Source: Escherichia phage T4. From it: 64,000 nt of DNA. The translations under genes were made by a program, and so were the position numbers. The notes below the pieces were generated by a model. It was not told where the DNA came from. It saw only the letters and a program-made list of their open reading frames with translations, and ran no database searches. The stretch lies in the sequence record NC_000866.4; one strand, 5' to 3'. Of this stretch, positions 1 to 64,000 are shown in pieces. Positions within the stretch are counted from its first letter, which is position 1. Every line of letters starts with the position of its first letter.

Positions 1-2507
<2,507 letters not shown>

Positions 2508-2535
2508 TATTAAAGCATATTAAAGAGGATTAAAA

Positions 2536-4515
2536 ATGACTTTATTATCTCCGGGCATTGAGCTCAAAGAAACTACGGTTCAAAGCACCGTAGTTAATAA
2601 CTCTACTGGTACAGCAGCTTTGGCCGGTAAATTCCAGTGGGGTCCTGCTTTTCAGATTAAACAGGTTACAAATGAAGTAGATTTAGTTAATACTTTTGGT
2701 CAACCAACCGCTGAAACTGCTGACTATTTTATGTCTGCGATGAATTTCTTGCAGTACGGAAATGACTTACGAGTAGTTCGTGCTGTTGATAGAGATACCG
2801 CTAAAAACTCATCGCCAATTGCTGGTAATATTGATTACACAATTTCTACCCCAGGTAGTAACTATGCGGTTGGAGATAAAATCACGGTCAAATATGTTTC
2901 AGATGATATTGAAACTGAAGGTAAAATTACTGAAGTAGACGCAGATGGAAAAATTAAGAAAATTAATATTCCTACTGGCAAAAATTACGCTAAAGCGAAA
3001 GAAGTCGGTGAATATCCAACACTAGGTTCTAACTGGACTGCGGAAATTTCTTCATCTTCCTCTGGTTTAGCTGCAGTAATAACTCTTGGAAAAATTATTA
3101 CTGATTCTGGTATTTTATTAGCTGAAATTGAAAATGCTGAAGCTGCTATGACAGCGGTTGACTTTCAAGCAAATCTTAAAAAATATGGAATTCCAGGAGT
3201 AGTAGCGCTTTATCCAGGCGAATTAGGCGATAAAATTGAAATTGAAATCGTATCTAAAGCTGACTATGCAAAAGGAGCTTCTGCATTACTCCCAATTTAT
3301 CCAGGTGGTGGTACTCGTGCATCTACTGCTAAAGCAGTGTTTGGATATGGACCGCAAACTGATTCACAGTACGCTATTATAGTTCGTCGTAATGATGCTA
3401 TTGTTCAAAGCGTTGTTCTTTCAACTAAGCGTGGTGAAAAAGATATTTACGATAGTAACATCTATATCGATGACTTTTTCGCAAAAGGTGGTTCAGAATA
3501 TATTTTTGCAACTGCACAAAACTGGCCAGAAGGCTTCTCTGGAATTTTAACTCTGTCTGGTGGATTATCATCAAATGCTGAAGTAACAGCAGGAGATTTG
3601 ATGGAAGCTTGGGACTTCTTTGCTGACCGTGAATCTGTTGACGTTCAACTGTTTATTGCAGGTTCTTGTGCCGGTGAATCTTTAGAAACAGCATCTACTG
3701 TCCAAAAACACGTCGTTTCAATTGGGGATGCTCGCCAAGATTGCTTAGTATTGTGCTCTCCTCCGCGTGAAACTGTAGTTGGAATTCCTGTAACCCGTGC
3801 TGTTGATAACCTAGTCAATTGGAGAACTGCGGCAGGTTCATACACTGATAATAACTTTAATATCAGTTCAACCTATGCAGCAATTGATGGTAACCATAAG
3901 TATCAGTATGACAAATATAATGATGTGAATCGTTGGGTTCCATTAGCAGCTGATATTGCTGGTTTATGCGCAAGAACTGATAACGTATCTCAGACTTGGA
4001 TGTCTCCAGCTGGTTATAATCGTGGTCAGATTCTTAACGTTATTAAACTTGCTATTGAAACTCGCCAGGCTCAGCGCGACCGTTTATACCAAGAAGCTAT
4101 CAACCCGGTAACCGGTACAGGTGGTGATGGTTACGTATTGTATGGTGATAAAACAGCTACTTCTGTTCCTTCTCCATTTGATCGTATTAACGTTCGTCGT
4201 CTGTTTAATATGTTGAAAACGAATATCGGACGTAGTTCAAAATATCGTTTGTTCGAATTAAACAACGCGTTTACTCGTTCATCATTCCGCACAGAAACTG
4301 CCCAGTACTTACAAGGGAATAAAGCTCTCGGTGGAATTTATGAATATCGTGTAGTTTGCGATACAACAAATAACACTCCGTCAGTAATTGATAGAAATGA
4401 GTTTGTTGCAACATTCTACATCCAACCGGCTAGAAGCATTAACTACATTACCTTAAACTTCGTAGCAACTGCTACTGGTGCAGATTTCGATGAGTTAACT
4501 GGTCTTGCTGGTTAA
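2536..4515 (+). CDS. 18: Tail sheath protein
   Basis: 659-aa ORF, T4 gp18 length; preceded by TATAAATA late promoter. Confidence 0.95.
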   Translation: MTLLSPGIELKETTVQSTVVNNSTGTAALAGKFQWGPAFQIKQVTNEVDLVNTFGQPTAETADYFMSAMNFLQYGNDLRVVRAVDRDTAKNSSPIAGNIDYTISTPGSNYAVGDKITVKYVSDDIETEGKITEVDADGKIKKINIPTGKNYAKAKEVGEYPTLGSNWTAEISSSSSGLAAVITLGKIITDSGILLAEIENAEAAMTAVDFQANLKKYGIPGVVALYPGELGDKIEIEIVSKADYAKGASALLPIYPGGGTRASTAKAVFGYGPQTDSQYAIIVRRNDAIVQSVVLSTKRGEKDIYDSNIYIDDFFAKGGSEYIFATAQNWPEGFSGILTLSGGLSSNAEVTAGDLMEAWDFFADRESVDVQLFIAGSCAGESLETASTVQKHVVSIGDARQDCLVLCSPPRETVVGIPVTRAVDNLVNWRTAAGSYTDNNFNISSTYAAIDGNHKYQYDKYNDVNRWVPLAADIAGLCARTDNVSQTWMSPAGYNRGQILNVIKLAIETRQAQRDRLYQEAINPVTGTGGDGYVLYGDKTATSVPSPFDRINVRRLFNMLKTNIGRSSKYRLFELNNAFTRSSFRTETAQYLQGNKALGGIYEYRVVCDTTNNTPSVIDRNEFVATFYIQPARSINYITLNFVATATGADFDELTGLAG

Positions 4516-4550
4516 TACGGTGCATTCTAAAGGCCTGTTTCGGCAGGCCA

Positions 4551-4558
4551 TATAAATA
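4551..4558 (+). promoter_or_regulatory. Late promoter TATAAATA (gene 18-19 intergenic, first copy)
   Basis: Exact TATAAATA directly after a GC hairpin at 4532-4549. Confidence 0.55.
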
Positions 4559-4609
4559 CACTATATCCTTAATTCTTTAATTCTATATGCCCTAGGTTAA
4601 ACATAGGGA

Positions 4610-4617
4610 TATAAATA
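4610..4617 (+). promoter_or_regulatory. Late promoter TATAAATA (second copy, proximal to gene 19)
   Basis: Exact TATAAATA 15 nt upstream of the gene 19 ATG, preceded by a second hairpin. Confidence 0.5.
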
Positions 4618-4631
4618 CTACAGAGGCTAAT

Positions 4632-5123
4632 ATGTTTGTAGATGATGTAACACGAGCGTTTGAATCTGGTGATTTTGCTCGACCTAACTTATTCCAAGTA
4701 GAAATTTCTTATCTTGGACAAAATTTTACGTTCCAATGTAAAGCTACTGCTCTACCAGCTGGTATTGTAGAAAAAATTCCAGTCGGATTTATGAACCGTA
4801 AAATTAACGTAGCAGGCGATCGTACATTCGATGACTGGACTGTTACAGTAATGAACGATGAAGCTCATGATGCTCGTCAGAAGTTCGTTGATTGGCAAAG
4901 CATTGCTGCGGGGCAAGGAAACGAAATTACTGGTGGAAAACCTGCAGAGTATAAAAAGAGCGCTATCGTTCGTCAATATGCTCGTGACGCTAAAACAGTA
5001 ACAAAAGAAATTGAAATTAAAGGTCTGTGGCCTACTAACGTGGGTGAACTTCAATTAGATTGGGATTCAAACAATGAAATCCAAACTTTTGAAGTAACTC
5101 TTGCTCTCGATTATTGGGAATAA
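4632..5123 (+). CDS. 19: Tail tube protein
   Basis: 163-aa ORF following gp18; T4 gp19 length and position. Confidence 0.93.
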   Translation: MFVDDVTRAFESGDFARPNLFQVEISYLGQNFTFQCKATALPAGIVEKIPVGFMNRKINVAGDRTFDDWTVTVMNDEAHDARQKFVDWQSIAAGQGNEITGGKPAEYKKSAIVRQYARDAKTVTKEIEIKGLWPTNVGELQLDWDSNNEIQTFEVTLALDYWE

Positions 5124-5155
5124 AATGAATGGGGAGAAATCCCCATCCTGCTTAA

Positions 5156-6780
<1,625 letters not shown>

Positions 6781-6781
<1 letters not shown>

Positions 6782-7023
6782 TGGAAGGTTTAATTGAAGC
6801 TATTAAATCAAACGACCTCGTAGCCGCTCGTAAATTATTTGCTGAAGCCATGGCTGCAAGAACGATTGATTTAATTAAAGAAGAAAAAATCGCTATCGCT
6901 CGCAATTTCTTAATCGAAGGTGAAGAACCTGAAGACGAGGATGAAGATGAAGATGACGAAGATAGTGATGATAAAGACGACAAAAAAGACGAAGACTCTG
7001 ACGAAGACGAGGATGATGAATAA
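6781..7023 (+). CDS. 67: Prohead core protein with poly-acidic C-terminus
   Basis: 80-aa ORF; C-terminal 30 residues almost entirely D/E; position between portal and gp68. Confidence 0.9.
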
Positions 7024-7448
7024 TGCTTCTGATCCCTGAAACTCATGAATTAGTTCTCGAGAATGTCGAAGCACTTATTCCTGAAGCACAGGGTCGCTTT
7101 GACGAATTGTCTTCTGCTTTAAATAAAGACGATATAAATACAATTGTCGAGAATATGCTTGATGATGAAACTGATTTAGCGGTTGCATTAGCTTCTATTA
7201 ATGAAAATATGCCGTTAAATGAATTCATCGTTAAACATGTTTCTGCCCGTGGTGAAATTACTCGCACTAAAGACCGCAAAACGCGTGAACGAAATGCATT
7301 TCAAACCACTGGGCTGTCTAAAGCAAAACGTAGACAAATTGCTCGTAAAGCTACCAAAACGAAGATTGCCAATCCAGCAGGTCAATCTCGTGCTCAGCGT
7401 AAGCGTAAAAAAGCTCTTAAACGCCGTAAAGCATTAGGATTAAGCTAA
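7023..7448 (+). CDS. 68: Prohead core protein
   Basis: 141-aa ORF with basic C-terminus, overlapping start/stop with neighbours; T4 gene 68 position. Confidence 0.88.
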
Positions 7449-8086
7449 TGAATGAACCCCAATTACTAATTGAAACTTGGGGTCAACCTGGCGAAATTAT
7501 TGATGGCGTACCAATGCTTGAATCTCATGATGGAAAAGACTTAGGTTTAAAACCGGGTTTATACATCGAAGGAATATTCATGCAAGCGGAAGTCGTCAAT
7601 AGAAATAAACGTCTTTATCCAAAACGTATATTAGAAAAAGCGGTAAAAGACTATATTAATGAGCAAGTTTTAACTAAACAAGCTCTCGGAGAATTAAATC
7701 ATCCTCCACGCGCTAATGTTGACCCGATGCAAGCCGCTATCATTATAGAAGATATGTGGTGGAAAGGAAATGACGTATACGGACGAGCTCGTGTTATTGA
7801 AGGTGACCATGGTCCTGGAGATAAATTAGCAGCTAATATTCGTGCCGGATGGATTCCAGGAGTTTCTTCTCGTGGATTAGGTTCATTGACTGACACAAAT
7901 GAAGGTTATCGTATCGTAAACGAAGGATTCAAATTAACTGTAGGTGTTGATGCAGTATGGGGTCCAAGTGCTCCAGATGCATGGGTAACTCCTAAGGAAA
8001 TTACCGAATCACAGACGGCGGAAGCCGATACAAGTGCCGATGACGCCTATATGGCTCTCGCAGAGGCCATGAAAAAAGCGTTATAA
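7448..8086 (+). CDS. 21: Prohead core protease
   Basis: 212-aa ORF; length and position match T4 gp21. Confidence 0.93.
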   Translation: MNEPQLLIETWGQPGEIIDGVPMLESHDGKDLGLKPGLYIEGIFMQAEVVNRNKRLYPKRILEKAVKDYINEQVLTKQALGELNHPPRANVDPMQAAIIIEDMWWKGNDVYGRARVIEGDHGPGDKLAANIRAGWIPGVSSRGLGSLTDTNEGYRIVNEGFKLTVGVDAVWGPSAPDAWVTPKEITESQTAEADTSADDAYMALAEAMKKAL

Positions 8087-8089
8087 ATA
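8082..8089 (+). promoter_or_regulatory. Late promoter TATAAATA for gene 22
   Basis: Exact TATAAATA overlapping the gene 21 stop, 28 nt upstream of the gene 22 ATG. Confidence 0.7.
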
Positions 8090-8116
8090 TTATTATCTAA
8101 ACAACAGGACTACAAA

Positions 8117-8926
8117 ATGCTTAAAGAACAACTGATTGCCGAAGCGCAGAAAATTGATGCTTCCGTTGCTCTTGATAGTATTTTCGAATCAGTTAATATT
8201 TCTCCGGAAGCAAAAGAAACTTTCGGCACTGTATTCGAAGCTACCGTCAAGCAGCACGCCGTTAAATTAGCTGAATCTCATATCGCTAAAATTGCTGAAA
8301 AAGCAGAAGAAGAAGTAGAAAAAAATAAAGAAGAAGCCGAAGAAAAAGCTGAGAAGAAAATCGCTGAGCAAGCTTCTAAATTCATTGACCATCTTGCAAA
8401 AGAATGGCTCGCTGAAAATAAATTAGCAGTTGATAAAGGCATCAAAGCCGAACTGTTTGAATCCATGCTTGGTGGATTAAAAGAGCTCTTTGTTGAACAC
8501 AACGTTGTTGTTCCAGAAGAATCAGTTGATGTTGTAGCTGAAATGGAAGAAGAGCTGCAAGAACATAAAGAAGAATCGCCTCGTCTGTTCGAAGAACTGA
8601 ATATGCGCGACGCATATATCAATTATGTGCAGCGTGAAGTGGCATTGAGCGAAAGTACTAAAGATCTGACTGAGTCTCAAAAAGAAAAAGTCTCTGCTCT
8701 GGTCGAAGGTATGGATTATTCAGATGCATTCTCAAGTAAATTGAGTGCAATCGTAGAAATGGTGAAGAAATCTAATAAAGATGAAAGCACTATTACTGAG
8801 AGTATAAATACTCCTGATACTGAAGCAGCCGGACTGAATTTCGTCACTGAAGCTGTAGAAGATAAAGCTGCACAGGGTGCAGAAGATATTGTAAGTGTAT
8901 ATGCGAAAGTCGCATCTCGTTTCTAA
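8117..8926 (+). CDS. 22: Prohead core scaffold protein
   Basis: 269-aa acidic, coiled-coil-like ORF; TATAAATA upstream; T4 gp22 length. Confidence 0.93.
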   Translation: MLKEQLIAEAQKIDASVALDSIFESVNISPEAKETFGTVFEATVKQHAVKLAESHIAKIAEKAEEEVEKNKEEAEEKAEKKIAEQASKFIDHLAKEWLAENKLAVDKGIKAELFESMLGGLKELFVEHNVVVPEESVDVVAEMEEELQEHKEESPRLFEELNMRDAYINYVQREVALSESTKDLTESQKEKVSALVEGMDYSDAFSSKLSAIVEMVKKSNKDESTITESINTPDTEAAGLNFVTEAVEDKAAQGAEDIVSVYAKVASRF

Positions 8927-8944
8927 TTTTAAAGGTTAACACAA

Positions 8945-10510
8945 ATGACTATCAAAACTAAAGCTGAACTTTTGAACAAATGGAAGCCATTACTGGAAGG
9001 TGAAGGTTTACCGGAAATTGCTAATAGCAAACAAGCGATTATCGCTAAAATCTTTGAAAACCAGGAAAAAGATTTCCAGACAGCTCCGGAATATAAAGAC
9101 GAAAAAATTGCTCAGGCATTCGGTTCTTTCTTAACAGAAGCTGAAATCGGTGGTGACCACGGTTACAATGCTACCAACATCGCTGCAGGTCAGACTTCTG
9201 GCGCAGTAACTCAGATTGGCCCAGCTGTTATGGGTATGGTACGTCGTGCTATTCCTAACCTGATTGCTTTCGATATTTGTGGTGTTCAGCCGATGAACAG
9301 CCCGACTGGCCAGGTATTCGCACTGCGCGCAGTATATGGTAAAGACCCAGTGGCTGCCGGTGCTAAAGAAGCATTCCACCCAATGTATGGTCCAGATGCA
9401 ATGTTCTCTGGTCAGGGTGCTGCTAAGAAATTCCCAGCTCTGGCTGCTAGCACACAAACCACAGTAGGTGATATCTATACTCACTTCTTCCAGGAAACTG
9501 GTACTGTATATCTGCAAGCTTCTGTTCAAGTAACAATCGATGCTGGTGCGACTGATGCTGCTAAATTAGATGCTGAAATTAAGAAACAAATGGAAGCTGG
9601 TGCACTGGTAGAAATCGCTGAAGGTATGGCTACTTCTATCGCTGAACTCCAGGAAGGTTTCAATGGTTCTACCGATAACCCATGGAATGAAATGGGCTTC
9701 CGTATCGATAAGCAAGTTATCGAAGCTAAATCTCGTCAGCTGAAAGCTGCTTACTCTATTGAATTAGCACAAGACCTCCGCGCTGTTCACGGTATGGATG
9801 CTGATGCTGAACTGTCTGGTATTCTGGCTACAGAAATTATGCTGGAAATCAACCGTGAAGTTGTTGATTGGATTAACTACTCAGCTCAGGTTGGTAAATC
9901 TGGTATGACCCTGACTCCGGGTTCTAAAGCTGGTGTATTTGACTTCCAGGACCCAATTGATATTCGTGGTGCTCGCTGGGCGGGTGAATCCTTTAAAGCT
10001 CTGTTGTTCCAGATTGACAAAGAAGCAGTTGAAATTGCTCGTCAGACCGGTCGTGGTGAAGGTAACTTCATTATCGCTTCCCGTAACGTAGTTAACGTTT
10101 TGGCTTCAGTTGATACCGGCATTTCTTATGCTGCACAGGGTCTGGCTACCGGCTTTAGCACTGATACTACCAAGTCAGTATTTGCTGGTGTTCTGGGTGG
10201 TAAATACCGCGTATATATCGACCAGTATGCTAAACAGGATTATTTCACTGTAGGTTATAAAGGTCCGAACGAAATGGATGCTGGTATTTACTATGCTCCA
10301 TATGTAGCTCTGACTCCGCTGCGTGGTTCCGATCCGAAGAACTTCCAACCGGTAATGGGATTCAAAACTCGTTACGGTATCGGTATCAACCCATTTGCAG
10401 AATCCGCTGCTCAGGCTCCGGCTTCTCGCATCCAGAGCGGTATGCCTTCTATTCTGAATAGCCTTGGTAAAAACGCTTACTTTAGACGTGTATATGTTAA
10501 AGGTATCTAA
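8945..10510 (+). CDS. 23: Major capsid protein
   Basis: 521-aa ORF recognised as T4 gp23 (MTIKTKAELLNKWKPLLEGEGLPEIANSKQ...); hairpin terminator downstream. Confidence 0.98.
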   Translation: MTIKTKAELLNKWKPLLEGEGLPEIANSKQAIIAKIFENQEKDFQTAPEYKDEKIAQAFGSFLTEAEIGGDHGYNATNIAAGQTSGAVTQIGPAVMGMVRRAIPNLIAFDICGVQPMNSPTGQVFALRAVYGKDPVAAGAKEAFHPMYGPDAMFSGQGAAKKFPALAASTQTTVGDIYTHFFQETGTVYLQASVQVTIDAGATDAAKLDAEIKKQMEAGALVEIAEGMATSIAELQEGFNGSTDNPWNEMGFRIDKQVIEAKSRQLKAAYSIELAQDLRAVHGMDADAELSGILATEIMLEINREVVDWINYSAQVGKSGMTLTPGSKAGVFDFQDPIDIRGARWAGESFKALLFQIDKEAVEIARQTGRGEGNFIIASRNVVNVLASVDTGISYAAQGLATGFSTDTTKSVFAGVLGGKYRVYIDQYAKQDYFTVGYKGPNEMDAGIYYAPYVALTPLRGSDPKNFQPVMGFKTRYGIGINPFAESAAQAPASRIQSGMPSILNSLGKNAYFRRVYVKGI

Positions 10511-10536
10511 TCTCTAACGATAGAAACACAATTTTA

Positions 10537-10560
10537 GGGAACCTTCGGGTTCCCTTTTTT
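10537..10560 (+). terminator. Rho-independent terminator after gene 23
   Basis: GGGAACC-UUCG-GGUUCCC hairpin followed by a T6 tract. Confidence 0.8.
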
Positions 10561-11232
10561 CTATTTTATACGATAGCAATCAGGCATATCATCCGCATTT
10601 ATCCAATTGCGAATAGTTTTAGGACTAACTTTAAAATGCTCCGCTGCGTAATCAGGATTATCAAATTTAACGCCCTTTATACATATTGGAATAAATTTTT
10701 TAATACCACCAAGTTTTTCAGAAATAGCTTTACGATGTGAAATCGATATAGGTTTGTTTTTTCGTGGATGAACATGTGTTTTATAATATTCATTGCGCCC
10801 TTTAACTCGCTTCGCAATAGTTTCATCAGATTGCTTAACGCCTGTTTTTGCCTTTGATATTTTTCGTTTAGCTTCCACAGTCATTCCTTCTTTTGTTCGT
10901 ATTGATAACATATTACGATATGAAGGATCTTGCAAATGAACTATAACTGGATTTCCTCTGCCACCAATAGCAGCATTATAGGTATCAGTTCTCATAACGA
11001 ATTCCTCATTAACTAGTAAAGCTTCCATTTTATACATCTCCTCAGATGAGGAGAAAGAATAAAGAATTTCTTTTTTAAAGTTATGAATACCATATTTTTT
11101 GATGGATTTTTTGATGTTTACGCCAGAACCCATATAACCATCGTTTTCGTCAAGAGTAGCATGAGCTCCGATGTAAATTTTTCCATTGATGATATTAGTA
11201 ATTTGATATATTAAATATTTCATTTTAAACAT
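10561..11232 (-). CDS. segD: GIY-YIG homing endonuclease-like protein
   Basis: GIY-YIG motif (LIYQITNIINGKIYIG); ORF track starts at GTG 11235, first ATG at 11232 gives 223 aa; lies between genes 23 and 24 as T4 segD. Confidence 0.85.
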   Translation of the reverse strand: MFKMKYLIYQITNIINGKIYIGAHATLDENDGYMGSGVNIKKSIKKYGIHNFKKEILYSFSSSEEMYKMEALLVNEEFVMRTDTYNAAIGGRGNPVIVHLQDPSYRNMLSIRTKEGMTVEAKRKISKAKTGVKQSDETIAKRVKGRNEYYKTHVHPRKNKPISISHRKAISEKLGGIKKFIPICIKGVKFDNPDYAAEHFKVSPKTIRNWINADDMPDCYRIK

Positions 11233-11287
11233 CACTCCGTTTGTATATGATTATAATATCATATTACTTTGGTCTTGTAAATAACTT

Positions 11288-11295
11288 TATAAATA
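11288..11295 (+). promoter_or_regulatory. Late promoter TATAAATA for gene 24
   Basis: Exact TATAAATA 28 nt upstream of the gene 24 ATG. Confidence 0.7.
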
Positions 11296-11322
11296 GTATT
11301 ATATTTCAACAAGGAAAATACA

Positions 11323-12606
11323 ATGGCTAAAATCAACGAACTTCTGCGCGAATCAACCACAACGAATAGCAACTCAATCGGTCGCCCAAATCTCGTTGCT
11401 TTGACTCGCGCTACCACTAAATTAATATATTCTGACATTGTAGCAACGCAAAGAACTAATCAACCTGTTGCTGCTTTTTATGGTATCAAATACCTTAACC
11501 CAGACAACGAATTTACATTTAAAACTGGTGCTACTTACGCTGGCGAAGCTGGATATGTAGACCGAGAACAAATCACAGAATTAACAGAAGAGTCTAAATT
11601 AACTCTCAATAAAGGCGATTTATTCAAATATAATAATATCGTTTATAAAGTATTAGAAGATACTCCATTTGCTACTATCGAAGAAAGTGATTTAGAATTA
11701 GCTCTTCAGATTGCAATCGTTCTTTTAAAGGTTCGTCTATTTTCTGACGCAGCGTCAACAAGCAAATTTGAAAGCTCTGATAGTGAAATTGCGGATGCTA
11801 GATTCCAGATTAATAAATGGCAAACTGCAGTTAAATCTCGTAAACTTAAAACTGGCATCACAGTTGAATTAGCGCAAGATTTAGAAGCAAATGGATTCGA
11901 TGCTCCTAATTTCTTGGAAGATTTGCTTGCAACTGAAATGGCAGATGAAATCAATAAAGACATTCTGCAGTCTTTGATTACAGTGTCAAAACGCTATAAA
12001 GTTACAGGAATTACTGATAGTGGATTCATCGATTTGAGTTATGCATCTGCTCCTGAAGCTGGTCGTTCATTATACCGAATGGTATGTGAAATGGTTTCGC
12101 ATATCCAAAAAGAATCAACTTATACAGCAACGTTCTGTGTTGCTTCAGCTCGTGCCGCTGCGATTCTTGCTGCATCAGGCTGGTTAAAACATAAACCAGA
12201 AGATGACAAATATCTTTCACAAAATGCCTACGGGTTCTTAGCTAATGGTTTACCGCTTTATTGCGATACTAACAGCCCATTAGATTATGTAATCGTTGGC
12301 GTAGTAGAAAATATCGGTGAAAAAGAAATTGTTGGATCAATTTTCTATGCTCCGTATACAGAAGGTCTCGACTTAGATGACCCTGAACATGTAGGTGCAT
12401 TTAAAGTTGTTGTTGATCCAGAAAGCTTACAACCATCTATCGGTTTATTAGTTAGATATGCTTTATCAGCAAATCCTTATACTGTAGCAAAAGATGAAAA
12501 AGAAGCAAGAATAATTGACGGTGGAGACATGGATAAAATGGCAGGTCGTTCAGATTTGTCTGTTTTATTAGGTGTTAAGCTACCAAAAATTATCATTGAT
12601 GAATAA
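11323..12606 (+). CDS. 24: Capsid vertex protein
   Basis: 427-aa ORF; TATAAATA at 11288-11295; T4 gp24 length and position. Confidence 0.95.
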   Translation: MAKINELLRESTTTNSNSIGRPNLVALTRATTKLIYSDIVATQRTNQPVAAFYGIKYLNPDNEFTFKTGATYAGEAGYVDREQITELTEESKLTLNKGDLFKYNNIVYKVLEDTPFATIEESDLELALQIAIVLLKVRLFSDAASTSKFESSDSEIADARFQINKWQTAVKSRKLKTGITVELAQDLEANGFDAPNFLEDLLATEMADEINKDILQSLITVSKRYKVTGITDSGFIDLSYASAPEAGRSLYRMVCEMVSHIQKESTYTATFCVASARAAAILAASGWLKHKPEDDKYLSQNAYGFLANGLPLYCDTNSPLDYVIVGVVENIGEKEIVGSIFYAPYTEGLDLDDPEHVGAFKVVVDPESLQPSIGLLVRYALSANPYTVAKDEKEARIIDGGDMDKMAGRSDLSVLLGVKLPKIIIDE

Positions 12607-12612
12607 AACAAA

Positions 12613-12636
12613 GGGACCTTTCGGTCCCTTTTTATT
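12613..12636. terminator. Hairpin terminator between gene 24 and rnlB (convergent)
   Basis: GGGACC-UUUC-GGUCCC followed by TTTTTATTT on plus strand; sits between two convergent genes. Confidence 0.75.
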
Positions 12637-13640
12637 TAACTTACCAACTCAATCCAAGCTGGACGAAGTACATCTTGTACCATTTTAACTAATTCCTTTT
12701 TAATCAAAGAAGGATTATCTGCTTGAGTTAGAGTAATACCTTCACGAGAAGTTTCTTCCAAAATATCTTGAACAGTTAGCCCCATCACCTTTCCAAAATC
12801 CTTTGGACCAATTTCGCCAATTTTAGAAATAACGTTATTTACGCGGTTCAGTGTAACGTAACAAGCTAAAATTCCCACCAATTTGTTATCAGCTTCTGAT
12901 AGCTCAACTTTAGCTTTAATAGGCTTATCAGACTTTTTCTTTTCACTAAATTTAGAGTTCTTGCATTTAATCGCTACACGATTTCCATTACGAAGCCAAG
13001 AAGGATAACAAGGTTTCAATACATATCCTTCAGCAGTAAATACTTCGCCTTTTGCTTCGGCATTCCAAACGCATTTATTTGCATCAACTAATCCAGCATG
13101 GTCTACTGTAAAATTATAATCTTGGACGACAGAATCTAAATCATTTGGCAATTTAATAAGCTCTTCAAATTTACCGCGACCTAAAAGTGGAGCCATTTTA
13201 AATTTAAATGTATTACAGAATGATTCCATCATATAATCATCTACATAAGTCACATCACCGCTTTCTGTAGTAACAATAATGTCAAATACATAAAAATCTT
13301 TATCACAATAATCAACATTCTTCTGAATGCCAGGTCCAGCGAATTCGCCAAAGACTTGATAAGATACAACCGCTGAGGTTTCCATAATATCTTGTACAGC
13401 TTTAATGGAATCAGCATAATTCTTCAAAATAATTTCATACCCAAAGAAATCTTCAGCAGGAAGAATCGGTCCAGTGCGTTTAGCGCAAGTCACTTTATCA
13501 CGCTCAATAATCAATGAGAAATTTGTGCCGTGAATCTTTTCACGAGCTACCCACTCCCCACCAGTCAATCCCAAGCTATAAAGTTTTTCAATAAATTTAG
13601 AGTTGTAATGATTTTCAAGACTGCTATACTTTTTAAACAT
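12636..13640 (-). CDS. rnlB: RNA ligase 2
   Basis: 334-aa ORF with nucleotidyltransferase motif I (EKIHGTN); T4 Rnl2 length. Confidence 0.92.
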
Positions 13641-13649
13641 AATTAATCC

Positions 13650-13928
13650 TCAAAATGTAATTTCTAACCAATCACCATCACGCTGATCACTATTGACTTT
13701 AAAGCTGAATCCTTCTTTTCTCAGCCAATCACCAATTTCTTCTGTAATCAATTTATCACGAGCAATACAATAATAATTAAAATGTGTTTTACCTTGTTCA
13801 GCTGCTTTATTAGCAAGTTCTGAAAAATCTTTAATAAAACACTCTAGCTTAAACTGTTTACTTTTTAATGCTTTTTCGCGTAATTGATTAGCAAAAGATT
13901 CATTTTCATAAAGATCATACTGTTCCAT
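13650..13928 (-). CDS. 24.2: Hypothetical protein
   Basis: 92-aa ORF with ATG start between rnlB and hoc; name assigned by T4 synteny only. Confidence 0.7.
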   Translation of the reverse strand: MEQYDLYENESFANQLREKALKSKQFKLECFIKDFSELANKAAEQGKTHFNYYCIARDKLITEEIGDWLRKEGFSFKVNSDQRDGDWLEITF

Positions 13929-14097
13929 TTTTCACCTTTTTATTGATATGTCTTTTTCTATAGACAACTTTTTCTCGAGCCCATAATACAGCCACTTCTT
14001 TTGCCTGTAAGTTTAATTCACGAGCAATTTCAATGAATGACTTTCCAGACTCATGAAGAGTAAACACCACAACCTCAGTTCTCATAATCAATCTCAT
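13915..14097 (-). CDS. 24.3: Hypothetical protein
   Basis: 60-aa ORF with ATG start overlapping the downstream ORF; name by synteny only. Confidence 0.6.
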   Translation of the reverse strand: MRLIMRTEVVVFTLHESGKSFIEIARELNLQAKEVAVLWAREKVVYRKRHINKKVKNGTV

Positions 14098-14154
14098 GTT
14101 ATCGAGTTGGTGCCATTATATACATCATTTTCTGATTGTGTTTTGTGTGCTTTC

Positions 14155-14180
14155 AAAATGAAGAAAGGGGCCGAAGCCCC
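14155..14180 (-). terminator. Terminator after hoc
   Basis: Minus strand GGGGC-UUCG-GCCCC then UUUCUUCAUUUU. Confidence 0.65.
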
Positions 14181-14186
14181 TTATGA

Positions 14187-15317
14187 TTATGGATAGGTAT
14201 AGATGATACCAGTTTCTAAAGCAGTTTTATGAATGATGTATCCATTACGCGATTCTTGGACATCAACTTCTGGATAGTCTTTCATCATCTTCTGGAGAGT
14301 GTAACGATGCAGGTAATATTTACTATCTGGGTCGTCAGTTTTCCAATCTTTACCTTCTTCGGTCATTTTTTGGATTTCATCCATAACCCACCAACCGCAC
14401 CAGATGTAAGCTGAGCTACGGTGTGGAAGAGGATGAACATAAGGTAATTCACCTTCTGGTTCTGGAGCAACTTTAGCCGTGACTGTTACATTACCAGTTT
14501 TGGTAACGGTTACAGGGTTATAATCTGCAGCAGTAACAGTTGCAGTAACTTCAATAGTTTGACTTCCAACAGATGAGGTATCGACAGTATATACGTTAGT
14601 TGACCCTTCTACAGGAGAAGAATCTTTCTTCCATGAGTAAGTAATTTGTGCTTCTTCTGGAGCACCCGTAACATTAGCCGTAAATGTAGCCGAAGCATCT
14701 TGCTGAACATTAATAGAAGGAGGAGTCAATGTAACCTGTGGATTCATTGTCTTCTTATTAACCGTTAATGATACTTCATTAGAAGTAACGCTTAGTGCAT
14801 CATAATCTGTCGCGGTTACTTGGGCTACGCATTTAATTCTTTTTACTCCACTTGTAGTTGGAGTATAGCTAAATGTAGAGTTAGTTTCTCCACCAACTTG
14901 TGAATCATCTACATACCACTGATACGTAGCAGATGCTCCATCAGGTTGAGAAGCTAAGGCAGCAGTAAATTGAACTGGGGTTCCAATCACTCCAGCCGCA
15001 GGACTAGCAGGAGTTACGGCTAAGGTAGTCGTCTGTGTCTTATTTTTAACTGTGATAGTTGTTGTCGCTTCAGCCGTTTCCGGGCCTCCTTCAGAAAGTG
15101 TATTTGTTGCAACTACTTTAATAGTCTTTTGACCGGCAGGTCCTTTTAGTACATAACTAAAAGTTGCTTCAGCTCCATCTTGTGGAACATTATCTACGCT
15201 CCAAGCATATGTAATAGTTCCGCCTCCAGTTTGACCACTGGGTGTAGCAGTAAACTGCTTAGTTTCATCAATAACCCCTGTAGGTGTTTTAGGAGTTATA
15301 TCAACTGTAAAAGTCAT
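14187..15317 (-). CDS. hoc: Head outer capsid protein with three tandem Ig-like repeats
   Basis: 376-aa ORF; repeated blocks TITYAWSVD / ATYQWYVDD / QITYSWKKD; T4 Hoc length. Confidence 0.94.
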   Translation of the reverse strand: MTFTVDITPKTPTGVIDETKQFTATPSGQTGGGTITYAWSVDNVPQDGAEATFSYVLKGPAGQKTIKVVATNTLSEGGPETAEATTTITVKNKTQTTTLAVTPASPAAGVIGTPVQFTAALASQPDGASATYQWYVDDSQVGGETNSTFSYTPTTSGVKRIKCVAQVTATDYDALSVTSNEVSLTVNKKTMNPQVTLTPPSINVQQDASATFTANVTGAPEEAQITYSWKKDSSPVEGSTNVYTVDTSSVGSQTIEVTATVTAADYNPVTVTKTGNVTVTAKVAPEPEGELPYVHPLPHRSSAYIWCGWWVMDEIQKMTEEGKDWKTDDPDSKYYLHRYTLQKMMKDYPEVDVQESRNGYIIHKTALETGIIYTYP

Positions 15318-15326
15318 AAGTTATCC

Positions 15327-16007
15327 TTATTTTAATGTTACGAAAGAAGAGTTGCGTGTTTCACGAATTAAAACTGATCCATCGCGATTAATGTAATAAA
15401 TTAAGCTAAATAAAGTTTGGTGTGCTGACGCATGTTCAAAACTAGTTGGGTGAGATTTCCAATCAGGAGTTTCAGCAATCCATTGATAAATCCACCAAGG
15501 AACAGTACAGAATCCTAGATTTTTTCCAATCAGTTGAAGATTCGGACTAAAGTTTTCCGGAAGAGTAAATACAGACGGCTTTTCAGATTCAATAATCTCA
15601 GCTACAGCCTGTTCGAATTTTTCTTCAACAAAAGGAGTATCTTCAATCAAAACATCGGTATTTTCAGGAATTTTATCCGTTTCTACTACTTCAATTTTAA
15701 TGTCAGATTTAATCGGAGAATCAATCAGAAGTGCTGCTTCTGGATTGACTTCTTCATCGTCATATTTTAATCCCTCTGCGGCATCAGCAGCATCAATTAA
15801 GTCTTTAATAGATAACCCATCAGTCTCTGGCATAGGTTCACTAGCGAGCTTCTGGAGGGCTTCTTCAATATCAACAACGATATTATCAAAAGATTTATTC
15901 TTTTTGACCTTTATACCAAACTGTTCAGCATATTCAGCTAATTTAGCTTTAGCTTCTTTGTTATCATCAAGAGCCTTCAGCTCTGCAATATAATCTTTAT
16001 CTATCAT
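15327..16007 (-). CDS. inh: Inhibitor of prohead protease
   Basis: 226-aa acidic ORF adjacent to hoc; T4 inh position and length. Confidence 0.85.
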   Translation of the reverse strand: MIDKDYIAELKALDDNKEAKAKLAEYAEQFGIKVKKNKSFDNIVVDIEEALQKLASEPMPETDGLSIKDLIDAADAAEGLKYDDEEVNPEAALLIDSPIKSDIKIEVVETDKIPENTDVLIEDTPFVEEKFEQAVAEIIESEKPSVFTLPENFSPNLQLIGKNLGFCTVPWWIYQWIAETPDWKSHPTSFEHASAHQTLFSLIYYINRDGSVLIRETRNSSFVTLK

Positions 16008-16020
16008 AATATTTCCTCAG

Positions 16021-16028
16021 TATAAATA
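16021..16028 (+). promoter_or_regulatory. Late-promoter motif TATAAATA upstream of segE
   Basis: Exact TATAAATA 29 nt upstream of the segE ATG, in the inh-segE intergenic region. Confidence 0.5.
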
Positions 16029-16056
16029 TAGATATATTTATTACTCGGAAAATAGT

Positions 16057-16674
16057 ATGTACCACTTTGTATATGAAACAACAAATCTAATAAATGGTAA
16101 AAAGTATATAGGAAAGCACTCTACTGATGACTTGAATGATGGTTACCTTGGTTCCGGTAAGGCAATTCAGCAGGCTATAAAGAAATATGGTGAAAACAAT
16201 TTCTCTAGAACAATACTAAAAGAGTTTAAAACTTCCGAAGAAGCGTACATGTATGAAGAAGAAATTATAACTCCTGAACTAATAAAAAGCAAAAATTATT
16301 ATAATATGAAACCTGGTGGAATTGGTGGAATTGTTATGACTACAGATGTTATAGCAAAGATGAAAGAATCTTCCGCTAAAAGATTTGAAAACTCACCGGG
16401 CACGGTATTAGGTAAAACTTGTTATACTAATGGAACTAAAAATATTTTTATTAAACCTGGAGAACTTGTTCCAGAAGGATTTGTAAAAGGGATGGTTCAT
16501 CCTAATAGAAAGTCCAGAAAAGGATGTAAAGTCAAACCGACTACCACAGGAACTTTTTGGGTCAATAATGGCGCAATAAATAAATTAATACAACCAGACG
16601 GTATTATTCCCGACGGATTTATTAAAGGTCGTCTCATGAAAAGAGATTCTAAAGGCAAATTTAGTAAGGCATAA
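16057..16674 (+). CDS. segE: GIY-YIG homing endonuclease
   Basis: GIY-YIG motif (FVYETTNLINGKKYIG); 205 aa; between inh and uvsW as T4 segE. Confidence 0.88.
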   Translation: MYHFVYETTNLINGKKYIGKHSTDDLNDGYLGSGKAIQQAIKKYGENNFSRTILKEFKTSEEAYMYEEEIITPELIKSKNYYNMKPGGIGGIVMTTDVIAKMKESSAKRFENSPGTVLGKTCYTNGTKNIFIKPGELVPEGFVKGMVHPNRKSRKGCKVKPTTTGTFWVNNGAINKLIQPDGIIPDGFIKGRLMKRDSKGKFSKA

Positions 16675-16676
16675 TT

Positions 16677-18440
16677 ATGGATATTAAAGTACATTTTCAC
16701 GACTTCAGTCATGTACGCATCGATTGTGAAGAGAGCACGTTCCACGAATTAAGAGATTTCTTTTCGTTTGAGGCCGATGGATATAGATTTAATCCTCGCT
16801 TCAGATATGGCAACTGGGATGGACGAATCCGTCTTTTAGATTATAATCGTCTTCTTCCATTCGGCTTAGTCGGGCAAATTAAAAAATTCTGTGATAATTT
16901 TGGCTATAAAGCCTGGATTGACCCACAAATTAACGAAAAAGAAGAATTATCAAGAAAAGATTTTGATGAATGGCTTTCTAAATTAGAAATCTATTCAGGA
17001 AATAAAAGAATTGAACCGCACTGGTATCAAAAAGATGCAGTGTTCGAAGGATTAGTTAATCGTCGTAGAATTCTTAATCTTCCAACATCTGCAGGTAAAT
17101 CTTTAATTCAAGCTTTGCTTGCGCGATATTATTTGGAAAATTATGAAGGTAAAATTCTTATCATTGTTCCAACAACTGCTCTGACAACTCAGATGGCTGA
17201 TGACTTCGTCGACTATCGTTTATTCAGCCATGCAATGATAAAGAAAATTGGTGGCGGAGCATCAAAAGATGATAAATATAAAAATGATGCACCAGTCGTT
17301 GTTGGTACATGGCAAACTGTAGTAAAACAACCGAAAGAATGGTTCTCACAGTTTGGAATGATGATGAATGATGAATGCCATCTTGCTACAGGAAAAAGTA
17401 TTTCATCTATCATATCAGGTTTAAATAACTGCATGTTCAAATTCGGTTTGTCTGGTTCATTACGTGATGGCAAAGCCAATATCATGCAGTATGTTGGAAT
17501 GTTTGGTGAAATATTTAAACCAGTAACGACTTCTAAATTAATGGAAGATGGACAAGTAACTGAGCTAAAAATTAATAGTATTTTTCTTCGCTATCCCGAT
17601 GAGTTCACTACTAAATTAAAGGGAAAAACTTACCAAGAAGAAATAAAAATTATTACTGGGCTTAGTAAAAGAAATAAATGGATCGCTAAATTAGCTATTA
17701 AGCTTGCGCAAAAAGATGAAAACGCTTTTGTCATGTTTAAACATGTATCGCATGGTAAAGCTATTTTCGATTTAATTAAAAATGAATACGATAAAGTTTA
17801 TTACGTATCAGGGGAAGTTGATACCGAAACCCGCAATATAATGAAAACCTTAGCTGAAAATGGTAAAGGAATAATTATAGTAGCTAGTTATGGTGTATTT
17901 TCTACTGGTATTTCAGTTAAAAATCTGCATCACGTTGTTTTAGCGCACGGTGTTAAATCAAAAATCATTGTATTACAAACAATCGGTCGTGTATTACGTA
18001 AGCATGGTTCTAAGACAATAGCAACAGTCTGGGACCTCATAGATAGCGCAGGCGTCAAGCCAAAATCTGCTAATACGAAAAAGAAATATGTTCATTTGAA
18101 CTATCTTTTAAAACACGGCATTGATCGTATTCAGCGCTACGCAGATGAAAAATTTAATTACGTAATGAAAACAGTTAATTTAATAAGCTTCGGCCCTTTG
18201 GAGAAAAAGATGTTACTAGAATTTAAACAATTTCTTTATGAAGCTTCTATTGATGAATTTATGGGTAAAATTGCCTCTTGTCAAACATTAGAAGGTTTAG
18301 AAGAACTTGAAGCTTATTATAAGAAAAGAGTCAAAGAAACTGAATTAAAAGATACTGATGACATCTCTGTGAGAGATGCTTTGGCAGGAAAAAGAGCTGA
18401 ATTAGAAGATTCAGACGATGAAGTAGAAGAAAGCTTTTAA
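16677..18440 (+). CDS. uvsW: SF2 DNA/RNA helicase
   Basis: 587-aa ORF with Walker A (PTSAGKS) and DECH box; matches full-length T4 UvsW. Confidence 0.94.
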   Translation: MDIKVHFHDFSHVRIDCEESTFHELRDFFSFEADGYRFNPRFRYGNWDGRIRLLDYNRLLPFGLVGQIKKFCDNFGYKAWIDPQINEKEELSRKDFDEWLSKLEIYSGNKRIEPHWYQKDAVFEGLVNRRRILNLPTSAGKSLIQALLARYYLENYEGKILIIVPTTALTTQMADDFVDYRLFSHAMIKKIGGGASKDDKYKNDAPVVVGTWQTVVKQPKEWFSQFGMMMNDECHLATGKSISSIISGLNNCMFKFGLSGSLRDGKANIMQYVGMFGEIFKPVTTSKLMEDGQVTELKINSIFLRYPDEFTTKLKGKTYQEEIKIITGLSKRNKWIAKLAIKLAQKDENAFVMFKHVSHGKAIFDLIKNEYDKVYYVSGEVDTETRNIMKTLAENGKGIIIVASYGVFSTGISVKNLHHVVLAHGVKSKIIVLQTIGRVLRKHGSKTIATVWDLIDSAGVKPKSANTKKKYVHLNYLLKHGIDRIQRYADEKFNYVMKTVNLISFGPLEKKMLLEFKQFLYEASIDEFMGKIASCQTLEGLEELEAYYKKRVKETELKDTDDISVRDALAGKRAELEDSDDEVEESF

Positions 18441-18472
18441 ATTAAAAAAGGCCCAACCAAAAAGGAAGGGCC
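18440..18472 (-). terminator. Terminator-like hairpin after the small ORF downstream of uvsY
   Basis: Minus strand GGCCC...GGGCC stem with 13-nt loop followed by UUUUUUAAUUU. Confidence 0.5.
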
Positions 18473-18495
18473 AAAACTATAGACTAAAGGTCACA

Positions 18496-18663
18496 CTATA
18501 GCAAAAGTTGTGTTTCATTTAATTGTTCTTCCGAACTTTCTGAAACTGGTAGTTCTTTAATGTAATTATAGCAAGGCCCAGGATGTACAGGACCTTTGTC
18601 TGTTTCAACAACCAATGCAGAATCGATTGGAGTTTTACAGACAACACAAATCTTATCTGACAT
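18496..18663 (-). CDS. Small Cys-containing protein (55 aa), uvsY.-2-like by position
   Basis: ATG-initiated ORF below the ORF-track cutoff, translated by hand (MSDKICVVCKTPIDSALVVETDKGPVHPGPC...); followed on the minus strand by a hairpin and U-tract. Confidence 0.5.
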   Translation of the reverse strand: MSDKICVVCKTPIDSALVVETDKGPVHPGPCYNYIKELPVSESSEEQLNETQLLL

Positions 18664-18689
18664 GATTGTCTCCTCTGAATTATATCTAT

Positions 18690-18914
18690 TTATACAACTC
18701 TCATATGCATATCAATGCCCATATCTTTAGAATAAAAATATTCATCAAGATATCCGGCAAATTTTCCTTTAATATAAAGGACATCTTCACCACACGGGTG
18801 GTCGGCCAGGATACGAATATCCTGACGCTTAAGATTATGCTTTTTCATTAAGAATTGAATTTCCGTTTCAAATTCTTCTTCATAATTAAAAGCATCATCA
18901 ATGCTATATCTCAT
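18690..18914 (-). CDS. uvsY.-1: Hypothetical protein
   Basis: 74-aa ORF immediately downstream of uvsY on the minus strand with overlapping stop/start; name by synteny. Confidence 0.7.
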   Translation of the reverse strand: MRYSIDDAFNYEEEFETEIQFLMKKHNLKRQDIRILADHPCGEDVLYIKGKFAGYLDEYFYSKDMGIDMHMRVV

Positions 18915-19327
18915 TATTTTCCAGCCTCAAATGCTCGCATGTCTTGAATATGCTTAATAGCAAATCCACGTGATTTAATAGCATCAAGAGCTCCGCTACA
19001 GAAATCTAATAAAATCCCCCAATACTGCAACGAGGTATCAACCTTTAAAACATCCTTATCCGCTGATAGAACTGTCTTCATTTCTGATTTCTCGTAACGA
19101 TCCATACTAAATTCATCACCATCTCCTCGTCCCGAGTAGTAGTCTAATCTAGCTTTAAGAGCAACTTTTTTCTGTGCTTCAATTCTAAGCATTTCCTTTT
19201 TAATACTTGAATGCTTATTAAGCCATTTACTATATAACATCACATTATTAGCTGCTTCATACTGTAATTTAGTCGAATCTATAAACACATCTTTCTTCAA
19301 TTCTTCTTGAAGATCTTCTAATCTCAT
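18914..19327 (-). CDS. uvsY: Recombination mediator protein
   Basis: 137-aa ORF beginning MRLEDLQEEL, recognised as T4 UvsY; MotA-type middle promoter upstream. Confidence 0.95.
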   Translation of the reverse strand: MRLEDLQEELKKDVFIDSTKLQYEAANNVMLYSKWLNKHSSIKKEMLRIEAQKKVALKARLDYYSGRGDGDEFSMDRYEKSEMKTVLSADKDVLKVDTSLQYWGILLDFCSGALDAIKSRGFAIKHIQDMRAFEAGK

Positions 19328-19377
19328 ATTGTTCTCTATTCAATTGTTATTGGTTGTTATTGGATGGACTTAGATTC

Positions 19378-19405
19378 ATTATACCACGTTTTAACGTGAA
19401 GCATT
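19378..19405 (-). promoter_or_regulatory. MotA-dependent middle promoter for uvsY
   Basis: Minus strand AATGCTTCA (MotA box) - 13 nt - TATAAT, about 50 nt upstream of the uvsY ATG. Confidence 0.65.
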
Positions 19406-19802
19406 ATACTCTATTACTGGAAGCCAGCTGCAGTTTTATCTGCTCAATATCATCAGGATTATCGATGACCGAAAAGCGTATTTCTACTATCAGAGTATAA
19501 TCGTCATAAACGGGTATCACATTAACTGCTAATTTATCAATACGTGGCTCATAGTTTCTTACTGCGCTTTCGATATTGCGTTCAACCGTGTCAGCAGTAA
19601 GAGGAGTCATATTTTCAAAAAGCTGGTCTGATAAATCACATCCAAATTCAGGGTCAAACGGTCTTGAACCTTTTCTTGTTGTAATAATTCCCAAAAGACT
19701 GTTTTTAATTGACCTTAATCCAAGCGATCTGGAAACGTCTTTGTTCCAATCCATTTTCATTTCCGGGTCAATATCAGAATAAAGCTTATTAATATTTGCC
19801 AT
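19404..19802 (-). CDS. 25: Baseplate wedge protein
   Basis: 132-aa ORF; T4 gp25 length and position. Confidence 0.92.
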   Translation of the reverse strand: MANINKLYSDIDPEMKMDWNKDVSRSLGLRSIKNSLLGIITTRKGSRPFDPEFGCDLSDQLFENMTPLTADTVERNIESAVRNYEPRIDKLAVNVIPVYDDYTLIVEIRFSVIDNPDDIEQIKLQLASSNRV

Positions 19803-20428
19803 TATAGTAACTCAAAGAACTCTTTGAGGCCTCTTATTACGTGAGCATGGGTTTTTCCACACTCTGGACACTTAATTGGAACAGCCAAATAAACGGTAGG
19901 CTTTAAAAGCATATCTTTTATAGCTACAATATCTGACTCTGTGATGATAGAATATAAATCTTCTAGTTCCTTTTCATTTAAGTCTTCAACTGGAATGCTT
20001 TCCCCGTTAGCATGAATCGTTTCTATACATGATACTATCATGTGGGCTATATTTTTATCATCAAAAATTTTAGGGTATCGGAATTTAATTTTAATGTCAC
20101 CTAGTGTATACCAGAGGTCTTCTGGTGCATCTATTTGTGTATGTAATAGATTTATATGGGTTGGTATTTCAGTTCCACAGGTGCACTTCCAGGAGTTTTC
20201 GTGATTAACTTCACCGAGAGAATGTGCCCATAAATGAATCAACAATAGTTCTGATTCTTGGCGGTTTAAATCTTTTGCATTTGTGCAGTCTTTGATTAGC
20301 TTTTTAACAATTACTTCTACGGAACCATTATTTTTGGCAGTAATAAGTTCTAGATATTCTTTAAGCGTGAATGCGCGACAATTGATTATTTTAGAACCAA
20401 CTCTCACATCAAATTTGTATTCATACAT
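19802..20428 (-). CDS. 26: Baseplate hub protein
   Basis: 208-aa ORF; T4 gp26 length and position; TATAAATA on minus strand upstream. Confidence 0.9.
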
Positions 20429-20449
20429 ATTTAGCTCCTTTATTTATCA

Positions 20450-20461
20450 TATTTATAAATA
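20450..20461. promoter_or_regulatory. Overlapping divergent late promoters for gene 26 (minus) and gene 51 (plus)
   Basis: TATTTATAAATA reads TATAAATA on both strands (plus 20454-20461, minus 20450-20457), about 20 nt from each ATG. Confidence 0.6.
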
Positions 20462-20478
20462 GAATAAAAGGAGCATCT

Positions 20479-21228
20479 ATGGCAAACATTATTCGTTGTA
20501 AATTACCAGATGGTGTTCATCGTTTTAAACCATTTACGGTAGAAGATTATCGAGATTTTTTGTTAGTTCGAAACGATATAGAACATCGGTCACCACAAGA
20601 ACAAAAGCAAATAATTACTGATTTAATTGATGATTATTTTGGAGACTATCCGAAGACTTGGCAACCATTTATATTTTTGCAGGTATTTGTAGGGTCAATA
20701 GGTAAAACTAAAAGTACGGTCACATTTATATGTCCAAAATGTAAAAAAGAAAAGACAGTTCCATTTGAAATATATCAAAAAGAATTAAAGGACCTTGTTT
20801 TTGATGTAGCTAATGTTAAAATTAAATTAAAGTTTCCTTCTGAGTTTTATGAAAATAAAGCAAAGATGATTACTGAAAATATTCATTCTGTTCAAGTAGA
20901 TGAAATATGGTATGATTGGAAGGAAATTAGCGAGTCCAGTCAAATAGAACTAGTTGACGCCATCGAGATAGAAACATTAGAAAAAATTCTCGATGCAATG
21001 AATCCTATTAATTTAACTCTACACATGTCATGCTGTAATAAGTACATTAAAAAATACACTGATATAGTAGACGTGTTTAAGCTATTAGTTAACCCAGATG
21101 AGATATTTACTTTTTATCAAATTAATCACACACTCGTAAAAAGTAATTATAGCTTAAATTCAATAAGTAAAATGATTCCTGCCGAGCGCGGATTCGTATT
21201 AAAACTGATTGAGAAGGATAAACAATAA
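20479..21228 (+). CDS. 51: Baseplate hub assembly protein
   Basis: 249-aa ORF; TATAAATA at 20454-20461; T4 gp51 length. Confidence 0.92.
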
Positions 21229-22403
21229 TGAGTATGTTGCAACGCCCCGGATATCCAAATCTCAGCGTTAAATTATTTGATAGCTACGACGCTTGGAGTA
21301 ATAATAGATTTGTTGAATTAGCTGCTACTATTACCACATTAACTATGCGGGATTCTCTTTATGGCCGAAATGAAGGAATGCTGCAGTTTTATGATTCTAA
21401 AAACATCCATACAAAAATGGATGGAAATGAAATAATTCAGATTTCTGTAGCTAATGCAAATGATATTAATAATGTTAAAACACGAATTTATGGATGTAAG
21501 CATTTTTCCGTGTCAGTAGATTCAAAAGGTGATAACATCATTGCTATTGAATTGGGAACTATTCATTCTATAGAAAATCTTAAATTTGGTAGACCATTTT
21601 TCCCTGATGCAGGTGAATCTATAAAAGAAATGCTTGGTGTCATTTATCAGGATCGCACATTATTAACTCCAGCAATAAATGCTATAAATGCTTATGTTCC
21701 TGATATTCCATGGACTAGCACATTTGAAAACTATTTGTCATATGTAAGAGAAGTTGCTCTAGCTGTAGGAAGCGACAAATTTGTATTTGTATGGCAAGAC
21801 ATCATGGGCGTTAACATGATGGACTATGATATGATGATAAATCAAGAACCATATCCAATGATTGTCGGTGAGCCATCTTTAATAGGTCAATTCATCCAAG
21901 AATTAAAATATCCATTAGCATATGATTTCGTTTGGTTGACTAAATCGAATCCTCACAAACGTGACCCAATGAAAAACGCTACTATCTATGCGCATTCATT
22001 TTTAGATTCTTCAATACCAATGATTACTACAGGAAAGGGTGAAAACTCTATTGTGGTGTCAAGGTCAGGTGCTTATTCTGAAATGACTTATAGGAATGGA
22101 TATGAAGAAGCTATTCGTCTTCAAACTATGGCACAATATGACGGCTATGCTAAATGTTCTACTATCGGTAATTTTAACTTGACTCCTGGTGTTAAAATTA
22201 TTTTTAATGATAGTAAAAACCAATTTAAAACAGAATTTTACGTTGATGAAGTTATCCATGAATTATCCAATAATAATTCAGTAACTCATCTATATATGTT
22301 CACTAATGCAACGAAACTGGAAACAATAGACCCAGTTAAGGTTAAAAATGAATTTAAATCTGATACTACCACTGAAGAAAGTAGTTCTTCCAATAAGCAA
22401 TAA
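21228..22403 (+). CDS. 27: Baseplate hub protein
   Basis: 391-aa ORF; T4 gp27 length and position. Confidence 0.93.
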
Positions 22404-22881
22404 AGAAGTTTCTATTCCTAAAATGGGTCTTAAACATTATAACATTTTAAAAGATGTTAAAGGTCCTGATGAAAATTTAAAACTTCTCATTGATTCTATT
22501 TGTCCGAATTTATCACCGGCAGAAGTTGATTTCGTTTCTATTCATTTATTGGAATTTAATGGAAAGATTAAATCTCGTAAAGAAATAGATGGTTATACTT
22601 ATGACATTAATGATGTTTATGTATGCCAAAGATTGGAATTTCAATACCAAGGAAATACATTTTATTTTAGACCTCCTGGAAAATTTGAACAATTTTTAAC
22701 GGTGAGCGATATGTTATCTAAATGCTTACTTAGGGTCAACGATGAAGTTAAAGAAATTAATTTTCTTGAGATGCCAGCATTCGTTTTAAAATGGGCAAAT
22801 GATATTTTTACAACTTTAGCAATTCCTGGCCCTAATGGTCCAATAACTGGAATTGGCAATATTATTGGATTATTTGAATGA
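22348..22881 (+). CDS. 28: Baseplate hub distal subunit
   Basis: 177-aa ORF overlapping the 3' end of gene 27; T4 gp28 length. Confidence 0.9.
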
Positions 22882-24650
22882 AAAAGCCACAAGAAATGCA
22901 AACGATGCGTAGAAAAGTTATTTCAGATAATAAACCAACACAGGAAGCGGCTAAATCCGCTTCTAATACTTTATCTGGGCTTAATGACATATCTACGAAA
23001 TTGGATGATGCTCAAGCTGCTTCTGAATTAATAGCTCAAACTGTCGAAGAAAAATCGAATGAAATAATTGGAGCAATTGACAATGTAGAAAGCGCAGTGA
23101 GTGATACATCTGCCGGTTCTGAGTTAATTGCTGAAACTGTCGAAATTGGCAACAATATTAATAAAGAAATCGGTGAATCGCTCGGAAGCAAATTAGATAA
23201 ATTAACAAGTTTACTAGAGCAAAAAATCCAGACAGCTGGAATTCAACAGACTGGAACTAGTTTAGCTACGGTTGAAAGCGCTATTCCTGTTAAAGTCGTT
23301 GAGGATGATACTGCTGAATCTGTGGGTCCTTTATTACCAGCTCCTGAAGCAGTTAATAATGATCCTGACGCTGATTTTTTCCCTACCCCTCAGCCAGTTG
23401 AGCCAAAGCAAGAATCACCAGAAGAAAAACAGAAAAAAGAAGCATTTAACTTAAAATTATCTCAAGCTTTAGATAAATTAACGAAGACTGTTGATTTTGG
23501 ATTTAAAAAATCCATTTCAATTACTGATAAAATATCAAGCATGCTATTTAAGTACACCGTCAGTGCTGCTATTGAAGCTGCTAAAATGACTGCAATGATA
23601 TTGGCTGTTGTTGTTGGAATAGACCTTTTGATGATTCACTTTAAATACTGGTCAGATAAATTTTCAAAAGCCTGGGATTTGTTTAGTACAGACTTTACCA
23701 AATTCTCTAGCGAAACCGGAACTTGGGGTCCTTTATTACAGAGCATCTTTGATTCTATTGATAAAATTAAACAACTTTGGGAAGCGGGAGATTGGGGTGG
23801 ATTGACAGTAGCTATTGTTGAAGGGCTTGGAAAGGTTCTTTTTAATTTAGGTGAACTTATTCAATTAGGTATGGCTAAATTATCTGCAGCAATTCTTCGA
23901 GTCATTCCTGGTATGAAGGATACTGCTGATGAAGTAGAAGGAAGAGCATTAGAAAATTTCCAAAATTCTACTGGAGCATCTCTCAATAAAGAAGACCAAG
24001 AAAAAGTAGCAAATTATCAAGATAAACGAATGAATGGAGACCTTGGCCCAATAGCAGAAGGACTAGACAAAATCTCTAACTGGAAAACTCGTGCATCTAA
24101 CTGGATTCGTGGTGTAGATAATAAAGAAGCGCTGACTACCGACGAAGAGCGTGCGGCAGAAGAAGAAAAATTAAAGCAACTTTCACCGGAAGAAAGAAAA
24201 AATGCTTTAATGAAGGCTAATGAAGCTCGTGCTGCGATGATTCGTTTTGAAAAATATGCCGATTCAGCTGATATGAGTAAAGACTCAACGGTTAAATCAG
24301 TTGAAGCTGCCTATGAAGACCTTAAAAAACGGATGGATGACCCGGATTTAAATAATTCACCGGCAGTTAAAAAAGAACTTGCTGCTAGATTTTCTAAAAT
24401 TGATGCTACTTATCAAGAGCTCAAGAAAAATCAGCCTAATGCCAAACCTGAAACTTCTGCTAAATCACCAGAAGCGAAACAAGTCCAGGTGATTGAAAAG
24501 AACAAAGCACAGCAAGCTCCTGTTCAACAAGCATCTCCTTCGATCAATAATACTAATAATGTTATTAAGAAAAATACTGTCGTTCATAATATGACACCTG
24601 TAACGAGCACGACTGCTCCTGGTGTATTTGATGCGACTGGAGTTAATTAA
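22878..24650 (+). CDS. 29: Baseplate hub / tail length determinator
   Basis: 590-aa ORF with extended helical/coiled regions; T4 gp29 length. Confidence 0.93.
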   Translation: MKKPQEMQTMRRKVISDNKPTQEAAKSASNTLSGLNDISTKLDDAQAASELIAQTVEEKSNEIIGAIDNVESAVSDTSAGSELIAETVEIGNNINKEIGESLGSKLDKLTSLLEQKIQTAGIQQTGTSLATVESAIPVKVVEDDTAESVGPLLPAPEAVNNDPDADFFPTPQPVEPKQESPEEKQKKEAFNLKLSQALDKLTKTVDFGFKKSISITDKISSMLFKYTVSAAIEAAKMTAMILAVVVGIDLLMIHFKYWSDKFSKAWDLFSTDFTKFSSETGTWGPLLQSIFDSIDKIKQLWEAGDWGGLTVAIVEGLGKVLFNLGELIQLGMAKLSAAILRVIPGMKDTADEVEGRALENFQNSTGASLNKEDQEKVANYQDKRMNGDLGPIAEGLDKISNWKTRASNWIRGVDNKEALTTDEERAAEEEKLKQLSPEERKNALMKANEARAAMIRFEKYADSADMSKDSTVKSVEAAYEDLKKRMDDPDLNNSPAVKKELAARFSKIDATYQELKKNQPNAKPETSAKSPEAKQVQVIEKNKAQQAPVQQASPSINNTNNVIKKNTVVHNMTPVTSTTAPGVFDATGVN

Positions 24651-24658
24651 GGAATAAT

Positions 24659-25753
24659 ATGGCAATTGTTAAAGAAATAACTGCTGATTTAATTAAAAAG
24701 TCCGGTGAGAAAATTTCAGCCGGACAGAGTACTAAATCAGAAGTAGGAACTAAAACATACACAGCCCAGTTTCCAACTGGGCGTGCTAGTGGTAATGACA
24801 CTACAGAGGACTTCCAGGTAACAGATCTATATAAGAATGGATTATTATTTACTGCATACAATATGTCATCTAGGGATTCTGGAAGTCTTAGATCGATGAG
24901 ATCTAACTACTCTTCTTCATCTTCGAGTATTTTACGTACAGCTAGAAACACTATTAGTAGTACAGTATCAAAACTATCAAATGGATTAATATCAAATAAT
25001 AATTCAGGAACAATAAGTAAATCTCCTATCGCAAACATTCTTTTACCGAGATCTAAATCTGATGTTGATACATCATCACATAGATTTAATGATGTTCAAG
25101 AAAGCCTTATCAGTAGAGGCGGAGGTACTGCTACTGGTGTGCTAAGTAATATTGCTTCAACCGCAGTATTTGGGGCACTGGAAAGTATAACACAAGGTAT
25201 AATGGCTGATAATAATGAACAGATTTATACGACAGCCAGAAGTATGTATGGTGGTGCTGAAAATAGAACTAAAGTGTTTACATGGGATTTGACTCCACGT
25301 TCAACAGAAGATTTAATGGCTATTATTAATATCTATCAATATTTTAACTATTTTTCTTATGGTGAAACGGGTAAATCTCAATATGCTGCTGAAATAAAGG
25401 GGTATTTAGATGATTGGTATCGTTCTACGTTAATTGAACCTTTATCTCCGGAAGACGCAGCTAAAAATAAAACACTATTTGAGAAAATGACATCGAGTTT
25501 AACTAACGTTCTAGTAGTTTCAAACCCGACAGTTTGGATGGTGAAAAACTTTGGCGCAACATCTAAGTTTGATGGAAAAACGGAAATATTTGGTCCATGT
25601 CAAATACAGAGCATTAGATTTGATAAAACACCTAATGGTAACTTTAACGGATTAGCTATTGCTCCAAACCTCCCTAGTACATTTACTCTCGAGATTACTA
25701 TGAGAGAAATTATCACGTTAAACCGTGCTTCTTTATATGCGGGGACTTTTTAA
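24659..25753 (+). CDS. 48: Baseplate-tail tube junction protein
   Basis: 364-aa ORF; T4 gp48 length and position. Confidence 0.92.
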   Translation: MAIVKEITADLIKKSGEKISAGQSTKSEVGTKTYTAQFPTGRASGNDTTEDFQVTDLYKNGLLFTAYNMSSRDSGSLRSMRSNYSSSSSSILRTARNTISSTVSKLSNGLISNNNSGTISKSPIANILLPRSKSDVDTSSHRFNDVQESLISRGGGTATGVLSNIASTAVFGALESITQGIMADNNEQIYTTARSMYGGAENRTKVFTWDLTPRSTEDLMAIINIYQYFNYFSYGETGKSQYAAEIKGYLDDWYRSTLIEPLSPEDAAKNKTLFEKMTSSLTNVLVVSNPTVWMVKNFGATSKFDGKTEIFGPCQIQSIRFDKTPNGNFNGLAIAPNLPSTFTLEITMREIITLNRASLYAGTF

Positions 25754-26715
25754 TGTATTCTTTAGAGGAATTTAATAATCAAGCAATAAACGCAGATTTC
25801 CAACGTAATAATATGTTTAGCTGCGTTTTTGCGACAACTCCATCAACTAAAAGCTCTTCGTTGATAAGTTCAATTAGCAACTTTTCTTATAATAACTTGG
25901 GCCTAAATTCAGATTGGTTAGGATTAACTCAAGGTGATATTAATCAGGGAATTACCACGCTAATTACAGCTGGCACACAAAAACTGATAAGAAAATCAGG
26001 AGTCAGTAAATATCTTATTGGTGCCATGAGTCAACGTACAGTTCAAAGTTTATTAGGCTCATTTACAGTTGGTACATATTTAATTGACTTCTTTAACATG
26101 GCATATAACTCATCTGGATTGATGATATACTCTGTAAAAATGCCAGAGAATAGATTATCCTATGAAACTGACTGGAACTATAATTCTCCTAATATTCGTA
26201 TAACCGGAAGAGAATTAGACCCTTTGGTTATTTCATTTAGAATGGATTCAGAAGCTTGTAACTATCGTGCAATGCAAGACTGGGTTAACTCCGTTCAAGA
26301 CCCAGTAACTGGACTGCGTGCTTTGCCACAAGATGTCGAGGCAGATATTCAGGTTAATCTTCATTCTCGCAATGGATTACCTCATACTGCGGTGATGTTC
26401 ACGATGCATTCAATATCAGTGAGCGCTCCTGAGTTATCATATGATGGAGATAACCAAATAACTACATTTGATGTTACTTTTGCGTACAGAGTGATGCAGG
26501 CTGGAGCAGTTGATAGGCAACGTGCGCTTGAATGGCTTGAATCTGCTGCTATAAATGGTATTCAAAGCGTTCTCGGAAATAGTGGAGGTGTTACTGGACT
26601 ATCTAATTCGCTTTCACGACTTAGTAGATTAGGGGGAACTGCAGGAAGCATTTCAAACATTAATACTATGACAGGAATTGTCAATTCGCAGAGTAAAATA
26701 TTAGGAGCAATATAA
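25753..26715 (+). CDS. 54: Baseplate-tail tube initiator
   Basis: 320-aa ORF; T4 gp54 length; hairpin terminator downstream. Confidence 0.92.
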   Translation: MYSLEEFNNQAINADFQRNNMFSCVFATTPSTKSSSLISSISNFSYNNLGLNSDWLGLTQGDINQGITTLITAGTQKLIRKSGVSKYLIGAMSQRTVQSLLGSFTVGTYLIDFFNMAYNSSGLMIYSVKMPENRLSYETDWNYNSPNIRITGRELDPLVISFRMDSEACNYRAMQDWVNSVQDPVTGLRALPQDVEADIQVNLHSRNGLPHTAVMFTMHSISVSAPELSYDGDNQITTFDVTFAYRVMQAGAVDRQRALEWLESAAINGIQSVLGNSGGVTGLSNSLSRLSRLGGTAGSISNINTMTGIVNSQSKILGAI

Positions 26716-26720
26716 CAATG

Positions 26721-26747
26721 GGGACCGAAAGGTCCATATTTTTATTT
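26721..26747 (+). terminator. Terminator after gene 54
   Basis: GGACC-GAAA-GGUCC hairpin followed by a T-rich tract. Confidence 0.75.
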
Positions 26748-27032
26748 ACGGAATGAAATGAAAGCAGCAACTGAAGCAACTAAACTGTCTTCAATATAAA
26801 CTTCAATTTTTACAGGAGCTTCTGACTCAAATTTACCTGTTACTACACCCTGAAAAATACTTTCAGTCTGTTCTGGCTTTGAAAAATTTTCAGAAGGAAA
26901 AATTCCGAACTTTTTATCTGTTCCAAAAATTTTGATAAATTCATCGTAAACCGCTTCGTTAAAAGCATTATCAGCAGGAATAACGCCTTCAACTACAAGT
27001 TCTTGACCTAAAAAGCGTAAAGAAGATTTCAT
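26742..27032 (-). CDS. alt.-3: Hypothetical protein
   Basis: 96-aa ORF with ATG start and GAGGA RBS, downstream of an early promoter cassette; name by synteny. Confidence 0.7.
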   Translation of the reverse strand: MKSSLRFLGQELVVEGVIPADNAFNEAVYDEFIKIFGTDKKFGIFPSENFSKPEQTESIFQGVVTGKFESEAPVKIEVYIEDSLVASVAAFISFRK

Positions 27033-27063
27033 TTTGTGTTCCTCATGTTATGTTAGTAAGACT

Positions 27064-27093
27064 ACTATAACACAACACGAGGGACTTGTAAAC
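27064..27093 (-). promoter_or_regulatory. Early sigma70-like promoter upstream of alt.-3
   Basis: Minus strand GTTTACA - 17 nt - TATAGT, then leader with GAGGA RBS; part of a duplicated 52-bp cassette. Confidence 0.6.
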
Positions 27094-27268
27094 TACATTT
27101 TGAACTTTTTAGTACGCGTAATAGGCATGCGTCGATTTTATACTGTTTCATTGTTTGAAGAGCAGTATCAAAAACAGCATTAATGACACCAATTGGATTT
27201 CCACCCAAGTTTTTAAGCTTAACTAATGATAGTTTCTCATTAACACCTATCATTACGATATGCATCAT
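27065..27268 (-). CDS. alt.-2: Alt N-terminal paralogue fragment (matches Alt residues ~64-128)
   Basis: 67-aa ORF MMHIVMIGVN...KQYKIDACLLRVLK aligns to Alt MMHIVPFTLT...RQYKIDACMLRILK. Confidence 0.75.
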   Translation of the reverse strand: MMHIVMIGVNEKLSLVKLKNLGGNPIGVINAVFDTALQTMKQYKIDACLLRVLKSSKCSLQVPRVVL

Positions 27269-27450
27269 TTTATCGCCTGGTTTAACGTTTTATTTGTATC
27301 ACCGCCAGAGGTGTATGTACAAAATCTAAATCCAGGAAGTACACTTTCTTCACCGGCTTGAATAGCAAAAATTTGTGGTATTTTATGCTTAGGATTTAAT
27401 GTAACAACCGGCGCCGAAGCGCCGTCAAATAATTCTGTAATAAGTTCCAT
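27265..27450 (-). CDS. alt.-1: Alt N-terminal paralogue fragment (matches Alt residues ~1-61)
   Basis: 61-aa ORF MELITELFD...PGFRFCTYTSGGDTN aligns to Alt MMELITELFD...PGFRLCTYTSGGDTN; stop overlaps the start of the next fragment. Confidence 0.75.
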   Translation of the reverse strand: MELITELFDGASAPVVTLNPKHKIPQIFAIQAGEESVLPGFRFCTYTSGGDTNKTLNQAIK

Positions 27451-27453
27451 GAT

Positions 27454-29505
27454 TTATCCTTGAACGAACTTGTAAGGCATGTTTGCAATATCTATGCAAG
27501 ACGCAATAATTCCAAGAGATGATTCTACTTTCTGTTTAACATTTGATGAAACAAATGATGCAAAGTCAACTCTATCTTCTATATCACCTGTCATTGTAAC
27601 CAATTCACCAGTTTCCATTAAATGGTCTCCGTCATAGATTACCGATTCGGTGAGTTCTTCTGTGGTCATAACTTCAGCTTGAATAAGCTTGTTGTTAGTT
27701 TTAACTGTTCCATCATTGTAAGATGCATCGGTTATTTTATTAACTTTGACCATTAATCCACGTGGCAAAATGACTTCCATTTCATTTGAAGGCGCTAAAC
27801 TTCCACCGGGTAAAACAACATTGACCTTATCAGCCCCAGTAATAACCCATCCAATTCCAACTAAATTATCGCTAGAATTTACAAGTCCTTCATCAGTTTT
27901 ATCAATAGAAACGCTTAAACGCTTTTCGTCTGGTAAAACACCTATAGATGAATCAGTCATCCAAGTACCAAAAATATTTGGATATAATGATGTTGACACA
28001 AAGTTTCTAAAATAAAAAACTCGATTTTTTACCATTGCTTCGTATATTGAAGGTAACATTCGTTGTGAACGATACAAAGTAATACCTTTTGGTAATCGTT
28101 CACCATTTTTAAAGGCTGAATCTAAATTATCAATAGCTTTTTCTATGTCAGATGCTGTCAAAATACTTGTACGCTCATCTGGATTATATAATCCCAAAAG
28201 AGCATTATTTATGTCTACATATCCTGAACCTACGTATTCACGAATTCCGCGTTTTTGCGCTGGTGTGTATTTAGATGAATCTTTATTTTCGACTATAGGA
28301 TGTAATGACCATCCAGCGGTAAGAGCATATCCACGTAATTCTCTTCGAATAATCTTTGTTTTTATTGCATTCCAAGAATTTTGTACTAACTCATTTGCAG
28401 CATCTTGGTTTAAATGCGAATGTTTGTTAATATTTCTTTCAAACCAAGCACCCTTATATTTTTCTAAAGTATCATCGACGATAGAAGCAATAGTTTCTAA
28501 GGTTTTTATTGAAGTAATAGATTCTTTTCGTAATCTTTCTAAAGCTTTATTTTTTATTTCTGCGTTAATAATGGATTCTTTATCTTCAGGAATTATAGAA
28601 GCTTCTCTGAATGCCATCCCAGCTGTAACACTGCTAAGAGCATTCTCTAGTGCAAATCCTGAAGTAGAAATTACCGTTAATTCATTAGAATCAGAAATTA
28701 AAGGCGCGTCCGCTGGTTTATTTAATTCGGCCGCTGAAGCCTCAAATTTTTGAAACATTGGTGTTTCAAATCTAGAAGATTCCAATGACTGACTTTGCGC
28801 AATTGCTCTACGGGAAATTTTAACTTTAACGATTACAGCTTGGTCAGAACGTTTATCATTTTCTTGCGCAATAGATGCTGCAATTGCCTCATTTTTAGTT
28901 ACTTGAGCCCCAGTATCTTTATTGATATAAACATCACCGACCTTCGATTCAACTTTAGTAAAGAGCTCGGTACTAATTTCCGGAACTCCTGGAATGTCTT
29001 CTAGTGATACATTTTTGCGATGTATAAGAATATATGCATACTTTTTATCGTAATCCCAGAGTTCCTTAAGAAGGACGTATCTACCACCTGAACGACTACG
29101 GATAAGTCTATCAGCAATAACTTGAATTTGTCGAGCTTGGCCAGCAGTTTTAGACTTAAGAATACGGAGCATACAGGCATCAATTTTATACTGGCGCATT
29201 GTTTGCATTGCAACAGTAAAAACTGAATTGATATAATTAATTGGGCTTGGACCAAGACCTTTTAATTTAGCAATTGAACCTTTAGCAGTTAATGTAAAAG
29301 GAACAATATGCATCATTTTATCGCCCATCTTTAAATCACGATTAGTATCACCTCCAGATGTATAGGTACATAAACGAAAGCCTGGTTGTTCAATTGCATC
29401 ATCAACATGAACTGAAAAAATTTGCGGTATTTTCTTCTTTGGATATAAGTTTGTAATTGGAAGAGTAGTATCTTCGTCAAATAATTCTGTAATAAGTTCC
29501 ATCAT
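27454..29505 (-). CDS. alt: ADP-ribosyltransferase, packaged head protein
   Basis: 683-aa ORF (two consecutive ATG; the second at 29502 gives 682 aa); R / STS / E-x-E triad elements (YRSQR, FVSTSL, NEMEV); TATAAATA on minus strand upstream. Confidence 0.93.
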   Translation of the reverse strand: MMELITELFDEDTTLPITNLYPKKKIPQIFSVHVDDAIEQPGFRLCTYTSGGDTNRDLKMGDKMMHIVPFTLTAKGSIAKLKGLGPSPINYINSVFTVAMQTMRQYKIDACMLRILKSKTAGQARQIQVIADRLIRSRSGGRYVLLKELWDYDKKYAYILIHRKNVSLEDIPGVPEISTELFTKVESKVGDVYINKDTGAQVTKNEAIAASIAQENDKRSDQAVIVKVKISRRAIAQSQSLESSRFETPMFQKFEASAAELNKPADAPLISDSNELTVISTSGFALENALSSVTAGMAFREASIIPEDKESIINAEIKNKALERLRKESITSIKTLETIASIVDDTLEKYKGAWFERNINKHSHLNQDAANELVQNSWNAIKTKIIRRELRGYALTAGWSLHPIVENKDSSKYTPAQKRGIREYVGSGYVDINNALLGLYNPDERTSILTASDIEKAIDNLDSAFKNGERLPKGITLYRSQRMLPSIYEAMVKNRVFYFRNFVSTSLYPNIFGTWMTDSSIGVLPDEKRLSVSIDKTDEGLVNSSDNLVGIGWVITGADKVNVVLPGGSLAPSNEMEVILPRGLMVKVNKITDASYNDGTVKTNNKLIQAEVMTTEELTESVIYDGDHLMETGELVTMTGDIEDRVDFASFVSSNVKQKVESSLGIIASCIDIANMPYKFVQG

Positions 29506-29525
29506 ATCCTCTCTAGTGTTTATTC

Positions 29526-29533
29526 TATTCTAT
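29526..29533 (-). promoter_or_regulatory. Late promoter TATAAATA for alt
   Basis: Minus-strand TATAAATA about 21 nt upstream of the alt ATG, after a CGAA-loop hairpin. Confidence 0.65.
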
Positions 29534-29559
29534 TTATAAAATTAAAGGCCCGAAGGCCT

Positions 29560-29748
29560 TTAATAATCTATTGGTAAGAGAGTACGATATATTTCAAACT
29601 TTGGACCTTTTTCATAAGCATCAAATGTTTCTGTGAATTTATTATAAGCATATGCATCTATAAATTCAATCATGATTTGTGATACAGAAGTAGAAACATC
29701 TCCACCTTCTTTTTGAGCCACGACAATTGTTTCTAAGTAAGCTTTCAT
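29560..29748 (-). CDS. Hypothetical protein (62 aa) between DNA ligase and alt
   Basis: ATG overlaps the ligase stop; no recognisable motif. Confidence 0.6.
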   Translation of the reverse strand: MKAYLETIVVAQKEGGDVSTSVSQIMIEFIDAYAYNKFTETFDAYEKGPKFEIYRTLLPIDY

Positions 29749-31208
29749 AGACCAGTTACCTCATGAAAATCACCAAATACATCTTCGAATGTATTAGCTT
29801 TAGTTTTATCTTCACGTAAACGAATCGCAATCGGAAGAAATAATTTAACGTAATCAGTGCGGCCATCAGATTTTAACCAACCGTTGCATTCGCACTCTAG
29901 AATTTTTCCAATATAATAATTTTGGTTTTCCATAATGCGAGTACGGTCAAGTTCATGCGATTTTACACCGGCTTTATCTTTTAAGCCTGAACCAGCATTT
30001 ACCTTAATTTTTCCACACTCTGACTCAAGAATAAATCCACCCGCTTTAGTAGGGTCTTTACGGTGAGGATAAATTCCTACAATTTTTAAATCAACATCAA
30101 TTACTTCTTTAAATTTATAAAGATTTTTTGAACGAGCATTTTCCCATAATCCATCGATATTTTTGAGAATAATACCTTCAAGACCTTGGTCAATATACTT
30201 TTTATAAATTACCTTAGCTTCATCTAGGTTATTTACTACCTGGTTTTCAATTAAAATTACTTTATCATATCCAGATGTCATTTGTTCTAGTTTAGAAAAA
30301 CGTACATCATATTTCAAACGAAATGCAGGAAGACTGTATATTTCTACCAACGGGACATAATCCCAGACCTGAAACTTCATGCATTGTGCTTCTTTTTCAG
30401 AAATGGTTCCCTTTAAAGATTTATTGGCGATTCCATTAGAAGCAGTACGTGATTCAGCTACTTCGGCGAATTCTTTAGCTTTACTGTTTTCAGGATAAGC
30501 ATCAAAAAGAAAATCTAGGCCTTCTGGCTCCTTTTTAACTTGCTCATGGTATACCAATTCGCCATCAATCAACACACCTTCTGGATGAATCTGGCGGGCT
30601 TCAGCGGTCATTTTAATTAACTCTTCCTTAAGAAGATCTAATCCTAGATATTCATTACCAGCTCGTGATAAAAGACGAACATCATCTAATTCATCACCTC
30701 TAACTTCAGCAAAACACCGAGCTCCATCAGCTTTTAACTGAGCAAAGGCTGGAAATTTGATATTCTTATTAATGCCTTTTTCATCATAAGAACTTGCGAG
30801 CATTTGAGGTTGTTCAGGAATTAAACCTGGCCAAACTTTGTTTGCAATAGATACTGAAGCACCACATTCAAGGTCTCGCATCATCACTCGACGCAAAACT
30901 TCAACATCATCTTTTTTACCATCGGTGATATATCCAGTTAATTCCTCAATTGCTGCATTTCCAGTCAATTTCCGAGTAGCTAATGTGAATTCAATGAAGT
31001 CAAGCATATCGGTAAGAGTCAACATTCCAAAACTCTGGGTAGCAATACCAGGTTTAGGCCATTTCTTGATATAATACTGTAACCCACGAGAATAAGTCAG
31101 ACGATATACTCGTTTAAGCAATTCATTATCTTTATTCTTTTCAAGAATTGCTTGCTTCTGTTTAGTTGAACCAATAGATGCTATTTCGTTCAGAATTTTA
31201 AGAATCAT
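29745..31208 (-). CDS. 30: ATP-dependent DNA ligase
   Basis: 487-aa ORF with adenylation motif I (LKADG); T4 DNA ligase length. Confidence 0.96.
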   Translation of the reverse strand: MILKILNEIASIGSTKQKQAILEKNKDNELLKRVYRLTYSRGLQYYIKKWPKPGIATQSFGMLTLTDMLDFIEFTLATRKLTGNAAIEELTGYITDGKKDDVEVLRRVMMRDLECGASVSIANKVWPGLIPEQPQMLASSYDEKGINKNIKFPAFAQLKADGARCFAEVRGDELDDVRLLSRAGNEYLGLDLLKEELIKMTAEARQIHPEGVLIDGELVYHEQVKKEPEGLDFLFDAYPENSKAKEFAEVAESRTASNGIANKSLKGTISEKEAQCMKFQVWDYVPLVEIYSLPAFRLKYDVRFSKLEQMTSGYDKVILIENQVVNNLDEAKVIYKKYIDQGLEGIILKNIDGLWENARSKNLYKFKEVIDVDLKIVGIYPHRKDPTKAGGFILESECGKIKVNAGSGLKDKAGVKSHELDRTRIMENQNYYIGKILECECNGWLKSDGRTDYVKLFLPIAIRLREDKTKANTFEDVFGDFHEVTGL

Positions 31209-31474
31209 TGTTCATCCTTTAGAGTTTGGTTTACAGCTCTATTATAAATCAATTCATCATTAAGCTCAGTCAAAGACCTGTGGTACGTGGTTCTAACTTT
31301 ATTTCCTTGCATCCAGTGCTTGATATAAATGAAACCTTGCTCTACACATTTTTTAAAAATTCGTTCGTCTTTTTGAGCTCGGAATTCTGGATTGCATCTA
31401 AAAAATTGATTTACGTGACCGTAATCACGTGTAGTATTACCTTCATTTTCATAAATAGTGTGAACAACAAACAT
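31205..31474 (-). CDS. Hypothetical protein (T4 30.x cluster)
   Basis: 89-aa ORF with ATG start overlapping neighbour. Confidence 0.65.
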   Translation of the reverse strand: MFVVHTIYENEGNTTRDYGHVNQFFRCNPEFRAQKDERIFKKCVEQGFIYIKHWMQGNKVRTTYHRSLTELNDELIYNRAVNQTLKDEQ

Positions 31475-32310
31475 TAGAATGCTCCTTGGAAAATATTATC
31501 ACCACAAGTAGGTCTATTATACAAATACTCTATACCGCCGGGCTTAATATAGTTCCATGTCTGAAACGGATGCGTCTGATATGGATGATATGGATTATAA
31601 GGATTAAATCCAGGAGTTCTCCAGGTAGTGTTCCAAGGAAAAGAATCGTTTTTAATCATCTTTTCAATTACATCTTTTATAGCTTTTTCACTATCAAAAC
31701 TTTCTTTATTTTCCTTTGGTGAAAAAAGCTTATTCTCTACATCGTTCCATGTATAAACTCGCTGAGCAGTTTTTGGAATATTGTCACGCTCTCCTCGAGC
31801 CATCCAATACACAGGAACACGTAATATTTCACTCGCGTGATCGCAGTGGTGAGCGAGATCGTCAATATAACAAATTACGTTATATTTCTCTTTTGCTTTT
31901 TTGAACAACTCTTCTTTTGAAGAATCATGACTACACATCAGTACTTCTGAGAAAGCACCAGGAAAAAGAGCATTCAAATTAAATTGACGATTTAATAGAG
32001 CGTCAATAGAATCACCCAATGCTGTAACAGCAACAAAATTATAATCTTCTTTTAATTTGTTAATTACACACAGAGCATCTTTATATGGAGACAAGTAACG
32101 AATAAAATCCGAACGATTGTATTTTTCAATTAACTTGACGCCAAGTTCTTCATCACAGTTAAAGAGTTTACCAGGAGAAATAAATTTCTCATCTTGGATC
32201 ATTTTTAAAATATGTTCTAACGGAAGATTATATTTCTGAGCAAAATAAGGAAGGCCTGATTGCCAGCTTAAACATACTCCATCAATATCAGTTAAAATAG
32301 TAGGCTTCAT
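31474..32310 (-). CDS. HAD-superfamily phosphatase / nucleotidase-like protein (T4 30.x cluster)
   Basis: 278 aa; N-terminal ILTDIDGV matches the HAD motif I (DxDGx); later acidic YIDD resembles the metal-binding motif. Confidence 0.75.
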   Translation of the reverse strand: MKPTILTDIDGVCLSWQSGLPYFAQKYNLPLEHILKMIQDEKFISPGKLFNCDEELGVKLIEKYNRSDFIRYLSPYKDALCVINKLKEDYNFVAVTALGDSIDALLNRQFNLNALFPGAFSEVLMCSHDSSKEELFKKAKEKYNVICYIDDLAHHCDHASEILRVPVYWMARGERDNIPKTAQRVYTWNDVENKLFSPKENKESFDSEKAIKDVIEKMIKNDSFPWNTTWRTPGFNPYNPYHPYQTHPFQTWNYIKPGGIEYLYNRPTCGDNIFQGAF

Positions 32311-32771
32311 AGAGAGTCTCTTAATAGGTTTAACACATCAATAAATTCAGCTTCGGTTAGTATTGTATCATCTTTTGTTAGACCACTAGCAATGCTGTGC
32401 TTCAAAACTTTTCCTTTCGAGGCTTGTAATGCATCACGAAAGCCCTTGTTTTGAATCGCTGCTTCAAAATATGCATTTGTGTATAATTCTTTCCACGCCG
32501 GGGAGTATCTTGAAAACGGAACTCCAAGCCAAAAGAGGGTCCCACGGTCCTGAGCTCTAGCATAAGACCTTCCAGCTTGTTGGGCGGCAAGCCCGGATAA
32601 CCCAAATATACGACGTTGTTGTTCAACATTTTTCACCTTACACCCTTGGAGGAATCCTTCAAGACCTCCAAATTGAATACCATCCATAACGAAAGGCCAT
32701 TGGGCGAAATTACTTAATGCACATGATGGCCACCTAAAATTGCTTCTAATCTCTAACTCAGACATTTTCAA
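32307..32771 (-). CDS. NADAR (YbiA/DUF1768)-like protein (T4 30.x cluster)
   Basis: 154 aa; LSNFAQWPFVMDGIQF...EGFLQGCK resembles the YbiA-family core FSNFAAWPIKVDGKTW...EHYFQAQK. Confidence 0.7.
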   Translation of the reverse strand: MKMSELEIRSNFRWPSCALSNFAQWPFVMDGIQFGGLEGFLQGCKVKNVEQQRRIFGLSGLAAQQAGRSYARAQDRGTLFWLGVPFSRYSPAWKELYTNAYFEAAIQNKGFRDALQASKGKVLKHSIASGLTKDDTILTEAEFIDVLNLLRDSL

Positions 32772-32964
32772 TGCTTATAATTTCAACATCAGCCCAATGA
32801 CCATAGCAAGGAAGACGAAATTCAACTGGCCAGTTAGGGTCCCTTTCTAATATAATAGACTCAACTTGTGGTTCTTCGTGTTCATCAGTATACGGATTTT
32901 TATCTGTTACTTTATATGTGACCTTAATGTACTGAATTCCAAAAATCTTATTAATTATATTCAT
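32758..32964 (-). CDS. Hypothetical protein (T4 30.x cluster)
   Basis: 68-aa ORF, overlapping neighbours. Confidence 0.55.
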   Translation of the reverse strand: MNIINKIFGIQYIKVTYKVTDKNPYTDEHEEPQVESIILERDPNWPVEFRLPCYGHWADVEIISIENV

Positions 32965-33158
32965 ACTAATTCCTTTAATCCGTAGATAGGAGATAATTCA
33001 TCACCCATACGAAGGTCTTCATTTCCATCTACCCAGGAAACAATATAAGCCTCTTTTATTTGAATACCACTCCATTTAAATGGAGGTAGAACCTTAGAAA
33101 TTAATCCAGGTATACCAACTCCCTTTAATTCAACAGTTTGACCTAAAAAGAATTTCAT
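32961..33158 (-). CDS. Hypothetical protein (T4 30.x cluster)
   Basis: 65-aa ORF, overlapping neighbours. Confidence 0.55.
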   Translation of the reverse strand: MKFFLGQTVELKGVGIPGLISKVLPPFKWSGIQIKEAYIVSWVDGNEDLRMGDELSPIYGLKELV

Positions 33159-33445
33159 TAGAACCTCATCTGAAAACCGTGCGATTTAACATTACCGCCG
33201 CCAATATCAGAAATGTTAATTTCACGCGCAATTGAAGGGTCAATGTCAATTTCACGATTGAGTTTAGTGATAGCTAAAGTATCACGCCCATTTACAGTAC
33301 GGAACTCTAAAGGACAAACCACATCAACGTAGTTTTTAATCGATTCGCTAGTAAGTTGCAAATGTGCAGGAAGGTCTTTAGGTGCCTTTGAGAAAACCAC
33401 TTCACAGAAATTTTTGCGGGTATCAAAATAAGTAGTCATAAACAT
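33158..33445 (-). CDS. Hypothetical protein (T4 30.x cluster)
   Basis: 95-aa ORF; AGGAAAA RBS; hairpin upstream. Confidence 0.6.
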   Translation of the reverse strand: MFMTTYFDTRKNFCEVVFSKAPKDLPAHLQLTSESIKNYVDVVCPLEFRTVNGRDTLAITKLNREIDIDPSIAREINISDIGGGNVKSHGFQMRF

Positions 33446-33486
33446 AATATTTTCCTCAGTAAGGGGCTGAAGCCCCTCATTTTATT

Positions 33487-33852
33487 TTAAATATCAAATT
33501 CATTAAGAACTACATCAAAGATTGCTTCAAGATGCTCAGGTTTAGCTCTGTTACTCAGAATATGACGAATCCAAGTTTTAACTAAGAGTTTACGATTAGC
33601 ACCATTCCAGCAAGGATGAGTCCCTAAATCGCGTTGGCGGAAATCATCATCCAGAGCGATTTTGAAGTTGGAACCTTTCATCGTGATTGAAACCGTGATA
33701 CCGTTTTCAAATCGCATATAAACGTAGTTAGGAGTCATATACTGTTCAATTTCGCATACTGATCCATTTTGATGTTTCCAGAGGCAAATAGTATCAATAG
33801 AACCTGCAATACCATTAGAAACATATTTACGTTCAAAGTTAATGTAGTTCAT
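33487..33852 (-). CDS. Hypothetical protein (T4 30.x cluster)
   Basis: 121-aa ORF with ATG start. Confidence 0.6.
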   Translation of the reverse strand: MNYINFERKYVSNGIAGSIDTICLWKHQNGSVCEIEQYMTPNYVYMRFENGITVSITMKGSNFKIALDDDFRQRDLGTHPCWNGANRKLLVKTWIRHILSNRAKPEHLEAIFDVVLNEFDI

Positions 33853-33920
33853 TTTTATTCTCCGAGATGTTTAATTGCGGTACAGGTATATAATATCATA
33901 TCCTGTACCAAAGTAAACAA

Positions 33921-34253
33921 TTATTTTACTACTTTCCAATGCTGCATGTCAAGTTTACCAACTTTTTTCATCTTCTCAATTAAGCGTTCTGCACGTTGGC
34001 GAGCTGTAACATAATGCCATTCGCCTAATTCATTTTGTTCAATTTTTCCAACGATTACTGTATTCAATTCATAAATCCAACCAGTAAAGAAATTATGAAC
34101 TTGAATTGTAAAGGTGAAATCTGTTCCCATACCTTCTGTTGTTTCTACTTCAATAATATCACCTTCAACTGCCATTAAGAACCACATAGTTTCATCATAT
34201 TTACCATTGAAGCATTTAGTTTTAACTGCAGCGTTCAGATTAATCGTTTTCAT
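33921..34253 (-). CDS. Hypothetical protein (T4 30.x cluster)
   Basis: 110-aa ORF with AAGGAG RBS, just downstream of an early promoter. Confidence 0.65.
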   Translation of the reverse strand: MKTINLNAAVKTKCFNGKYDETMWFLMAVEGDIIEVETTEGMGTDFTFTIQVHNFFTGWIYELNTVIVGKIEQNELGEWHYVTARQRAERLIEKMKKVGKLDMQHWKVVK

Positions 34254-34281
34254 TTTATTCTCCTTTGTTTGTGTAAGATAA

Positions 34282-34311
34282 TACTATCACAAAGGAACTA
34301 TACTGTAAACA
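34282..34311 (-). promoter_or_regulatory. Early sigma70-like promoter in the 30.x cluster
   Basis: Minus strand GTTTACA - 17 nt - TAGTAT, upstream of the 110-aa ORF (AAGGAG RBS). Confidence 0.55.
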
Positions 34312-34329
34312 ACTTTGTGCAATCTTTGG

Positions 34330-34358
34330 AAAATAAAAAAGGACTCCCGAAGGAGTCC
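34330..34358 (-). terminator. Terminator at the end of the 30.x cluster
   Basis: Minus strand GGACUCC-UUCG-GGAGUCC then UUUUUUAUUUU. Confidence 0.75.
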
Positions 34359-34363
34359 TCAAC

Positions 34364-34540
34364 TTATGCTTTCTGCTTACCAAAACGAGAAGCATCATCT
34401 CGAAGAACCGCACGTGCTCGGCGCATGATCTTCTCAACAGTTTGATTGATACGAGAGTTCGACCCACGCTTGTAGCCAGCGCGTTTAGAATCACCAACTT
34501 TCTTTTCAACTGCTTTCTTTGCTTTAGCTTGTTTTGCCAT
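34364..34540 (-). CDS. Small basic protein (58 aa, T4 30.x cluster)
   Basis: Taken from the first ATG (MAKQAKAKK...); Lys/Arg-rich; hairpin terminator immediately downstream. Confidence 0.5.
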   Translation of the reverse strand: MAKQAKAKKAVEKKVGDSKRAGYKRGSNSRINQTVEKIMRRARAVLRDDASRFGKQKA

Positions 34541-34784
34541 TATAAATTCTCTTTTAAATGAAAATGCAGGACTTATTGGCATTGCCTGCGCAAGCCCTCA
34601 AGGGGAACATAGGTTTTTGGATATTTAACGACCAGGATAACCATAAACCCGTCATCATTCACATTCAAGAGGTACACCGTAAAACTGTCGGGGTCTTAAA
34701 ACTATAATGATTCGCAAATCATTAATCAGACAGTTCGACGGCTCCTCGATTTAGCTCACACTAAGGCAGTGAATCTCCAATAAA

Positions 34785-35033
34785 TTACTTCAGTGTTACC
34801 ACAAAGTGACGAACTGCTTTTCGTGCAGCAGAAGCCAGAGGCTTAGCATATTTAAGTTCATCTTTTTCCTGAAGCTCAGCAGCTAATGCAGTTTGAGCAG
34901 GATTCAGATGTTTGAAATAACGCAGGATTTCAAGAGCTTCGGCTTCAACATCAATAGATGCGCCATAGTTTTCGTGACCATTATTCCATGCGTTTCGTTG
35001 CAGTTCAAGAGCGTGTTGTAATTGTTTAATCAT
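34785..35033 (-). CDS. rIII: Lysis inhibition accessory protein
   Basis: 82-aa ORF; T4 rIII length and position. Confidence 0.88.
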   Translation of the reverse strand: MIKQLQHALELQRNAWNNGHENYGASIDVEAEALEILRYFKHLNPAQTALAAELQEKDELKYAKPLASAARKAVRHFVVTLK

Positions 35034-35180
35034 TTAAAAATTCTCGTTAGAGATTAAAACTCGGTAGTCACGTTCTTCTGAATTTCATCTTCTTTCGACA
35101 GATCTCTCAGTTGTAGACTACCACATAGAATTGTTCGGTTAACTTATTATTCCGACACCCAATTCATATTATTATTTATA

Positions 35181-35516
35181 TCACTTATAAAGACACGGAA
35201 TAGCTTTATAGTGACAGGTAACGAATTTTTGTTTAATTTCTTTTGGCTGCTTAAGACCCAGAGCTACAAAAGGATGCGGAACATTTCGAATTTGACCAAC
35301 TGGAAGAGAAGTCAAATCACCAACTTCGCAGAAACCTTCAGGAACATCAGGACCGACAGAGTGAACTACACACAGTTCAGGAACTTCACCTTGAACACGT
35401 TTACCGATAATAAGTCCTGATTCTGTAACTTCTTCATCACCGGCTTGTGCAGGTTCAGAAACTAAAATAACATATTCACCGACAGCACGAATTGGTAGCT
35501 GTTGTACTTCAGACAT
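35181..35516 (-). CDS. 31: GroES-like co-chaperonin for capsid folding
   Basis: 111-aa ORF beginning [22 protein letters not shown], recognised as T4 gp31. Confidence 0.95.
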
Positions 35517-35546
35517 CGTTTTTCCTTTTTGTTAACAGATGAATTA

Positions 35547-35573
35547 ATAATAACAAATAGTTCTTAAAGCATT
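35547..35573 (-). promoter_or_regulatory. MotA-type middle promoter candidate for gene 31
   Basis: Minus strand AATGCTTTA - 12 nt - TATTAT, upstream of the gene 31 ATG. Confidence 0.5.
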
Positions 35574-35881
35574 TATTTACCAATAAATTGAAGCAAATGC
35601 TCAACTTTCATACCATTAACGGAAATCAATTTGTCAATAGAAAAACCTCGCCACGCACCAAGCTCAACATCAAATACTGGAATCATGTCAGTAGATTCTT
35701 TCCGAGTAGATTCAGTCAATTTGCCAGTTTGCATGGTTGGCATAAAGTCTGCATCACGAGTACCTTTCATAGTACGAATAGTACCATCAGACTTTTCAAA
35801 AACTACGTTTGAAACACCCATGGACAATTTAGTTTTCAAAATTTCACGAATTGCTACTTTCTGCTCAGTTGTCAGTTTCAT
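35573..35881 (-). CDS. 31.1: Hypothetical protein
   Basis: 102-aa ORF; name by synteny. Confidence 0.7.
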   Translation of the reverse strand: MKLTTEQKVAIREILKTKLSMGVSNVVFEKSDGTIRTMKGTRDADFMPTMQTGKLTESTRKESTDMIPVFDVELGAWRGFSIDKLISVNGMKVEHLLQFIGK

Positions 35882-36118
35882 TTATTTACCTATTACAGTT
35901 TTAATATGAGTTGTTCCACGTTCTTTAAGGGTGGAAAGTAATTTTTGGCATTTTTCTAAATCAGATTTCCAACTATATGGTCTATCAATACAAACCCAAT
36001 TTGTCTTATAATACTGTTTCCATTTAGAGAAAAAATATTTCTTATACTCTACAGCAAATGAGATGTTCTCGTTAGAATAAGAACTAATTGCTGTGAGTTT
36101 TACCAAACGAAATTTCAT
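35882..36118 (-). CDS. 31.2: Hypothetical protein
   Basis: 78-aa ORF abutting cd; name by synteny. Confidence 0.65.
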   Translation of the reverse strand: MKFRLVKLTAISSYSNENISFAVEYKKYFFSKWKQYYKTNWVCIDRPYSWKSDLEKCQKLLSTLKERGTTHIKTVIGK

Positions 36119-36699
36119 TATTCACCACAGAATTCGTTGATATTTTCCCAGTTTAACTTATTCAAGTTTTTCTTAGGAACATTAAACACTTCAATACCTG
36201 CATTTCGCAGAATATCATCCCAACCGGGTTTATTTTTGTCGTATGTTTCACAATAAACCAGCTTTTTAATACCAGATTGAGCTATCGCTTTTGCGCAATC
36301 TGGACAAGGAGAAAGTGTTACATACATAGTAGCACCTTCAATAGAAGAACCATTTCGTGCAGCAAACAAAATTGCATTTAGTTCAGCATGAATTTCATTT
36401 TTAGATGACCATTCCGAGTGAGCACTACGATGTTCTTTCGCCAAAACAAAACGATCAGTTGAACCAAATGATACGCATTCAGGCTTATGACCTTGAATGA
36501 TAGCATGTTTAGGCTTATTCAACAACCATCCTTGCTCAGCAGCATAATCACAACAGTTCACACCCCCTGCGGGTGAACCATTATACCCAGTAGAAATAAT
36601 ACGTCCATTCTTTTCAATTACTGCTCCTACCTTCCAGGAGCAACATTTTGATTCCTGCGATACTAAATATGCAATTTGAAGTACTGTACTCGCTTTCAT
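36118..36699 (-). CDS. cd: dCMP deaminase
   Basis: 193-aa ORF with zinc-deaminase motifs HAE and PCPDC; T4 cd length. Confidence 0.95.
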   Translation of the reverse strand: MKASTVLQIAYLVSQESKCCSWKVGAVIEKNGRIISTGYNGSPAGGVNCCDYAAEQGWLLNKPKHAIIQGHKPECVSFGSTDRFVLAKEHRSAHSEWSSKNEIHAELNAILFAARNGSSIEGATMYVTLSPCPDCAKAIAQSGIKKLVYCETYDKNKPGWDDILRNAGIEVFNVPKKNLNKLNWENINEFCGE

Positions 36700-37034
36700 T
36701 TCATAATCACCAGATAAGCAGATTTAGCAGTTTCAACACGATAAATTTCGTGACGAAGTTTAGTTATACTTTTAATAACAGAACTAATTATATTCTGCCC
36801 ATCTTTAAAGCGGTTTTTCTTATCAATAAAAACTGCGCCAGTCATCTTTTTGTGAAGCTCAACTGGATACTTCGTCACAATAATAGCATCATACACAGAA
36901 GGATGAATACTATTCACCAGAGTATCATTCATTAAAGTTATTCTAATGAACTGTGCTGTTTCAGAATCAAGCGCTCTATGATCGCCAGTATCATTTTCAA
37001 GACAATTATCAATTATATCAGTTAAATTCATCAT
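36696..37034 (-). CDS. cd.1: Hypothetical protein
   Basis: 112-aa ORF; name by synteny. Confidence 0.65.
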   Translation of the reverse strand: MMNLTDIIDNCLENDTGDHRALDSETAQFIRITLMNDTLVNSIHPSVYDAIIVTKYPVELHKKMTGAVFIDKKNRFKDGQNIISSVIKSITKLRHEIYRVETAKSAYLVIMK

Positions 37035-37261
37035 AGTACGCCATACACCCTTTGTGCTTCAACTAATCCATCAAAATCCAGTTTAAGATGCGATATTTGA
37101 TCGCCATCACCTGGATTCACAATTACTAATACTGAACGAGGAGTTTCGGTAATAACACGAACCGATGTTTCAGGAAATCGTTCAGAAACCTTATTTACTA
37201 ATTCCTGCGCAAATAGTTTAACTTTTTCTTGGAATTCCTTTAACAGTAATCGGTTTTTCAC
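37031..37261 (-). CDS. cd.2: Hypothetical protein
   Basis: 76-aa ORF; ORF-track start is GTG directly after a stop, so the true start is uncertain; early promoter upstream. Confidence 0.55.
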   Translation of the reverse strand: MKNRLLLKEFQEKVKLFAQELVNKVSERFPETSVRVITETPRSVLVIVNPGDGDQISHLKLDFDGLVEAQRVYGVL

Positions 37262-37301
37262 TTAGCAACATTTTGTTTTCCTCATTTGTTTTGGTAGAGC
37301 T

Positions 37302-37331
37302 ATAATATCACAACTCTACCGTAAAGTAAAC
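37302..37331 (-). promoter_or_regulatory. Early sigma70-like promoter upstream of cd.2
   Basis: Minus strand GTTTACT - 17 nt - TATTAT. Confidence 0.5.
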
Positions 37332-37333
37332 CA

Positions 37334-37609
37334 TTAAATCGCTTTGAATTCCGCAGTTTGAGATTCAAAGCGAATATCGCCTTTGATAACAAGCTCAGCA
37401 TCAAGACCAAATACGACAATGATATGCGCGGAACCTGGATACAGTGTAATGGCAATAGAATCCACCTGGTCTGGAAGCAAAGTGTTCAATACATGAGTCA
37501 CTTGAGCATGGATTCGAAGCTCAGCTGCGTTATCAAGTTTTTCAAACATATTATTAGCGATAATTTGGCTAAACACTACTTCTACGATTTTAGAGTAAGT
37601 CGGAAACAT
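37334..37609 (-). CDS. cd.3: Hypothetical protein
   Basis: 91-aa ORF; name by synteny. Confidence 0.65.
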   Translation of the reverse strand: MFPTYSKIVEVVFSQIIANNMFEKLDNAAELRIHAQVTHVLNTLLPDQVDSIAITLYPGSAHIIVVFGLDAELVIKGDIRFESQTAEFKAI

Positions 37610-37611
37610 AT

Positions 37612-37804
37612 TTACCTCACATAATTTTCTTCAAGCCAATCAATAACATCCAACGCATTATCAAAAGTTGAACCATCTACTCTGTCTTCTGTTTCATAAT
37701 CAAGAACATCTAGGCCTACTCTTCCGTCAACAATAGGCCATAGACAAAATAGATATTTCTTTTCTTTTTCAATTTTATCACAAAGACGATAAATCTTTTC
37801 TAGG

Positions 37805-37812
<8 letters not shown>
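37612..37812 (-). CDS. cd.4: Hypothetical protein
   Basis: 66-aa ORF; name by synteny. Confidence 0.6.
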
Positions 37813-39131
<1,319 letters not shown>

Positions 39132-39135
<4 letters not shown>

Positions 39136-39431
39136 TTACATTTATCCTCTTTTAGCTCTTGACGATAATAACATATCATAGTTTTCTGGTCATGTACATA
39201 TCGTTTTACATCATTAAGCCAAATACGAAATTCCTGAGAATCTTCAAATGGCATACCGACCCAGGCTTTACCATCAATAACTTTAACTTGCCAAGATAGT
39301 TTAGCTTCATCATATGACTTTATTTGCACAGGCCAATTAGGATGAACTGTTTCTTTCTTTACTTCTAGAGGCTTTGTCGAACAACCAACTAGAAGACCAA
39401 TAGATAATATTACTGCTGATAGTTTAATCAT
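39132..39431 (-). CDS. pseT.2: Outer-membrane lipoprotein, o-spanin (Rz1 equivalent)
   Basis: 99 aa; signal peptide with lipobox LLVGC; overlaps the upstream i-spanin-like ORF by 4 nt. Confidence 0.8.
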
Positions 39432-39781
39432 TTAGAAAGGTCCTGGATGTCTTCTGCGAACTTGTTGAAGGAGTTGTTGATTTGTTTTTCAACCAATCCT
39501 GGCTTATGAGCCACCACATCCGCCTTCTTTGCATCTTTGCGCAGTTTTTCATTTTCACGCTCAATAGCAGCAATTGCCTCACGATTTTTATTATTCATCG
39601 CATCAATATAATTATACTGAATTCGCAAATTATTTAATGCTAAGGCGTTTTCATTGGCCGTTTTTGTAATTTCAGTAACTGATGTTTCTAATCTTTCTAC
39701 CTTATGTTTTAAAATAATAGATGTTCCGCCAAATGCTATTACAAGTAATAGCAATCCAGCTGTAAAATTACTTACATGCAT
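39428..39781 (-). CDS. pseT.3: Inner-membrane i-spanin (Rz equivalent)
   Basis: 117 aa; N-terminal transmembrane segment (LLLLVIAFGGTSIIL) followed by a charged helical region. Confidence 0.8.
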   Translation of the reverse strand: MHVSNFTAGLLLLVIAFGGTSIILKHKVERLETSVTEITKTANENALALNNLRIQYNYIDAMNNKNREAIAAIERENEKLRKDAKKADVVAHKPGLVEKQINNSFNKFAEDIQDLSK

Positions 39782-40278
39782 AAAGTTTTAATAACCTCTA
39801 CAATATCGTCTTGAGAAAGACCGTTAATTAAAATATGATGTTCAGCTGGAGATTTAGAAATTTTAAAGCATGCCTCAACATCTTCTGCCATATCCGATGC
39901 ACTACGATTTGGATTACTAATACCAAGGCGATGTTTTCCCGTCAAAGGATTAACGATGATATAGCATTTGCAGCTATTGATATGAACATTGGGTTGAGTC
40001 TGATTAATGAACACTTCACAATCATACTTAGCAAGTTGATTTTCTAAAAAGACTTTCATCTCTTCAACCGCATCAGGAAGCATATCACGGGCTTGCTCAA
40101 GACGACGATTTCGATATTCTTTAATGGTCGTTTTCCGCTTGACTTGCTTAGCTAAATCTTTCTTAAGACCAGTGATATATCCAACTCGACGATTTCCTTT
40201 GAATACAGAAATCCCATCTGTAGTATCACCGTATGCTTCAACGACCATTTCAGTAGTAATAAGTTGTAAATCCATCAT
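39772..40278 (-). CDS. alc: Alc, inhibitor of host transcription on cytosine-containing DNA
   Basis: 168-aa ORF (two consecutive ATG); lies between the spanin pair and rnlA as in T4. Confidence 0.85.
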   Translation of the reverse strand: MMDLQLITTEMVVEAYGDTTDGISVFKGNRRVGYITGLKKDLAKQVKRKTTIKEYRNRRLEQARDMLPDAVEEMKVFLENQLAKYDCEVFINQTQPNVHINSCKCYIIVNPLTGKHRLGISNPNRSASDMAEDVEACFKISKSPAEHHILINGLSQDDIVEVIKTLCM

Positions 40279-40306
40279 AAAGTCCTCATGTTATGTCAGT
40301 AAGACT

Positions 40307-40336
40307 ACTATAACACAACACGAGGGACTTGTAAAC
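40307..40336 (-). promoter_or_regulatory. Early sigma70-like promoter upstream of alc
   Basis: Minus strand GTTTACA - 17 nt - TATAGT, then leader with GAGGA RBS; second copy of the duplicated cassette. Confidence 0.6.
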
Positions 40337-40339
40337 AAC

Positions 40340-41927
<1,588 letters not shown>

Positions 41928-41949
41928 AATAAAATGGGCCTTGCGGCCC
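41928..41949 (-). terminator. Hairpin between nrdB and denA
   Basis: Minus strand GGGCC-GCAA-GGCCC then AUUUUAUU, immediately before the denA AUG. Confidence 0.55.
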
Positions 41950-41954
41950 ACTCC

Positions 41955-42457
41955 TTAAAAGTATTTTTTAAAACTCATCATAACTTTATCATCAACATCA
42001 TTATCAATCTGTGCAACAAGGTAAGATGACAGTTCTACTTCTTGCGGCGCGGATTGAACATTATCAGAATTAAGATATTCACGAATCCAAGGATATGGAT
42101 GTTTAACCGGAGCATCGGTAATTGGGCATGGAAGACCGCACTGTTTCATACGAGATACAGTTAAGTAATCAATAAAGCTCCACATGCTATTTGTATTTAA
42201 TCCAGGAACATCACCATCTTTAAATAAATGAACTGCCCAGTCTTTTTCCTGGCGGTTAACTTCCATGAAAATATCAACTGCTTCTTGTTCACACTCTTGG
42301 GCAATTTTAACCCATTCATCACCATCAGTACCGGATTGAAGTTGACGAATAATATATTGGGTGCCTTTAAGGTGAAGCTGTTCATCACGTGCAATGAACT
42401 TCATAATCTTGGCATTACCTTCCATGATTTCCATGTTCTTATGGAAGTTAAAGGTAC
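41955..42457 (-). CDS. nrdB: Ribonucleotide reductase small subunit, exon 2
   Basis: Continues exon 1 after a group I intron; contains the second iron-ligand motif (ARDEQLHL); boundary inferred from the E. coli R2 sequence recalled from memory. Confidence 0.8.
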
Positions 42458-43055
42458 CGTATGTTCGATTGAGCTCGCTAATTCTCAACCCGTTCTCTTA
42501 TGAACTGCTGCATGTTACCATGCAGTCCAGACTATATCACAATCCCGGAGGGATTCTCCCCATTTCGAGTCGCTTGACCCTACGTCCGAAGACTAGTCGT
42601 TGAACCTTGTTTTGCAATTGTCGCCGTGCCATCGTTTATATGTTGATGGTGATAAATCTTTCTTATCACAATATGGACAATTCAATTGAATTCTATTTGG
42701 ATTTAATTTACATCTGTCATTATGTTTTAGATAAAATCCAGGACCTTTACCAATGTGACCACAGAAATCACATGTGATTTCTTTTTGTGCAGGATGGGTC
42801 CCGTTCTTAACCATTTCTAATGTTTTTGCTGATGTTCTTTTCTTATGTTCTTCCATCAGAATCTTTAGGTATAGGTCCGTTAGCATCTATCCAAATTTTT
42901 CTATAGTTCAATTGTGCATCCTCTTAAAAGTATAATCATATTTATATTATACTAATTAAAGGTGCAAGCAAAACCTTGGCTGCTAGTTTTCCATAAAGGA
43001 CTTTCCAGCAATTAAAGGAGTTTTCGATAAACGTTACCGTTTAAAGGCGCATTTT
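42458..43055 (-). mobile_element. Group I self-splicing intron in nrdB (598 nt)
   Basis: Interrupts nrdB; shares core blocks with the td intron (CATG.ACCATGCAG..CAGACTATATC and TTTCGAGTC.CTTGACCCTAC); exon 1 ends in U and the intron ends in G at the inferred junctions. Confidence 0.8.
42593..42886 (-). pseudogene. I-TevIII: Truncated intron-encoded endonuclease remnant (I-TevIII-like)
   Basis: 97-aa ORF inside the nrdB intron with Cys/His zinc-finger-like motifs (CDFCGH, CPYCDK) but no N-terminal catalytic domain. Confidence 0.7.
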
Positions 43056-43719
43056 ACGCAAAAGATACATAAAAACGAATAGCTTCTAAGGCATTAATAA
43101 CGTGCAAACAGAGGTAAAGAGATTTCATCAGATCTCGTTTAGCTCTTTGCTCAACGTCTTTATCAGCTAGAATTAGACCTTGGTCTTTATAATATTCAAC
43201 CATGTCTTTAGCATTTTCCCATTCACGGGTTTTAACCAAGACATCATCGTAATATCGCCCAATGGACTCAGCACGTTTCATAATAGCTTCATCTAATACA
43301 ATCTCATCAAACACCTTCGATGGATCAGTATAAAGATTTCGCATGATATGAGTATATGAACGACTGTGAATAGTTTCACTAAAAGTCCATGTAGCAACCC
43401 ATGTATCAAGGCTTGGGTCTGAAATTAATGACATAAGTACAGCAGATGGCGCACGACCCTGAATGCTATCCAAAAGTGATTGATACTTCAGGTTGTTAGT
43501 AAAAATATTTTGCTGATACTGAGGAAGCTTATTAAATTGCGCAGCATCCATCATTAAGTTTACTTCTTCAGGACGCCAAAAAAAACTGATCTGCCGCTCA
43601 ATGAGTTCTTCAAATACTCGATGTCGTTGAATATCATATCGAGCTAAACCTAATCCAGAACCAAAGAACATCGGTTCATTCAAAACATCAACTGGATTTG
43701 TATTAAAAACTGTACTCAT
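43056..43719 (-). CDS. nrdB: Ribonucleotide reductase small subunit, exon 1
   Basis: Contains the first iron-ligand motif (ETIHSRSYTH) and ends ...FYVSFA plus the first nt of a split Cys codon. Confidence 0.8.
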
Positions 43720-44415
43720 TTAGAATCCTTAAATTTACATTTATCATAATGCCATCTTAAAGCATTGCCTTTATTAACTTTCTTACCACAGTGCGGGCAA
43801 GGTGGATACTCTGCTCCTTGTTTAGTTCTCAAAGAAATCAAATCACGGGTTTCTTTAGTATGAGGAACATCTCTTGTCGGAGAAATTGTACCATACATCG
43901 GATTAAGCACGCCGACTTTAGCAGCAGCTATATTCTTTTTAGCTTCTTCAGTTTTAGGCTTTCTCATCTTTTTCTTAGGTTTCTTCGCTTTTAGCCCTTC
44001 CTTTGGTTGCCGCCGATATTTTGTGTTTGGTTTCTTCTGTTAAACGCAGACCTGTTTTCGCTTTTTGACATTTTCAGTCTCGTTTCTTCAGAAATGACCG
44101 TACCTTTGCGAAATTGCGAATTTAACTTCTTTGCATGGGCATATATTTTAGAATGAACTTTATAATGACGTTTCTTAGTTCCTTTCATATTGCACATCAT
44201 GAAAAATGCGAATATAACAGATTTTACCGGATAAATCTTTGATAAAATAGCATGCGCTATAAAATGCTCTCTAGCTGTTAATTCAACTAAATTTTCTTTA
44301 TCATCAGAACCTCCCATGCATCTAGGGATTATATGATGTGTCTCTTTATATTCGGATAAAGGTTCCCGAGCCTGAGCTCGGGAAATTAGGTCGTTATAGA
44401 TTTTTTGATAATTCA

Positions 44416-46680
44416 TTACAATTTACACGCTGCACAATCATCGGCTTTAGGAGTTTCTATTTCATAATCATCAGTACCAGAACCATCACGGGTATTATGA
44501 TAATAGAAATTTTTAATGCCATAATACCATCCGTATAGCATGTCATCAATCATTATTGACATTGGAACCTTTCCTTTTGGAAAAATCTGCGGGTCATAAT
44601 ATGTATTCGCTGAAGCTGATTGACATACCCATTTCAGCATAATAGCTACCTGCGTAAGATAAGGTTTATTACCTTTCTTAGCTAATTTCCATGTATAATC
44701 ATAGAGGTCTATGTTATGCTCAATATTGGGCACGACTTGATTAAAGGAACCCTCTTTTGATTCTTTAACACTTACCGGTCCACGTGGAGGCTCGTAGCCG
44801 TTTGTACTGTTAGAAACTTGGGAAGATGACTCACATGGCATAAGTGCTGATAATGTGCTATTACGGATGCCAAATAGCTTAAGGTCTTCCCGCAGCGCCG
44901 ACCAGTCACAAACGTATTTTGGAGCTGCGATTTGGTCAATCTTTTTATTGTACCAGTCGATAGGTAATTCGCCTCGAGACCAACGAGTGTCTGAATAATA
45001 TTCCGAAGGTCCTTTTTCTTTGGCGAGCTTAATGGATGCTTTAATGAGTCCATACTGTAATCTCTCAAATAGTTCATGTGTTAAATCGTTAGCATCTTCA
45101 TAAGAAGCAAAGTTACTTGCCAGCCAAGCTGCATAGTTGGTAACACCTACACCGAGGTTACGACGCTTTTTAGCTTTTTCTGCTTCAGGAACCGGATATC
45201 CTTGGTAATCCAACAGATTATCAAGAGCACGAACTTGAACTTCTGCCAATTCATTAATTTTATCTTGGTCTTGCCAGTCAAAATTATCTAATACGAATGC
45301 AGAGAGAGTACACAATCCAATTTCAGCATCAGGGCTATTCACATCATTTGTTGGAATAGCAATTTCACAGCACAAGTTACTCTGACGAATAGGTGCCTTT
45401 TCACGAATAAACGGAGTATAGTTATTCGTATTATCAATGAACTGCACATAAATCCTTGCTGTTCCTGAACGTTCAGTCATGAGCAATTCAAATAGTTCAC
45501 GGGCTTTAATACGCTTTTTACGAATATTAGGGTCTTTTTCTGCTGCTTCGTATAATTCACGGAAACGGTCTTGGTCTTTAAAATAAGAATAATAAAGCTC
45601 GCCACCCATTTCATGCGGACTGAACAAAGTAATGTAATCGTTTTTTCCAAAACGTTCCATCATCAAATCATTCAGTTGAACACCATAATCCATATGACGA
45701 ATGCGGTTTTCTTCTACGCCTTTGTTATTTTTCAAAACGAGAAGATTTTCAACTTCCAAATGCCAAATAGGATAATAAGCAGTAGCAGCGCCGCCACGAA
45801 TTCCACCCTGTGAACATGATTTAACTGCAGTCTGAAAATGTTTCCAAAAAGGAATAACACCAGTATGGCGTACTTCACCCATGCCAATCTTAGAACCTTC
45901 GGCACGAATCATACCAACGTTAATACCAATTCCAGCGCGTTTAGAGATATATTCAACAATTGAAGCAGAAGCCTTATTGATAGACTTCAATGAATCTCCT
46001 GCCTCAATAACAACACATGAACTAAACTGTCGAGTCGGAGTACGACAACCAGCCATAATAGGAGTTGGCAATGAAATCTGTCGAGTTGATACTGCTTCAT
46101 AAAAACGGATAACATGTTTTAATCTATCAACAGGTTCATCTTGATGCAGTGCCATTCCAATAGTCATAAATGCAAACTGTGGAGTTTCATAAATTTGACC
46201 AGTGGTTTTATCTTTAACTAGATATTTTTCTTTTAATTGCATTGCCCCGGAATAAGTAAATTCCATATCCCGTTCGTGCTTAATTTTTGATTCTAAAAAT
46301 GTAATTTCTTCTGCTGAATATTTTGACAATAATTCAGGGTCGTATTTACCTGCATTTACACAATAAGAAATATGGTCAATAAATGAACGTGGTTCATACT
46401 GCCCATAAACATGCTTACGAAGAGCAAACATTAAACAGCGTGCAGCTACATATTGATAATCAGGTTCTTCAACCGAAATAGAATTCGCAGCAGCCTTAAT
46501 GACAATAGTCTGAATATCATCAGTTGTCATTCCATCACGGAGATAAGATTTAATATTTTCATATAATTCATAAGGATCTACTGATGTTCCTTCAGCTGCC
46601 CAAGATAAAACTTTAATAATTTTTTGTGGGTCAAAGCTCTGAGAAACACCACTACTTTTGATAACATTAATTAATTGCAT
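44416..46680 (-). CDS. nrdA: Ribonucleotide reductase large subunit
   Basis: 754-aa ORF with the class I active-site motif SNLCCEI; T4 NrdA length. Confidence 0.96.
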   Translation of the reverse strand: MQLINVIKSSGVSQSFDPQKIIKVLSWAAEGTSVDPYELYENIKSYLRDGMTTDDIQTIVIKAAANSISVEEPDYQYVAARCLMFALRKHVYGQYEPRSFIDHISYCVNAGKYDPELLSKYSAEEITFLESKIKHERDMEFTYSGAMQLKEKYLVKDKTTGQIYETPQFAFMTIGMALHQDEPVDRLKHVIRFYEAVSTRQISLPTPIMAGCRTPTRQFSSCVVIEAGDSLKSINKASASIVEYISKRAGIGINVGMIRAEGSKIGMGEVRHTGVIPFWKHFQTAVKSCSQGGIRGGAATAYYPIWHLEVENLLVLKNNKGVEENRIRHMDYGVQLNDLMMERFGKNDYITLFSPHEMGGELYYSYFKDQDRFRELYEAAEKDPNIRKKRIKARELFELLMTERSGTARIYVQFIDNTNNYTPFIREKAPIRQSNLCCEIAIPTNDVNSPDAEIGLCTLSAFVLDNFDWQDQDKINELAEVQVRALDNLLDYQGYPVPEAEKAKKRRNLGVGVTNYAAWLASNFASYEDANDLTHELFERLQYGLIKASIKLAKEKGPSEYYSDTRWSRGELPIDWYNKKIDQIAAPKYVCDWSALREDLKLFGIRNSTLSALMPCESSSQVSNSTNGYEPPRGPVSVKESKEGSFNQVVPNIEHNIDLYDYTWKLAKKGNKPYLTQVAIMLKWVCQSASANTYYDPQIFPKGKVPMSIMIDDMLYGWYYGIKNFYYHNTRDGSGTDDYEIETPKADDCAACKL

Positions 46681-46997
46681 AAGTCCTCAACTTGAAAATC
46701 GTCTTTAAACAATCGGTTAACTATATGAGCTATTATATCACCATGACACGGCTTTGGTTTACATGTGCATCCTAGCCTCATTCCACGTAAAGGCTCTAAA
46801 TGTGCTTTAGTTATTTCTCCGGATTTAATTCGACGTATAAAATCTTTTTTGAATAATTCAATGGCAGCCTCCCGGCTGCCAGCATCTTTACCGACGTAAT
46901 TTCCCCAAAATGTACCGCGGTGAATATTAACATCAAAGTCGGATTTATATTTATTCACTACCCGGCATAGACGGCCCACGCTGGAATAATTCGTCAT
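46671..46997 (-). CDS. nrdA.1: Hypothetical protein with Cys/His cluster
   Basis: 108-aa ORF containing [12 protein letters not shown]; name by synteny. Confidence 0.65.
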
Positions 46998-47226
46998 ATT
47001 GTTTTTCCGTTAAAACAGTAATATCGTAGTAACAGTCAGAAGAAGTTTTAACTGTGGAAATTTTATTATCAAAATACTCACGAGTCATTTTATGAGTATA
47101 GTATTTTTTACCATAAATGGTAATAGGCTGTTCTGGTCCTGGAACTTCTAACTCGCTTGGGTTAGGAAGTGTAAAAAGAACTACACCAGAAGTATCTTTA
47201 AATCGTAAAATCATATATCCTCGCAA
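46951..47226 (-). CDS. nrdA.2: Hypothetical protein
   Basis: 91-aa ORF; name by synteny. Confidence 0.6.
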
Positions 47227-47234
47227 TAATAAAA

Positions 47235-47546
47235 TTACACCGCCATCTTTCCTTTAATAGGAGGGTGTGATACATAGTTGTTAAGAACGAAATCTTTAGG
47301 CCTAAGTTTAAGAACATATTTTAATTGTTCTTTAGTAGAAAGATATCGGAATTTATAAGGTAGACCACTTATTACCAGCTCACAAAGCTCTTTAGGTTCA
47401 CGCCTCAAAATTTCTTTACATTGTTCTACGTGATTCATATAGATATGAGTATTACCACCAGAAAATATCAAATCCCCTGGAATAAGATTACACATCTTAG
47501 CTACAATATGAACTAACGTAGCATATGACGCAATATTAAACGGTAG
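47235..47546 (-). CDS. td: Thymidylate synthase, exon 2
   Basis: Begins [12 protein letters not shown] immediately after the intron-terminal G at 47547; the ORF-track ATG at 47549-47547 is intron sequence. Confidence 0.9.
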
Positions 47547-48563
47547 CATTATGTTCAGATAAGGTCGTTAATCTTACCCCGGAATTATATCCAGCTGCAT
47601 GTCACCATGCAGAGCAGACTATATCTCCAACTTGTTAAAGCAAGTTGTCTATCGTTTCGAGTCACTTGACCCTACTCCCCAAAGGGATAGTCGTTAGGCA
47701 TTTATGTAGAACCAATTCCATTTATCAGATTTTACACGATAAGTAACTAATCCAGACGAAATTTTAAAATGTCTAGCTGCATCTGCTGCACAATCAAAAA
47801 TAACCCCATCACATGAAATCTTTTTAATATTACTAGGCTTTTTACCTTTCATCTTTTCTGATATTTTAGATTTAGTTATGTCTGAATGCTTATGATTAAA
47901 GAATGAATTATTTTCACCTGAACGATTTCTGCATTTACTACAAGTATAAGCAGAAGTTTGTATGCGAACACCGCACTTACAAAACTTATGGGTTTCTGGA
48001 TTCCAACGCCCGTTTTTACTTCCGGGTTTACTGTAAAGAGCTTTCCGACCATCAGGTCCAAGTTTAAGCATCTTAGCTTTAACAGTTTCAGAACGTTTCT
48101 TAATAATTTCTTCTTTTAATGGATGCGTAGAACATGTATCACCAAACGTTGCATCAGCAATATTGTATCCATTAATTTTAGAATTAAGCTCTTTAATCCA
48201 AAAATTTTCTCGTTCAATAATCAAATCTTTCTCATATGGAATTTCTTCCAAAATAGAACATTCAAACACATTACCATGTTTGTTAAAAGACCTCTGAAGT
48301 TTTATAGAAGAATGGCATCCTTTTTCTAAATCTTTAAAATGCCTCTTCCATCTCTTTTCAAAATCTTTAGCACTTCCTACATATACTTTATTGTTTAAAG
48401 TATTTTTAATCTGATAAATTCCGCTTTTCATAAATACCTCTTTAAATATAGAAGTATTTATTAAAGGGCAAGTCCTACAATTTAGCACGGGATTGTCTAC
48501 TAGAGAGGTTCCCCGTTTAGATAGATTACAAGTATAAGTCACCTTATACTCAGGCCTCAATTA
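47547..48563 (-). mobile_element. Group I self-splicing intron in td (about 1.0 kb) carrying I-TevI
   Basis: Exon 1 ends ...TTGGGT followed by intron TAATTGAGGCC; intron ends ...ATAATG before exon 2; conserved core shared with the nrdB intron. Confidence 0.92.
47694..48431 (-). CDS. I-TevI: Intron-encoded GIY-YIG homing endonuclease
   Basis: 245 aa from ATG at 48431 (MKSGIYQIKNTLNNKVYVGSAKD...), recognised as I-TevI; the ORF track extends 43 codons upstream by in-frame read-through. Confidence 0.95.
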   Translation of the reverse strand: MKSGIYQIKNTLNNKVYVGSAKDFEKRWKRHFKDLEKGCHSSIKLQRSFNKHGNVFECSILEEIPYEKDLIIERENFWIKELNSKINGYNIADATFGDTCSTHPLKEEIIKKRSETVKAKMLKLGPDGRKALYSKPGSKNGRWNPETHKFCKCGVRIQTSAYTCSKCRNRSGENNSFFNHKHSDITKSKISEKMKGKKPSNIKKISCDGVIFDCAADAARHFKISSGLVTYRVKSDKWNWFYINA

Positions 48564-49705
<1,142 letters not shown>

Positions 49706-49761
49706 TTAATTGAAAACGAATGCTTACTTGGATAATTTCAATGACATACATAATATTTTCC

Positions 49762-50004
49762 TCAAACAGACTTTTTCACAATTTTCCAATCAGCTTTAAA
49801 CTGCTCGACGTCAGAATGGTAAATCCAAAATCCTGCGCTTTCTCCGTCTTCATAAAGAGGACATCCATCGCATTCATCTTCCCATCCCATATCACGTAAA
49901 AGATGTTCAGCTTTTTCAACAAGTTCAGAATCTTTACCGATGATATTAAAATACCATTTACCTCTAACTTCTGAATCTTTGATGCTCTGGCGTTGTAATC
50001 TCAT
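49762..50004 (-). CDS. frd.1: Hypothetical protein
   Basis: 80-aa ORF with AAGGAG RBS; name by synteny. Confidence 0.7.
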   Translation of the reverse strand: MRLQRQSIKDSEVRGKWYFNIIGKDSELVEKAEHLLRDMGWEDECDGCPLYEDGESAGFWIYHSDVEQFKADWKIVKKSV

Positions 50005-50113
50005 TTTATTCTCCTTAGCAAGCTTTAATCAAAAGATATAAACAGACCAACATAACTGCTGCCATAATATAAGGTGCGAACATTTTCTTTTCTCCATTAG
50101 TTTTGATAGGGTA

Positions 50114-50143
50114 ATAGTATCACACTACTACCCTGATGTAAAC
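50114..50143 (-). promoter_or_regulatory. Early sigma70-like promoter upstream of frd.1
   Basis: Minus strand GTTTACA - 17 nt - TACTAT, overlapping the frd.2 stop. Confidence 0.5.
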
Positions 50144-50544
50144 TACTTTTTGAAAGTTTTTCGCAAAAGTTCAATGATTTCATCTACATTGTTTTCGTCA
50201 ACAATGCAGTGAATTTTTGTTACGCCAGAAACCTTGTCTTTGACTTCATCTTCTTCAGAAGTCGGTTCTTTATATTCGCGGAAACAATAAAACTCTTCTT
50301 CACTAAGTTCAAAATAATCATCACCCATACCATCATCATTATAGATTTCACCATTAGCACAAATGATTTCGGTTACATAATCAAAGCCATCTAAACTTGA
50401 TATTGATTTAACTTCAAACCAACCGCCATTTTCTTGAATGATGCCGACCATACTAGCATTTGATGAACTAATATCAATGAAAGATTTAATACGATGTGGA
50501 TTTAACTCGTATTTTTTGCCGATTTCCATTTTGATTTTCCTCAT
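50143..50544 (-). CDS. frd.2: Hypothetical protein
   Basis: 133-aa acidic ORF with GAGGAAAA RBS; name by synteny. Confidence 0.7.
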   Translation of the reverse strand: MRKIKMEIGKKYELNPHRIKSFIDISSSNASMVGIIQENGGWFEVKSISSLDGFDYVTEIICANGEIYNDDGMGDDYFELSEEEFYCFREYKEPTSEEDEVKDKVSGVTKIHCIVDENNVDEIIELLRKTFKK

Positions 50545-50574
50545 TTTAATAGGGGCTTGATAGCCCCTTGATAA

Positions 50575-50802
50575 TTATTGTTCAATCAGTCCCATGTAAA
50601 ATTCTGCGTCTTCAGAATCCATGCCATCACAATATTCATTAGCCATAAAGCGGGTGAGGTCTTCAAGAGGACCTTCAATAACGATTTGAATACTCCAAAA
50701 CTTAGAATCTTGCACGCTTGTGATACTAAGTTCAGGATAACGATTACGAATAATCTCTTCAATATATTCAAAATCAACGATGTCAATATCAACTTTAGCC
50801 AT
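50575..50802 (-). CDS. frd.3: Hypothetical protein
   Basis: 75-aa ORF; name by synteny. Confidence 0.65.
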
Positions 50803-50889
50803 ATTATTTTCCTCTTTAATTATTAGCAGTATTGCCGATAGTTGTATAGTACCATAAAGCTTTATGCTTGTAAACCGTTTTGTGAAAAA

Positions 50890-50925
50890 ATTTTTAAAAT
50901 AAAAAAGGGGACCTCTAGGGTCCCC
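50890..50925 (-). terminator. Terminator after gene 32
   Basis: Minus strand GGGGACC-CUAGA-GGUCCCC followed by a long U-rich tract. Confidence 0.8.
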
Positions 50926-50947
50926 AATTAATTAGTAATATAATCTA

Positions 50948-51853
50948 TTAAAGGTCATTCAAAAGGTCATCCAGGTCCGTGTCATCAGCACTAGATGAAC
51001 TACCAGAGCTTGAGCTCATAAAATCATCTTCAGTTTTTGTATTGAAGTCATCAACATTGAATGCATCCAAATCATCAGCCACTTTATCAGCTTTCTTAGC
51101 AGCAGTTGCAGCAGCACCGCCCATCACAGCAGTTCCCATAACTTGACCGAATTTAGTATTAAGTTCTTCAAACGATTTGAATTTATCTTTAGAAGTCATT
51201 TCAGAAAGGTCAACCATTTGTTCGAACAGTTCTTTCTGGAAAGATTCATCGTCAATGTTTGGAATCGCAGATTGATTCAGGAATTTAGATTCATCGTAGT
51301 TACTAAATCCAGAAACTTGTTTAACTTTCAGTACAAAGTTAGCACCTTCCCACGGACAAGTTACATCAACTGGAGTTTCACCCATTTCAACATCAACCGC
51401 AATCATTGCATTGATTTTATCCCAGATTTTCTTACCAAAGCGGTATTTAAATACTTTACCTTCGTTTTCTGGAGCAGCTGGGTCTTTTACTACAAGAATG
51501 TTAGCCCAGTAAGAAGTTTTACGTTTAACAAGACTGTACTCTTTATTGTCAGTGTTGTATAGATCATTTTTACTGATGTATTGACATACTGGGCAAGAAT
51601 CGTAATCACCATGGGTAGATGAACATGTTTCAATATACCATTTACCATTTTTCTTGAAACCGTGATTTACAAGAATTGCGAATGGTGCTTGTTCATCATT
51701 TTTAGACGGAAGAAAACGAATTACTGCTTGACCGTTACCCGCATTATCGAGTTTCAGTTTCCACTCGCCTTTATCTTCAGAAGAAAAACCTTTATTGCCA
51801 TTCAGTTTAGCCATTTGTGCAGCGAGTTCAGCAGTAGATTTACGTTTAAACAT
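50948..51853 (-). CDS. 32: Single-stranded DNA-binding protein
   Basis: 301-aa ORF with zinc site ([14 protein letters not shown]) and acidic C-terminus; recognised as T4 gp32. Confidence 0.97.
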
Positions 51854-51920
51854 TTTTATTTCCTTTTTAATTTAATTTAATTAACAGTTGGTGCTATGAC
51901 ACTTTACCTCATAGCTGGCA
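51854..51920 (-). promoter_or_regulatory. Gene 32 translational operator (5' leader)
   Basis: Leader reads GCCAGCUAUGAGGUAAAGUGUCAUAGCACCAACUGUUAAUUAAAUUAAAUUAAAAAGGAAAUAAAA-AUG: hairpin GCUAUGA/UCAUAGC followed by an unstructured UUAAA-repeat tract. Confidence 0.75.
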
Positions 51921-52541
51921 TAATTCGCAATACTCTGGGTCTTCGAGAGGTATCCAACCTGAGTTGAAATACTTTACCATCGATTTAGCAGTTGTATCAG
52001 TTATATTTATATTACCTTTAACTCTTCGCCATCCAGGAGTTTTACCGTACAGATTAGAGGATAATAATAACACATAATTCTCGTAAGCAATATGAGATAA
52101 TTTCCAAGACTCTATATTAGCTCGTGATGTTTTCCAAGGTCTAAAATCGTCACGGTTCATATAATTAGCCAATCTCATATGCTCTCTAACTTCCGGGTCT
52201 TTGGCTGGATGAGTTTCACCACTCACACCAAATCCACCACCAGCATATACCAGATTAAAATAGTCTGGATTATCTCTGGCATTTACTTCAAGTTGGTATT
52301 TTCGTTCTGCTTCAATAACATCCAAGTCATCATCAATTTGAATTATTTTAACGCTCGGTTTTTGAAGCATTAGCGCATTCAAAAATCTTTTTTGTTTACA
52401 TGAGCTCCAGTATTCCTTTCCGGAAGAGTCATATATTATTCCGTTCTCAAATGAGCAATTTAATTTACTACCGATATAGTAGTATGGCGGAGTCTTATTT
52501 TTGACACGGTCTTCAAATGTAAACCAATATACTATATTCAT
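51909..52541 (-). CDS. segG: GIY-YIG-like homing endonuclease
   Basis: 210-aa ORF with a degenerate GIY-YIG N-terminus (VYWFTFEDRVKNKTPPYYYIG); lies between genes 32 and 59 as T4 segG. Confidence 0.7.
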   Translation of the reverse strand: MNIVYWFTFEDRVKNKTPPYYYIGSKLNCSFENGIIYDSSGKEYWSSCKQKRFLNALMLQKPSVKIIQIDDDLDVIEAERKYQLEVNARDNPDYFNLVYAGGGFGVSGETHPAKDPEVREHMRLANYMNRDDFRPWKTSRANIESWKLSHIAYENYVLLLSSNLYGKTPGWRRVKGNINITDTTAKSMVKYFNSGWIPLEDPEYCELCQL

Positions 52542-52542
52542 A

Positions 52543-53196
52543 TCAATACTTGCAAGATTTCACAGTTTCAATGAAAACATTTTTAGCTTTCTGTGAATCA
52601 ATATTTAAAATTTTTCTATAAGCCTTTAACTTTATAGAATAATTATTCCAGACTAAATTATCAGTCTGTTCATCATGTTTATCAATTATATTTAAAAACG
52701 AATCAAGCAAGATAAACGTCTCAAACGAAATTATGTTCGATTGCAGAAGTTTAAAAATATAACTTGATTGAACTTTTGGATTATACTCAAAAATTTCTTT
52801 AAAAGCAGAAACTTCAACTTTTTTACTAAAATAATAAATGTTGCGAATATCTTCTTCAAACTTAAATTTAATTTGCTTTAAGCGTCCGATATATTCACGA
52901 TAAAACACAAGTGCATCAGCGTCAGAGATGTCACCAATCCAAGCATCTTGGTTAGCAACCAAATTGCTTATAAAGATTAAAGCAAGTTCCTTTAATTTAT
53001 ATTTTTCTGATAACTTCTGGAAAAAATACTTATCCCTTCGCTTTTGATAAGCGGCATCAGACACCCGCATGCACCAATTATACTTAATTACATCATACTT
53101 TCCATTCATATGTTGTTTTATCATTAAGTATAATTTATAAACTGATTTACCATCAATGTATCTTTCACCACCAGCAGGCATGCGGAGTTTAATCAT
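52543..53196 (-). CDS. 59: Helicase loader
   Basis: 217-aa ORF; T4 gp59 length and position. Confidence 0.92.
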   Translation of the reverse strand: MIKLRMPAGGERYIDGKSVYKLYLMIKQHMNGKYDVIKYNWCMRVSDAAYQKRRDKYFFQKLSEKYKLKELALIFISNLVANQDAWIGDISDADALVFYREYIGRLKQIKFKFEEDIRNIYYFSKKVEVSAFKEIFEYNPKVQSSYIFKLLQSNIISFETFILLDSFLNIIDKHDEQTDNLVWNNYSIKLKAYRKILNIDSQKAKNVFIETVKSCKY

Positions 53197-53531
53197 AGTA
53201 GAAAATCTAATGTATTAGTTTTTTCACAACGAACAACAGAAGGACGTAAAAGATTTTCGTCAATAGCTTCTGACTGAATTTTTTCAATTATACCCGAAGG
53301 AATAAATTTAGCAAATTGAGTTTCAGGAATAGAATTTTCTTCTAAGAATGCTGTTGTAGCTTCAAGATAACTCATTCCAAACTCTTCTACCATTTTTTCA
53401 ATAATAAATCCATTTTCTTGGCGGTCAAGAAGCTTTGCTATTTCATCCTTTTCTTTCTTAATTGAAAGTTCTTTTTCTGAAAGACCGGTCTCATCGACCG
53501 GACGAATATCATTTAGAGAAAACTGTGTCAT
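53193..53531 (-). CDS. 33: Late transcription co-activator
   Basis: 112 aa from ATG at 53531 (MTQFSLNDIRP...); ORF track extends 3 codons upstream. Confidence 0.9.
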   Translation of the reverse strand: MTQFSLNDIRPVDETGLSEKELSIKKEKDEIAKLLDRQENGFIIEKMVEEFGMSYLEATTAFLEENSIPETQFAKFIPSGIIEKIQSEAIDENLLRPSVVRCEKTNTLDFLL

Positions 53532-53778
53532 AAAGTTCAACTACCTCTTCAGTTTCAGCTTCAAACACATCACGGTTATCTTTATGATACAAAGCTAATA
53601 GACGATTAAACATCTTACCATCAACGCCAAGTTCATCTTTAGCACGAATTCGAATATCTTTAATCAGTTCATTATAACCGGAAATTTTCAGTTTATGATC
53701 AGATGCTTCTTTAATAAATTTAGCCAAGTCTTCGCCATGGATAGCTTCATCAAATTCAACCATTTCTTTTTTAGCCAT
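53509..53778 (-). CDS. dsbA: Double-stranded DNA-binding protein
   Basis: 89-aa ORF overlapping the start of gene 33; T4 dsbA length. Confidence 0.88.
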   Translation of the reverse strand: MAKKEMVEFDEAIHGEDLAKFIKEASDHKLKISGYNELIKDIRIRAKDELGVDGKMFNRLLALYHKDNRDVFEAETEEVVELYDTVFSK

Positions 53779-53786
53779 TATTCACC

Positions 53787-54704
53787 TCAAAATTCATTAA
53801 TGCTATTAGTTAATTTAGAAAGACCCGCTTTTACAAAATATGAATAAATTTTGCCACGCGGTGGTAATTTATATGAATTATAGTAATTCACAATGTTTGA
53901 AGCAATATTATCAGGAATATAATCAAAATCAATTAGAACTAAATTTTCTTTATAACGATTATATTCAGATTCAGTGAGAAGCACCTTAGCTTGCTCACGG
54001 TCATTAGCAATAGCTTCAACGATTGAAGTTTTCATTGAAGGAGTTCGTTCACCTTCAACTCTGGTAAACCAAAAGTCAGATCGTACTTTAACTGAAGCAA
54101 CGTTATCCTTTTTGTCGCCTTTAAGGATTTTAGTCATACAGTCAATTTCAGCAGAACCGCTTTTAATTTTAACCCATTTCTTATGCATCGGAGACCATTG
54201 CTTAACATTTGGATATTTGTGAAGCTGAGTAAAGTCACCATCTGACGAAATGATTAAAATCTTATGTCCTTCTAAAGAGAACTTTTTAACAAGAACAGCA
54301 ATGTGGTCATCTGCTTCATACTTATCAATATCCATAACAATGTATGGCATATAAGCTTTCAATTCATCTATAACTTTATGGCTGGATTCAAAATAACCTT
54401 CCCAGTCCCAAGTAGATTCTTCTCGTGCTTTTCCACGGTTTTTCTTATAATAATAAGCGAAATCACGACGCCAATATCCAGATTTCGCGTTATCAATACA
54501 CAGTACAATTTTAGTGTATCCAAGCGTTTTTGCTTTTTTGACATTAAACTTAATTGAGTTCAATATCAAATGACGAACCATTGATAAATTAATTTTTTCT
54601 TTATCTGGGAAGTTTACCAAAGCAGTTGAAAGCGCAATTTGACTAAAGTCAATTAAGCAGATTCCTTCTTTGTAATCTTCATCCAACATCATTTCTAAAT
54701 CCAT
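53787..54704 (-). CDS. rnh: RNase H / 5'-3' exonuclease (FEN family)
   Basis: 305 aa from ATG at 54704 (MDLEMMLDEDYKEG...); ORF-track start at 54719 is TTG. Confidence 0.93.
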   Translation of the reverse strand: MDLEMMLDEDYKEGICLIDFSQIALSTALVNFPDKEKINLSMVRHLILNSIKFNVKKAKTLGYTKIVLCIDNAKSGYWRRDFAYYYKKNRGKAREESTWDWEGYFESSHKVIDELKAYMPYIVMDIDKYEADDHIAVLVKKFSLEGHKILIISSDGDFTQLHKYPNVKQWSPMHKKWVKIKSGSAEIDCMTKILKGDKKDNVASVKVRSDFWFTRVEGERTPSMKTSIVEAIANDREQAKVLLTESEYNRYKENLVLIDFDYIPDNIASNIVNYYNSYKLPPRGKIYSYFVKAGLSKLTNSINEF

Positions 54705-54733
54705 ATGAACCTCGTTCAATTAGTGAGATTTCT

Positions 54734-54763
54734 ATTATATACCATCCAAATCTTAAAGTAAAC
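54734..54763 (-). promoter_or_regulatory. Early sigma70-like promoter for rnh
   Basis: Minus strand GTTTACT - 17 nt - TATAAT, about 30 nt upstream of the rnh ATG; back-to-back with the gene 34 late promoter. Confidence 0.55.
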
Positions 54764-54766
54764 AAG

Positions 54767-54774
54767 TATAAATA
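54767..54774 (+). promoter_or_regulatory. Late promoter TATAAATA for gene 34
   Basis: Exact TATAAATA 35 nt upstream of the gene 34 ATG. Confidence 0.7.
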
Positions 54775-54808
54775 CTTATTATTGAAAACACAATAGGAGC
54801 CCGGGAGA

Positions 54809-57800
54809 ATGGCCGAGATTAAAAGAGAATTCAGAGCAGAAGATGGTCTGGACGCAGGTGGTGATAAAATAATCAACGTAGCTTTAGCTGATCGTACCGT
54901 AGGAACTGACGGTGTTAACGTTGATTACTTAATTCAAGAAAACACAGTTCAACAGTATGATCCAACTCGTGGATATTTAAAAGATTTTGTAATCATTTAT
55001 GATAACCGCTTTTGGGCTGCTATAAATGATATTCCAAAACCAGCAGGAGCTTTTAATAGCGGACGCTGGAGAGCATTACGTACCGATGCTAACTGGATTA
55101 CGGTTTCATCTGGTTCATATCAATTAAAATCTGGTGAAGCAATTTCGGTTAACACCGCAGCTGGAAATGACATCACGTTTACTTTACCATCTTCTCCAAT
55201 TGATGGTGATACTATCGTTCTCCAAGATATTGGAGGAAAACCTGGAGTTAACCAAGTTTTAATTGTAGCTCCAGTACAAAGTATTGTAAACTTTAGAGGT
55301 GAACAGGTACGTTCAGTACTAATGACTCATCCAAAGTCACAGCTAGTTTTAATTTTTAGTAATCGTCTGTGGCAAATGTATGTTGCTGATTATAGTAGAG
55401 AAGCTATAGTTGTAACACCAGCGAATACTTATCAAGCGCAATCCAACGATTTTATCGTACGTAGATTTACTTCTGCTGCACCAATTAATGTCAAACTTCC
55501 AAGATTTGCTAATCATGGCGATATTATTAATTTCGTCGATTTAGATAAACTAAATCCGCTTTATCATACAATTGTTACTACATACGATGAAACGACTTCA
55601 GTACAAGAAGTTGGAACTCATTCCATTGAAGGCCGTACATCGATTGACGGTTTCTTGATGTTTGATGATAATGAGAAATTATGGAGACTGTTTGACGGGG
55701 ATAGTAAAGCGCGTTTACGTATCATAACGACTAATTCAAACATTCGTCCAAATGAAGAAGTTATGGTATTTGGTGCGAATAACGGAACAACTCAAACAAT
55801 TGAGCTTAAGCTTCCAACTAATATTTCTGTTGGTGATACTGTTAAAATTTCCATGAATTACATGAGAAAAGGACAAACAGTTAAAATCAAAGCTGCTGAT
55901 GAAGATAAAATTGCTTCTTCAGTTCAATTGCTGCAATTCCCAAAACGCTCAGAATATCCACCTGAAGCTGAATGGGTTACAGTTCAAGAATTAGTTTTTA
56001 ACGATGAAACTAATTATGTTCCAGTTTTGGAGCTTGCTTACATAGAAGATTCTGATGGAAAATATTGGGTTGTACAGCAAAACGTTCCAACTGTAGAAAG
56101 AGTAGATTCTTTAAATGATTCTACTAGAGCAAGATTAGGCGTAATTGCTTTAGCTACACAAGCTCAAGCTAATGTCGATTTAGAAAATTCTCCACAAAAA
56201 GAATTAGCAATTACTCCAGAAACGTTAGCTAATCGTACTGCTACAGAAACTCGCAGAGGTATTGCAAGAATAGCAACTACTGCTCAAGTGAATCAGAACA
56301 CCACATTCTCTTTTGCTGATGATATTATCATCACTCCTAAAAAGCTGAATGAAAGAACTGCTACAGAAACTCGTAGAGGTGTCGCAGAAATTGCTACGCA
56401 GCAAGAAACTAATGCAGGAACCGATGATACTACAATCATCACTCCTAAAAAGCTTCAAGCTCGTCAAGGTTCTGAATCATTATCTGGTATTGTAACCTTT
56501 GTATCTACTGCAGGTGCTACTCCAGCTTCTAGCCGTGAATTAAATGGTACGAATGTTTATAATAAAAACACTGATAATTTAGTTGTTTCACCTAAAGCTT
56601 TGGATCAGTATAAAGCTACTCCAACACAGCAAGGTGCAGTAATTTTAGCAGTTGAAAGTGAAGTAATTGCTGGACAAAGTCAGCAAGGATGGGCAAATGC
56701 TGTTGTAACGCCAGAAACGTTACATAAAAAGACATCAACTGATGGAAGAATTGGTTTAATTGAAATTGCTACGCAAAGTGAAGTTAATACAGGAACTGAT
56801 TATACTCGTGCAGTCACTCCTAAAACTTTAAATGACCGTAGAGCAACTGAAAGTTTAAGTGGTATAGCTGAAATTGCTACACAAGTTGAATTCGACGCAG
56901 GCGTCGACGATACTCGTATCTCTACACCATTAAAAATTAAAACCAGATTTAATAGTACTGATCGTACTTCTGTTGTTGCTCTATCTGGATTAGTTGAATC
57001 AGGAACTCTCTGGGACCATTATACACTTAATATTCTTGAAGCAAATGAGACACAACGTGGTACACTTCGTGTAGCTACGCAGGTCGAAGCTGCTGCGGGA
57101 ACATTAGATAATGTTTTAATAACTCCTAAAAAGCTTTTAGGTACTAAATCTACTGAAGCGCAAGAGGGTGTTATTAAAGTTGCAACTCAGTCTGAAACTG
57201 TGACTGGAACGTCAGCAAATACTGCTGTATCTCCAAAAAATTTAAAATGGATTGCGCAGAGTGAACCTACTTGGGCAGCTACTACTGCAATAAGAGGTTT
57301 TGTTAAAACTTCATCTGGTTCAATTACATTCGTTGGTAATGATACAGTCGGTTCTACCCAAGATTTAGAACTGTATGAGAAAAATAGCTATGCGGTATCA
57401 CCATATGAATTAAACCGTGTATTAGCAAATTATTTGCCACTAAAAGCAAAAGCTGCTGATACAAATTTATTGGATGGTCTAGATTCATCTCAGTTCATTC
57501 GTAGGGATATTGCACAGACGGTTAATGGTTCACTAACCTTAACCCAACAAACGAATCTGAGTGCCCCTCTTGTATCATCTAGTACTGGTGAATTTGGTGG
57601 TTCATTGGCCGCTAATAGAACATTTACCATCCGTAATACAGGAGCCCCGACTAGTATCGTTTTCGAAAAAGGTCCTGCATCCGGGGCAAATCCTGCACAG
57701 TCAATGAGTATTCGTGTATGGGGTAACCAATTTGGCGGCGGTAGTGATACGACCCGTTCGACAGTGTTTGAAGTTGGCGATGACACATCTCATCACTTTT

Positions 57801-58678
57801 ATTCTCAACGTAATAAAGACGGTAATATAGCGTTTAACATTAATGGTACTGTAATGCCAATAAACATTAATGCTTCCGGTTTGATGAATGTGAATGGCAC
57901 TGCAACATTCGGTCGTTCAGTTACAGCCAATGGTGAATTCATCAGCAAGTCTGCAAATGCTTTTAGAGCAATAAACGGTGATTACGGATTCTTTATTCGT
58001 AATGATGCCTCTAATACCTATTTTTTGCTCACTGCAGCCGGTGATCAGACTGGTGGTTTTAATGGATTACGCCCATTATTAATTAATAATCAATCCGGTC
58101 AGATTACAATTGGTGAAGGCTTAATCATTGCCAAAGGTGTTACTATAAATTCAGGCGGTTTAACTGTTAACTCGAGAATTCGTTCTCAGGGTACTAAAAC
58201 ATCTGATTTATATACCCGTGCGCCAACATCTGATACTGTAGGATTCTGGTCAATCGATATTAATGATTCAGCCACTTATAACCAGTTCCCGGGTTATTTT
58301 AAAATGGTTGAAAAAACTAATGAAGTGACTGGGCTTCCATACTTAGAACGTGGCGAAGAAGTTAAATCTCCTGGTACACTGACTCAGTTTGGTAACACAC
58401 TTGATTCGCTTTACCAAGATTGGATTACTTATCCAACGACGCCAGAAGCGCGTACCACTCGCTGGACACGTACATGGCAGAAAACCAAAAACTCTTGGTC
58501 AAGTTTTGTTCAGGTATTTGACGGAGGTAACCCTCCTCAACCATCTGATATCGGTGCTTTACCATCTGATAATGCTACAATGGGGAATCTTACTATTCGT
58601 GATTTCTTGCGAATTGGTAATGTTCGCATTGTTCCTGACCCAGTGAATAAAACGGTTAAATTTGAATGGGTTGAATAA
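54809..58678 (+). CDS. 34: Long tail fibre proximal subunit
   Basis: 1289-aa ORF with internal repeats; TATAAATA at 54767-54774; T4 gp34 length. Confidence 0.96.
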   Translation: MAEIKREFRAEDGLDAGGDKIINVALADRTVGTDGVNVDYLIQENTVQQYDPTRGYLKDFVIIYDNRFWAAINDIPKPAGAFNSGRWRALRTDANWITVSSGSYQLKSGEAISVNTAAGNDITFTLPSSPIDGDTIVLQDIGGKPGVNQVLIVAPVQSIVNFRGEQVRSVLMTHPKSQLVLIFSNRLWQMYVADYSREAIVVTPANTYQAQSNDFIVRRFTSAAPINVKLPRFANHGDIINFVDLDKLNPLYHTIVTTYDETTSVQEVGTHSIEGRTSIDGFLMFDDNEKLWRLFDGDSKARLRIITTNSNIRPNEEVMVFGANNGTTQTIELKLPTNISVGDTVKISMNYMRKGQTVKIKAADEDKIASSVQLLQFPKRSEYPPEAEWVTVQELVFNDETNYVPVLELAYIEDSDGKYWVVQQNVPTVERVDSLNDSTRARLGVIALATQAQANVDLENSPQKELAITPETLANRTATETRRGIARIATTAQVNQNTTFSFADDIIITPKKLNERTATETRRGVAEIATQQETNAGTDDTTIITPKKLQARQGSESLSGIVTFVSTAGATPASSRELNGTNVYNKNTDNLVVSPKALDQYKATPTQQGAVILAVESEVIAGQSQQGWANAVVTPETLHKKTSTDGRIGLIEIATQSEVNTGTDYTRAVTPKTLNDRRATESLSGIAEIATQVEFDAGVDDTRISTPLKIKTRFNSTDRTSVVALSGLVESGTLWDHYTLNILEANETQRGTLRVATQVEAAAGTLDNVLITPKKLLGTKSTEAQEGVIKVATQSETVTGTSANTAVSPKNLKWIAQSEPTWAATTAIRGFVKTSSGSITFVGNDTVGSTQDLELYEKNSYAVSPYELNRVLANYLPLKAKAADTNLLDGLDSSQFIRRDIAQTVNGSLTLTQQTNLSAPLVSSSTGEFGGSLAANRTFTIRNTGAPTSIVFEKGPASGANPAQSMSIRVWGNQFGGGSDTTRSTVFEVGDDTSHHFYSQRNKDGNIAFNINGTVMPININASGLMNVNGTATFGRSVTANGEFISKSANAFRAINGDYGFFIRNDASNTYFLLTAAGDQTGGFNGLRPLLINNQSGQITIGEGLIIAKGVTINSGGLTVNSRIRSQGTKTSDLYTRAPTSDTVGFWSIDINDSATYNQFPGYFKMVEKTNEVTGLPYLERGEEVKSPGTLTQFGNTLDSLYQDWITYPTTPEARTTRWTRTWQKTKNSWSSFVQVFDGGNPPQPSDIGALPSDNATMGNLTIRDFLRIGNVRIVPDPVNKTVKFEWVE

Positions 58679-58686
58679 GAGGTATT

Positions 58687-59805
58687 ATGGAAAAATTTAT
58701 GGCCGAGTTTGGACAAGGATATGTCCAAACGCCATTTTTATCGGAAAGTAATTCAGTAAGATATAAAATAAGTATAGCGGGTTCTTGCCCGCTTTCTACA
58801 GCAGGACCATCATATGTTAAATTTCAGGATAATCCTGTAGGAAGTCAAACATTTAGCGCAGGCCTCCATTTAAGAGTTTTTGACCCTTCCACCGGAGCAT
58901 TAGTTGATAGTAAGTCATATGCCTTTTCGACTTCAAATGATACTACATCAGCTGCTTTTGTTAGTTTCATGAATTCTTTGACGAATAATCGAATTGTTGC
59001 TATATTAACTAGTGGAAAGGTTAATTTTCCTCCTGAAGTAGTATCTTGGTTAAGAACCGCCGGAACGTCTGCCTTTCCATCTGATTCTATATTGTCAAGA
59101 TTTGACGTATCATATGCTGCTTTTTATACTTCTTCTAAAAGAGCTATCGCATTAGAGCATGTTAAACTGAGTAATAGAAAAAGCACAGATGATTATCAAA
59201 CTATTTTAGATGTTGTATTTGACAGTTTAGAAGATGTAGGGGCTACCGGGTTTCCAAGAGGAACGTATGAAAGTGTTGAGCAATTCATGTCGGCAGTTGG
59301 TGGAACTAATGACGAAATTGCGAGATTGCCAACTTCAGCTGCTATAAGTAAATTATCTGATTATAATTTAATTCCTGGAGATGTTCTTTATCTTAAAGCT
59401 CAGTTATATGCTGATGCTGATTTACTTGCTCTTGGAACTACAAATATATCTATCCGTTTTTATAATGCATCTAACGGATATATTTCTTCAACACAAGCTG
59501 AATTTACTGGGCAAGCTGGGTCATGGGAATTAAAGGAAGATTATGTAGTTGTTCCAGAAAACGCAGTAGGATTTACGATATACGCACAGAGAACTGCACA
59601 AGCTGGCCAAGGTGGCATGAGAAATTTAAGCTTTTCTGAAGTATCAAGAAATGGCGGCATTTCGAAACCTGCTGAATTTGGCGTCAATGGTATTCGTGTT
59701 AATTATATCTGCGAATCCGCTTCACCCCCGGATATAATGGTACTTCCTACGCAAGCATCGTCTAAAACTGGTAAAGTGTTTGGGCAAGAATTTAGAGAAG
59801 TTTAA
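58687..59805 (+). CDS. 35: Long tail fibre hinge connector
   Basis: 372-aa ORF; T4 gp35 length; terminator downstream. Confidence 0.93.
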   Translation: MEKFMAEFGQGYVQTPFLSESNSVRYKISIAGSCPLSTAGPSYVKFQDNPVGSQTFSAGLHLRVFDPSTGALVDSKSYAFSTSNDTTSAAFVSFMNSLTNNRIVAILTSGKVNFPPEVVSWLRTAGTSAFPSDSILSRFDVSYAAFYTSSKRAIALEHVKLSNRKSTDDYQTILDVVFDSLEDVGATGFPRGTYESVEQFMSAVGGTNDEIARLPTSAAISKLSDYNLIPGDVLYLKAQLYADADLLALGTTNISIRFYNASNGYISSTQAEFTGQAGSWELKEDYVVVPENAVGFTIYAQRTAQAGQGGMRNLSFSEVSRNGGISKPAEFGVNGIRVNYICESASPPDIMVLPTQASSKTGKVFGQEFREV

Positions 59806-59810
59806 ATTGA

Positions 59811-59834
59811 GGGACCCTTCGGGTTCCCTTTTTC
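59811..59834 (+). terminator. Terminator after gene 35
   Basis: GGGACCC-UUCG-GGUUCCC hairpin then TTTTTC, immediately upstream of the gene 36 late promoter. Confidence 0.8.
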
Positions 59835-59836
59835 TT

Positions 59837-59844
59837 TATAAATA
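59837..59844 (+). promoter_or_regulatory. Late promoter TATAAATA for gene 36
   Basis: Exact TATAAATA directly after the gene 35 terminator, 24 nt upstream of the gene 36 ATG. Confidence 0.7.
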
Positions 59845-59867
59845 CTATTCAAATAAAGGGGCATACA

Positions 59868-60533
59868 ATGGCTGATTTAAAAGTAGGTTCAACAACTGGA
59901 GGCTCTGTCATTTGGCATCAAGGAAATTTTCCATTGAATCCAGCCGGTGACGATGTACTCTATAAATCATTTAAAATATATTCAGAATATAACAAACCAC
60001 AAGCTGCTGATAACGATTTCGTTTCTAAAGCTAATGGTGGTACTTATGCATCAAAGGTAACATTTAACGCTGGCATTCAAGTCCCATATGCTCCAAACAT
60101 CATGAGCCCATGCGGGATTTATGGGGGTAACGGTGATGGTGCTACTTTTGATAAAGCAAATATCGATATTGTTTCATGGTATGGCGTAGGATTTAAATCG
60201 TCATTTGGTTCAACAGGCCGAACTGTTGTAATTAATACACGCAATGGTGATATTAACACAAAAGGTGTTGTGTCGGCAGCTGGTCAAGTAAGAAGTGGTG
60301 CGGCTGCTCCTATAGCAGCGAATGACCTTACTAGAAAGGACTATGTTGATGGAGCAATAAATACTGTTACTGCAAATGCAAACTCTAGGGTGCTACGGTC
60401 TGGTGACACCATGACAGGTAATTTAACAGCGCCAAACTTTTTCTCGCAGAATCCTGCATCTCAACCCTCACACGTTCCACGATTTGACCAAATCGTAATT
60501 AAGGATTCTGTTCAAGATTTCGGCTATTATTAA
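59868..60533 (+). CDS. 36: Long tail fibre distal subunit (small)
   Basis: 221-aa ORF; TATAAATA at 59837-59844; T4 gp36 length. Confidence 0.93.
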
Positions 60534-60541
60534 GAGGACTT

Positions 60542-63500
60542 ATGGCTACTTTAAAACAAATACAATTTAAAAGAAGCAAAATCGCAGGAACACGTCCTGC
60601 TGCTTCAGTATTAGCCGAAGGTGAATTGGCTATAAACTTAAAAGATAGAACAATTTTTACTAAAGATGATTCAGGAAATATCATCGATCTAGGTTTTGCT
60701 AAAGGCGGGCAAGTTGATGGCAACGTTACTATTAACGGACTTTTGAGATTAAATGGCGATTATGTACAAACAGGTGGAATGACTGTAAACGGACCCATTG
60801 GTTCTACTGATGGCGTCACTGGAAAAATTTTCAGATCTACACAGGGTTCATTTTATGCAAGAGCAACAAACGATACTTCAAATGCCCATTTATGGTTTGA
60901 AAATGCCGATGGCACTGAACGTGGCGTTATATATGCTCGCCCTCAAACTACAACTGACGGTGAAATACGCCTTAGGGTTAGACAAGGAACAGGAAGCACT
61001 GCCAACAGTGAATTCTATTTCCGCTCTATAAATGGAGGCGAATTTCAGGCTAACCGTATTTTAGCATCAGATTCGTTAGTAACAAAACGCATTGCGGTTG
61101 ATACCGTTATTCATGATGCCAAAGCATTTGGACAATATGATTCTCACTCTTTGGTTAATTATGTTTATCCTGGAACCGGTGAAACAAATGGTGTAAACTA
61201 TCTTCGTAAAGTTCGCGCTAAGTCCGGTGGTACAATTTATCATGAAATTGTTACTGCACAAACAGGCCTGGCTGATGAAGTTTCTTGGTGGTCTGGTGAT
61301 ACACCAGTATTTAAACTATACGGTATTCGTGACGATGGCAGAATGATTATCCGTAATAGCCTTGCATTAGGTACATTCACTACAAATTTCCCGTCTAGTG
61401 ATTATGGCAACGTCGGTGTAATGGGCGATAAGTATCTTGTTCTCGGCGACACTGTAACTGGCTTGTCATACAAAAAAACTGGTGTATTTGATCTAGTTGG
61501 CGGTGGATATTCTGTTGCTTCTATTACTCCTGACAGTTTCCGTAGTACTCGTAAAGGTATATTTGGTCGTTCTGAGGACCAAGGCGCAACTTGGATAATG
61601 CCTGGTACAAATGCTGCTCTCTTGTCTGTTCAAACACAAGCTGATAATAACAATGCTGGAGACGGACAAACCCATATCGGGTACAATGCTGGCGGTAAAA
61701 TGAACCACTATTTCCGTGGTACAGGTCAGATGAATATCAATACCCAACAAGGTATGGAAATTAACCCGGGTATTTTGAAATTGGTAACTGGCTCTAATAA
61801 TGTACAATTTTACGCTGACGGAACTATTTCTTCCATTCAACCTATTAAATTAGATAACGAGATATTTTTAACTAAATCTAATAATACTGCGGGTCTTAAA
61901 TTTGGAGCTCCTAGCCAAGTTGATGGCACAAGGACTATCCAATGGAACGGTGGTACTCGCGAAGGACAGAATAAAAACTATGTGATTATTAAAGCATGGG
62001 GTAACTCATTTAATGCCACTGGTGATAGATCTCGCGAAACGGTTTTCCAAGTATCAGATAGTCAAGGATATTATTTTTATGCTCATCGTAAAGCTCCAAC
62101 CGGCGACGAAACTATTGGACGTATTGAAGCTCAATTTGCTGGGGATGTTTATGCTAAAGGTATTATTGCCAACGGAAATTTTAGAGTTGTTGGGTCAAGC
62201 GCTTTAGCCGGCAATGTTACTATGTCTAACGGTTTGTTTGTCCAAGGTGGTTCTTCTATTACTGGACAAGTTAAAATTGGCGGAACAGCAAACGCACTGA
62301 GAATTTGGAACGCTGAATATGGTGCTATTTTCCGTCGTTCGGAAAGTAACTTTTATATTATTCCAACCAATCAAAATGAAGGAGAAAGTGGAGACATTCA
62401 CAGCTCTTTGAGACCTGTGAGAATAGGATTAAACGATGGCATGGTTGGGTTAGGAAGAGATTCTTTTATAGTAGATCAAAATAATGCTTTAACTACGATA
62501 AACAGTAACTCTCGCATTAATGCCAACTTTAGAATGCAATTGGGGCAGTCGGCATACATTGATGCAGAATGTACTGATGCTGTTCGCCCGGCGGGTGCAG
62601 GTTCATTTGCTTCCCAGAATAATGAAGACGTCCGTGCGCCGTTCTATATGAATATTGATAGAACTGATGCTAGTGCATATGTTCCTATTTTGAAACAACG
62701 TTATGTTCAAGGCAATGGCTGCTATTCATTAGGGACTTTAATTAATAATGGTAATTTCCGAGTTCATTACCATGGCGGCGGAGATAACGGTTCTACAGGT
62801 CCACAGACTGCTGATTTTGGATGGGAATTTATTAAAAACGGTGATTTTATTTCACCTCGCGATTTAATAGCAGGCAAAGTCAGATTTGATAGAACTGGTA
62901 ATATCACTGGTGGTTCTGGTAATTTTGCTAACTTAAACAGTACAATTGAATCACTTAAAACTGATATCATGTCGAGTTACCCAATTGGTGCTCCGATTCC
63001 TTGGCCGAGTGATTCAGTTCCTGCTGGATTTGCTTTGATGGAAGGTCAGACCTTTGATAAGTCCGCATATCCAAAGTTAGCTGTTGCATATCCTAGCGGT
63101 GTTATTCCAGATATGCGCGGGCAAACTATCAAGGGTAAACCAAGTGGTCGTGCTGTTTTGAGCGCTGAGGCAGATGGTGTTAAGGCTCATAGCCATAGTG
63201 CATCGGCTTCAAGTACTGACTTAGGTACTAAAACCACATCAAGCTTTGACTATGGTACGAAGGGAACTAACAGTACGGGTGGACACACTCACTCTGGTAG
63301 TGGTTCTACTAGCACAAATGGTGAGCACAGCCACTACATCGAGGCATGGAATGGTACTGGTGTAGGTGGTAATAAGATGTCATCATATGCCATATCATAC
63401 AGGGCGGGTGGGAGTAACACTAATGCAGCAGGGAACCACAGTCACACTTTCTCTTTTGGGACTAGCAGTGCTGGCGACCATTCCCACTCTGTAGGTATTG

Positions 63501-63622
63501 GTGCTCATACCCACACGGTAGCAATTGGATCACATGGTCATACTATCACTGTAAATAGTACAGGTAATACAGAAAACACGGTTAAAAACATTGCTTTTAA
63601 CTATATCGTTCGTTTAGCATAA
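60542..63622 (+). CDS. 37: Long tail fibre distal subunit / receptor-binding adhesin
   Basis: 1026-aa ORF with C-terminal His-x-His repeats; T4 gp37 length. Confidence 0.96.
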
Positions 63623-63651
63623 GGAGAGGGGCTTCGGCCCTTCTAAATATG
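63623..63651 (+). promoter_or_regulatory. Gene 38 translation initiation region with hairpin between SD and AUG
   Basis: GGAG is 22 nt upstream of the ATG; a GGGC-UUCG-GCCC tetraloop hairpin lies between them. Confidence 0.65.
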
Positions 63652-64000
63652 AAAATATATCATTATTATTTTGACACTAAAGAATTTTACAAAGAAGAAA
63701 ATTACAAACCGGTTAAAGGCCTCGGTCTTCCTGCTCATTCAACAATTAAAAAACCTTTAGAACCTAAAGAAGGATACGCGGTTGTATTTGATGAACGTAC
63801 TCAGGATTGGATTTATGAAGAAGACCATCGCGGAAAACGCGCATGGACTTTTAATAAAGAAGAAATTTTTATAAGTGACATTGGAAGCCCGGTTGGTATA
63901 ACTTTCGATGAGCCCGGCGAATTTGATATATGGACTGATGACGGTTGGAAAGAAGACGAAACATATAAGCGAGTTTTAATTCGTAATAGAAAAATTGAAG
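63649..64000 (+). CDS. 38: Tail fibre assembly chaperone, 5' partial
   Basis: ATG at 63649 opens MKIYHYYFDTKEFYKEENYKPVKG..., recognised as the T4 gp38 N-terminus; runs off the window edge. Confidence 0.88.
   Translation, partial: MKIYHYYFDTKEFYKEENYKPVKGLGLPAHSTIKKPLEPKEGYAVVFDERTQDWIYEEDHRGKRAWTFNKEEIFISDIGSPVGITFDEPGEFDIWTDDGWKEDETYKRVLIRNRKIE

What the first reader, a model, noticed from the sequence alone, without database searches (positions are those of the whole stretch)
51909..52541. Degenerate GIY-YIG endonuclease gene (segG) whose 3' end abuts the gene 32 operator
The ORF has a non-canonical GIY-YIG N-terminus (VYWF...YYYIG). Its coding 3' end lies within about 10 nt of the gene 32 leader pseudoknot, so endonuclease gene and autoregulatory RNA element are tightly packed.
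Basis: partly seen in the sequence, partly recalled or inferred. Interest (0 to 1): 0.35.

Follow-up and report, generated by a model that had tools for sequence, protein, structure and literature searches.

The report
Phage T4 segG homing endonuclease gene
This is the well-studied segG gene of bacteriophage T4, a working selfish DNA-cutting enzyme gene wedged between genes 59 and 32, whose last codons also form part of the known RNA knot that controls gene 32; it is textbook material, not a discovery.

Summary
The window is phage T4 (100% identity). ORF 51909..52541(-) is segG (formerly 32.1), 210 aa, annotated and published as an active GIY-YIG homing endonuclease that drives exclusion of T2 gene 32. 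Two corrections follow.

1. The gene does not stop about 10 nt from the gene 32 pseudoknot. Its last 12 nt, including the UGA stop, are the 5' half of the pseudoknot (51893..51920, -67 to -40), as already noted in the 2004 RB69 paper.

The gene shows presence/absence polymorphism: about 139 related phage genomes carry it and about 357 have the empty site. A late-promoter consensus for gene 32 lies inside it, and the published RNase E cut at -71 falls in its codon 206/207. Everything important is already known, so interest is low.

The parts
51909..52541 (-). segG (formerly ORF 32.1) coding sequence, 210 codons plus UGA stop
   Evidence: ORF list. It is 100% identical to T4 records, where it is annotated 'segG, GIY-YIG family homing endonuclease'. 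PHROG 7504 'homing endonuclease' matches at E 1e-133.
52227..52541 (-). N-terminal nuclease domain (about aa 1-105), a divergent GIY-YIG fold. Key residues: Y5 (the 'GIY' Tyr, here V-Y-W), Y22-I23-G24 ('YIG'), Y44, S47, E79, N96.
51912..52205 (-). C-terminal all-helical domain (about aa 113-210), presumed DNA-binding module
   Evidence: The model shows helices 116-125, 143-161, 171-175, 182-193 and 202-209. Structure hits to this part are helix-turn-helix or winged-helix DNA-binding domains, but they are weak. PHROG homing-endonuclease families 25551, 26163 and 655 match aa 113-206. Relatives that share the N-domain carry different C-termini; NUMOD3 is present in 50 of 87.
51893..51920 (-). 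Gene 32 mRNA H-type pseudoknot, the nucleation site of the translational operator. Stem 1 is UGCC (51920-51917) paired with GGUA (51908-51905). Loop 1 is A (51916). Stem 2 is GCUAUGA (51915-51909) paired with UCAUAGC (51899-51893). Loop 2 is AAGUG (51904-51900).
   Evidence: Read from the sequence. Stem 2 is recovered by MFE folding. Across 9 T4-like leaders 100% of cells pair and 7 of 11 pairs show compensatory changes, with 0 of 500 shuffles as good. The position matches the literature (-67; about 28 nt) in PMC3014915 and PMC535899.
51909..51920 (-). Overlap of the segG reading frame (codons C208, Q209, L210 and stop) with the 5' strands of both pseudoknot stems
   Evidence: Coordinates. The overlap is noted in PMC535899 (Fig. 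3 legend and Discussion).
51921..51927 (-). Region of the published RNase E processing site at -71 (-71 = 51924), inside segG codons E206/L207 and 13 nt before the stop codon
   Evidence: [quoted passage not shown] It was mapped onto the window. The local sequence is GCGAAUUAUGCC.
51854..51892 (-). Unstructured A/U-rich part of the gene 32 operator, with UUAAA/UAAA repeats and the Shine-Dalgarno sequence AAGGA
   Evidence: The sequence is ACCAACUGUUAAUUAAAUUAAAUUAAAAAGGAAAUAAAA. The function is described in PMC535899 and PMC3014915.
50948..51853 (-). [quoted passage not shown]
   Evidence: Pfam PF08804 gp32, E 5e-67. Annotation. The target-gene assignment comes from PMC2988022 Table 1.
52004..52011 (-). 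T4 late-promoter consensus TATAAATA inside segG, at -158 to -151 relative to the gene 32 AUG
   Evidence: Pattern search. The literature states that the gene 32 middle and late promoters lie within segG (PMC2988022). That this particular site is the mapped promoter is an inference.
52363..52371 (-). MotA-box-like sequence AATGCTTCA inside segG, a candidate middle-promoter element. A second candidate, ATTGCTTAC, lies at 52083-52091.
   Evidence: Pattern search only. It was not shown which site, if either, is the published middle promoter.
52539..52545 (-). Junction of gene 59 and segG: gene 59 stop TGA, one base, then the segG ATG. There is no Shine-Dalgarno sequence upstream.
   Evidence: Sequence. 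Homologous seg genes in LHE83 and RZ overlap gene 59 by ATGA. Translational coupling is an inference.
51919..52544 (-). T4-specific segment (about 626 nt) that replaces a 38-nt spacer in segG-less (T2-type) phages; this is the mobile cassette
   Evidence: Three-way alignment of T4, L003 and L004. The empty-site allele is contiguous in 357 phage records. The filled allele is present in 139.

Best explanation
The ORF is the phage T4 gene segG. It encodes a free-standing, two-domain homing endonuclease: an N-terminal, sequence-divergent GIY-YIG nuclease domain and a C-terminal helical DNA-binding domain. According to the literature, SegG cuts gene 32 DNA of co-infecting relatives that lack segG, such as T2. 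Recombinational repair from the T4 copy then copies segG and the flanking T4 gene 32 into the recipient, a process called intronless homing or marker exclusion.

The cassette sits exactly between the gene 59 stop codon and the gene 32 translational operator. Because it has no space of its own, it is fused to its neighbours in four ways.
- Its start codon lies 1 nt after the gene 59 stop.
- It carries a late-promoter consensus, and per the literature the middle promoter, for gene 32 inside its coding sequence.
- The published RNase E -71 processing site lies in its codons 206/207.
- Its last three codons plus the stop codon form the 5' strands of both stems of the gene 32 pseudoknot.

Shown here: identity, ORF, fold, conserved residues, pseudoknot geometry and covariation, and the presence/absence polymorphism. 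Taken from the literature: nuclease activity, homing, promoter use and RNase E cleavage. Inferred: translational coupling to gene 59, and that the C-terminal peptide ELCQL is dictated by RNA constraints.
For: Identity and annotation:
- 100% nucleotide identity to T4 genomes, annotated there as segG, a GIY-YIG homing endonuclease.
- Intact 210-aa ORF.

Evidence for a GIY-YIG nuclease:
- High-confidence AlphaFold2 model, mean pLDDT 91.
- The I-TevI domain is also the top Foldseek hit, though the match is weak.
- The N-domain profile aligns to the SegE GIY-YIG family at 87% probability, E 3.7e-6, with YIG, Y44/S47, E79 and N96 on that family's conserved columns.
- Y5, Y22, I23, G24, Y44, S47, E79 and N96 are at least 90% conserved in 88 sequences as low as about 22% identical.
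- 50 of 87 remote relatives carry NUMOD3 homing-endonuclease DNA-binding motifs.

Evidence for mobility:
- The filled site occurs in 139 phage records and the empty site in 357.
- The boundaries lie at the gene 59 stop codon and at pseudoknot stem 1.
- Divergent seg alleles occupy the same slot in Dhakavirus, Gaprivervirus and Karamvirus phages.

Evidence for the RNA overlap and embedded signals:
- Pseudoknot geometry and covariation.
- Late-promoter consensus inside segG.
- No terminator-like site on the coding strand between segG and gene 32.

Literature:
- SegG is active and targets gene 32 (PMC2988022 Table 1; PMC2330249; PMC535899, citing Liu et al. 2003, J Mol Biol 334:13).
- The overlap with the pseudoknot (PMC535899).
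- Promoters embedded in segG, and RNase E processing (PMC2988022, PMC3014915).
Against: No curated GIY-YIG sequence model matches. Pfam PF01541 and NCBIfam give nothing for SegG at E<=1 or E<=10. None of 25 close and 87 remote relatives hits PF01541. phmmer against PDB sequences finds nothing. The Foldseek E-value is poor, at 1.3. The catalytic Arg of canonical GIY-YIG enzymes could not be placed confidently. The primary paper on SegG activity (Liu et al. 2003) could not be read here, so activity rests on secondary citations.
Confidence: 0.95

Rival explanations
1. segG is a decayed, inactive remnant (the literal reading of 'degenerate'). On this view it is kept in T4 only because it carries the gene 32 promoters, the RNase E site and half of the pseudoknot.
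For: Pfam and NCBIfam GIY-YIG models fail to match. The first motif is VYW and not GIY. The embedded promoter and operator sequences would select against deletion (PMC2988022). One metagenomic T4-like contig (L003) has a frameshift in segG.
Against: The ORF is intact and 97.6-100% identical at the protein level in 139 phage records. The catalytic-type residues are conserved across a family of 294 clusters at 50% identity. The fold is predicted with high confidence. The literature lists SegG as active and responsible for exclusion of T2 gene 32 (PMC2988022, PMC2330249).
Confidence: 0.03
2. The protein is a nuclease or DNA-binding protein of a fold other than GIY-YIG, and the YIG tripeptide is coincidental.
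For: There is no sequence-profile match to PF01541. hhalign against the single I-TevI sequence found nothing in the N-domain.
Confidence: 0.02
3. The overlap is functional and not just tight packing. Ribosomes terminating segG inside stem 2 would unfold the operator on unprocessed polycistronic mRNA. RNase E cutting at -71 would leave segG mRNA without a stop codon. Expression of the endonuclease and of gp32 would then be mechanistically coupled.
For: The geometry permits it. The stop codon lies in stem 2 and the -71 site lies 13 nt upstream of the stop (PMC3014915). There is no terminator between the genes. The review suggests RNase E processing may lower seg transcript levels (PMC2988022).
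Against: In the Dhakavirus phage LHE83 the homologous seg gene ends about 25 nt before the pseudoknot, so the overlap is not conserved. segG-less phages regulate gene 32 with the same pseudoknot. No experimental data were found in the papers searched.
Confidence: 0.15

Closest known systems
T4 SegG (ORF 32.1) homing endonuclease, Liu et al. 2003, J Mol Biol 334:13 (cited in PMC535899, PMC2988022, PMC2330249)
   Same: It is the same gene. The nucleotide sequence is 100% identical to T4 records, with the same position between genes 59 and 32.
   Different: Nothing differs. The window is T4.
T4 SegE / SegD type GIY-YIG endonucleases (Pfam PF19835, PF01541)
   Same: Both are free-standing phage homing endonucleases with an N-terminal nuclease domain. 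The conserved pattern YIG...Y.GS...E...YxN is shared, and the profile-profile match is 87% probability, E 3.7e-6.
   Different: SegD and SegE from this same window hit PF19835 above threshold and PF01541 just below it. SegG and its family hit neither. SegG has VYW in place of GIY, an invariant R12 and P19 between the two motifs, and a different C-terminal domain.
I-TevI catalytic domain (PDB 1LN0)
   Different: Sequence identity is only 17%. I-TevI is intron-encoded, has a zinc finger and an HTH DNA-binding domain, and cleaves within 25 bp of its insertion site. Free-standing Seg enzymes cut hundreds of bp away (PMC2988022).
Gene 32 autoregulatory pseudoknot of T2, T4 and RB69 (NMR structure 2TPK, cited in PMC3014915)
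   Same: The window has the same H-type pseudoknot at -67 to -40, followed by UUAAA repeats.
   Different: In T2-type phages the whole pseudoknot is intergenic. In T4 its 5' 12 nt are also the end of the segG reading frame. This was already noted in PMC535899.

Membership tests
GIY-YIG nuclease superfamily | Characteristic alpha/beta fold: a three-stranded sheet flanked by helices, as in I-TevI | tested here: met
GIY-YIG nuclease superfamily | First motif 'GIY': a conserved Tyr in strand 1 | tested here: met
The motif is V4-Y5-W6.
GIY-YIG nuclease superfamily | Second motif 'YIG' | tested here: met
   Y22-I23-G24 is invariant or nearly invariant. It aligns with the YIG of the SegE family.
GIY-YIG nuclease superfamily | Conserved catalytic Arg after the YIG motif (Arg, Glu and Asn function in catalysis, PMC2988022) | tested here: inconclusive
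   T4 SegG has K49-Q50-K51-R52, but R52 is replaced in several homologues. R12 is invariant in close relatives but lies between the two motifs. No residue-level structural superposition was available.
GIY-YIG nuclease superfamily | Catalytic Glu and the downstream Asn | tested here: met
   E79 and N96 are invariant or at least 90% conserved. hhalign aligns them with the invariant E67 and near-invariant N83 of the SegE family.
GIY-YIG nuclease superfamily | Match to the curated sequence profile (Pfam PF01541 or a related model). This is an operational criterion, not a biochemical one. | tested here: not met
   There are no Pfam hits at E<=1 and no NCBIfam hits at E<=10. None of 112 relatives hits PF01541; 6 give weak PF19835 hits. 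Positive controls from the same window do match: I-TevI 2e-18, EndoII 2e-6, SegD and SegE.
GIY-YIG nuclease superfamily | Metal-dependent DNA cleavage activity | not testable with these tools
   SegG is listed as 'Active: Yes' in PMC2988022 Table 1, citing Liu et al. 2003. The primary paper is not held.
Free-standing homing endonuclease gene (intronless homing) | Presence/absence polymorphism at one precise intergenic site among closely related genomes | tested here: met
   The filled site occurs in 139 records and the empty site, with genes 59 and 32 contiguous, in 357 records. The boundaries were mapped.
Free-standing homing endonuclease gene (intronless homing) | Modular build: a nuclease domain plus an exchangeable DNA-binding domain | tested here: met
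   The model has two domains joined by a low-confidence linker at about residues 101-120. Many phage homologues share only residues 1-100/124. NUMOD3 is present in 50 of 87 remote relatives.
Free-standing homing endonuclease gene (intronless homing) | Cleaves the endonuclease-lacking allele and is inherited with co-conversion of the flanks | not testable with these tools
   Literature only: SegG directs exclusion of T2 gene 32 (PMC2330249, PMC535899, PMC2988022).
T4-type gene 32 translational operator | H-type pseudoknot of about 28 nt at the 5' edge, supported by covariation | tested here: met
   All 11 pairs are formed in 9 phages, and 7 pairs show double changes. The slid-partner controls pair in only 27-43% of cells. 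Caveat: the registers were chosen by hand with the structure in mind.
T4-type gene 32 translational operator | An A/U-rich unstructured tract with UUAAA/UAAA repeats reaching the ribosome binding site | tested here: met
   The sequence 51892-51854 reads ...UUAAUUAAAUUAAAUUAAAAAGGAAAUAAAA, followed by AUG.
T4-type gene 32 translational operator | Specific binding and repression by gp32 | not testable with these tools
   Literature: the T4 gp32 footprint runs from +3 to -70 (PMC535899).

The most novel reading that the evidence does not exclude
The 12-nt overlap may be a regulatory coupling and not just economy of space. On polycistronic transcripts, ribosomes finishing segG at the UGA inside stem 2 would melt the gp32 nucleation site. 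After the RNase E cut at -71, the upstream fragment is a stop-less segG message whose product would be tmRNA-tagged. The gene 32 RNA elements would then throttle the endonuclease, and segG translation would transiently relieve gene 32 repression. I found no paper that tests this.
Probability: 0.12. Interest if true: 0.4.

Novelty: already known. Interest (0 to 1): 0.08.

Why it matters
It matters little as a discovery, because the gene, its activity, its embedded promoters, the RNase E site and the overlap with the pseudoknot are all in the T4 literature. Two small practical points emerge. First, the SegG-type nuclease domain forms a family of at least 294 clusters at 50% identity that current Pfam and NCBIfam GIY-YIG models miss, so automated annotation can label such genes 'hypothetical protein', as some T4-like records do. 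Second, the locus shows clearly how a selfish gene becomes hard to delete by sharing nucleotides with essential regulatory RNA of its neighbour.

Tried and rejected
- Rfam scan of 51500-52900 at E<=10 gave only chance hits well below their gathering scores. No hit was to a gene 32 pseudoknot family, so Rfam could not be used to place it.
- phmmer of SegG against PDB sequences gave nothing meaningful.
- hhalign of the full-length family against the single I-TevI sequence gave no N-domain match. A family-against-family comparison was needed.
- MFE folding of the leader is not better than shuffles (z -0.6). This is expected for a short pseudoknot that the program cannot represent, so it was not used as evidence either way.
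- The sigma-70 and terminator scan found no more sites than in shuffles. T4 late and middle promoters were therefore searched by their own consensus.
- MAFFT misaligned the stem 1 3' strand of the leaders. I therefore built a loop-free, hand-registered alignment.
- The primary SegG paper (PMID 14596796) is not held, so the exact cleavage position in T2 gene 32 is not quoted.
- I considered and rejected two readings: that the + strand ORFs inside segG are genes, since they have no support, and that segG is a pseudogene.

Full report
**What is there**

The stretch 51700-52800 of the window is 100% identical to bacteriophage T4 genomes. In MT984581 the ORF at window 51909..52541 (minus strand) is annotated 'segG, GIY-YIG family, site-specific DNA endonuclease, homing endonuclease'. 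It is flanked by gene 59 (helicase loader) upstream and gene 32 (ssDNA-binding protein) downstream.

It has an ATG start and 210 codons, and the N-terminus reads MNIVYWFTFEDRVKNKTPPYYYIGSK. Pfam confirms the neighbours: gp32 at 5e-67 and both gp59 domains at about 1e-53.

**Is it a GIY-YIG enzyme, and is it 'degenerate'?**

The first half is literally met:
- Pfam gives no family at E<=1 and NCBIfam none at E<=10.
- None of 25 close homologues or 87 remote relatives hits PF01541.
- phmmer against PDB sequences finds nothing.

The same Pfam search recognises the other GIY-YIG genes in this same window: I-TevI at 2e-18, endonuclease II at 2e-6, and SegD and SegE through PF19835. SegG is therefore a true sequence outlier.

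Three independent lines nevertheless place it in the fold.

2. Profile-profile comparison. A profile of the SegG N-domain (A2) aligns to a profile of 40 SegE-type domains, most of which carry PF19835 or PF01541 (A5). The probability is 87% and E is 3.7e-6. SegG Y22-I23-G24, Y44, S47, E79 and N96 fall on that family's invariant or near-invariant YIG, Y, S, E and N columns.

3. Conservation. An exhaustive profile search finds 294 clusters at 50% identity with this N-domain. In 88 of them, as low as about 22% identical, M1, Y5, P19, Y22, I23, G24, S25, K26, Y44, S47, E79 and N96 are at least 90% conserved. Of the 87 relatives, 50 carry NUMOD3 motifs, the DNA-binding modules typical of homing endonucleases.

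The canonical catalytic Arg could not be placed. R52 is not invariant, and the invariant R12 is in an unusual position.

Activity cannot be tested here. The review table lists SegG as active with gene 32 as its target (PMC2988022). Two further papers state that SegG directs exclusion of T2 gene 32 in T4 x T2 crosses (PMC2330249, PMC535899, all citing Liu et al. 2003). The primary paper is not held.

Conclusion: the first motif is non-canonical (VYW for GIY), the second is canonical, and the enzyme is divergent in sequence but not decayed.

**Relation to the gene 32 operator**

Gene 32 starts at 51853 and segG's stop codon occupies 51911-51909, which leaves a 55-nt spacer. Counting from the A of the AUG, the pseudoknot is laid out as follows:

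| Element | Sequence | Position |
|---|---|---|
| Stem 1, 5' strand | UGCC | -67 to -64 |
| Loop 1 | A | -63 |
| Stem 2, 5' strand | GCUAUGA | -62 to -56 |
| Stem 1, 3' strand | GGUA | -55 to -52 |
| Loop 2 | AAGUG | -51 to -47 |
| Stem 2, 3' strand | UCAUAGC | -46 to -40 |

This corresponds to window 51920..51893. MFE folding recovers stem 2. The position agrees with '67 nucleotides upstream' (PMC3014915) and 'about 28-nucleotide component' (PMC535899).

I extracted the equivalent segments from nine T4-like leaders: T4, a T2-type allele, and seven more divergent phages. All 99 cells pair. Seven of 11 pairs show compensatory double changes. None of 500 shuffles reaches this, and slid-partner controls pair in only 27-43% of cells. 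The caveat is that I chose the registers by eye with the structure in mind.

Codons C208-Q209-L210 and the UGA stop of segG (51920..51909) are therefore the 5' strands of both stems. This is an overlap of 12 nt and not a gap of about 10 nt. [quoted passage not shown] They proposed that segG's reading frame was extended into a pre-existing pseudoknot (PMC535899).

**Other shared signals**

- All gene 32 mRNAs are processed by RNase E at -71 (PMC3014915). This maps to window 51924, at segG codons E206/L207 and 13 nt before the stop.
- The review states that the middle and late promoters of gene 32 lie inside segG, and that segG itself is a promoter-less cassette read from upstream promoters (PMC2988022).
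- I find the late consensus TATAAATA at 52011-52004 (-158), and MotA-box-like sequences at 52371-52363 and 52091-52083. Which MotA box is the mapped promoter was not established.
- No terminator-like site lies on the coding strand between segG and gene 32. This is consistent with the published read-through.
- At the 5' end, the gene 59 stop TGA is followed by one base and then the segG ATG, with no Shine-Dalgarno sequence. In phages LHE83 and RZ the homologous gene overlaps gene 59 by ATGA. This suggests translational coupling, which is an inference.

**Mobility signature**

Aligning T4 with a segG-less allele (L004, gp59 100% and gp32 97% identical) shows where homology breaks. It breaks at the gene 59 stop codon and resumes at the CC of stem 1.

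About 626 nt of T4 (52544..51919) replace a 38-nt spacer, AATTGCTTATTATAAATAGATTATAATTATCTCACTGA. That spacer contains a TATAAATA and a TTGCTTA box. Stem 1 differs between the two alleles in a compensated way: UGCC/GGUA against UGACC/GGUCA.

In the phage collection, 139 records carry the filled site and 357 carry the empty site as one contiguous match.

Divergent SegG homologues of 58%, 40% and 36% identity occupy the same 59/32 slot in a Dhakavirus, a Gaprivervirus and a Karamvirus. Homologues that share only the N-domain sit at other loci, for example next to gene 49.

In LHE83 the seg gene ends about 25 nt before the pseudoknot. The overlap is therefore a T4-lineage detail and not a conserved feature.

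**How it works (best explanation, confidence about 0.95)**

segG is a selfish, free-standing homing endonuclease gene. It is transcribed as part of the 59-segG-32 polycistronic messages and probably translated by coupling to gene 59. Its product cuts gene 32 DNA of segG-less relatives during co-infection. Repair from T4 DNA then co-converts segG and the T4 gene 32 alleles.

Its coding sequence carries the gene 32 promoters, the RNase E site and half of the operator. This makes clean loss of the cassette costly, an argument already made in PMC2988022.

**Rivals**

- An inactive remnant (about 0.03).
- Not a GIY-YIG fold (about 0.02).
- A functional coupling between segG translation, RNase E processing and gene 32 autoregulation (about 0.12-0.15). 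The geometry permits it, it is untested, and the overlap is not conserved in LHE83.

**Novelty and score**

This is already known in every important respect. The only mildly new points are two. The SegG-type nuclease domain family, at least 294 clusters at 50% identity, escapes current Pfam and NCBIfam GIY-YIG models. The non-stop and operator-melting consequence of the overlap appears not to have been tested. Interest is 0.08.

Noticed in passing
L003:1954-2448 (IMGVR_UViG_3300045988_128797); equivalent to window ~52385: A T4-like metagenomic contig has a 1-nt insertion in the A6-GA-T5 run of segG. This shifts the frame after about codon 52, and the rest of the gene is 95% identical. It is either a natural segG pseudogene or an assembly error in a homopolymer. 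Some GenBank 'T4' records also annotate two endonuclease fragments here (H27).
   Followed up: partly
window 52539-52545; L082:1501-1504; L083:1501-1504: The gene 59 stop and the segG start are 1 nt apart in T4 (TGA-T-ATG), with no Shine-Dalgarno sequence. In LHE83 and RZ they overlap as ATGA. This suggests the endonuclease is translated by coupling to gene 59.
   Followed up: partly
L006-L015, L020 (positions ~2440-2503); window 51879-51889: In several T4-like phages gene 59 ends only about 12 nt before the gene 32 AUG, so the gene 32 leader lies inside gene 59 and no T4-type pseudoknot is visible. The AACTGTT(A/C)AT stretch just 3' of the T4 pseudoknot resembles the last gene 59 codons (..QLFIKTVKNCKY) of these phages, and L020 has the ACTGTAAAT segment twice. 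The T4-type leader may descend from a duplicated gene 59 3' end.
   Followed up: no
window 51896-51924, + strand: There is a sigma-70-like match (ATGACA, 17 nt, TG-CATAAT; 10 of 12) antisense to the gene 32 pseudoknot and pointing into segG antisense. The number of such matches in the region is not above shuffles (9 against 7.2), so it is probably chance. Antisense transcription of gene 32 is mentioned in the title of Belin et al. 1987, cited in PMC3014915.
   Followed up: no
window 10564-11250 (-), 15994-16671 (+), 41520-41954 (-), 47697-48560 (-): Four other GIY-YIG genes lie in the same window: segD, segE, denA (endonuclease II) and I-TevI in the td intron. All are recognised by Pfam, unlike segG. 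SegD and SegE score just below the PF01541 cut-off and are rescued by PF19835.
   Followed up: yes
phage records H56-H70: The SegG-type N-domain (residues 1-100/124, 30-54% identity) is joined to different C-terminal regions and inserted at other loci in Klebsiella, Proteus, Salmonella and Escherichia T4-like phages, for example beside gene 49 (endonuclease VII). This is domain shuffling among homing endonucleases.
   Followed up: partly
L004/L005:2402-2440 (T2-type 59-32 spacer): The segG-less allele has AAUUAU 5 nt further upstream of its pseudoknot than the AAUUAU at the T4 -71 RNase E site. This fits the published statement that the processing site is conserved among T4 relatives despite reorganised upstream regions (PMC3014915).
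   Followed up: no

Follow-up and report, generated by a model that had tools for sequence, protein, structure and literature searches.

The leader of phage T4 gene 32: a known autogenous operator, covariation of its pseudoknot stems and a conserved ACUGU motif

What occupies the 67 nucleotides in front of the start codon of gene 32 in the 64,000-nucleotide stretch of DNA analysed here (hereafter the window)? An initial annotation, made from the sequence, had read them as an autoregulatory leader in which a hairpin precedes an unstructured site for cooperative binding by the single-stranded DNA (ssDNA)-binding protein. In our analysis, the element is almost certainly the operator through which translation of phage T4 gene 32 is autogenously regulated. 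This operator is already known: no autogenous system of translational repression was analysed quantitatively before it, and it was among the early natural RNA pseudoknots. The initial reading was right, but it was textbook knowledge and no discovery. One point that emerged from the comparison of related leaders, the conservation of an ACUGU motif, is possibly new.

Identity and anatomy of the leader

The 1.7-kb stretch around the leader is 99.8% identical to a T4 genome and has the gene order gene 59, segG, gene 32. The genes, the gene 32 terminator and the parts of the pseudoknot were assigned as follows.

50948..51853, minus strand: gene 32 CDS, encoding gp32 (301 aa), the ssDNA-binding protein and its own repressor
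51909..52541, minus strand: segG ORF, a homing endonuclease gene
50907..50925, minus strand: intrinsic terminator of gene 32, GGGGACC-CUAGA-GGUCCCC followed by a U run
51917..51920, minus strand: stem 1, 5' arm, UGCC, -67 to -64, pairing with GGUA at 51908..51905
51916, minus strand: loop 1, a single A, invariant in 9/9 pseudoknot-bearing leaders
51909..51915, minus strand: stem 2, 5' arm, GCUAUGA, containing the segG stop codon UGA
51905..51908, minus strand: stem 1, 3' arm, GGUA, assigned from sequence and covariation
51900..51904, minus strand: loop 2, AAGUG; 3-7 nt and variable in sequence in relatives
51893..51899, minus strand: stem 2, 3' arm, UCAUAGC, ending at -40, assigned from the inverted repeat and covariation

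Read on the minus strand, the interval 51854..51920 corresponds exactly to positions -1 to -67 of the gene 32 mRNA, whose sequence from -67 to -1 (51920..51854) is UGCCAGCUAUGAGGUAAAGUGUCAUAGCACCAACUGUUAAUUAAAUUAAAUUAAAAAGGAAAUAAAA, with the AUG next at 51853..51851. Several T4 records, strain GT7 included, match the 107 nt 5' of this AUG at 100% identity; their annotation consists of CDSs alone. The identity with the characterised T4 operator is complete over these 107 nt. The product of the gene 32 ORF matches the Pfam gp32 family (PF08804, 4.9e-67) and, over residues 1-301, the PDB entry 8GME (3e-202), with 1GPC also matched, which places the element in the 5' leader of a gene for a gp32-family ssDNA-binding protein. 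Since the 8GME chain is full-length (301 residues), the statement in a 2010 review that there was no full-length gp32 structure (PMC3014915) is now outdated. A complex of gp32 with the operator RNA was not among the PDB matches of the protein-sequence search.

The product of segG gave no Pfam match at E <= 0.001. Its stop codon UGA (51911..51909) falls inside the 5' arm of stem 2, as already noted (PMC535899), and the final segG codons encode stem 1. The terminator of gene 32 sits 23 nt past the stop codon, and its tail (50885..50906) is the only place in the window, besides the leader, where a pure A/T run reaches 21 nt. Two candidates on the plus strand were set aside: an ORF antisense to gene 32 (51662..51880), which was treated as spurious, and a sigma-70-like site (51896..51924, ATGACA-17-CATAAT with TG) that overlaps the DNA of the pseudoknot and is directed into segG in antisense, such sites being at chance level in the region (8 against 7.4 expected).

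The layout of the structured part is S1(4)-A-S2(7)-S1'(4)-AAGUG-S2'(7), i.e. 4+1+7+4+5+7 = 28 nt from -67 to -40. This is an H-type pseudoknot of the ~28-nt kind in which stem 1 has 4-5 bp, loop 1 has one nucleotide and stem 2 has 7 bp. The T4 operator has been described as a pseudoknot of ~28 nt together with an adjacent, less structured region of more than 40 nt that holds UUAAA/UAAA elements and the ribosome-binding site (Borjac-Natour et al. 2004, PMC535899), the pseudoknot being located 67 nt 5' of the AUG (Uzan and Miller 2010, PMC3014915). Autogenous repression depends on both operator components and cannot do without the UUAAA/UAAA elements (PMC535899). The footprint of T4 gp32 on T4 RNA extends from G(+3) to U(-70) (PMC535899), which corresponds to 51851..51923 in the window. 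The assignment to gene 32 autoregulation made in the initial annotation is thus borne out by the gp32 product of the ORF, by the identity with T4 and by an anatomy that agrees with PMC535899 and PMC3014915; likewise, its placing of an unstructured, cooperative gp32 site next to a pseudoknot is supported, the literature describing the same anatomy, mechanism and footprint (PMC535899).

In the mechanism that would apply to this leader, the mature gene 32 mRNA begins a few nucleotides 5' of the 28-nt pseudoknot. Once in excess of the available ssDNA, gp32 would bind the pseudoknot as a nucleation site and from there polymerise cooperatively towards the 3' end of the unstructured tract, and the resulting array would cover the ribosome-binding site so that initiation is blocked. 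The role of the pseudoknot as nucleation site, with cooperative gp32 binding spreading from it over the ribosome-binding site, was proposed in PMC535899, and the order of nucleation before spreading is a published inference. In the present study, the anatomy, the identity with T4 and the conservation of the stems come from our own analysis, and the literature supplies the evidence that gp32 binds and leaves a footprint and that repression needs both components. Repression assays with gp32, footprints, compensatory mutagenesis of the stems and structure probing of -67 to -40 have all been published, and all favour the operator.

The mRNA 5' end and the A/U-rich tract

Two further elements lie 5' of the pseudoknot.

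51921..51925, minus strand: AAUUA around -71, the published RNase E site; position -71 (PMC3014915) maps to 51924
52004..52011, minus strand: TATAAATA, the late-promoter consensus, at -158 to -151 inside segG; a candidate promoter from the consensus alone

The TATAAATA inside segG is the copy nearest to the pseudoknot in T4. In relatives without segG (L082, L083, L086 and L021), the same sequence was found 4-17 nt 5' of the pseudoknot, with positions determined by eye. Judged from these positions, late transcripts in the relatives without segG would have their 5' ends at stem 1 or immediately upstream of it. In T4, the AAUUA at -71, which we take to fit the RNase E consensus RAUUW, lies in a comparable place, and RNase E cleavage there would give a 5' end similar to those of the late transcripts. 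This cut sets the 5' end of the mature gene 32 mRNA, 3-4 nt before the pseudoknot (PMC3014915).

Such an arrangement brings up the question whether the pseudoknot serves mainly to stabilise the RNase E-processed mRNA through protection of its 5' end, with gp32 repression being exerted via the A/U tract alone. The idea draws on the proximity of the pseudoknot to the new 5' end, on the stability of the gene 32 mRNA, which exceeds that of all other T4 messages (PMC3014915), and on the observation by eye that, where segG is missing, TATAAATA or a TATAAT box would place starts within a few nucleotides of stem 1. Nonetheless, the pseudoknot has been reported as essential for repression and as the high-affinity site (PMC535899), and we regard a mainly stabilising role as improbable. 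Since mRNA stabilisation and repression do not exclude each other, stabilisation may rather be an additional function of the operator pseudoknot.

On its 3' side, the pseudoknot is followed by these elements.

51854..51892, minus strand: A/U-rich tract including the ribosome-binding site, -39 to -1; the lattice for cooperative gp32 binding, reported to be unstructured and gp32-protected (PMC535899)
51866..51880, minus strand: three tandem UUAAA with UUAA before them, seen in the sequence
51861..51865, minus strand: Shine-Dalgarno sequence AAGGA, with GG at -10 and -9, seen in the sequence

The order of elements 3' of the pseudoknot is therefore an A/U-rich tract with UUAAA/UAAA repeats, the Shine-Dalgarno sequence and the AUG. 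The initial annotation had described about 40 nt of A/U-only sequence with three UUAAA repeats. The repeats and the length (39 nt) are as described, but the tract is not composed of A and U only, since 6 of its 39 nucleotides are G or C (3 C and 3 G, 85% A+U) and its longest pure A/U run is 21 nt (51884..51864). Just 0.43% of the 39-nt windows in the window are equally A+T-rich. The mean unpaired probability of the tract is 0.57, and its predicted pairing is weak. The exact 15-mer formed by the three UUAAA is unique in the window (two matches against 0.2 expected if one mismatch is allowed), and the minus strand of the window holds a single cluster with a TTAAA triplet within 25 nt. However, a 5-mer that occurs three times is reached in 66/300 shuffles of the leader composition, and the UUAAA repeats alone therefore represent weak statistical evidence. 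The repeated-5-mer test was not individually significant for single leaders, and the use of repeats alone to identify the operator was dropped.

In near-identical phages that carry segG, we observed two UUAAA copies in Yersinia phage PST, three in T4 and four in Escherichia phage Elenatom (L097, L098); the pseudoknot is unchanged in all of these phages. They also differ by one nucleotide in the A run that separates the Shine-Dalgarno sequence from the AUG. The sequence AAGG(A/U)AA is kept in relatives.

The drift of the copy number from two to four can be read, together with the frequent occurrence of a threefold 5-mer at this base composition and the different motifs in the leaders of other lineages, as a sign that the tract is a strong, unstructured ribosome-loading region with affinity for ribosomal protein S1, in which the repeats have no specific role for gp32. 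We consider this very unlikely, because the gp32 footprint spans the tract, a requirement for the UUAAA/UAAA elements has been reported, and T4 and RB69 gp32 tell each other's tracts apart (PMC535899). The tract is best viewed as the 3' component of the gp32 operator.

The pseudoknot stems and their conservation

The hairpin of the initial annotation, GCUAUGA...UCAUAGC 5' of the gene 32 AUG, is readily recovered. Both arms are present, the window contains this inverted repeat a single time (0/100 shuffles have it), and RNAfold predicts the hairpin at -7.3 to -7.5 kcal/mol. It corresponds to stem 2. The initial annotation left the strand (minus) unstated and did not name stem 1; its claim of a pseudoknot is upheld by UGCC/GGUA, which forms stem 1 within the same interval, and by covariation of both stems. 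In T4, stem 1 consists of only 4 bp including a G-U pair and by itself contributes about -2 to -3 kcal/mol. For the leader as a whole, the nested fold was no better than that of shuffled sequences (z = -0.93), which is expected of a short pseudoknot followed by an unstructured tail; pseudoknots cannot be scored by ViennaRNA. Because the statistics of the repeats and of the folding energy are unremarkable, the case for the operator rests on conservation and experiment.

Rfam appears to hold no model for the gene 32 operator in its release 15. At a permissive threshold, the leader gave chance-level matches only (scaDm46E3, 19.8 bits against a cut-off of 61). One further sub-threshold match, also at chance level, was to the DUF2815 RNA motif (51851..51909, minus strand, 18 bits against 41.2, E = 0.9) and was driven by UUAAAAAGGAAAUAAAAAUG. 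DUF2815 proteins are phage ssDNA-binding proteins, which makes the likeness a curious one.

To follow the stems in relatives, we used the gene 32 upstream regions of 15 named phages and of 80 loci in IMG/VR. Nine distinct CCAG-anchored leaders were compared, representing Tequatrovirus T4 and T2, Mosigvirus, Winklervirus, Jiaodavirus and four further lineages. A fixed-length construct of 25 columns was used, from which the variable loop 2 was removed to hold the stems in register; the arms of stem 1 were placed by position alone and the 3' arm of stem 2 by complementarity. Over both stems, 95.4% of the cells in the nine leaders were in standard pairs, compared to 24-41% when the 3' partners were slid by 1-3 columns. 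Changes on both sides of a pair were found in 27 cells, compared to 10.1 in shuffles, and the observed covariation score was reached by 0/500 shuffles. In stem 1, the inner four pairs (positions 2-5) were paired in 9/9 leaders, two of these pairs showing AU/UA/GC/GU and UA/GC exchanges, and a fifth possible pair was formed in 4/9 leaders, T4 not being one of them. All 7 pairs of stem 2 were 100% paired in the nine leaders, with compensatory changes at 4/7. The full pseudoknot segments were also aligned with MAFFT, in which the loop-2 gaps fell in the 3' arm of stem 1, so that this alignment was used for stem 2 alone. Because it is structure-blind, it controls for the placing of the stem 2 3' arm by complementarity, and it again gave 100% pairing with compensatory changes at 4/7 pairs.

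Both stems are thus kept through compensatory changes across several genera. This is an independent confirmation of the two stems, of modest value. Compensatory mutagenesis of stem 1 that restored gp32 binding is reported in work cited by PMC535899. That the structured element is instead a simple GCUAUGA/UCAUAGC hairpin beside an accidental UGCC/GGUA complementarity is hardly credible: RNAfold does predict the hairpin alone and stem 1 of T4 is short and weak, but stem 1 is paired with exchanges in all nine leaders although its arms were set by fixed position, and the NMR structure of the T2 pseudoknot has two coaxial stems (PMC3014915).

The pseudoknot was absent from the examined leaders of Karamvirus, Gelderlandvirus, Krischvirus, Slopekvirus, Pseudotevenvirus, Biquartavirus, Muldoonvirus and Gaprivervirus; for Krischvirus (RB49-like), its lack has been reported previously (PMC535899, PMC3014915). 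Inspection by eye suggested a variant pseudoknot geometry in L025 and L026 (about 1410..1460), with an 8-bp stem 1 (ACAAUGAA/UUCAUUGU) and GGUGUAG/CUACAUC as stem 2. Another possible variant, likewise seen by eye, is that of Acinetobacter phage Morttis (L092, about 400..470), with GGUGUAC/GUACAUC as stem 2 and a possible bulged stem 1. Many of the relatives with a marine cyanophage-type gp32 (L029-L081, about 40% identity) have a TTGACA-17-TAATAT promoter within -75 to -1, and 3' of it a conserved block, AUUAUGAA..GUGGAYAAG, is followed by AAUAC(A) repeats that run into the Shine-Dalgarno sequence. RNAalifold returned no consensus structure for 20 marine (cyanophage-type) gene 32 leaders, and an architecture of hairpin plus repeats was rejected as demonstrably general on this ground. 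A search of 20 related loci at the Rfam gathering threshold gave no usable match, and no family for the marine leaders.

The ACUGU motif and comparison with known systems

Immediately behind the pseudoknot, the T4 leader contains a short sequence that recurs in many of the relatives.

51884..51888, minus strand: conserved ACUGU, -35 to -31, within ACCAACUGUUAA directly 3' of the pseudoknot, seen in the sequence

Within -60 to -1 of 30 leader types, which are phylogenetically non-independent, 40 copies of ACUGU were counted compared to 1.7 expected. The motif is present in 25/30 leader types, nearly always with a copy at -21 to -35, and often within AACUGUUAA. A 13-mer, CACCAACUGUUAA, is common to T4, T2, L021 and Acinetobacter phage Morttis, the gp32 of which is 65% identical. 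In L006, L010, L011, L014, L020, L084 and L085 the sites lie at about 1440..1490, and in the other loci they lie at -21 to -55 from the gene 32 ATG.

In phages whose gene 59 abuts gene 32, three ACUGU fall within the final 13 codons of gene 59 (KQLFIKTVKNCKY), in frames 2, 0 and 1. These triple-ACUGU tails (L006, L010, L011, L014 and L020) end 10-27 nt before the gene 32 ATG and are found in lineages without the pseudoknot (Karamvirus, Gelderlandvirus and others). At synonymous sites, these final 13 codons are conserved more strongly than the gene body, with 87% identical codons compared to 55%, the compared pairs being non-independent. With a gene 59 that stops farther upstream, the codons of the tail are different, and ACUGU is found in the intergenic leader instead. 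This pattern suggests a constraint at the RNA level in the gene 59 tail, reaching about 50 nt 5' of the gene 32 AUG.

ACUGU is not mentioned in PMC535899 or PMC3014915, and among the searchable papers none pairs it with gp32. We tentatively propose, while considering it the less probable outcome, that ACUGU, usually as AACUGU(U/A)AA, is an undescribed conserved determinant of gene 32 leaders in many T4-like genera. If so, the triple ACUGU of gene 59 might act as a gp32 operator that does without the pseudoknot, or be where another factor acts on gene 32 expression. The motif bears on a question left by PMC535899 and PMC3014915, namely how gene 32 is controlled in T4-like phages without the pseudoknot.

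When set beside known systems, the element is closest to the T4 gene 32 operator itself (McPheeters et al. 1988 and Shamoo et al. 1993, as cited in PMC535899), from which it shows no difference: the sequence from -67 to -1, the pseudoknot, the UUAAA tract and the ribosome-binding site are identical. The T2/T6 pseudoknot (PDB 2TPK, as cited in PMC3014915) has the same stem 2 (GCUAUGA/UCAUAGC) and single-A loop 1 as T4. The 3' flank of the T2 pseudoknot (L082), ACCAACUGUUAAUUAAA, is also the same as in T4. However, T2 differs from T4 by a 5-bp stem 1 (UGACC/GGUCA), a 7-nt loop 2, two UUAAA instead of three, the lack of segG and the presence of TATAAATA 17 nt 5' of the pseudoknot. The operator of RB69 (Mosigvirus) has the same architecture and the same autogenous repression as that of T4 (PMC535899). 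In RB69/Mosigvirus (L012, L083) the pairing of stem 2 is kept via a U-A to C-G exchange, and the tract is longer than in T4 and contains units of the UAAAU/AAUAA type. The gp32 proteins of T4 and RB69 give different footprints on each other's RNA (PMC535899).

More distant likenesses are found outside gene 32. The operator of T4 gene 43, encoding the DNA polymerase, also lets a replication protein repress its own mRNA via a structured element 5' of the ribosome-binding site (PMC3014915), but this element is a simple hairpin with a specific loop, and neither a pseudoknot nor cooperative spreading is involved. Escherichia coli rpsO, the gene for S15, shares with gene 32 an operator pseudoknot and an RNase E site near a stop codon (PMC3014915). 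The two differ in the way initiation is prevented, in that S15 traps the ribosome on a pseudoknot at the ribosome-binding site, whereas gp32 occludes the ribosome-binding site as it polymerises from a pseudoknot that lies upstream of it.

What the first reader, a model, noticed from the sequence alone, without database searches (positions are those of the whole stretch)
54734..54774. Back-to-back early and late promoters at the rnh / gene 34 boundary
Within 41 bp, a minus-strand GTTTACT-17-TATAAT promoter points into rnh and a plus-strand TATAAATA points into gene 34. This compact switch region separates the early block from the late tail-fibre operon.
Basis: seen in the sequence. Interest (0 to 1): 0.25.

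Follow-up and report, generated by a model that had tools for sequence, protein, structure and literature searches.

The report
T4 rnh/gene 34 divergent promoters
This is the already-described pair of back-to-back phage T4 promoters, one early into the RNase H gene and one late into tail-fibre gene 34; both are really there, and the finding is ordinary textbook T4 biology.

Summary
The window is phage T4 (window coordinate + 96000 = NC_000866.4). On the minus strand, GTTTACT lies at 54763..54757 and TATAAT at 54739..54734, with a 17-bp spacer. On the plus strand, TATAAATA lies at 54767..54774. They sit in the 104-bp spacer between rnh (53787..54704, -) and gene 34 (54809..58678, +).

GenBank record X15818.2 is 100% identical here. 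It already annotates these sites as an early -35/-10 and a late -10.

The rnh-side promoter is the published early promoter Pe148.6. It was detected by primer extension 1 min after infection and in vitro. The map unit given for the start of its transcribed region, 150,727, equals window 54727, which is 7 nt downstream of the TATAAT.

The late box matches the consensus 8 of 8. It is the only plus-strand (T/A)ATAAATA between 44000 and gene 36. It is conserved 28-35 nt upstream of gene 34 in all eight Tevenvirinae genera sampled. I found no direct 5' mapping for it.

"Switch" overstates the case. Timing comes from global reprogramming of RNA polymerase, not from a local element. The boundary is also leaky, because middle promoter P34i fires antisense from inside gene 34.

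Verdict: confirmed, supported, already known, low interest. One side lead is that Pe148.6 may be a hybrid early/middle promoter.

The parts
53787..54704 (-). rnh (T4 RNase H, 305 aa), first gene of the leftward prereplicative unit rnh-dsbA-33-59
   Evidence: ORF and translation. Annotated rnh in T4T and ORF A in X15818.2.
54706..54718 (-). rnh leader: Shine-Dalgarno GAGG (54713..54710) lying in or next to a small hairpin, TGAAC-GAG-GTTCA
   Evidence: Read from the sequence. It is the MFE structure in T4, JS09, VR26 and NP4, but it is weak and z-scores are not significant. VR26 (TGTAC/GTACA) and NP4 (TGAAT/ATTCA) carry compensatory changes.
54727..54727 (-). Start of Pe148.6 transcription: predicted +1, and the map unit 150,727 given in the literature
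   Evidence: GTTTAC at -36..-31 and TATAAT at -12..-7 place +1 at 54727. PMC6024815 gives the region downstream of Pe148.6 as map units 150,727 to 146,948. The coordinate offset of 96000 is established.
54734..54739 (-). -10 hexamer TATAAT of early promoter Pe148.6
   Evidence: Annotated '-10 region early promoter' in X15818.2. Invariant in T4, RB14, T6 and SA21RB.
54757..54763 (-). -35 element GTTTACT of Pe148.6 (T4-type GTTTAC at -36..-31), 17-bp spacer to the -10
   Evidence: The X15818.2 '-35 region early promoter' feature ends here. GTTTAC is named as the T4 early -35 in PMC1524935.
54767..54774 (+). Late promoter box TATAAATA for gene 34 (-13..-6). On the other strand it occupies -40..-47 of Pe148.6.
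   Evidence: Annotated '-10 region late promoter' in X15818.2 and in SA21RB. Conserved 28-35 nt before the gene 34 ATG in 8 Tevenvirinae genera. It is the only plus-strand (T/A)ATAAATA between 44000 and 59836.
54780..54781 (+). Predicted late transcription start. Inferred from the -13..-6 rule; I did not see it mapped.
   Evidence: The position rule is from PMC1524935.
54795..54799 (+). Shine-Dalgarno-like AGGAG of gene 34
   Evidence: Read from the sequence. It lies 9 nt before the ATG at 54809.
54809..58678 (+). Gene 34 (long tail fibre proximal subunit, 1289 aa), followed by gene 35 (58687..59805)
   Evidence: NC_000866 coordinates 150809..154678.
57018..57043 (-). Middle promoter P34i (TGCTTCA-13-TATAAT), antisense inside gene 34 and pointing toward rnh. 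It is context that blurs the 'boundary'.
   Evidence: Pattern match. Published start site 153011 = window 57011 (PMC2988021 Table 1).

Best explanation
Two independent core promoters of different temporal classes lie back-to-back in the 104-bp rnh/gene 34 spacer of phage T4. Straight after infection, unmodified host sigma-70 RNA polymerase recognises GTTTAC (-36..-31), a 17-bp spacer and TATAAT (-12..-7) on the minus strand. It starts at about 54727 and transcribes leftward into rnh, dsbA, 33 and 59. This is the published early promoter Pe148.6. Later, polymerase carrying the phage sigma-like gp55 and co-activator gp33, activated by the gp45 sliding clamp, recognises TATAAATA (-13..-6) on the plus strand. 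It starts at about 54780 and transcribes rightward into genes 34-35. What is shown: both motifs, their orientation and their cross-genus conservation (this work), and early activity of Pe148.6 (literature). What is inferred: the late start point and its dependence on gp55, gp33 and gp45, which follow from class membership. Also inferred is that the two polymerases cannot occupy the site together, because the starts are only about 53 bp apart and the late box lies at -40..-47 of the early promoter. Timing is set by genome-wide reprogramming of polymerase, not by a local operator.
For: The window is 100% identical to X15818.2, which annotates an early -35/-10 and a late -10 at exactly these positions. 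The T4 relative SA21RB carries the same two annotations citing Miller 2003. Pe148.6 gives primer-extension products at 1 min after infection and in vitro, and the stated map unit 150,727 equals window 54727. rnh RNA falls in the early class, and gp34 protein falls in the late class. GTTTAC-N16-18-TATAAT occurs once against 0.07 expected. TATAAATA is enriched, 19 against 8.4. It is the only plus-strand late box available to genes 34-35. TATAAATA lies 28-35 nt upstream of the gene 34 ATG in Tequatro-, Mosig-, Winkler-, Gapriver-, Jiaoda-, Karam- and Gelderlandvirus, in spacers that are otherwise largely unalignable. AATAAATA takes its place in three more distant lineages. In RB14 and T6 the spacer is 100% and 97.1% identical to T4, against 84% for the adjacent gene 34 5' end, and no substitution falls in any of the three motifs. 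The class definitions come from PMC1524935, PMC2988020 and PMC2988021.
Against: I found no direct 5'-end mapping of the gene 34 late transcript in the held literature. PMC2988020 warns that not all 50 listed late sites have been shown to be active in vivo. Gene 34 RNA onset falls at 4-7 min, the 'middle' class under that study's threshold scheme. Pe148.6 lacks the TGn extended -10 and an A-rich UP element, both typical of T4 early promoters. Its RNA is unexpectedly reduced in a motA-amber infection. Conservation within Tequatrovirus is a weak test because the rnh side is also 97.7% identical.
Confidence: 0.9

Rival explanations
1. The rnh promoter is a hybrid early/middle promoter rather than purely early. 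Its -35 region GTTTACTTTA overlaps a degenerate MotA box (wwwTGCTTtA with an ACTT centre, as in T4 P46). After the first minutes it would be sustained by MotA/AsiA sigma appropriation.
For: Pe148.6 RNA is lower in motA-amber infection, which the authors call surprising. rnh RNA-seq counts fall to 0.14 of wild type. TACTTTA matches 6 of 7 core positions of the MotA box. PMC2988021 describes an active ACTT-centred box at P46 and says MotA tolerates deviations. Orthologous rnh promoters carry canonical MotA-type architecture: VR26 TATTGCTTTA-12-TAATAT and UTI-K1 TTATGCTTCA-13-TATAAT. JS09 and LC53 have CGCTTTC-12-TACTAT. MotA homologues are present in records named for phages of other genera.
Against: In T4 the box sits 14 bp from TATAAT, outside the 11-13 bp range given for middle promoters. 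The authors state that there is no recognisable middle-promoter sequence at this site. No middle promoter is listed at rnh in the 2010 table. The RNA-seq drop could partly reflect loss of read-through from the MotA-dependent P34i upstream. The orthologue reading is by eye and has not been tested.
Confidence: 0.2
2. The two promoters are functionally coupled, making a true local switch. The late TATAAATA would double as the A/T-rich upstream (UP-like) element of Pe148.6, and occupancy of one promoter would exclude the other, sharpening the early-to-late transition.
For: The late box lies at -40..-47 of Pe148.6, where UP-like elements of T4 early promoters sit. Only 3 bp separate it from the -35 in T4 and JS09. 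In UTI-K1, KaAlpha and NP4 the late box overlaps the -10 of the opposite-strand rnh promoter. So close apposition is conserved even though the spacer sequence is not.
Against: On the rnh strand the box reads TATTTATA, which is A/T-rich but not the A-tract typical of UP elements. In LF82-31 and Shf125875 the box lies about 17 bp further out. No experiment I found links the two promoters. The compact T4 genome alone would favour short shared spacers.
Confidence: 0.12
3. The motifs are chance consensus matches in A/T-rich intergenic DNA and have no promoter function.
For: Generic sigma-70-like matches are no more frequent here than in shuffled sequence: 13 against 12.0. The spacer is 69% A+T.
Against: There is published primer-extension evidence for Pe148.6. 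The T4-specific pattern has an expectation of 0.07. The late box is conserved across genera at a fixed distance from the gene 34 ATG. Genes 34-35 have no alternative plus-strand late box.
Confidence: 0.02

Closest known systems
[quoted passage not shown]
   Same: They are the same DNA. The map unit given for the start of the Pe148.6 region, 150,727, equals window 54727.
   Different: Nothing differs. This is the known object itself.
T4 early promoter class (sigma-70, 'UP/-35/TGn/-10')
   Same: GTTTAC at -36..-31, a 17-bp spacer, TATAAT, leftward (counterclockwise) polarity, and activity at 1 min after infection.
   Different: There is no TGn or TGTG extended -10; the sequence reads GGTA before TATAAT. 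The upstream region is A/T-rich but not A-rich. The promoter shows unusual MotA dependence.
T4 late promoter class (gp55/gp33/gp45, TATAAATA)
   Same: A perfect 8/8 box, A/T-rich DNA just downstream (CTTATTA), 34 nt upstream of a virion-structure gene, and conservation in relatives.
   Different: Factor dependence and the 5' end were not verified with the material available here.
T4 middle promoters (MotA box + -10), e.g. PdsbA and P34i in the same region
   Same: The -35 region resembles an ACTT-centred MotA box. Orthologous rnh promoters in other genera look like canonical middle promoters.
   Different: The T4 spacing is 14 bp rather than 11-13. The promoter is not listed as a middle promoter.
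Lambda PR/PRM divergent switch (from general knowledge, not tested here)
   Same: Closely spaced divergent promoters that are used at different times or in different states.
   Different: Lambda switches through local operators bound by CI and Cro. No operator or local regulator is evident here, and timing follows global changes to polymerase.

Membership tests
T4 early promoter | -35 element GTTTAC at -36..-31, 16-18 bp upstream of a TATAAT-like -10 | tested here: met
   GTTTAC-17-TATAAT at 54763..54734 on the minus strand. The consensus is quoted in PMC1524935.
T4 early promoter | Extended -10 (TGn / TGTG) and an A-rich UP element at about -40..-44 | tested here: not met
   GGTA precedes TATAAT, and the scan reports no TG. 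Positions -44..-40 read TTATA, which is A/T-rich with only 2 A. These features are typical of most early promoters but not obligatory.
T4 early promoter | Leftward (counterclockwise) polarity, just upstream of a prereplicative gene | tested here: met
   The site is on the minus strand, with its -10 ending 29 nt before the rnh ATG. The polarity rule is in PMC2988020.
T4 early promoter | Active immediately after infection, and in vitro with host polymerase alone | not testable with these tools
   From the literature only: a primer-extension product at 1 min after infection and in vitro transcription of Pe148.6 (PMC6024815).
T4 late promoter | TATAAATA box | tested here: met
   8/8 match at 54767-54774 on the plus strand.
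T4 late promoter | Correct orientation upstream of a late (virion) gene, with A/T-rich DNA downstream of the box | tested here: met
   There are 34 nt between the box and the gene 34 ATG, and the bases after the box are CTTATTA. gp34 protein falls in the late class.
T4 late promoter | Box at -13..-6 of a mapped primary 5' end | not testable with these tools
   I found no 5' mapping in the held papers. The TSS table of the T4 dRNA-seq preprint is not held.
T4 late promoter | Dependence on gp55, gp33 and gp45 | not testable with these tools
   Only indirect evidence exists. Gene 34 RNA at 5 min falls to 0.065 of wild type in motA-amber infection, like most late genes.
T4 late promoter | Conservation of the box in orthologous positions of related phages | tested here: met
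   An exact TATAAATA lies 28-35 nt before the gene 34 ATG in all 8 Tevenvirinae genera sampled. AATAAATA takes its place in Braga-, Muldoon- and Biquartavirus.
T4 middle (MotA-dependent) promoter | MotA box (a/t)(a/t)(a/t)TGCTT(t/c)A centred near -30 | tested here: inconclusive
   GTTTACTTTA matches 6 of 7 core positions and has an ACTT centre. An ACTT box is functional at P46 according to PMC2988021.
T4 middle (MotA-dependent) promoter | 11-13 bp between the MotA box and the -10 | tested here: not met
   The distance to TATAAT is 14 bp. The alternative hexamer TATATA at 12 bp lacks the T at -7.

The most novel reading that the evidence does not exclude
Pe148.6 would be a dual-mode promoter in which an early -35 (GTTTAC) overlaps a degenerate ACTT MotA box. 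The ancestral Tevenvirinae rnh promoter would have been MotA-type, with the gene 34 late box kept pressed against it or overlapping it. This would explain the published, unexplained MotA dependence of a bona fide early promoter.
Probability: 0.2. Interest if true: 0.3.

Novelty: already known. Interest (0 to 1): 0.1.

Why it matters
The finding matters little as a discovery. The promoter pair was annotated with the 1986 sequence, and the early member has been used as a named experimental promoter. It is a clean example of how T4 packs promoters of different temporal classes into one short spacer. The comparative data add a small point: the late box and the position of the rnh -10 are held across genera, while the -35/-30 element switches between sigma-70-type and MotA-type sequences. 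That may bear on the unexplained MotA dependence of Pe148.6.

Tried and rejected
- **Generic sigma-70 scan:** it is not informative, returning 13 hits against 12.0 expected, so I used T4-specific patterns instead.
- **Rfam search of 53500-56000:** the only hit was a chance lncRNA match at E = 0.56. There is no known RNA element here.
- **Hairpin at the 5' end of the predicted gene 34 leader (UAUUG-N6-CAAUA):** it is weak at -5.3 kcal/mol with z = -0.83. I rejected it as evidence of anything.
- **Literature searches for direct mapping of the gene 34 late 5' end:** they found nothing.
- **Papers not held:** Miller 2003 (PMC150520) and James 2010 (PMC2953677) could not be read. A search for Hahn, Kruse and Rüger 1986 found nothing.
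- **T4 dRNA-seq preprint:** its supplementary TSS table is not held.
- **NC_000866 and AF158101:** neither is in the annotated collections.
- **Terminator between P34i and rnh:** the scan found one weak minus-strand candidate at 56268..56250, within chance expectation. Read-through cannot be judged from this.
- **Chance co-occurrence:** considered and rejected (see rival explanations).

Full report
**Identity of the window.** A 1-kb query around the finding is 100% identical to GenBank X15818.2 (phage T4 genes 34, 33 and 59). It is 99.8% identical to complete T4 genomes. The minus-strand ORF 53787..54704 translates to T4 RNase H. The plus-strand ORF 54809..58678 is gp34, the proximal long tail fibre subunit. 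Gene 34 is given as 150809..154678 in NC_000866.4, so window coordinate + 96000 = NC_000866.4 coordinate. Three published middle-promoter start sites confirm this offset by landing on matching MotA-box/-10 patterns in the window.

**The observation.** All three motifs are present exactly as described.
- TATAAT lies at 54739..54734 on the minus strand.
- GTTTACT lies at 54763..54757 on the minus strand, with a 17-bp spacer to the -10.
- TATAAATA lies at 54767..54774 on the plus strand. Only 3 bp separate the early -35 from the late box.

A generic sigma-70 scan is uninformative, returning 13 sites against 12.0 expected. The T4-type pattern GTTTAC-N16-18-TATAAT occurs once in 64 kb against 0.07 expected. 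TATAAATA occurs 19 times against 8.4 expected, and none of 100 shuffles reached that number. From those figures, finding both motifs together in divergent orientation within about 30 bp has an expectation near 1e-4 per window. This is my rough estimate.

**What is already on record.**
- X15818.2 annotates a '-35 region early promoter' ending at window 54761. It also annotates a '-10 region early promoter' at 54733-54742 on the minus strand and a '-10 region late promoter' at 54766-54779 on the plus strand (locus + 52299 = window).
- The T4 relative SA21RB carries the same two promoter features, citing the T4 genome review.
- Patterson-West et al. 2018 (PMC6024815) name the rnh-side promoter Pe148.6. 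They detect its primer-extension product 1 min after infection and in vitro. They give the transcribed region as map units 150,727 to 146,948.
- 150,727 is window 54727. This is exactly the +1 predicted from GTTTAC at -36..-31 and TATAAT at -12..-7 (consensus positions from PMC1524935).
- In a time-resolved omics study (PMC9697503), rnh, dsbA, 33 and 59 RNAs fall in the early class and gp34 protein in the late class.

**The late promoter.** I found no direct 5'-end mapping for gene 34 in the papers held. The review of T4 late transcription cautions that not all 50 listed late sites are proven in vivo. The indirect case is strong, however.
- The box matches the consensus 8 of 8 and is followed by A/T-rich DNA.
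- It lies 34 nt before the gene 34 ATG.
- It is the only plus-strand (T/A)ATAAATA between 44000 and the gene 36 box at 59837, so genes 34-35 have no other canonical late promoter.
- Gene 34 RNA at 5 min drops to 0.065 of wild type in a motA-amber infection, as most late genes do.
- One caveat: its onset was binned as 'middle' (4-7 min) under that study's 10%-of-maximum threshold.

**Comparative evidence.** I collected the rnh/gene 34 spacer from 14 annotated phages and 10 viral contigs. The divergent rnh/34 arrangement is widespread.
- An exact TATAAATA lies 28-35 nt before the gene 34 ATG in Tequatro-, Mosig-, Winkler-, Gapriver-, Jiaoda-, Karam- and Gelderlandvirus. The spacers range from 54 to 120 bp and are largely unalignable.
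- Braga-, Muldoon- and Biquartavirus have AATAAATA instead, the known A(-13) variant.
- A -10 hexamer for rnh sits about 28-34 nt before the rnh ATG in most lineages.
- Within Tequatrovirus, the spacer of RB14 and T6 is 100% and 97.1% identical to T4. The rnh 5' end is 97.7% identical and the gene 34 5' end 84%. None of the three T6 substitutions touches a motif.

**Mechanism.** The best-supported reading is two independent promoters sharing one spacer. Host sigma-70 polymerase uses Pe148.6 at once. Polymerase bearing gp55 and gp33, activated by the gp45 clamp, later uses TATAAATA. This follows from class membership as described in PMC2988021 and PMC2988020. The two starts are about 53 bp apart, and the late box lies at -40..-47 of the early promoter. 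Simultaneous occupancy is therefore implausible, but this is an inference. There is no sign of a local operator. The review also notes that neither AsiA nor ModA accounts for early shut-off, whose cause remains unknown. So 'switch' should be read as a junction, not a device.

**The boundary is leaky.**
- The published middle promoter P34i (start 153011 = window 57011) is TGCTTCA-13-TATAAT on the minus strand at 57043..57018. It lies 2.2 kb inside gene 34, antisense, and points toward rnh.
- PdsbA lies inside rnh at 53904..53880.
- Late boxes also occur inside the prereplicative block.

**A side lead.** Pe148.6 RNA is unexpectedly reduced in motA-amber infections. The authors call this surprising and see no middle-promoter sequence at the site.
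- The T4 -35 region GTTTACTTTA resembles a MotA box with an ACTT centre. That variant is reported as functional at P46. It sits 14 bp from the -10, though, outside the usual 11-13 bp range.
- In other genera the orthologous promoter looks like a canonical middle promoter. VR26 has TATTGCTTTA-12-TAATAT and UTI-K1 has TTATGCTTCA-13-TATAAT.
- JS09 and LC53 have CGCTTTC-12-TACTAT overlapping a GTTTAC-like or degenerate -35.
- MotA homologues occur in 1141 phage records, including Klebsiella, Salmonella, Enterobacter and Serratia phages.
- I rate a hybrid early/middle nature for the T4 promoter at about 0.2. Loss of P34i read-through could also contribute to the RNA-seq effect.

**Verdict.** The feature is already known, so interest is low.

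Noticed in passing
window 57018-57043 (-), start about 57011: The published T4 middle promoter P34i (TGCTTCA-13-TATAAT) lies antisense 2.2 kb inside gene 34 and points toward rnh. Prereplicative transcription may therefore cross the 'boundary'. Only one weak terminator-like site lies in between, at 56268..56250.
   Followed up: partly
window 54706-54718 (-); orthologous positions in L022, L025, L027, L028, L029: The rnh leader has a small hairpin, TGAAC-GAG-GTTCA, with the Shine-Dalgarno GAGG in or beside the loop, just before the ATG. VR26 (TGTAC/GTACA) and NP4 (TGAAT/ATTCA) carry compensatory double changes. The predicted stability is weak (-3 to -5 kcal/mol) and z-scores are not significant. 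I found no mention of it in the T4 post-transcriptional control review.
   Followed up: partly
rnh-side promoters in L022-L029 and L009-L011 (spacers upstream of rnh): Across genera the -10 position of the rnh promoter is kept, but the upstream element changes type. It is GTTTAC in Tequatro- and Mosigvirus and TGCTT-type (MotA-box-like) in Gapriver-, Jiaoda-, Karam- and Gelderlandvirus. In UTI-K1, KaAlpha and NP4 the minus-strand TATAAT overlaps the plus-strand late box within ATTATAAATA.
   Followed up: partly
window 54827, 54829 and 56004: The window (identical to X15818.2) differs from T4T, the only complete T4 genome compared base by base, at these three positions. The first two create an EcoRI site, GAATTC (54827-54832), and make gp34 residue 7 Glu instead of Lys. 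T4T and all T4-like relatives examined have AAGTTC. This could be a strain polymorphism of the cytosine-DNA T4 used for cloning, or an old sequencing error.
   Followed up: partly
window 53880-53904 (-) and 52685-52709 (-): MotA-box/-10 patterns coincide with the published middle promoters PdsbA (start 149873, inside the rnh ORF) and PsegG (start 148678). The pattern TGCTTNA-N11-13-TANNNT has 10 matches against 4.7 expected, and 9 of the 10 are on the minus strand.
   Followed up: partly
whole window: TATAAATA is enriched (19 against 8.4 expected). The first nine matches, at 2500-16028, are all on the plus strand, in line with clustered rightward late genes.
   Followed up: no
window 54780-54795 (+): The predicted gene 34 late leader begins with a 5-bp hairpin, UAUUG-N6-CAAUA. 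A similar TTATTG-AAA-CAATAA is present in JS09. It folds no better than shuffled sequence.
   Followed up: partly

Follow-up and report, generated by a model that had tools for sequence, protein, structure and literature searches.

The 3' end of gene 37 in the window (the whole stretch of 64,000 nucleotides of Escherichia phage T4 DNA that we analyzed, from NC_000866.4) almost certainly encodes the needle domain (D11) of the long tail fiber protein gp37, in which seven HxH motifs with their seven irons form a scaffold that bears a histidine-free recognition tip. The histidines of these motifs are buried elements of the scaffold or of its folding, not determinants of specificity. The seven-iron needle is already known: all that is essential about it has been in print since 2010, and Pfam has a curated family for the HxH repeat (PF03335). 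The region serves as a positive control, since the original prediction had the gene, the number of motifs, and the binding of metal right from the letters alone. Our own observations are the identity of the protein, the positions of the motifs, their non-randomness, their conservation, and the Pfam membership. The iron, its geometry, the lethality of mutations, and the mapping of the receptor contacts come from the literature.

Four adjacent open reading frames lie on the + strand at the end of the window: 54809-58678 (1289 amino acids), 58687-59805 (372), 59868-60533 (221), and 60542-63622 (1026). The gene order is 34, 35, 36, 37, 38, all on a single strand. (The three reading frames upstream of gene 37 were named from size and position only.) The fourth reading frame is the gene of interest:

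60542..63622, + strand: gene 37, phage T4 long tail fiber distal subunit gp37, 1026 amino acids plus stop (open reading frame, DNA identity, PHROG)

The original prediction had named this gene as the one for gp37, and the name is correct. In a sequence search of the PDB, residues 785-1026 were identical at 242 of 242 positions to "long tail fiber protein P37" in PDB 2XGF (Bartual et al. 2010, PNAS 107:20287). That entry has three chains, each with the T4 gp37 sequence and the same seven HxH motifs; the protein does not differ from the gp37 in the window. Over 62600-63700, the DNA shows 100% identity to record J02509.1 (T4 genes 37 and 38); its identity to 18 further records of the T4 type (T4, T4T, RB55, RB59) is 99.6-99.9%. 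In the matching T4-type records, gene 37 is annotated as "long tail fiber distal subunit" and is followed by gp38, "distal long tail fiber assembly catalyst". gp37 also matches PHROG 1699, the long tail fiber distal subunit (E = 1.8e-278). Each of the five alternative frames across 63180-63570 contains 5-17 stop codons, and no minus-strand open reading frame of at least 50 amino acids overlaps this region, so the gp37 frame is its sole coding reading. We therefore rejected an overlapping gene in another frame or on the other strand.

We then examined the HxH motifs, which are given here from the translation:

63188..63196, + strand: HxH motif 1, H883-S-H885
63284..63292, + strand: HxH motif 2, H915-T-H917
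63326..63334, + strand: HxH motif 3, H929-S-H931, which adjoins the tip
63437..63445, + strand: HxH motif 4, H966-S-H968
63479..63487, + strand: HxH motif 5, H980-S-H982, which opens a 9-residue tandem, G-x-H-x-H-[ST]-[VI]-x-I
63506..63514, + strand: HxH motif 6, H989-T-H991
63533..63541, + strand: HxH motif 7, H998-G-H1000

These are the motifs that had been predicted (HSH, HTH, HSH, HSH, HSH, HTH, HGH), alike in order and in middle residues, and the predicted region (63180-63570, or residues 880-1010) encloses all seven. They were said to lie in the last ~130 residues, which is too short: they spread over the last 144 residues, and 26 residues lie between motif 7 and the C-terminus. There were also said to be at least seven of them. 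Seven are indeed present, but the region contains exactly seven, and an eighth H-x-H (HYH, residues 742-744) lies far upstream of the needle. All 14 histidines in the last 150 residues of gp37 fall within H-x-H pairs. As predicted, the context is rich in glycine, serine, and threonine (69 of these 150 residues, or 46%), and in six of the seven motifs a glycine stands two residues ahead of the first histidine. Motifs 5-7 are exactly 9 residues apart (GDHSHSVGI, GAHTHTVAI, GSHGHTITV).

Could the motifs be a chance clustering of histidines? When we shuffled the whole protein (n = 20,000), there were 0.54 HxH motifs on average and at most 6; when we shuffled only the histidine-rich last 150 residues (n = 20,000), the average was 1.2 and the maximum was again 6. 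Since seven motifs arose in 0 of 20,000 shuffles of either type, we rejected chance. The 148-residue needle segment also matches PF03335 ("Phage tail fibre repeat") with 43.1 bits, versus a cut-off of 20, in six repeat stretches. (With the whole of gp37 as the query, the score is 31 bits; the repeat units have 14 residues.) The top-scoring repeat, residues 924-937, lies over motif 3.

To place the motifs within the fiber, we used the published domain limits:

62972..63184, + strand: collar domain D10, first part, residues 811-881 (PF07484; limits from PMC6957217)
63185..63334, + strand: needle domain D11 stem, outgoing limb, residues 882-931, with motifs 1-3 (limits from PMC6957217)
[quoted passage not shown]
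63419..63568, + strand: needle domain D11 stem, returning limb, residues 960-1009, with motifs 4-7 (limits from PMC6957217)
63569..63619, + strand: collar domain D10, second part, residues 1010-1026 (limits from PMC6957217)

In other words, the needle (882-1009) is inserted into the collar, and the tip is inserted into the stem (PMC6957217). The collar is also recognized by Pfam (PF07484, residues 816-863, 42.4 bits versus a cut-off of 24). When our motif coordinates are placed on this map, seven of seven motifs are in the stem and none are in the tip.

Three papers that describe the structure report seven iron ions in line within the gp37 needle, coordinated by the histidines of the HxH motifs, with iron identified by crystallography (PMC6957217, PMC11705849, PMC6116203). 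This bears out the metal-coordinating arrangement that had been proposed from the motifs. According to two of these papers, each HxH motif, taken from three chains, makes an octahedral iron site with six histidines on the trimer axis (PMC6116203, PMC6957217). The numbers in the sequence fit one metal per motif: seven motifs with two histidines in each of three chains give 42 histidines, which makes six for each iron.

At least two of the histidines are also required. Mutating either histidine of motif 3 (H929A or H931A) leads to a total loss of plaque formation, and H929 belongs to an iron site according to the same paper (PMC6957217). For the other twelve histidines, the support comes from conservation and from the structure as described in these papers.

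The location of the motifs matters for what the histidines do. The original prediction placed the histidine pairs at the distal tip of the fiber and held that they determine host recognition. The needle domain is indeed at the end of the fiber, but its tip subdomain contains none of the pairs. One could still argue that exposed histidines, or the metal that they bind, contact lipopolysaccharide (LPS) or OmpC and so set the host range: the motifs are within the C-terminal part of gp37 that has the adhesin function (PMC3157838), and the loss of plaques in H929A and H931A (PMC6957217) is what this would lead one to expect. But it is the tip subdomain that touches LPS and OmpC, and the residues that alter binding to LPS or OmpC are 933-953 (PMC6957217). 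Also, the crystal structure, as these papers describe it, contradicts such a role: the histidines surround iron that is buried at the axis of the trimer (PMC6957217, PMC6116203). We consider a receptor-binding role for the histidines to be extremely improbable. Because all seven motifs are in the stem and none are in the tip, the histidines belong to the scaffold and not to the recognition surface.

Conservation separates the histidines from the tip as well. A homolog search with the collar and needle as the query found 1,405 proteins, and we computed conservation from the best 120 clusters, which are 53-71% identical. (These are tail fiber proteins; the names, where given, are from E. coli, Shigella, or Enterobacter.) Among these 120 relatives, the 14 histidine columns were 96% conserved and the other stem positions 66%, whereas mean identity to T4 was 17% for residues 932-965, which comprise the tip and the six residues after it. 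Conserved histidines and a hypervariable tip are the opposite of what we would see if the histidines determined specificity. Rather, conserved histidines around a hypervariable stretch that separates motif 3 from motif 4 are as expected for a scaffold that carries a specificity loop. The histidines are conserved, and the two of motif 3 are needed, so the prediction is not refuted in these respects, but host recognition maps elsewhere.

A broader sample gave similar results. In an exhaustive search of cluster representatives (at 50% identity) with the 148-residue needle as the query, 429 clusters matched at E ≤ 0.001. In 136 aligned representatives, mean identity to T4 across residues 932-965 was 12%. 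The histidines of motifs 5-7 were invariant (136 of 136). The histidines of motif 1 were present in 120 of 120 close relatives and in 127-128 of the 136 representatives, and those of motif 2 in 91 of 120 and in 132-133 of 136. For motifs 3 and 4, the counts were 119-120 of 120 and 120 of 120 in the close relatives and 65-99 of 136 in the representatives, where the shortfall is in part misalignment near the indel-rich tip and in part true loss. A subgroup of relatives truly lacks motif 2, and its returning limb is one unit shorter. Some members of the family lack motif 2, 3, or 4 or have it out of alignment, so the fold does not require all of the sites. Representatives have between 4 and 10 motifs, most often 7 (five motifs in 40 of 142 representatives), apart from a single one that has none. 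Across the representatives, 94% of the histidines within the last 220 residues belong to HxH motifs. The 11-residue C-terminal ending of gp37 is also strongly conserved among relatives.

Prophage fibers of E. coli, Shigella, and Enterobacter and the T4-type gp37 proteins of T-even phages resemble T4 in having both PF07484 and PF03335, most of the HxH positions, and the 11-residue ending. They differ from T4 in the stretch that links motif 3 to motif 4, which is unrelated (17% identity), in the number of HxH units (4-10), and in their N-terminal shafts. The side tail fiber Stf of phage lambda is said to have been reported by Bartual et al. as a close homolog of gp37.

In these relatives, the returning limb grows by 9-residue units of the form G-x-H-x-H-T-V-A-I, and the outgoing limb grows by units of the form [FY]DY-G-T-K. 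Among 236 complete C-termini, the number of terminal HxH units was correlated with the number of [FY]DY repeats (Spearman correlation = 0.76, with shared ancestry ignored). For example, 156 sequences have a run of three HxH units with one FDY, and 45 have a run of four with two FDY. This co-variation is as expected for a needle whose two antiparallel limbs must keep equal length. These sequence comparisons suggest that the length of the needle is modular, and we infer that the HxH nonapeptides of the returning limb pair with the FDY repeats of the outgoing limb.

The variation in repeat number also bears on another idea, which is that the DNA encoding the HxH motifs serves mainly as patches of homology, through which recombination or duplication swaps or multiplies the variable tip segment. 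Imperfect direct repeats of 12-34 nucleotides do connect the segments that encode the motifs. Repeat D1 has four copies of 19 nucleotides with 68-100% identity, and repeat D7 pairs CACACTCACTCT with CACAGTCACACT. The number of HxH units among relatives (4 to 10) is in keeping with such exchanges, and the titles of papers on the subject report duplications that affect host range and recombination between conserved motifs. But the repeats are short, most of the identities are low (68-85%), and the codons differ (CAT or CAC for histidine; AGC, TCC, ACT, or GGT between the histidines). Since the codons differ among the motifs, selection acts on the protein and not on the nucleotides. We rejected conservation of DNA repeats as the primary signal for these reasons. 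Exchange through the repeats would be at most a secondary consequence of them and is no substitute for metal binding, so we think that it is unlikely to be the main role of this DNA. (In papers on duplication and recombination in gp37, the motifs at the junctions are reportedly named "His boxes". A literature search for "His box" together with gp37 and tail fiber found no paper in the collection that was searched.)

We also compared the gp37 sites to other metal sites of this kind. In the fibers of R1 and R2 pyocins and in the spikes of phages P2 (gpV) and phi92, HxH motifs from three chains form an octahedral iron site with six histidines on the trimer axis (PMC6116203), just as in gp37. These proteins have one such site per trimer, versus seven in gp37, and their folds differ. 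With the needle segment alone as the query, a search of PDB sequences at E values up to 10 found only 2XGF, so the sites in pyocins and spikes are analogs and not detectable homologs. The short tail fiber of T4 (gp12) is closer: it shares the collar fold with D10 of gp37 and has one HxH metal site (PMC6116203, PMC6957217). That single site was modeled as zinc, and gp12, whose gene is outside the window, lacks the seven-site needle insertion. In a PDB sequence search, the gp37 collar also matched a related short tail fiber (PDB 9CUY; E = 5.5e-07).

The zinc in gp12 raises the question of whether the native gp37 sites carry zinc or another divalent metal instead of iron. The same HxH motif holds zinc in the crystal structure of gp12 (PMC6116203), and iron and zinc are indistinguishable from sequence alone. 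However, three papers report iron for gp37 itself from crystallography (PMC6957217, PMC11705849, PMC6116203). Furthermore, the zinc in gp12 may be an artifact that arose when the protein was refolded with a zinc salt, and iron is "more common" for HxH sites (PMC6116203). A metal other than iron in native gp37 seems very improbable.

Taken together, the needle is built as follows. The three gp37 chains go out to the tip of the fiber and return, which gives a six-stranded antiparallel beta needle. At the three-fold axis, each HxH motif joins its two symmetry-related copies, so that six imidazoles hold one iron octahedrally. The seven irons, in a row along the core of the needle, are buried cross-links and probably register points. 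Together with the chaperones gp38 and gp57A, the irons probably allow chains that are rich in glycine, serine, and threonine, with little hydrophobic core, to fold. The product of folding is a very stable, SDS-resistant trimer. Host recognition is left to the tip (932-959), an insertion that separates motif 3 from motif 4, and the HxH array presents this variable tip. In PMC6116203, it is no more than an idea that buried metals may serve as "reference points" by which the three chains align as they fold. We likewise infer that the irons nucleate folding and set the register. The needle accounts for the high stability of the T4 long tail fibers, and it is the scaffold on which the host range is engineered by changing the tip loops.

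The iron sites of gp37 also prompted the idea that iron is held in phage particles at sea, and a related hypothesis gives the iron a purpose that is not purely structural. In the Ferrojan Horse (or Trojan Horse) hypothesis, the iron in the fiber is bait for siderophore receptors, or it is a sizeable pool or donor of iron. This published hypothesis is explicitly founded on the HxH sites of T4 gp37 (PMC11705849), and fiber tips with HxH motifs are widespread, as the 429 clusters that match the 148-residue segment illustrate. But T4 uses LPS and OmpC and not siderophore receptors, and it binds them through the histidine-free tip (PMC6957217). Also, the iron in gp37 is buried in the core, according to PMC6116203, and we found no supporting experiment in the papers on gp37 iron that we consulted. 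We would give this hypothesis hardly any weight for T4. More generally, it is improbable that the irons are more than static rivets, whether because assembly is tied to the iron supply of the host or because the iron in the fiber is used. If assembly of the fiber does depend on iron, then the output of infective T4 would be coupled to the iron status of the cell. A separate proposal, that the HYH at residues 742-744 is an eighth axial metal site, seems similarly improbable to us.

Finally, we considered the T2-type arrangement of the fiber and the sequence downstream of gene 37, which includes these features:

63625..63644, + strand: intercistronic hairpin with a UUCG loop, between the AAGGAG Shine-Dalgarno sequence (63621-63626) and the AUG of gene 38 (63649)
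63649..64000, + strand: gene 38, 5' part, which exits the window (T4 annotation; PHROG 105, "tail fiber assembly", E = 8e-34)

Fibers of the T2/T6 type have the same organization of genes 34-38 and the same role in host recognition as in T4 (PMC3157838). In T2 and T6, gp37 is cleaved and is capped by the gp38 adhesin, whereas in T4 the adhesin is a C-terminal extension of gp37 and gp38 is only a chaperone (PMC3157838). This chaperone is required for the folding of the C-terminal region of T4 gp37 (PMC6957217, PMC3157838). We rejected a T2-type tip, with a gp38 adhesin of ~260 amino acids, for the DNA in the window: gene 38 matches families of tail fiber assembly proteins and is annotated as an assembly catalyst. 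According to the annotation of the T4 record, the T2-type gp38 is unrelated to the gp38 of T4. (Pfam gave no match in the 117-residue fragment of gp38 that is in the window.)

The hairpin between genes 37 and 38 has a predicted folding energy of -16.7 kcal/mol (z = -3.2). Rfam gave no family in the whole window at the gathering threshold. The hairpin upstream of gene 38 has been published as a split-Shine-Dalgarno translational enhancer (PMC3014915). Within it, 3' of the stop codon of gene 37 and in non-coding DNA, the window has one C fewer than the 18 T4-type records do.

The cluster of His-x-His motifs in gp37 (the distal subunit of the long tail fibre) is unique within the 64-kb window, because the other ORFs of at least 150 amino acids, across the whole window, each contain at most one such motif. 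Besides the seven motifs in the needle stem (residues 883-1000), gp37 has an eighth, which lies 5' of the crystallised fragment (this starts at residue 785):

62765-62773, + strand: eighth His-x-His motif, H742-Y-H744 of gp37

Across eight T-even gp37 sequences with 37-83% identity, His742 is invariant (8/8). His744 is present in the six closer sequences and is replaced by lysine in the two most distant ones. We searched the PDB for gp37 chains other than the crystallised fragment from residue 785 and found none. H742-Y-H744 could be an additional axial metal site, but need not be.

We also compared the needle among relatives of gp37. The numbers of His-x-His and FDY-type units, which lie on the two limbs of the needle, co-vary (Spearman correlation of 0.76 across 236 relatives, ignoring shared ancestry). 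In some relatives (P0084 and P0159), the needle is lengthened to 9-10 His-x-His units, with corresponding additional FDYGTK-type repeats on the opposite limb. Together, the co-varying unit numbers and the extended needles suggest that needle length is modular.

Other parts of gp37 resemble gp34, the proximal fibre subunit. Residues 466-681 (window 61937-62584) and 98-166 (60833-61039) match structures of gp34. (The internal parts of gp37 match 4UXE, 5NXF, and 9X3R with E values of 1e-8 to 1e-10, and 9F4A with E = 2.7e-12.) Pfam's Gp34_trimer also matches internal parts of gp37, at 25.5 bits, which is slightly below the cut-off of 27. These similarities indicate that gp37 and gp34, the two halves of the long fibre, have shaft modules in common.

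Just downstream of gp37 are three elements that precede or begin gene 38:

63621-63626, + strand: AAGGAG Shine-Dalgarno sequence, directly after the gp37 stop codon
63625-63632 / 63637-63644, + strand: stem (8 bp) of a UUCG-loop hairpin, 3' of the Shine-Dalgarno sequence
63649, + strand: AUG of gene 38, 3' of the hairpin

This stretch (63621-63651) is the ribosome binding site of T4 gene 38 that has been published as "split" (PMC3014915): its hairpin cuts the spacing between the Shine-Dalgarno sequence and the AUG from 22 nt to 5 nt. The computed fold of the hairpin has an energy of -16.7 kcal/mol (z = -3.2). No Rfam family reached its gathering score anywhere in the window (1-64000).

At 63637-63640, the window reads GGGGCTTCGGCCC-T, versus GGGGCTTCGGCCCCT in the T4 genome MT984581, which has one extra C. 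Another 17 T4-type records align over 1102 bases, one more than the 1101 of the compared part of the window, with the extra base somewhere along that alignment. Among the T4-type records compared, only J02509.1, from the 1980s, matches the window exactly. The missing C is probably either a gel compression error from early Sanger sequencing of a G+C-rich hairpin or a difference between laboratory strains. The difference is non-coding, and the hairpin folds with either version.

What the first reader, a model, noticed from the sequence alone, without database searches (positions are those of the whole stretch)
63623..63651. Gene 38 start codon separated from its Shine-Dalgarno by a tetraloop hairpin
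GGAG lies 22 nt upstream of the AUG, too far for normal initiation, but a GGGC-UUCG-GCCC hairpin in between would bring them to functional spacing when folded. Translation of the tail-fibre chaperone would then depend on RNA structure.
Basis: partly seen in the sequence, partly recalled or inferred. Interest (0 to 1): 0.35.

Follow-up and report, generated by a model that had tools for sequence, protein, structure and literature searches.

The report
T4 gene 38 split ribosome-binding site
This is the published "split" ribosome-binding site of phage T4 gene 38, where a very stable small RNA hairpin sits between the ribosome-docking sequence and the start codon; it is real and conserved, but not new.

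Summary
The window is phage T4 (100% match to the T4 gene 37/38 record). The gene 37 stop codon overlaps a strong Shine-Dalgarno sequence (SD), UAAGGAG, at 63620-63626. GGAG lies 22 nt before the gene 38 AUG at 63649. A C(UUCG)G hairpin sits between them: 8 bp in the predicted fold (-14.1 kcal/mol), or 6 bp if the SD is kept free, which leaves 6 nt before the AUG. No other SD or start codon lies in between.

In 24 relatives with the T4-type gene 38, the order SD-hairpin-AUG is kept. Linear spacing is 22-27 nt and folded spacing 6-9 nt. One stem pair covaries (G-C, A-U, C-G, G-U).

The interpretation matches the literature. Uzan and Miller 2010, citing Nivinskas 1999, say the structure reduces the gene 38 spacing from 22 to 5 nt. 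So the finding is already known.

The added point is that the hairpin also follows gene 37 in phages where the SD lies after it at normal spacing (RB69, T6, JS98, Moon and about 19 IMG/VR loci). It probably has another role, such as protecting or ending the gene 37 RNA, and the ribosome accommodates it.

In passing, the nrdB/denA junction (41928-41956, minus strand) shows the same architecture with strong covariation.

The parts
60542..63622 (+). Gene 37 (distal long tail fibre subunit, 1026 aa). Its stop codon TAA is at 63620-63622.
   Evidence: ORF list. 100% identical to T4 record J02509, annotated tail fiber protein 37.
63620..63626 (+). Shine-Dalgarno sequence UAAGGAG, overlapping the gene 37 stop codon.
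   Evidence: Sequence. Strongest predicted anti-SD duplex of all ORF starts in the window, -9.3 kcal/mol. Present in all 24 T4-type relatives aligned.
63625..63644 (+). C(UUCG)G tetraloop hairpin. The predicted stem is 8 bp (63625-63632 with 63637-63644) with the loop at 63633-63636. The core 6 bp (63627-63632 with 63637-63642) remain when the SD is engaged.
   Evidence: Folds. Covariation at the second pair from the loop: G-C, A-U, C-G, G-U.
63643..63648 (+). Residual single-stranded spacer CUAAAU (6 nt) between the core stem and the AUG. It is 5 nt if G63626-C63643 is counted as paired, as in the literature.
   Evidence: PMC3014915.
63649..64000 (+). 5' part of gene 38 (tail-fibre assembly chaperone), AUG at 63649-63651, cut off by the end of the window.
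   Evidence: Translation MKIYHYYFDTKEFY.... PHROG 105 'tail fiber assembly', E = 8e-34. The N-terminus MKI/LYH is conserved in all relatives, including Moon, which has a normally spaced SD.

Best explanation
This is the known split (also called 'accommodated') translation initiation region of T4 gene 38. Gene 38 has no late promoter of its own and is read from polycistronic late mRNA that starts upstream of gene 36 or gene 34. The 30S subunit pairs with UAAGGAG, which overlaps the gene 37 stop codon. That pairing opens the two weak bottom pairs of the stem. The 6-7 bp C(UUCG)G hairpin stays folded and is looped out, so only 5-6 single-stranded nucleotides separate the SD duplex from the AUG in the P site. 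The sequence, the fold, the conservation and the covariation are shown here. That the ribosome uses this SD with the hairpin folded, and that the stem is needed for efficient initiation, is taken from the literature and is otherwise inferred. The hairpin itself is most likely an older, multi-purpose element at the 3' end of gene 37 that the initiation region has been built around.
For: Identity with T4. Geometry: 22 nt linear spacing; 8-bp stem at -14.1 kcal/mol; 6 nt left when the SD is kept free. No alternative start or SD. No TATAAATA on the + strand between 59837 and gene 38. In 24 relatives from Tequatrovirus, Mosigvirus and Gaprivervirus, the order UAAGGAG-hairpin-AUG is kept, with linear spacing 22-27 nt and, in the 9 of 15 distinct junction sequences for which the script gave a usable value, folded spacing 6-9 nt (T4 itself read by hand). 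No SD lies after the hairpin. Stem: 98.9% of cells paired, one pair with four pair types, 0 of 500 shuffles reach the covariation score. Published statement of the mechanism for gene 38, 22 to 5 nt (PMC3014915). The sister case, gene 25, is present in the same window with the published 27-nt spacing.
Against: The review's sentence on destabilising mutations does not say which of the two genes was mutated. From my own knowledge the detailed genetics is for gene 25, and I could not read Nivinskas 1999. The predicted fold sequesters the last two SD nucleotides. A GC-rich hairpin follows gene 37 in RB69, T6, JS98, Moon and about 19 of 21 IMG/VR loci, where the SD is downstream at 5-8 nt; the hairpin is therefore not selected for bridging alone. 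Only one stem pair covaries within the T4-type clade, whose members are closely related.
Confidence: 0.78

Rival explanations
1. The hairpin is primarily an element at the 3' end of gene 37. It would act as a barrier to 3'-to-5' exonucleases, a partial terminator, or a folding insulator between cistrons. Placing the SD 5' of it is a secondary accommodation in a very compact genome. On this view, bridging is tolerated by the ribosome rather than being the selected function. This is compatible with the main explanation.
For: A GC-rich hairpin sits directly after the gene 37 stop in phages with the unrelated T2-type gene 38, and in Moon, with the SD downstream at normal spacing. Examples: RB69 TAATAAGAGGGGC-TTCG-GCCCCTT-GGAGG-N5-ATG, T6, JS98, Moon, and about 19 of 21 IMG/VR loci. 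Pooled covariation: 3 pairs with changes on both sides and 96% of cells paired. The other long-stem CUUCGG hairpins in the window that lie just 3' of an ORF mostly have U runs. In Mosigvirus relatives the stem is followed by UUUUUAUAAU, and the NBG1 record annotates a terminator there.
Against: In T4 the tail is UUCUAAAU, and the terminator scan does not call this site. Termination here would remove the gene 38 coding sequence from the transcript. There are no data on RNA 3' ends. This view does not explain why the T4-type clade keeps a strong SD upstream of the hairpin and none downstream.
Confidence: 0.45
2. Gene 38 is translated mainly by coupling to gene 37. Ribosomes terminating at UAA, which overlaps the SD, are held by the SD and reinitiate at the AUG 26 nt downstream. 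The hairpin plays no positive part.
For: The stop codon overlaps the SD. The homologous lambdoid stf/tfa junction is a coupled ATAATG overlap. One denA-junction variant (L057) replaces the hairpin with a TTATGA overlap.
Against: This does not explain the conserved and covarying stem, or the constant 6-9 nt folded spacing despite variable linear spacing. The published model is de novo initiation through the split site.
Confidence: 0.12
3. The SD-like sequence and the hairpin are juxtaposed by chance, and the AUG is served by AU-rich, S1-dependent initiation.
For: The sequence after the hairpin is AU-rich.
Against: UAAGGAG is invariant in all 24 T4-type relatives. The stem covaries and the folded spacing is kept. 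The fold z-score is -2.9.
Confidence: 0.04

Closest known systems
T4 gene 38 split translation initiation region, as published (Gold et al. 1981 and Nivinskas et al. 1999 from my own knowledge; reviewed in Uzan and Miller 2010, PMC3014915)
   Same: It is the same locus and the same model. The review gives SD-AUG spacing of 22 nt reduced to 5 nt by the intervening hairpin. The window is 100% identical to T4.
   Different: Nothing differs in kind. Added here are comparative support for gene 38 and the observation that the hairpin is conserved whichever side the SD lies on.
T4 gene 26-25 junction: the 'accommodated ribosome binding site' (Nivinskas 1999; Malys and Nivinskas 2009)
   Same: SD (GAGG, 19833-19830 on the minus strand), a 7-bp hairpin, then AUG (19802), with 27 nt linear spacing. 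It lies in the same window. The principle is the same.
   Different: The stem is AU-rich and weak (about -7 to -8 kcal/mol, z = -0.65) with an AGUU loop. The SD lies inside the upstream coding sequence, and folded spacing is about 11 nt.
C(UUCG)G extra-stable tetraloop hairpins of T4 intercistronic regions (Tuerk et al. 1988; commentary PMC4371310)
   Same: The loop is UUCG closed by a C-G pair. The CTTCGG hexamer occurs 26 times in the window against 14.6 expected.
   Different: The other long-stem copies that lie just 3' of an ORF are mostly followed by U runs. This one lies between an SD and its AUG. In relatives the loop also occurs as UUCU, UUAG and UUAU.
Intrinsic (Rho-independent) terminators
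   Same: A GC-rich stem directly after a stop codon. Mosigvirus versions carry a U5 run.
   Different: The T4 version has only UUCU after the stem and fails the scan.

Membership tests
Split / accommodated SD-AUG initiation region (T4 gene 38 and gene 25 type) | A strong SD lies at a linear distance from the start codon beyond the functional range (more than about 13-15 nt). | tested here: met
   UAAGGAG, with GGAG 22 nt from the AUG. Predicted anti-SD duplex -9.3 kcal/mol, the strongest in the window.
Split / accommodated SD-AUG initiation region (T4 gene 38 and gene 25 type) | No other SD or in-frame start codon lies between the SD and the AUG. | tested here: met
   Sequence. In-frame translation of 63583-63651 shows no ATG, GTG or TTG before the AUG.
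Split / accommodated SD-AUG initiation region (T4 gene 38 and gene 25 type) | A stable local hairpin is contained between the SD and the AUG, and the folded spacing falls in the functional range. | tested here: met
   -14.1 kcal/mol and 85% of the ensemble. 6 nt remain with the SD free; the literature gives 5 nt.
Split / accommodated SD-AUG initiation region (T4 gene 38 and gene 25 type) | The arrangement and the base pairing are conserved in relatives. | tested here: met
   24 relatives keep the order. One pair shows G-C, A-U, C-G and G-U, and 98.9% of cells are paired.
Split / accommodated SD-AUG initiation region (T4 gene 38 and gene 25 type) | Stem-disrupting mutations lower initiation and compensatory mutations restore it; the hairpin is folded in the initiation complex. 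| not testable with these tools
   Only the summary statement in PMC3014915 is available. Nivinskas 1999 and Malys 2009 are not held.
Intrinsic terminator | A GC-rich stem-loop is followed at once by a U-rich tract (at least 5 U in 8 nt). | tested here: not met
   The T4 tail is UUCUAAAU, and the scan of 62800-64000 does not call the site. The feature is met in Mosigvirus relatives (UUUUUAUAAU).
C(UUCG)G extra-stable tetraloop hairpin | A UUCG loop closed by a C-G pair on a Watson-Crick stem. | tested here: met
   C63632-UUCG-G63637. The extra stability is established knowledge (PMC4371310).
Rfam RNA families | A match to a curated covariance model. | tested here: not met
   Only chance-level hits far below the gathering scores in 63300-64000.

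The most novel reading that the evidence does not exclude
The most novel reading not excluded is that the hairpin is not there for bridging. It would be a conserved element at the 3' end of a cistron, and 'stop codon overlapping SD, then GC tetraloop hairpin, then 5-10 AU-rich nt, then AUG' would be a recurrent junction module of T4-like phages that the ribosome reads across. The nrdB/denA junction (window 41928-41956, minus strand) would be a third example. It does not appear in the review I could read, which names only genes 38 and 25. It is conserved over many genera, with compensatory changes at 5 of 7 stem pairs.
Probability: 0.45. Interest if true: 0.35.

Novelty: already known. Interest (0 to 1): 0.12.

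Why it matters
The gene 38 site is a classic demonstration that the ribosome measures SD-AUG distance in space rather than along the sequence. It is also one of the contexts in which the extra-stable UUCG tetraloop was found in T4 mRNA. Re-finding it adds nothing new. The comparative data give a modest refinement: the hairpin is a fixture of the 37/38 junction whichever side the SD lies on, and the same architecture is kept at nrdB/denA. This suggests that split sites arise when a hairpin needed for another purpose has to share a very short intergenic space with an SD. The point matters in practice because gene callers and RBS annotators mis-assign such starts. In this window the mechanical ORF list starts the denA frame at a GTG that overlaps the SD.

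Tried and rejected
- **Rfam:** a scan of 63300-64000 at E up to 10 gave nothing meaningful.
- **IMG/VR searches for T4-type junctions:** a peptide search and an exact DNA pattern each returned only the same two contigs. I sampled the GenBank phage collection record by record instead.
- **Terminator and promoter scan:** it did not call the site, so I did not file it as a terminator.
- **Alternative start codons or a closer SD:** none found.
- **Automatic SD picking by anti-SD duplex energy:** G-rich stem arms and wrongly called ATG starts confuse it. I used it only as a rough ranking and read the flagged cases by eye.
- **A possible outer helix, GUUUAG (63613-63618) with CUAAAU (63643-63648):** it appears only when the SD is constrained and is absent from Mosigvirus relatives, so I rejected it as not conserved.
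- **RB49 (Krischvirus):** it has no gene 38 and no GC hairpin after gene 37, so conservation does not reach that far.
- **Lambdoid stf/tfa homologues:** they have an ATAATG overlap and no hairpin.
- **Papers not held:** Miller 2003 and Malys and Nivinskas 2009.
- **Searches for a published denA split site:** nothing found.

Full report
**Identity of the window.** The 601 bases around the finding are 100% identical to GenBank J02509 (phage T4 tail-fibre genes 37 and 38) and 99.7-99.8% identical to the T4 records listed in that search. The ORFs of 1289, 372, 221 and 1026 aa on the + strand are genes 34, 35, 36 and 37. The open frame from 63649 translates to MKIYHYYFDTKEFY... and matches PHROG 105 'tail fiber assembly'. 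This is gene 38, cut off by the end of the window.

**The observation.** Read directly from the sequence:
- Gene 37 ends with TAA at 63620-63622.
- UAAGGAG at 63620-63626 is a 7-nt complement of the 16S rRNA 3' end.
- GGGC is at 63629-63632, UUCG at 63633-63636 and GCCC at 63637-63640.
- ATG is at 63649-63651.
- Exactly 22 nt separate GGAG from the AUG.

The predicted fold of 63620-63655 is a single hairpin of 8 bp (63625-63632 with 63637-63644). Its energy is -14.1 kcal/mol and it holds 85% of the ensemble. The z-score against dinucleotide shuffles is -2.9, with 4 of 200 shuffles folding as well. An 81-nt context gives the same hairpin.

With the SD forced single-stranded, a 6-bp stem remains and 6 nt (CUAAAU) precede the AUG. 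Counting G63626-C63643 as paired leaves 5 nt, which is the figure in the literature.

There is no ATG, GTG or TTG in frame between the in-frame stop at 63598-63600 and the AUG, and nothing SD-like follows the hairpin. In a crude scan of about 67 ORF starts in the window, this SD has the strongest predicted anti-SD duplex (-9.3 kcal/mol) yet lies 21-22 nt from its start.

**Transcription context.** The late-promoter motif TATAAATA occurs on the + strand at 54767 (before gene 34) and 59837 (before gene 36), and not again before gene 38. Gene 38 is therefore read from polycistronic late mRNA. Its initiation region lies immediately behind ribosomes terminating on gene 37. This last point is inference.

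**Relatives with the T4-type gene 38.** I collected the junction from 24 such phages and contigs in Tequatrovirus, Mosigvirus and Gaprivervirus (sequences; alignment A1).
- All keep UAAGGAG overlapping the stop, then the hairpin, then an AU-rich tail and the AUG. None has an SD after the hairpin.
- Linear GGAG-AUG spacing varies from 22 to 27 nt.
- Folded spacing with the SD free is 6-9 nt where the script gave a usable value (9 of 15 distinct junction sequences, with T4 read by hand).
- The pair second from the loop occurs as G-C (7 distinct sequences), A-U (5), C-G (1) and G-U (1).
- 98.9% of cells are paired, and 0 of 500 shuffles reach the covariation score.
- The loop is usually UUCG but also UUCU, UUAG and UUAU, so the stem is what is held constant.
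- T4 alone lacks one C of the 3' arm (GCCC instead of GCCCC).

**What is known.** The review by Uzan and Miller (PMC3014915) states that intramolecular structures improve initiation at T4 genes 38 and 25. [quoted passage not shown] It cites Nivinskas et al. 1999.

From my own knowledge, the structure was first pointed out by Gold and colleagues in 1981. The CUUCGG hairpins of T4 mRNA are the subject of Tuerk et al. 1988; the commentary PMC4371310 recounts that story.

The sister case, gene 25, is also in this window. On the minus strand, GAGG at 19833-19830 is followed by a 7-bp hairpin and the AUG at 19802, with 27 nt of linear spacing as published.

**The hairpin is not specific to the split arrangement.** A GC-rich hairpin follows the gene 37 stop in phages whose gene 38 is the unrelated T2-type adhesin. 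In these the SD lies after the hairpin at normal spacing.
- RB69: TAATAAGAGGGGC-TTCG-GCCCCTT-GGAGG-TGTAT-ATG.
- T6: AAGGGGC-TTT-GCCCCTT-T-GGAG-AAAATT-ATG.
- JS98: GGGCC-CTCG-GGCCC-T-GGAGG-TTTTT-ATG.
- About 19 of 21 IMG/VR loci recovered with a T2-type gp38 profile.
- Citrobacter phage Moon, whose gp38 is a distant T4-type chaperone (41% identity), also has GGGGC-TTCG-GCCCC followed by GAGGA-AACT-ATG.

Pooling the junction hairpins with 4-nt loops gives 96% of cells paired and three pairs with changes on both sides, and 0 of 500 shuffles reach the score. That alignment was anchored on the loop, so it leans towards the structure.

The other long-stem CUUCGG hairpins in the window lie just 3' of ORFs, mostly with U runs:
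- 10536-10555 (+), after the 521-aa ORF;
- 14165-14182 (-), after the 376-aa ORF, with nearly the same stem, AAGGGGC/GCCCCUU;
- 29541-29564 (-);
- 34339-34360 (-);
- 59810-59829 (+), after gene 35 and just before the late-promoter motif.

In Mosigvirus relatives the gene 38 hairpin is followed by UUUUUAUAAU, and one record annotates it as a terminator. In T4 the tail is UUCUAAAU and the scan does not call a terminator.

My reading is inference: the hairpin is an older element at the 3' end of gene 37, possibly an exonuclease barrier, a partial terminator or a folding insulator. In the T4-type clade the SD sits on its 5' side, fused to the stop codon, and the ribosome accommodates the hairpin. 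RB49 has no gene 38 and no such hairpin. Lambdoid stf/tfa homologues have an ATAATG overlap instead.

**Rival explanations.** Coupled reinitiation after gene 37 termination is possible because the stop overlaps the SD. It does not explain the covarying stem or the constant folded spacing. Chance is excluded by conservation. None of the rivals conflicts with the observation, and the 3'-end-element reading complements the main model.

**A side observation: the nrdB/denA junction.** The SD scan flagged the 136-aa minus-strand ORF 41517..41927. It matches PHROG 1111 'endonuclease' over its full length from residue 1. By size and map position it is denA.

Its leader is UUUUAAGGAG-UGGGCC-GCAA-GGCCCA-UUUUAUU-AUG. 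The parts are:
- SD at 41956-41951;
- a 6-bp stem with a GNRA loop at 41950-41935;
- 7 nt of tail;
- AUG at 41927.

This gives 23 nt of linear spacing, with no SD after the hairpin.

In 36 IMG/VR loci from diverse T4-like phages, nearly all have the upstream stop UAA fused to AAGGA(G), then a GC hairpin (mostly with a UUCG loop), then 5-10 AU-rich nt and the AUG. The stems differ widely: GGGCC, GGGAC, GGGGC, AAAGGGC, GGGAGAC, CAGGGC and GAGGGC. In a loop-anchored alignment, 5 of 7 pairs show changes on both sides, 21 cells are compensatory, and 0 of 500 shuffles reach the score. One locus (L057) instead has a TTATGA overlap and no hairpin.

The review names only genes 38 and 25 as split sites, and my searches found no description of denA. 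This may be an undescribed third member of the same kind.

**Verdict.** The comparative refinement and the denA junction are the only parts that might be new.

Noticed in passing
window 41925-41956, minus strand (SD 41956-41951, hairpin 41950-41935, AUG 41927-41925); loci L033-L068: The nrdB/denA junction has the same architecture as gene 38: UAAGGAG, then UGGGCC-GCAA-GGCCCA, then UUUUAUU and AUG, with 23 nt linear spacing and no SD after the hairpin. It is conserved in about 35 of 36 IMG/VR T4-like loci, and 5 of 7 stem pairs show compensatory changes. It is not among the split sites named in the 2010 review. The mechanical ORF list starts this frame at a GTG that overlaps the SD.
   Followed up: yes
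window 19800-19833, minus strand: This is the known gene 26-25 split initiation region: GAGG at 19833-19830, hairpin CUCAAAG-AGUU-CUUUGAG, AUG at 19802, and 27 nt spacing. The fold is weak (about -7 to -8 kcal/mol, z = -0.65).
   Followed up: partly
window 10536-10555 (+), 14165-14182 (-), 29541-29564 (-), 34339-34360 (-), 59810-59829 (+): Five further long-stem C(UUCG)G hairpins lie just 3' of ORFs, mostly followed by U runs and so terminator-like. The one after the 376-aa ORF has almost the same stem as the gene 38 hairpin. The one after gene 35 is followed at once by the late-promoter motif TATAAATA at 59837. The CTTCGG hexamer occurs 26 times in the window against 14.6 expected.
   Followed up: partly
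window 33446-33485 (-) and 50545-50580 (-): Upstream of the 95-aa ORF 33158..33445 lies GAGGGGC-UUCA-GCCCCUU, then ACUGAGGAAAAUAUU-AUG. This is the hairpin-SD-AUG order also seen at gene 38 in RB69. Upstream of the 133-aa ORF 50143..50544 lies AGGGGCU-AUCA-AGCCCCU, then AUUAAA-AUG, with no SD after the hairpin. The only SD-like bases there (AAGGGG) are part of the stem.
   Followed up: no
window 63637-63640 compared with loci L001, L004, L008-L028: T4 is the only sampled phage whose 3' arm is GCCC rather than G(C/U/G)CCC. This shifts the lower stem register and gives the shortest linear spacing (22 nt).
   Followed up: no
window 63496-63622; L012 (PhiR26_1) and lambda-type records: DNA similarity between the T4 gene 37 3' end and lambdoid stf genes stops exactly at the stop codon. 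The lambdoid stf/tfa junction is the overlap GCATAATGG, with neither an SD nor a hairpin.
   Followed up: partly
window 63613-63618 with 63643-63648: A possible outer helix, GUUUAG with CUAAAU, would enclose the SD and the hairpin. It is predicted only when the SD is kept unpaired, and it is absent from Mosigvirus relatives.
   Followed up: partly
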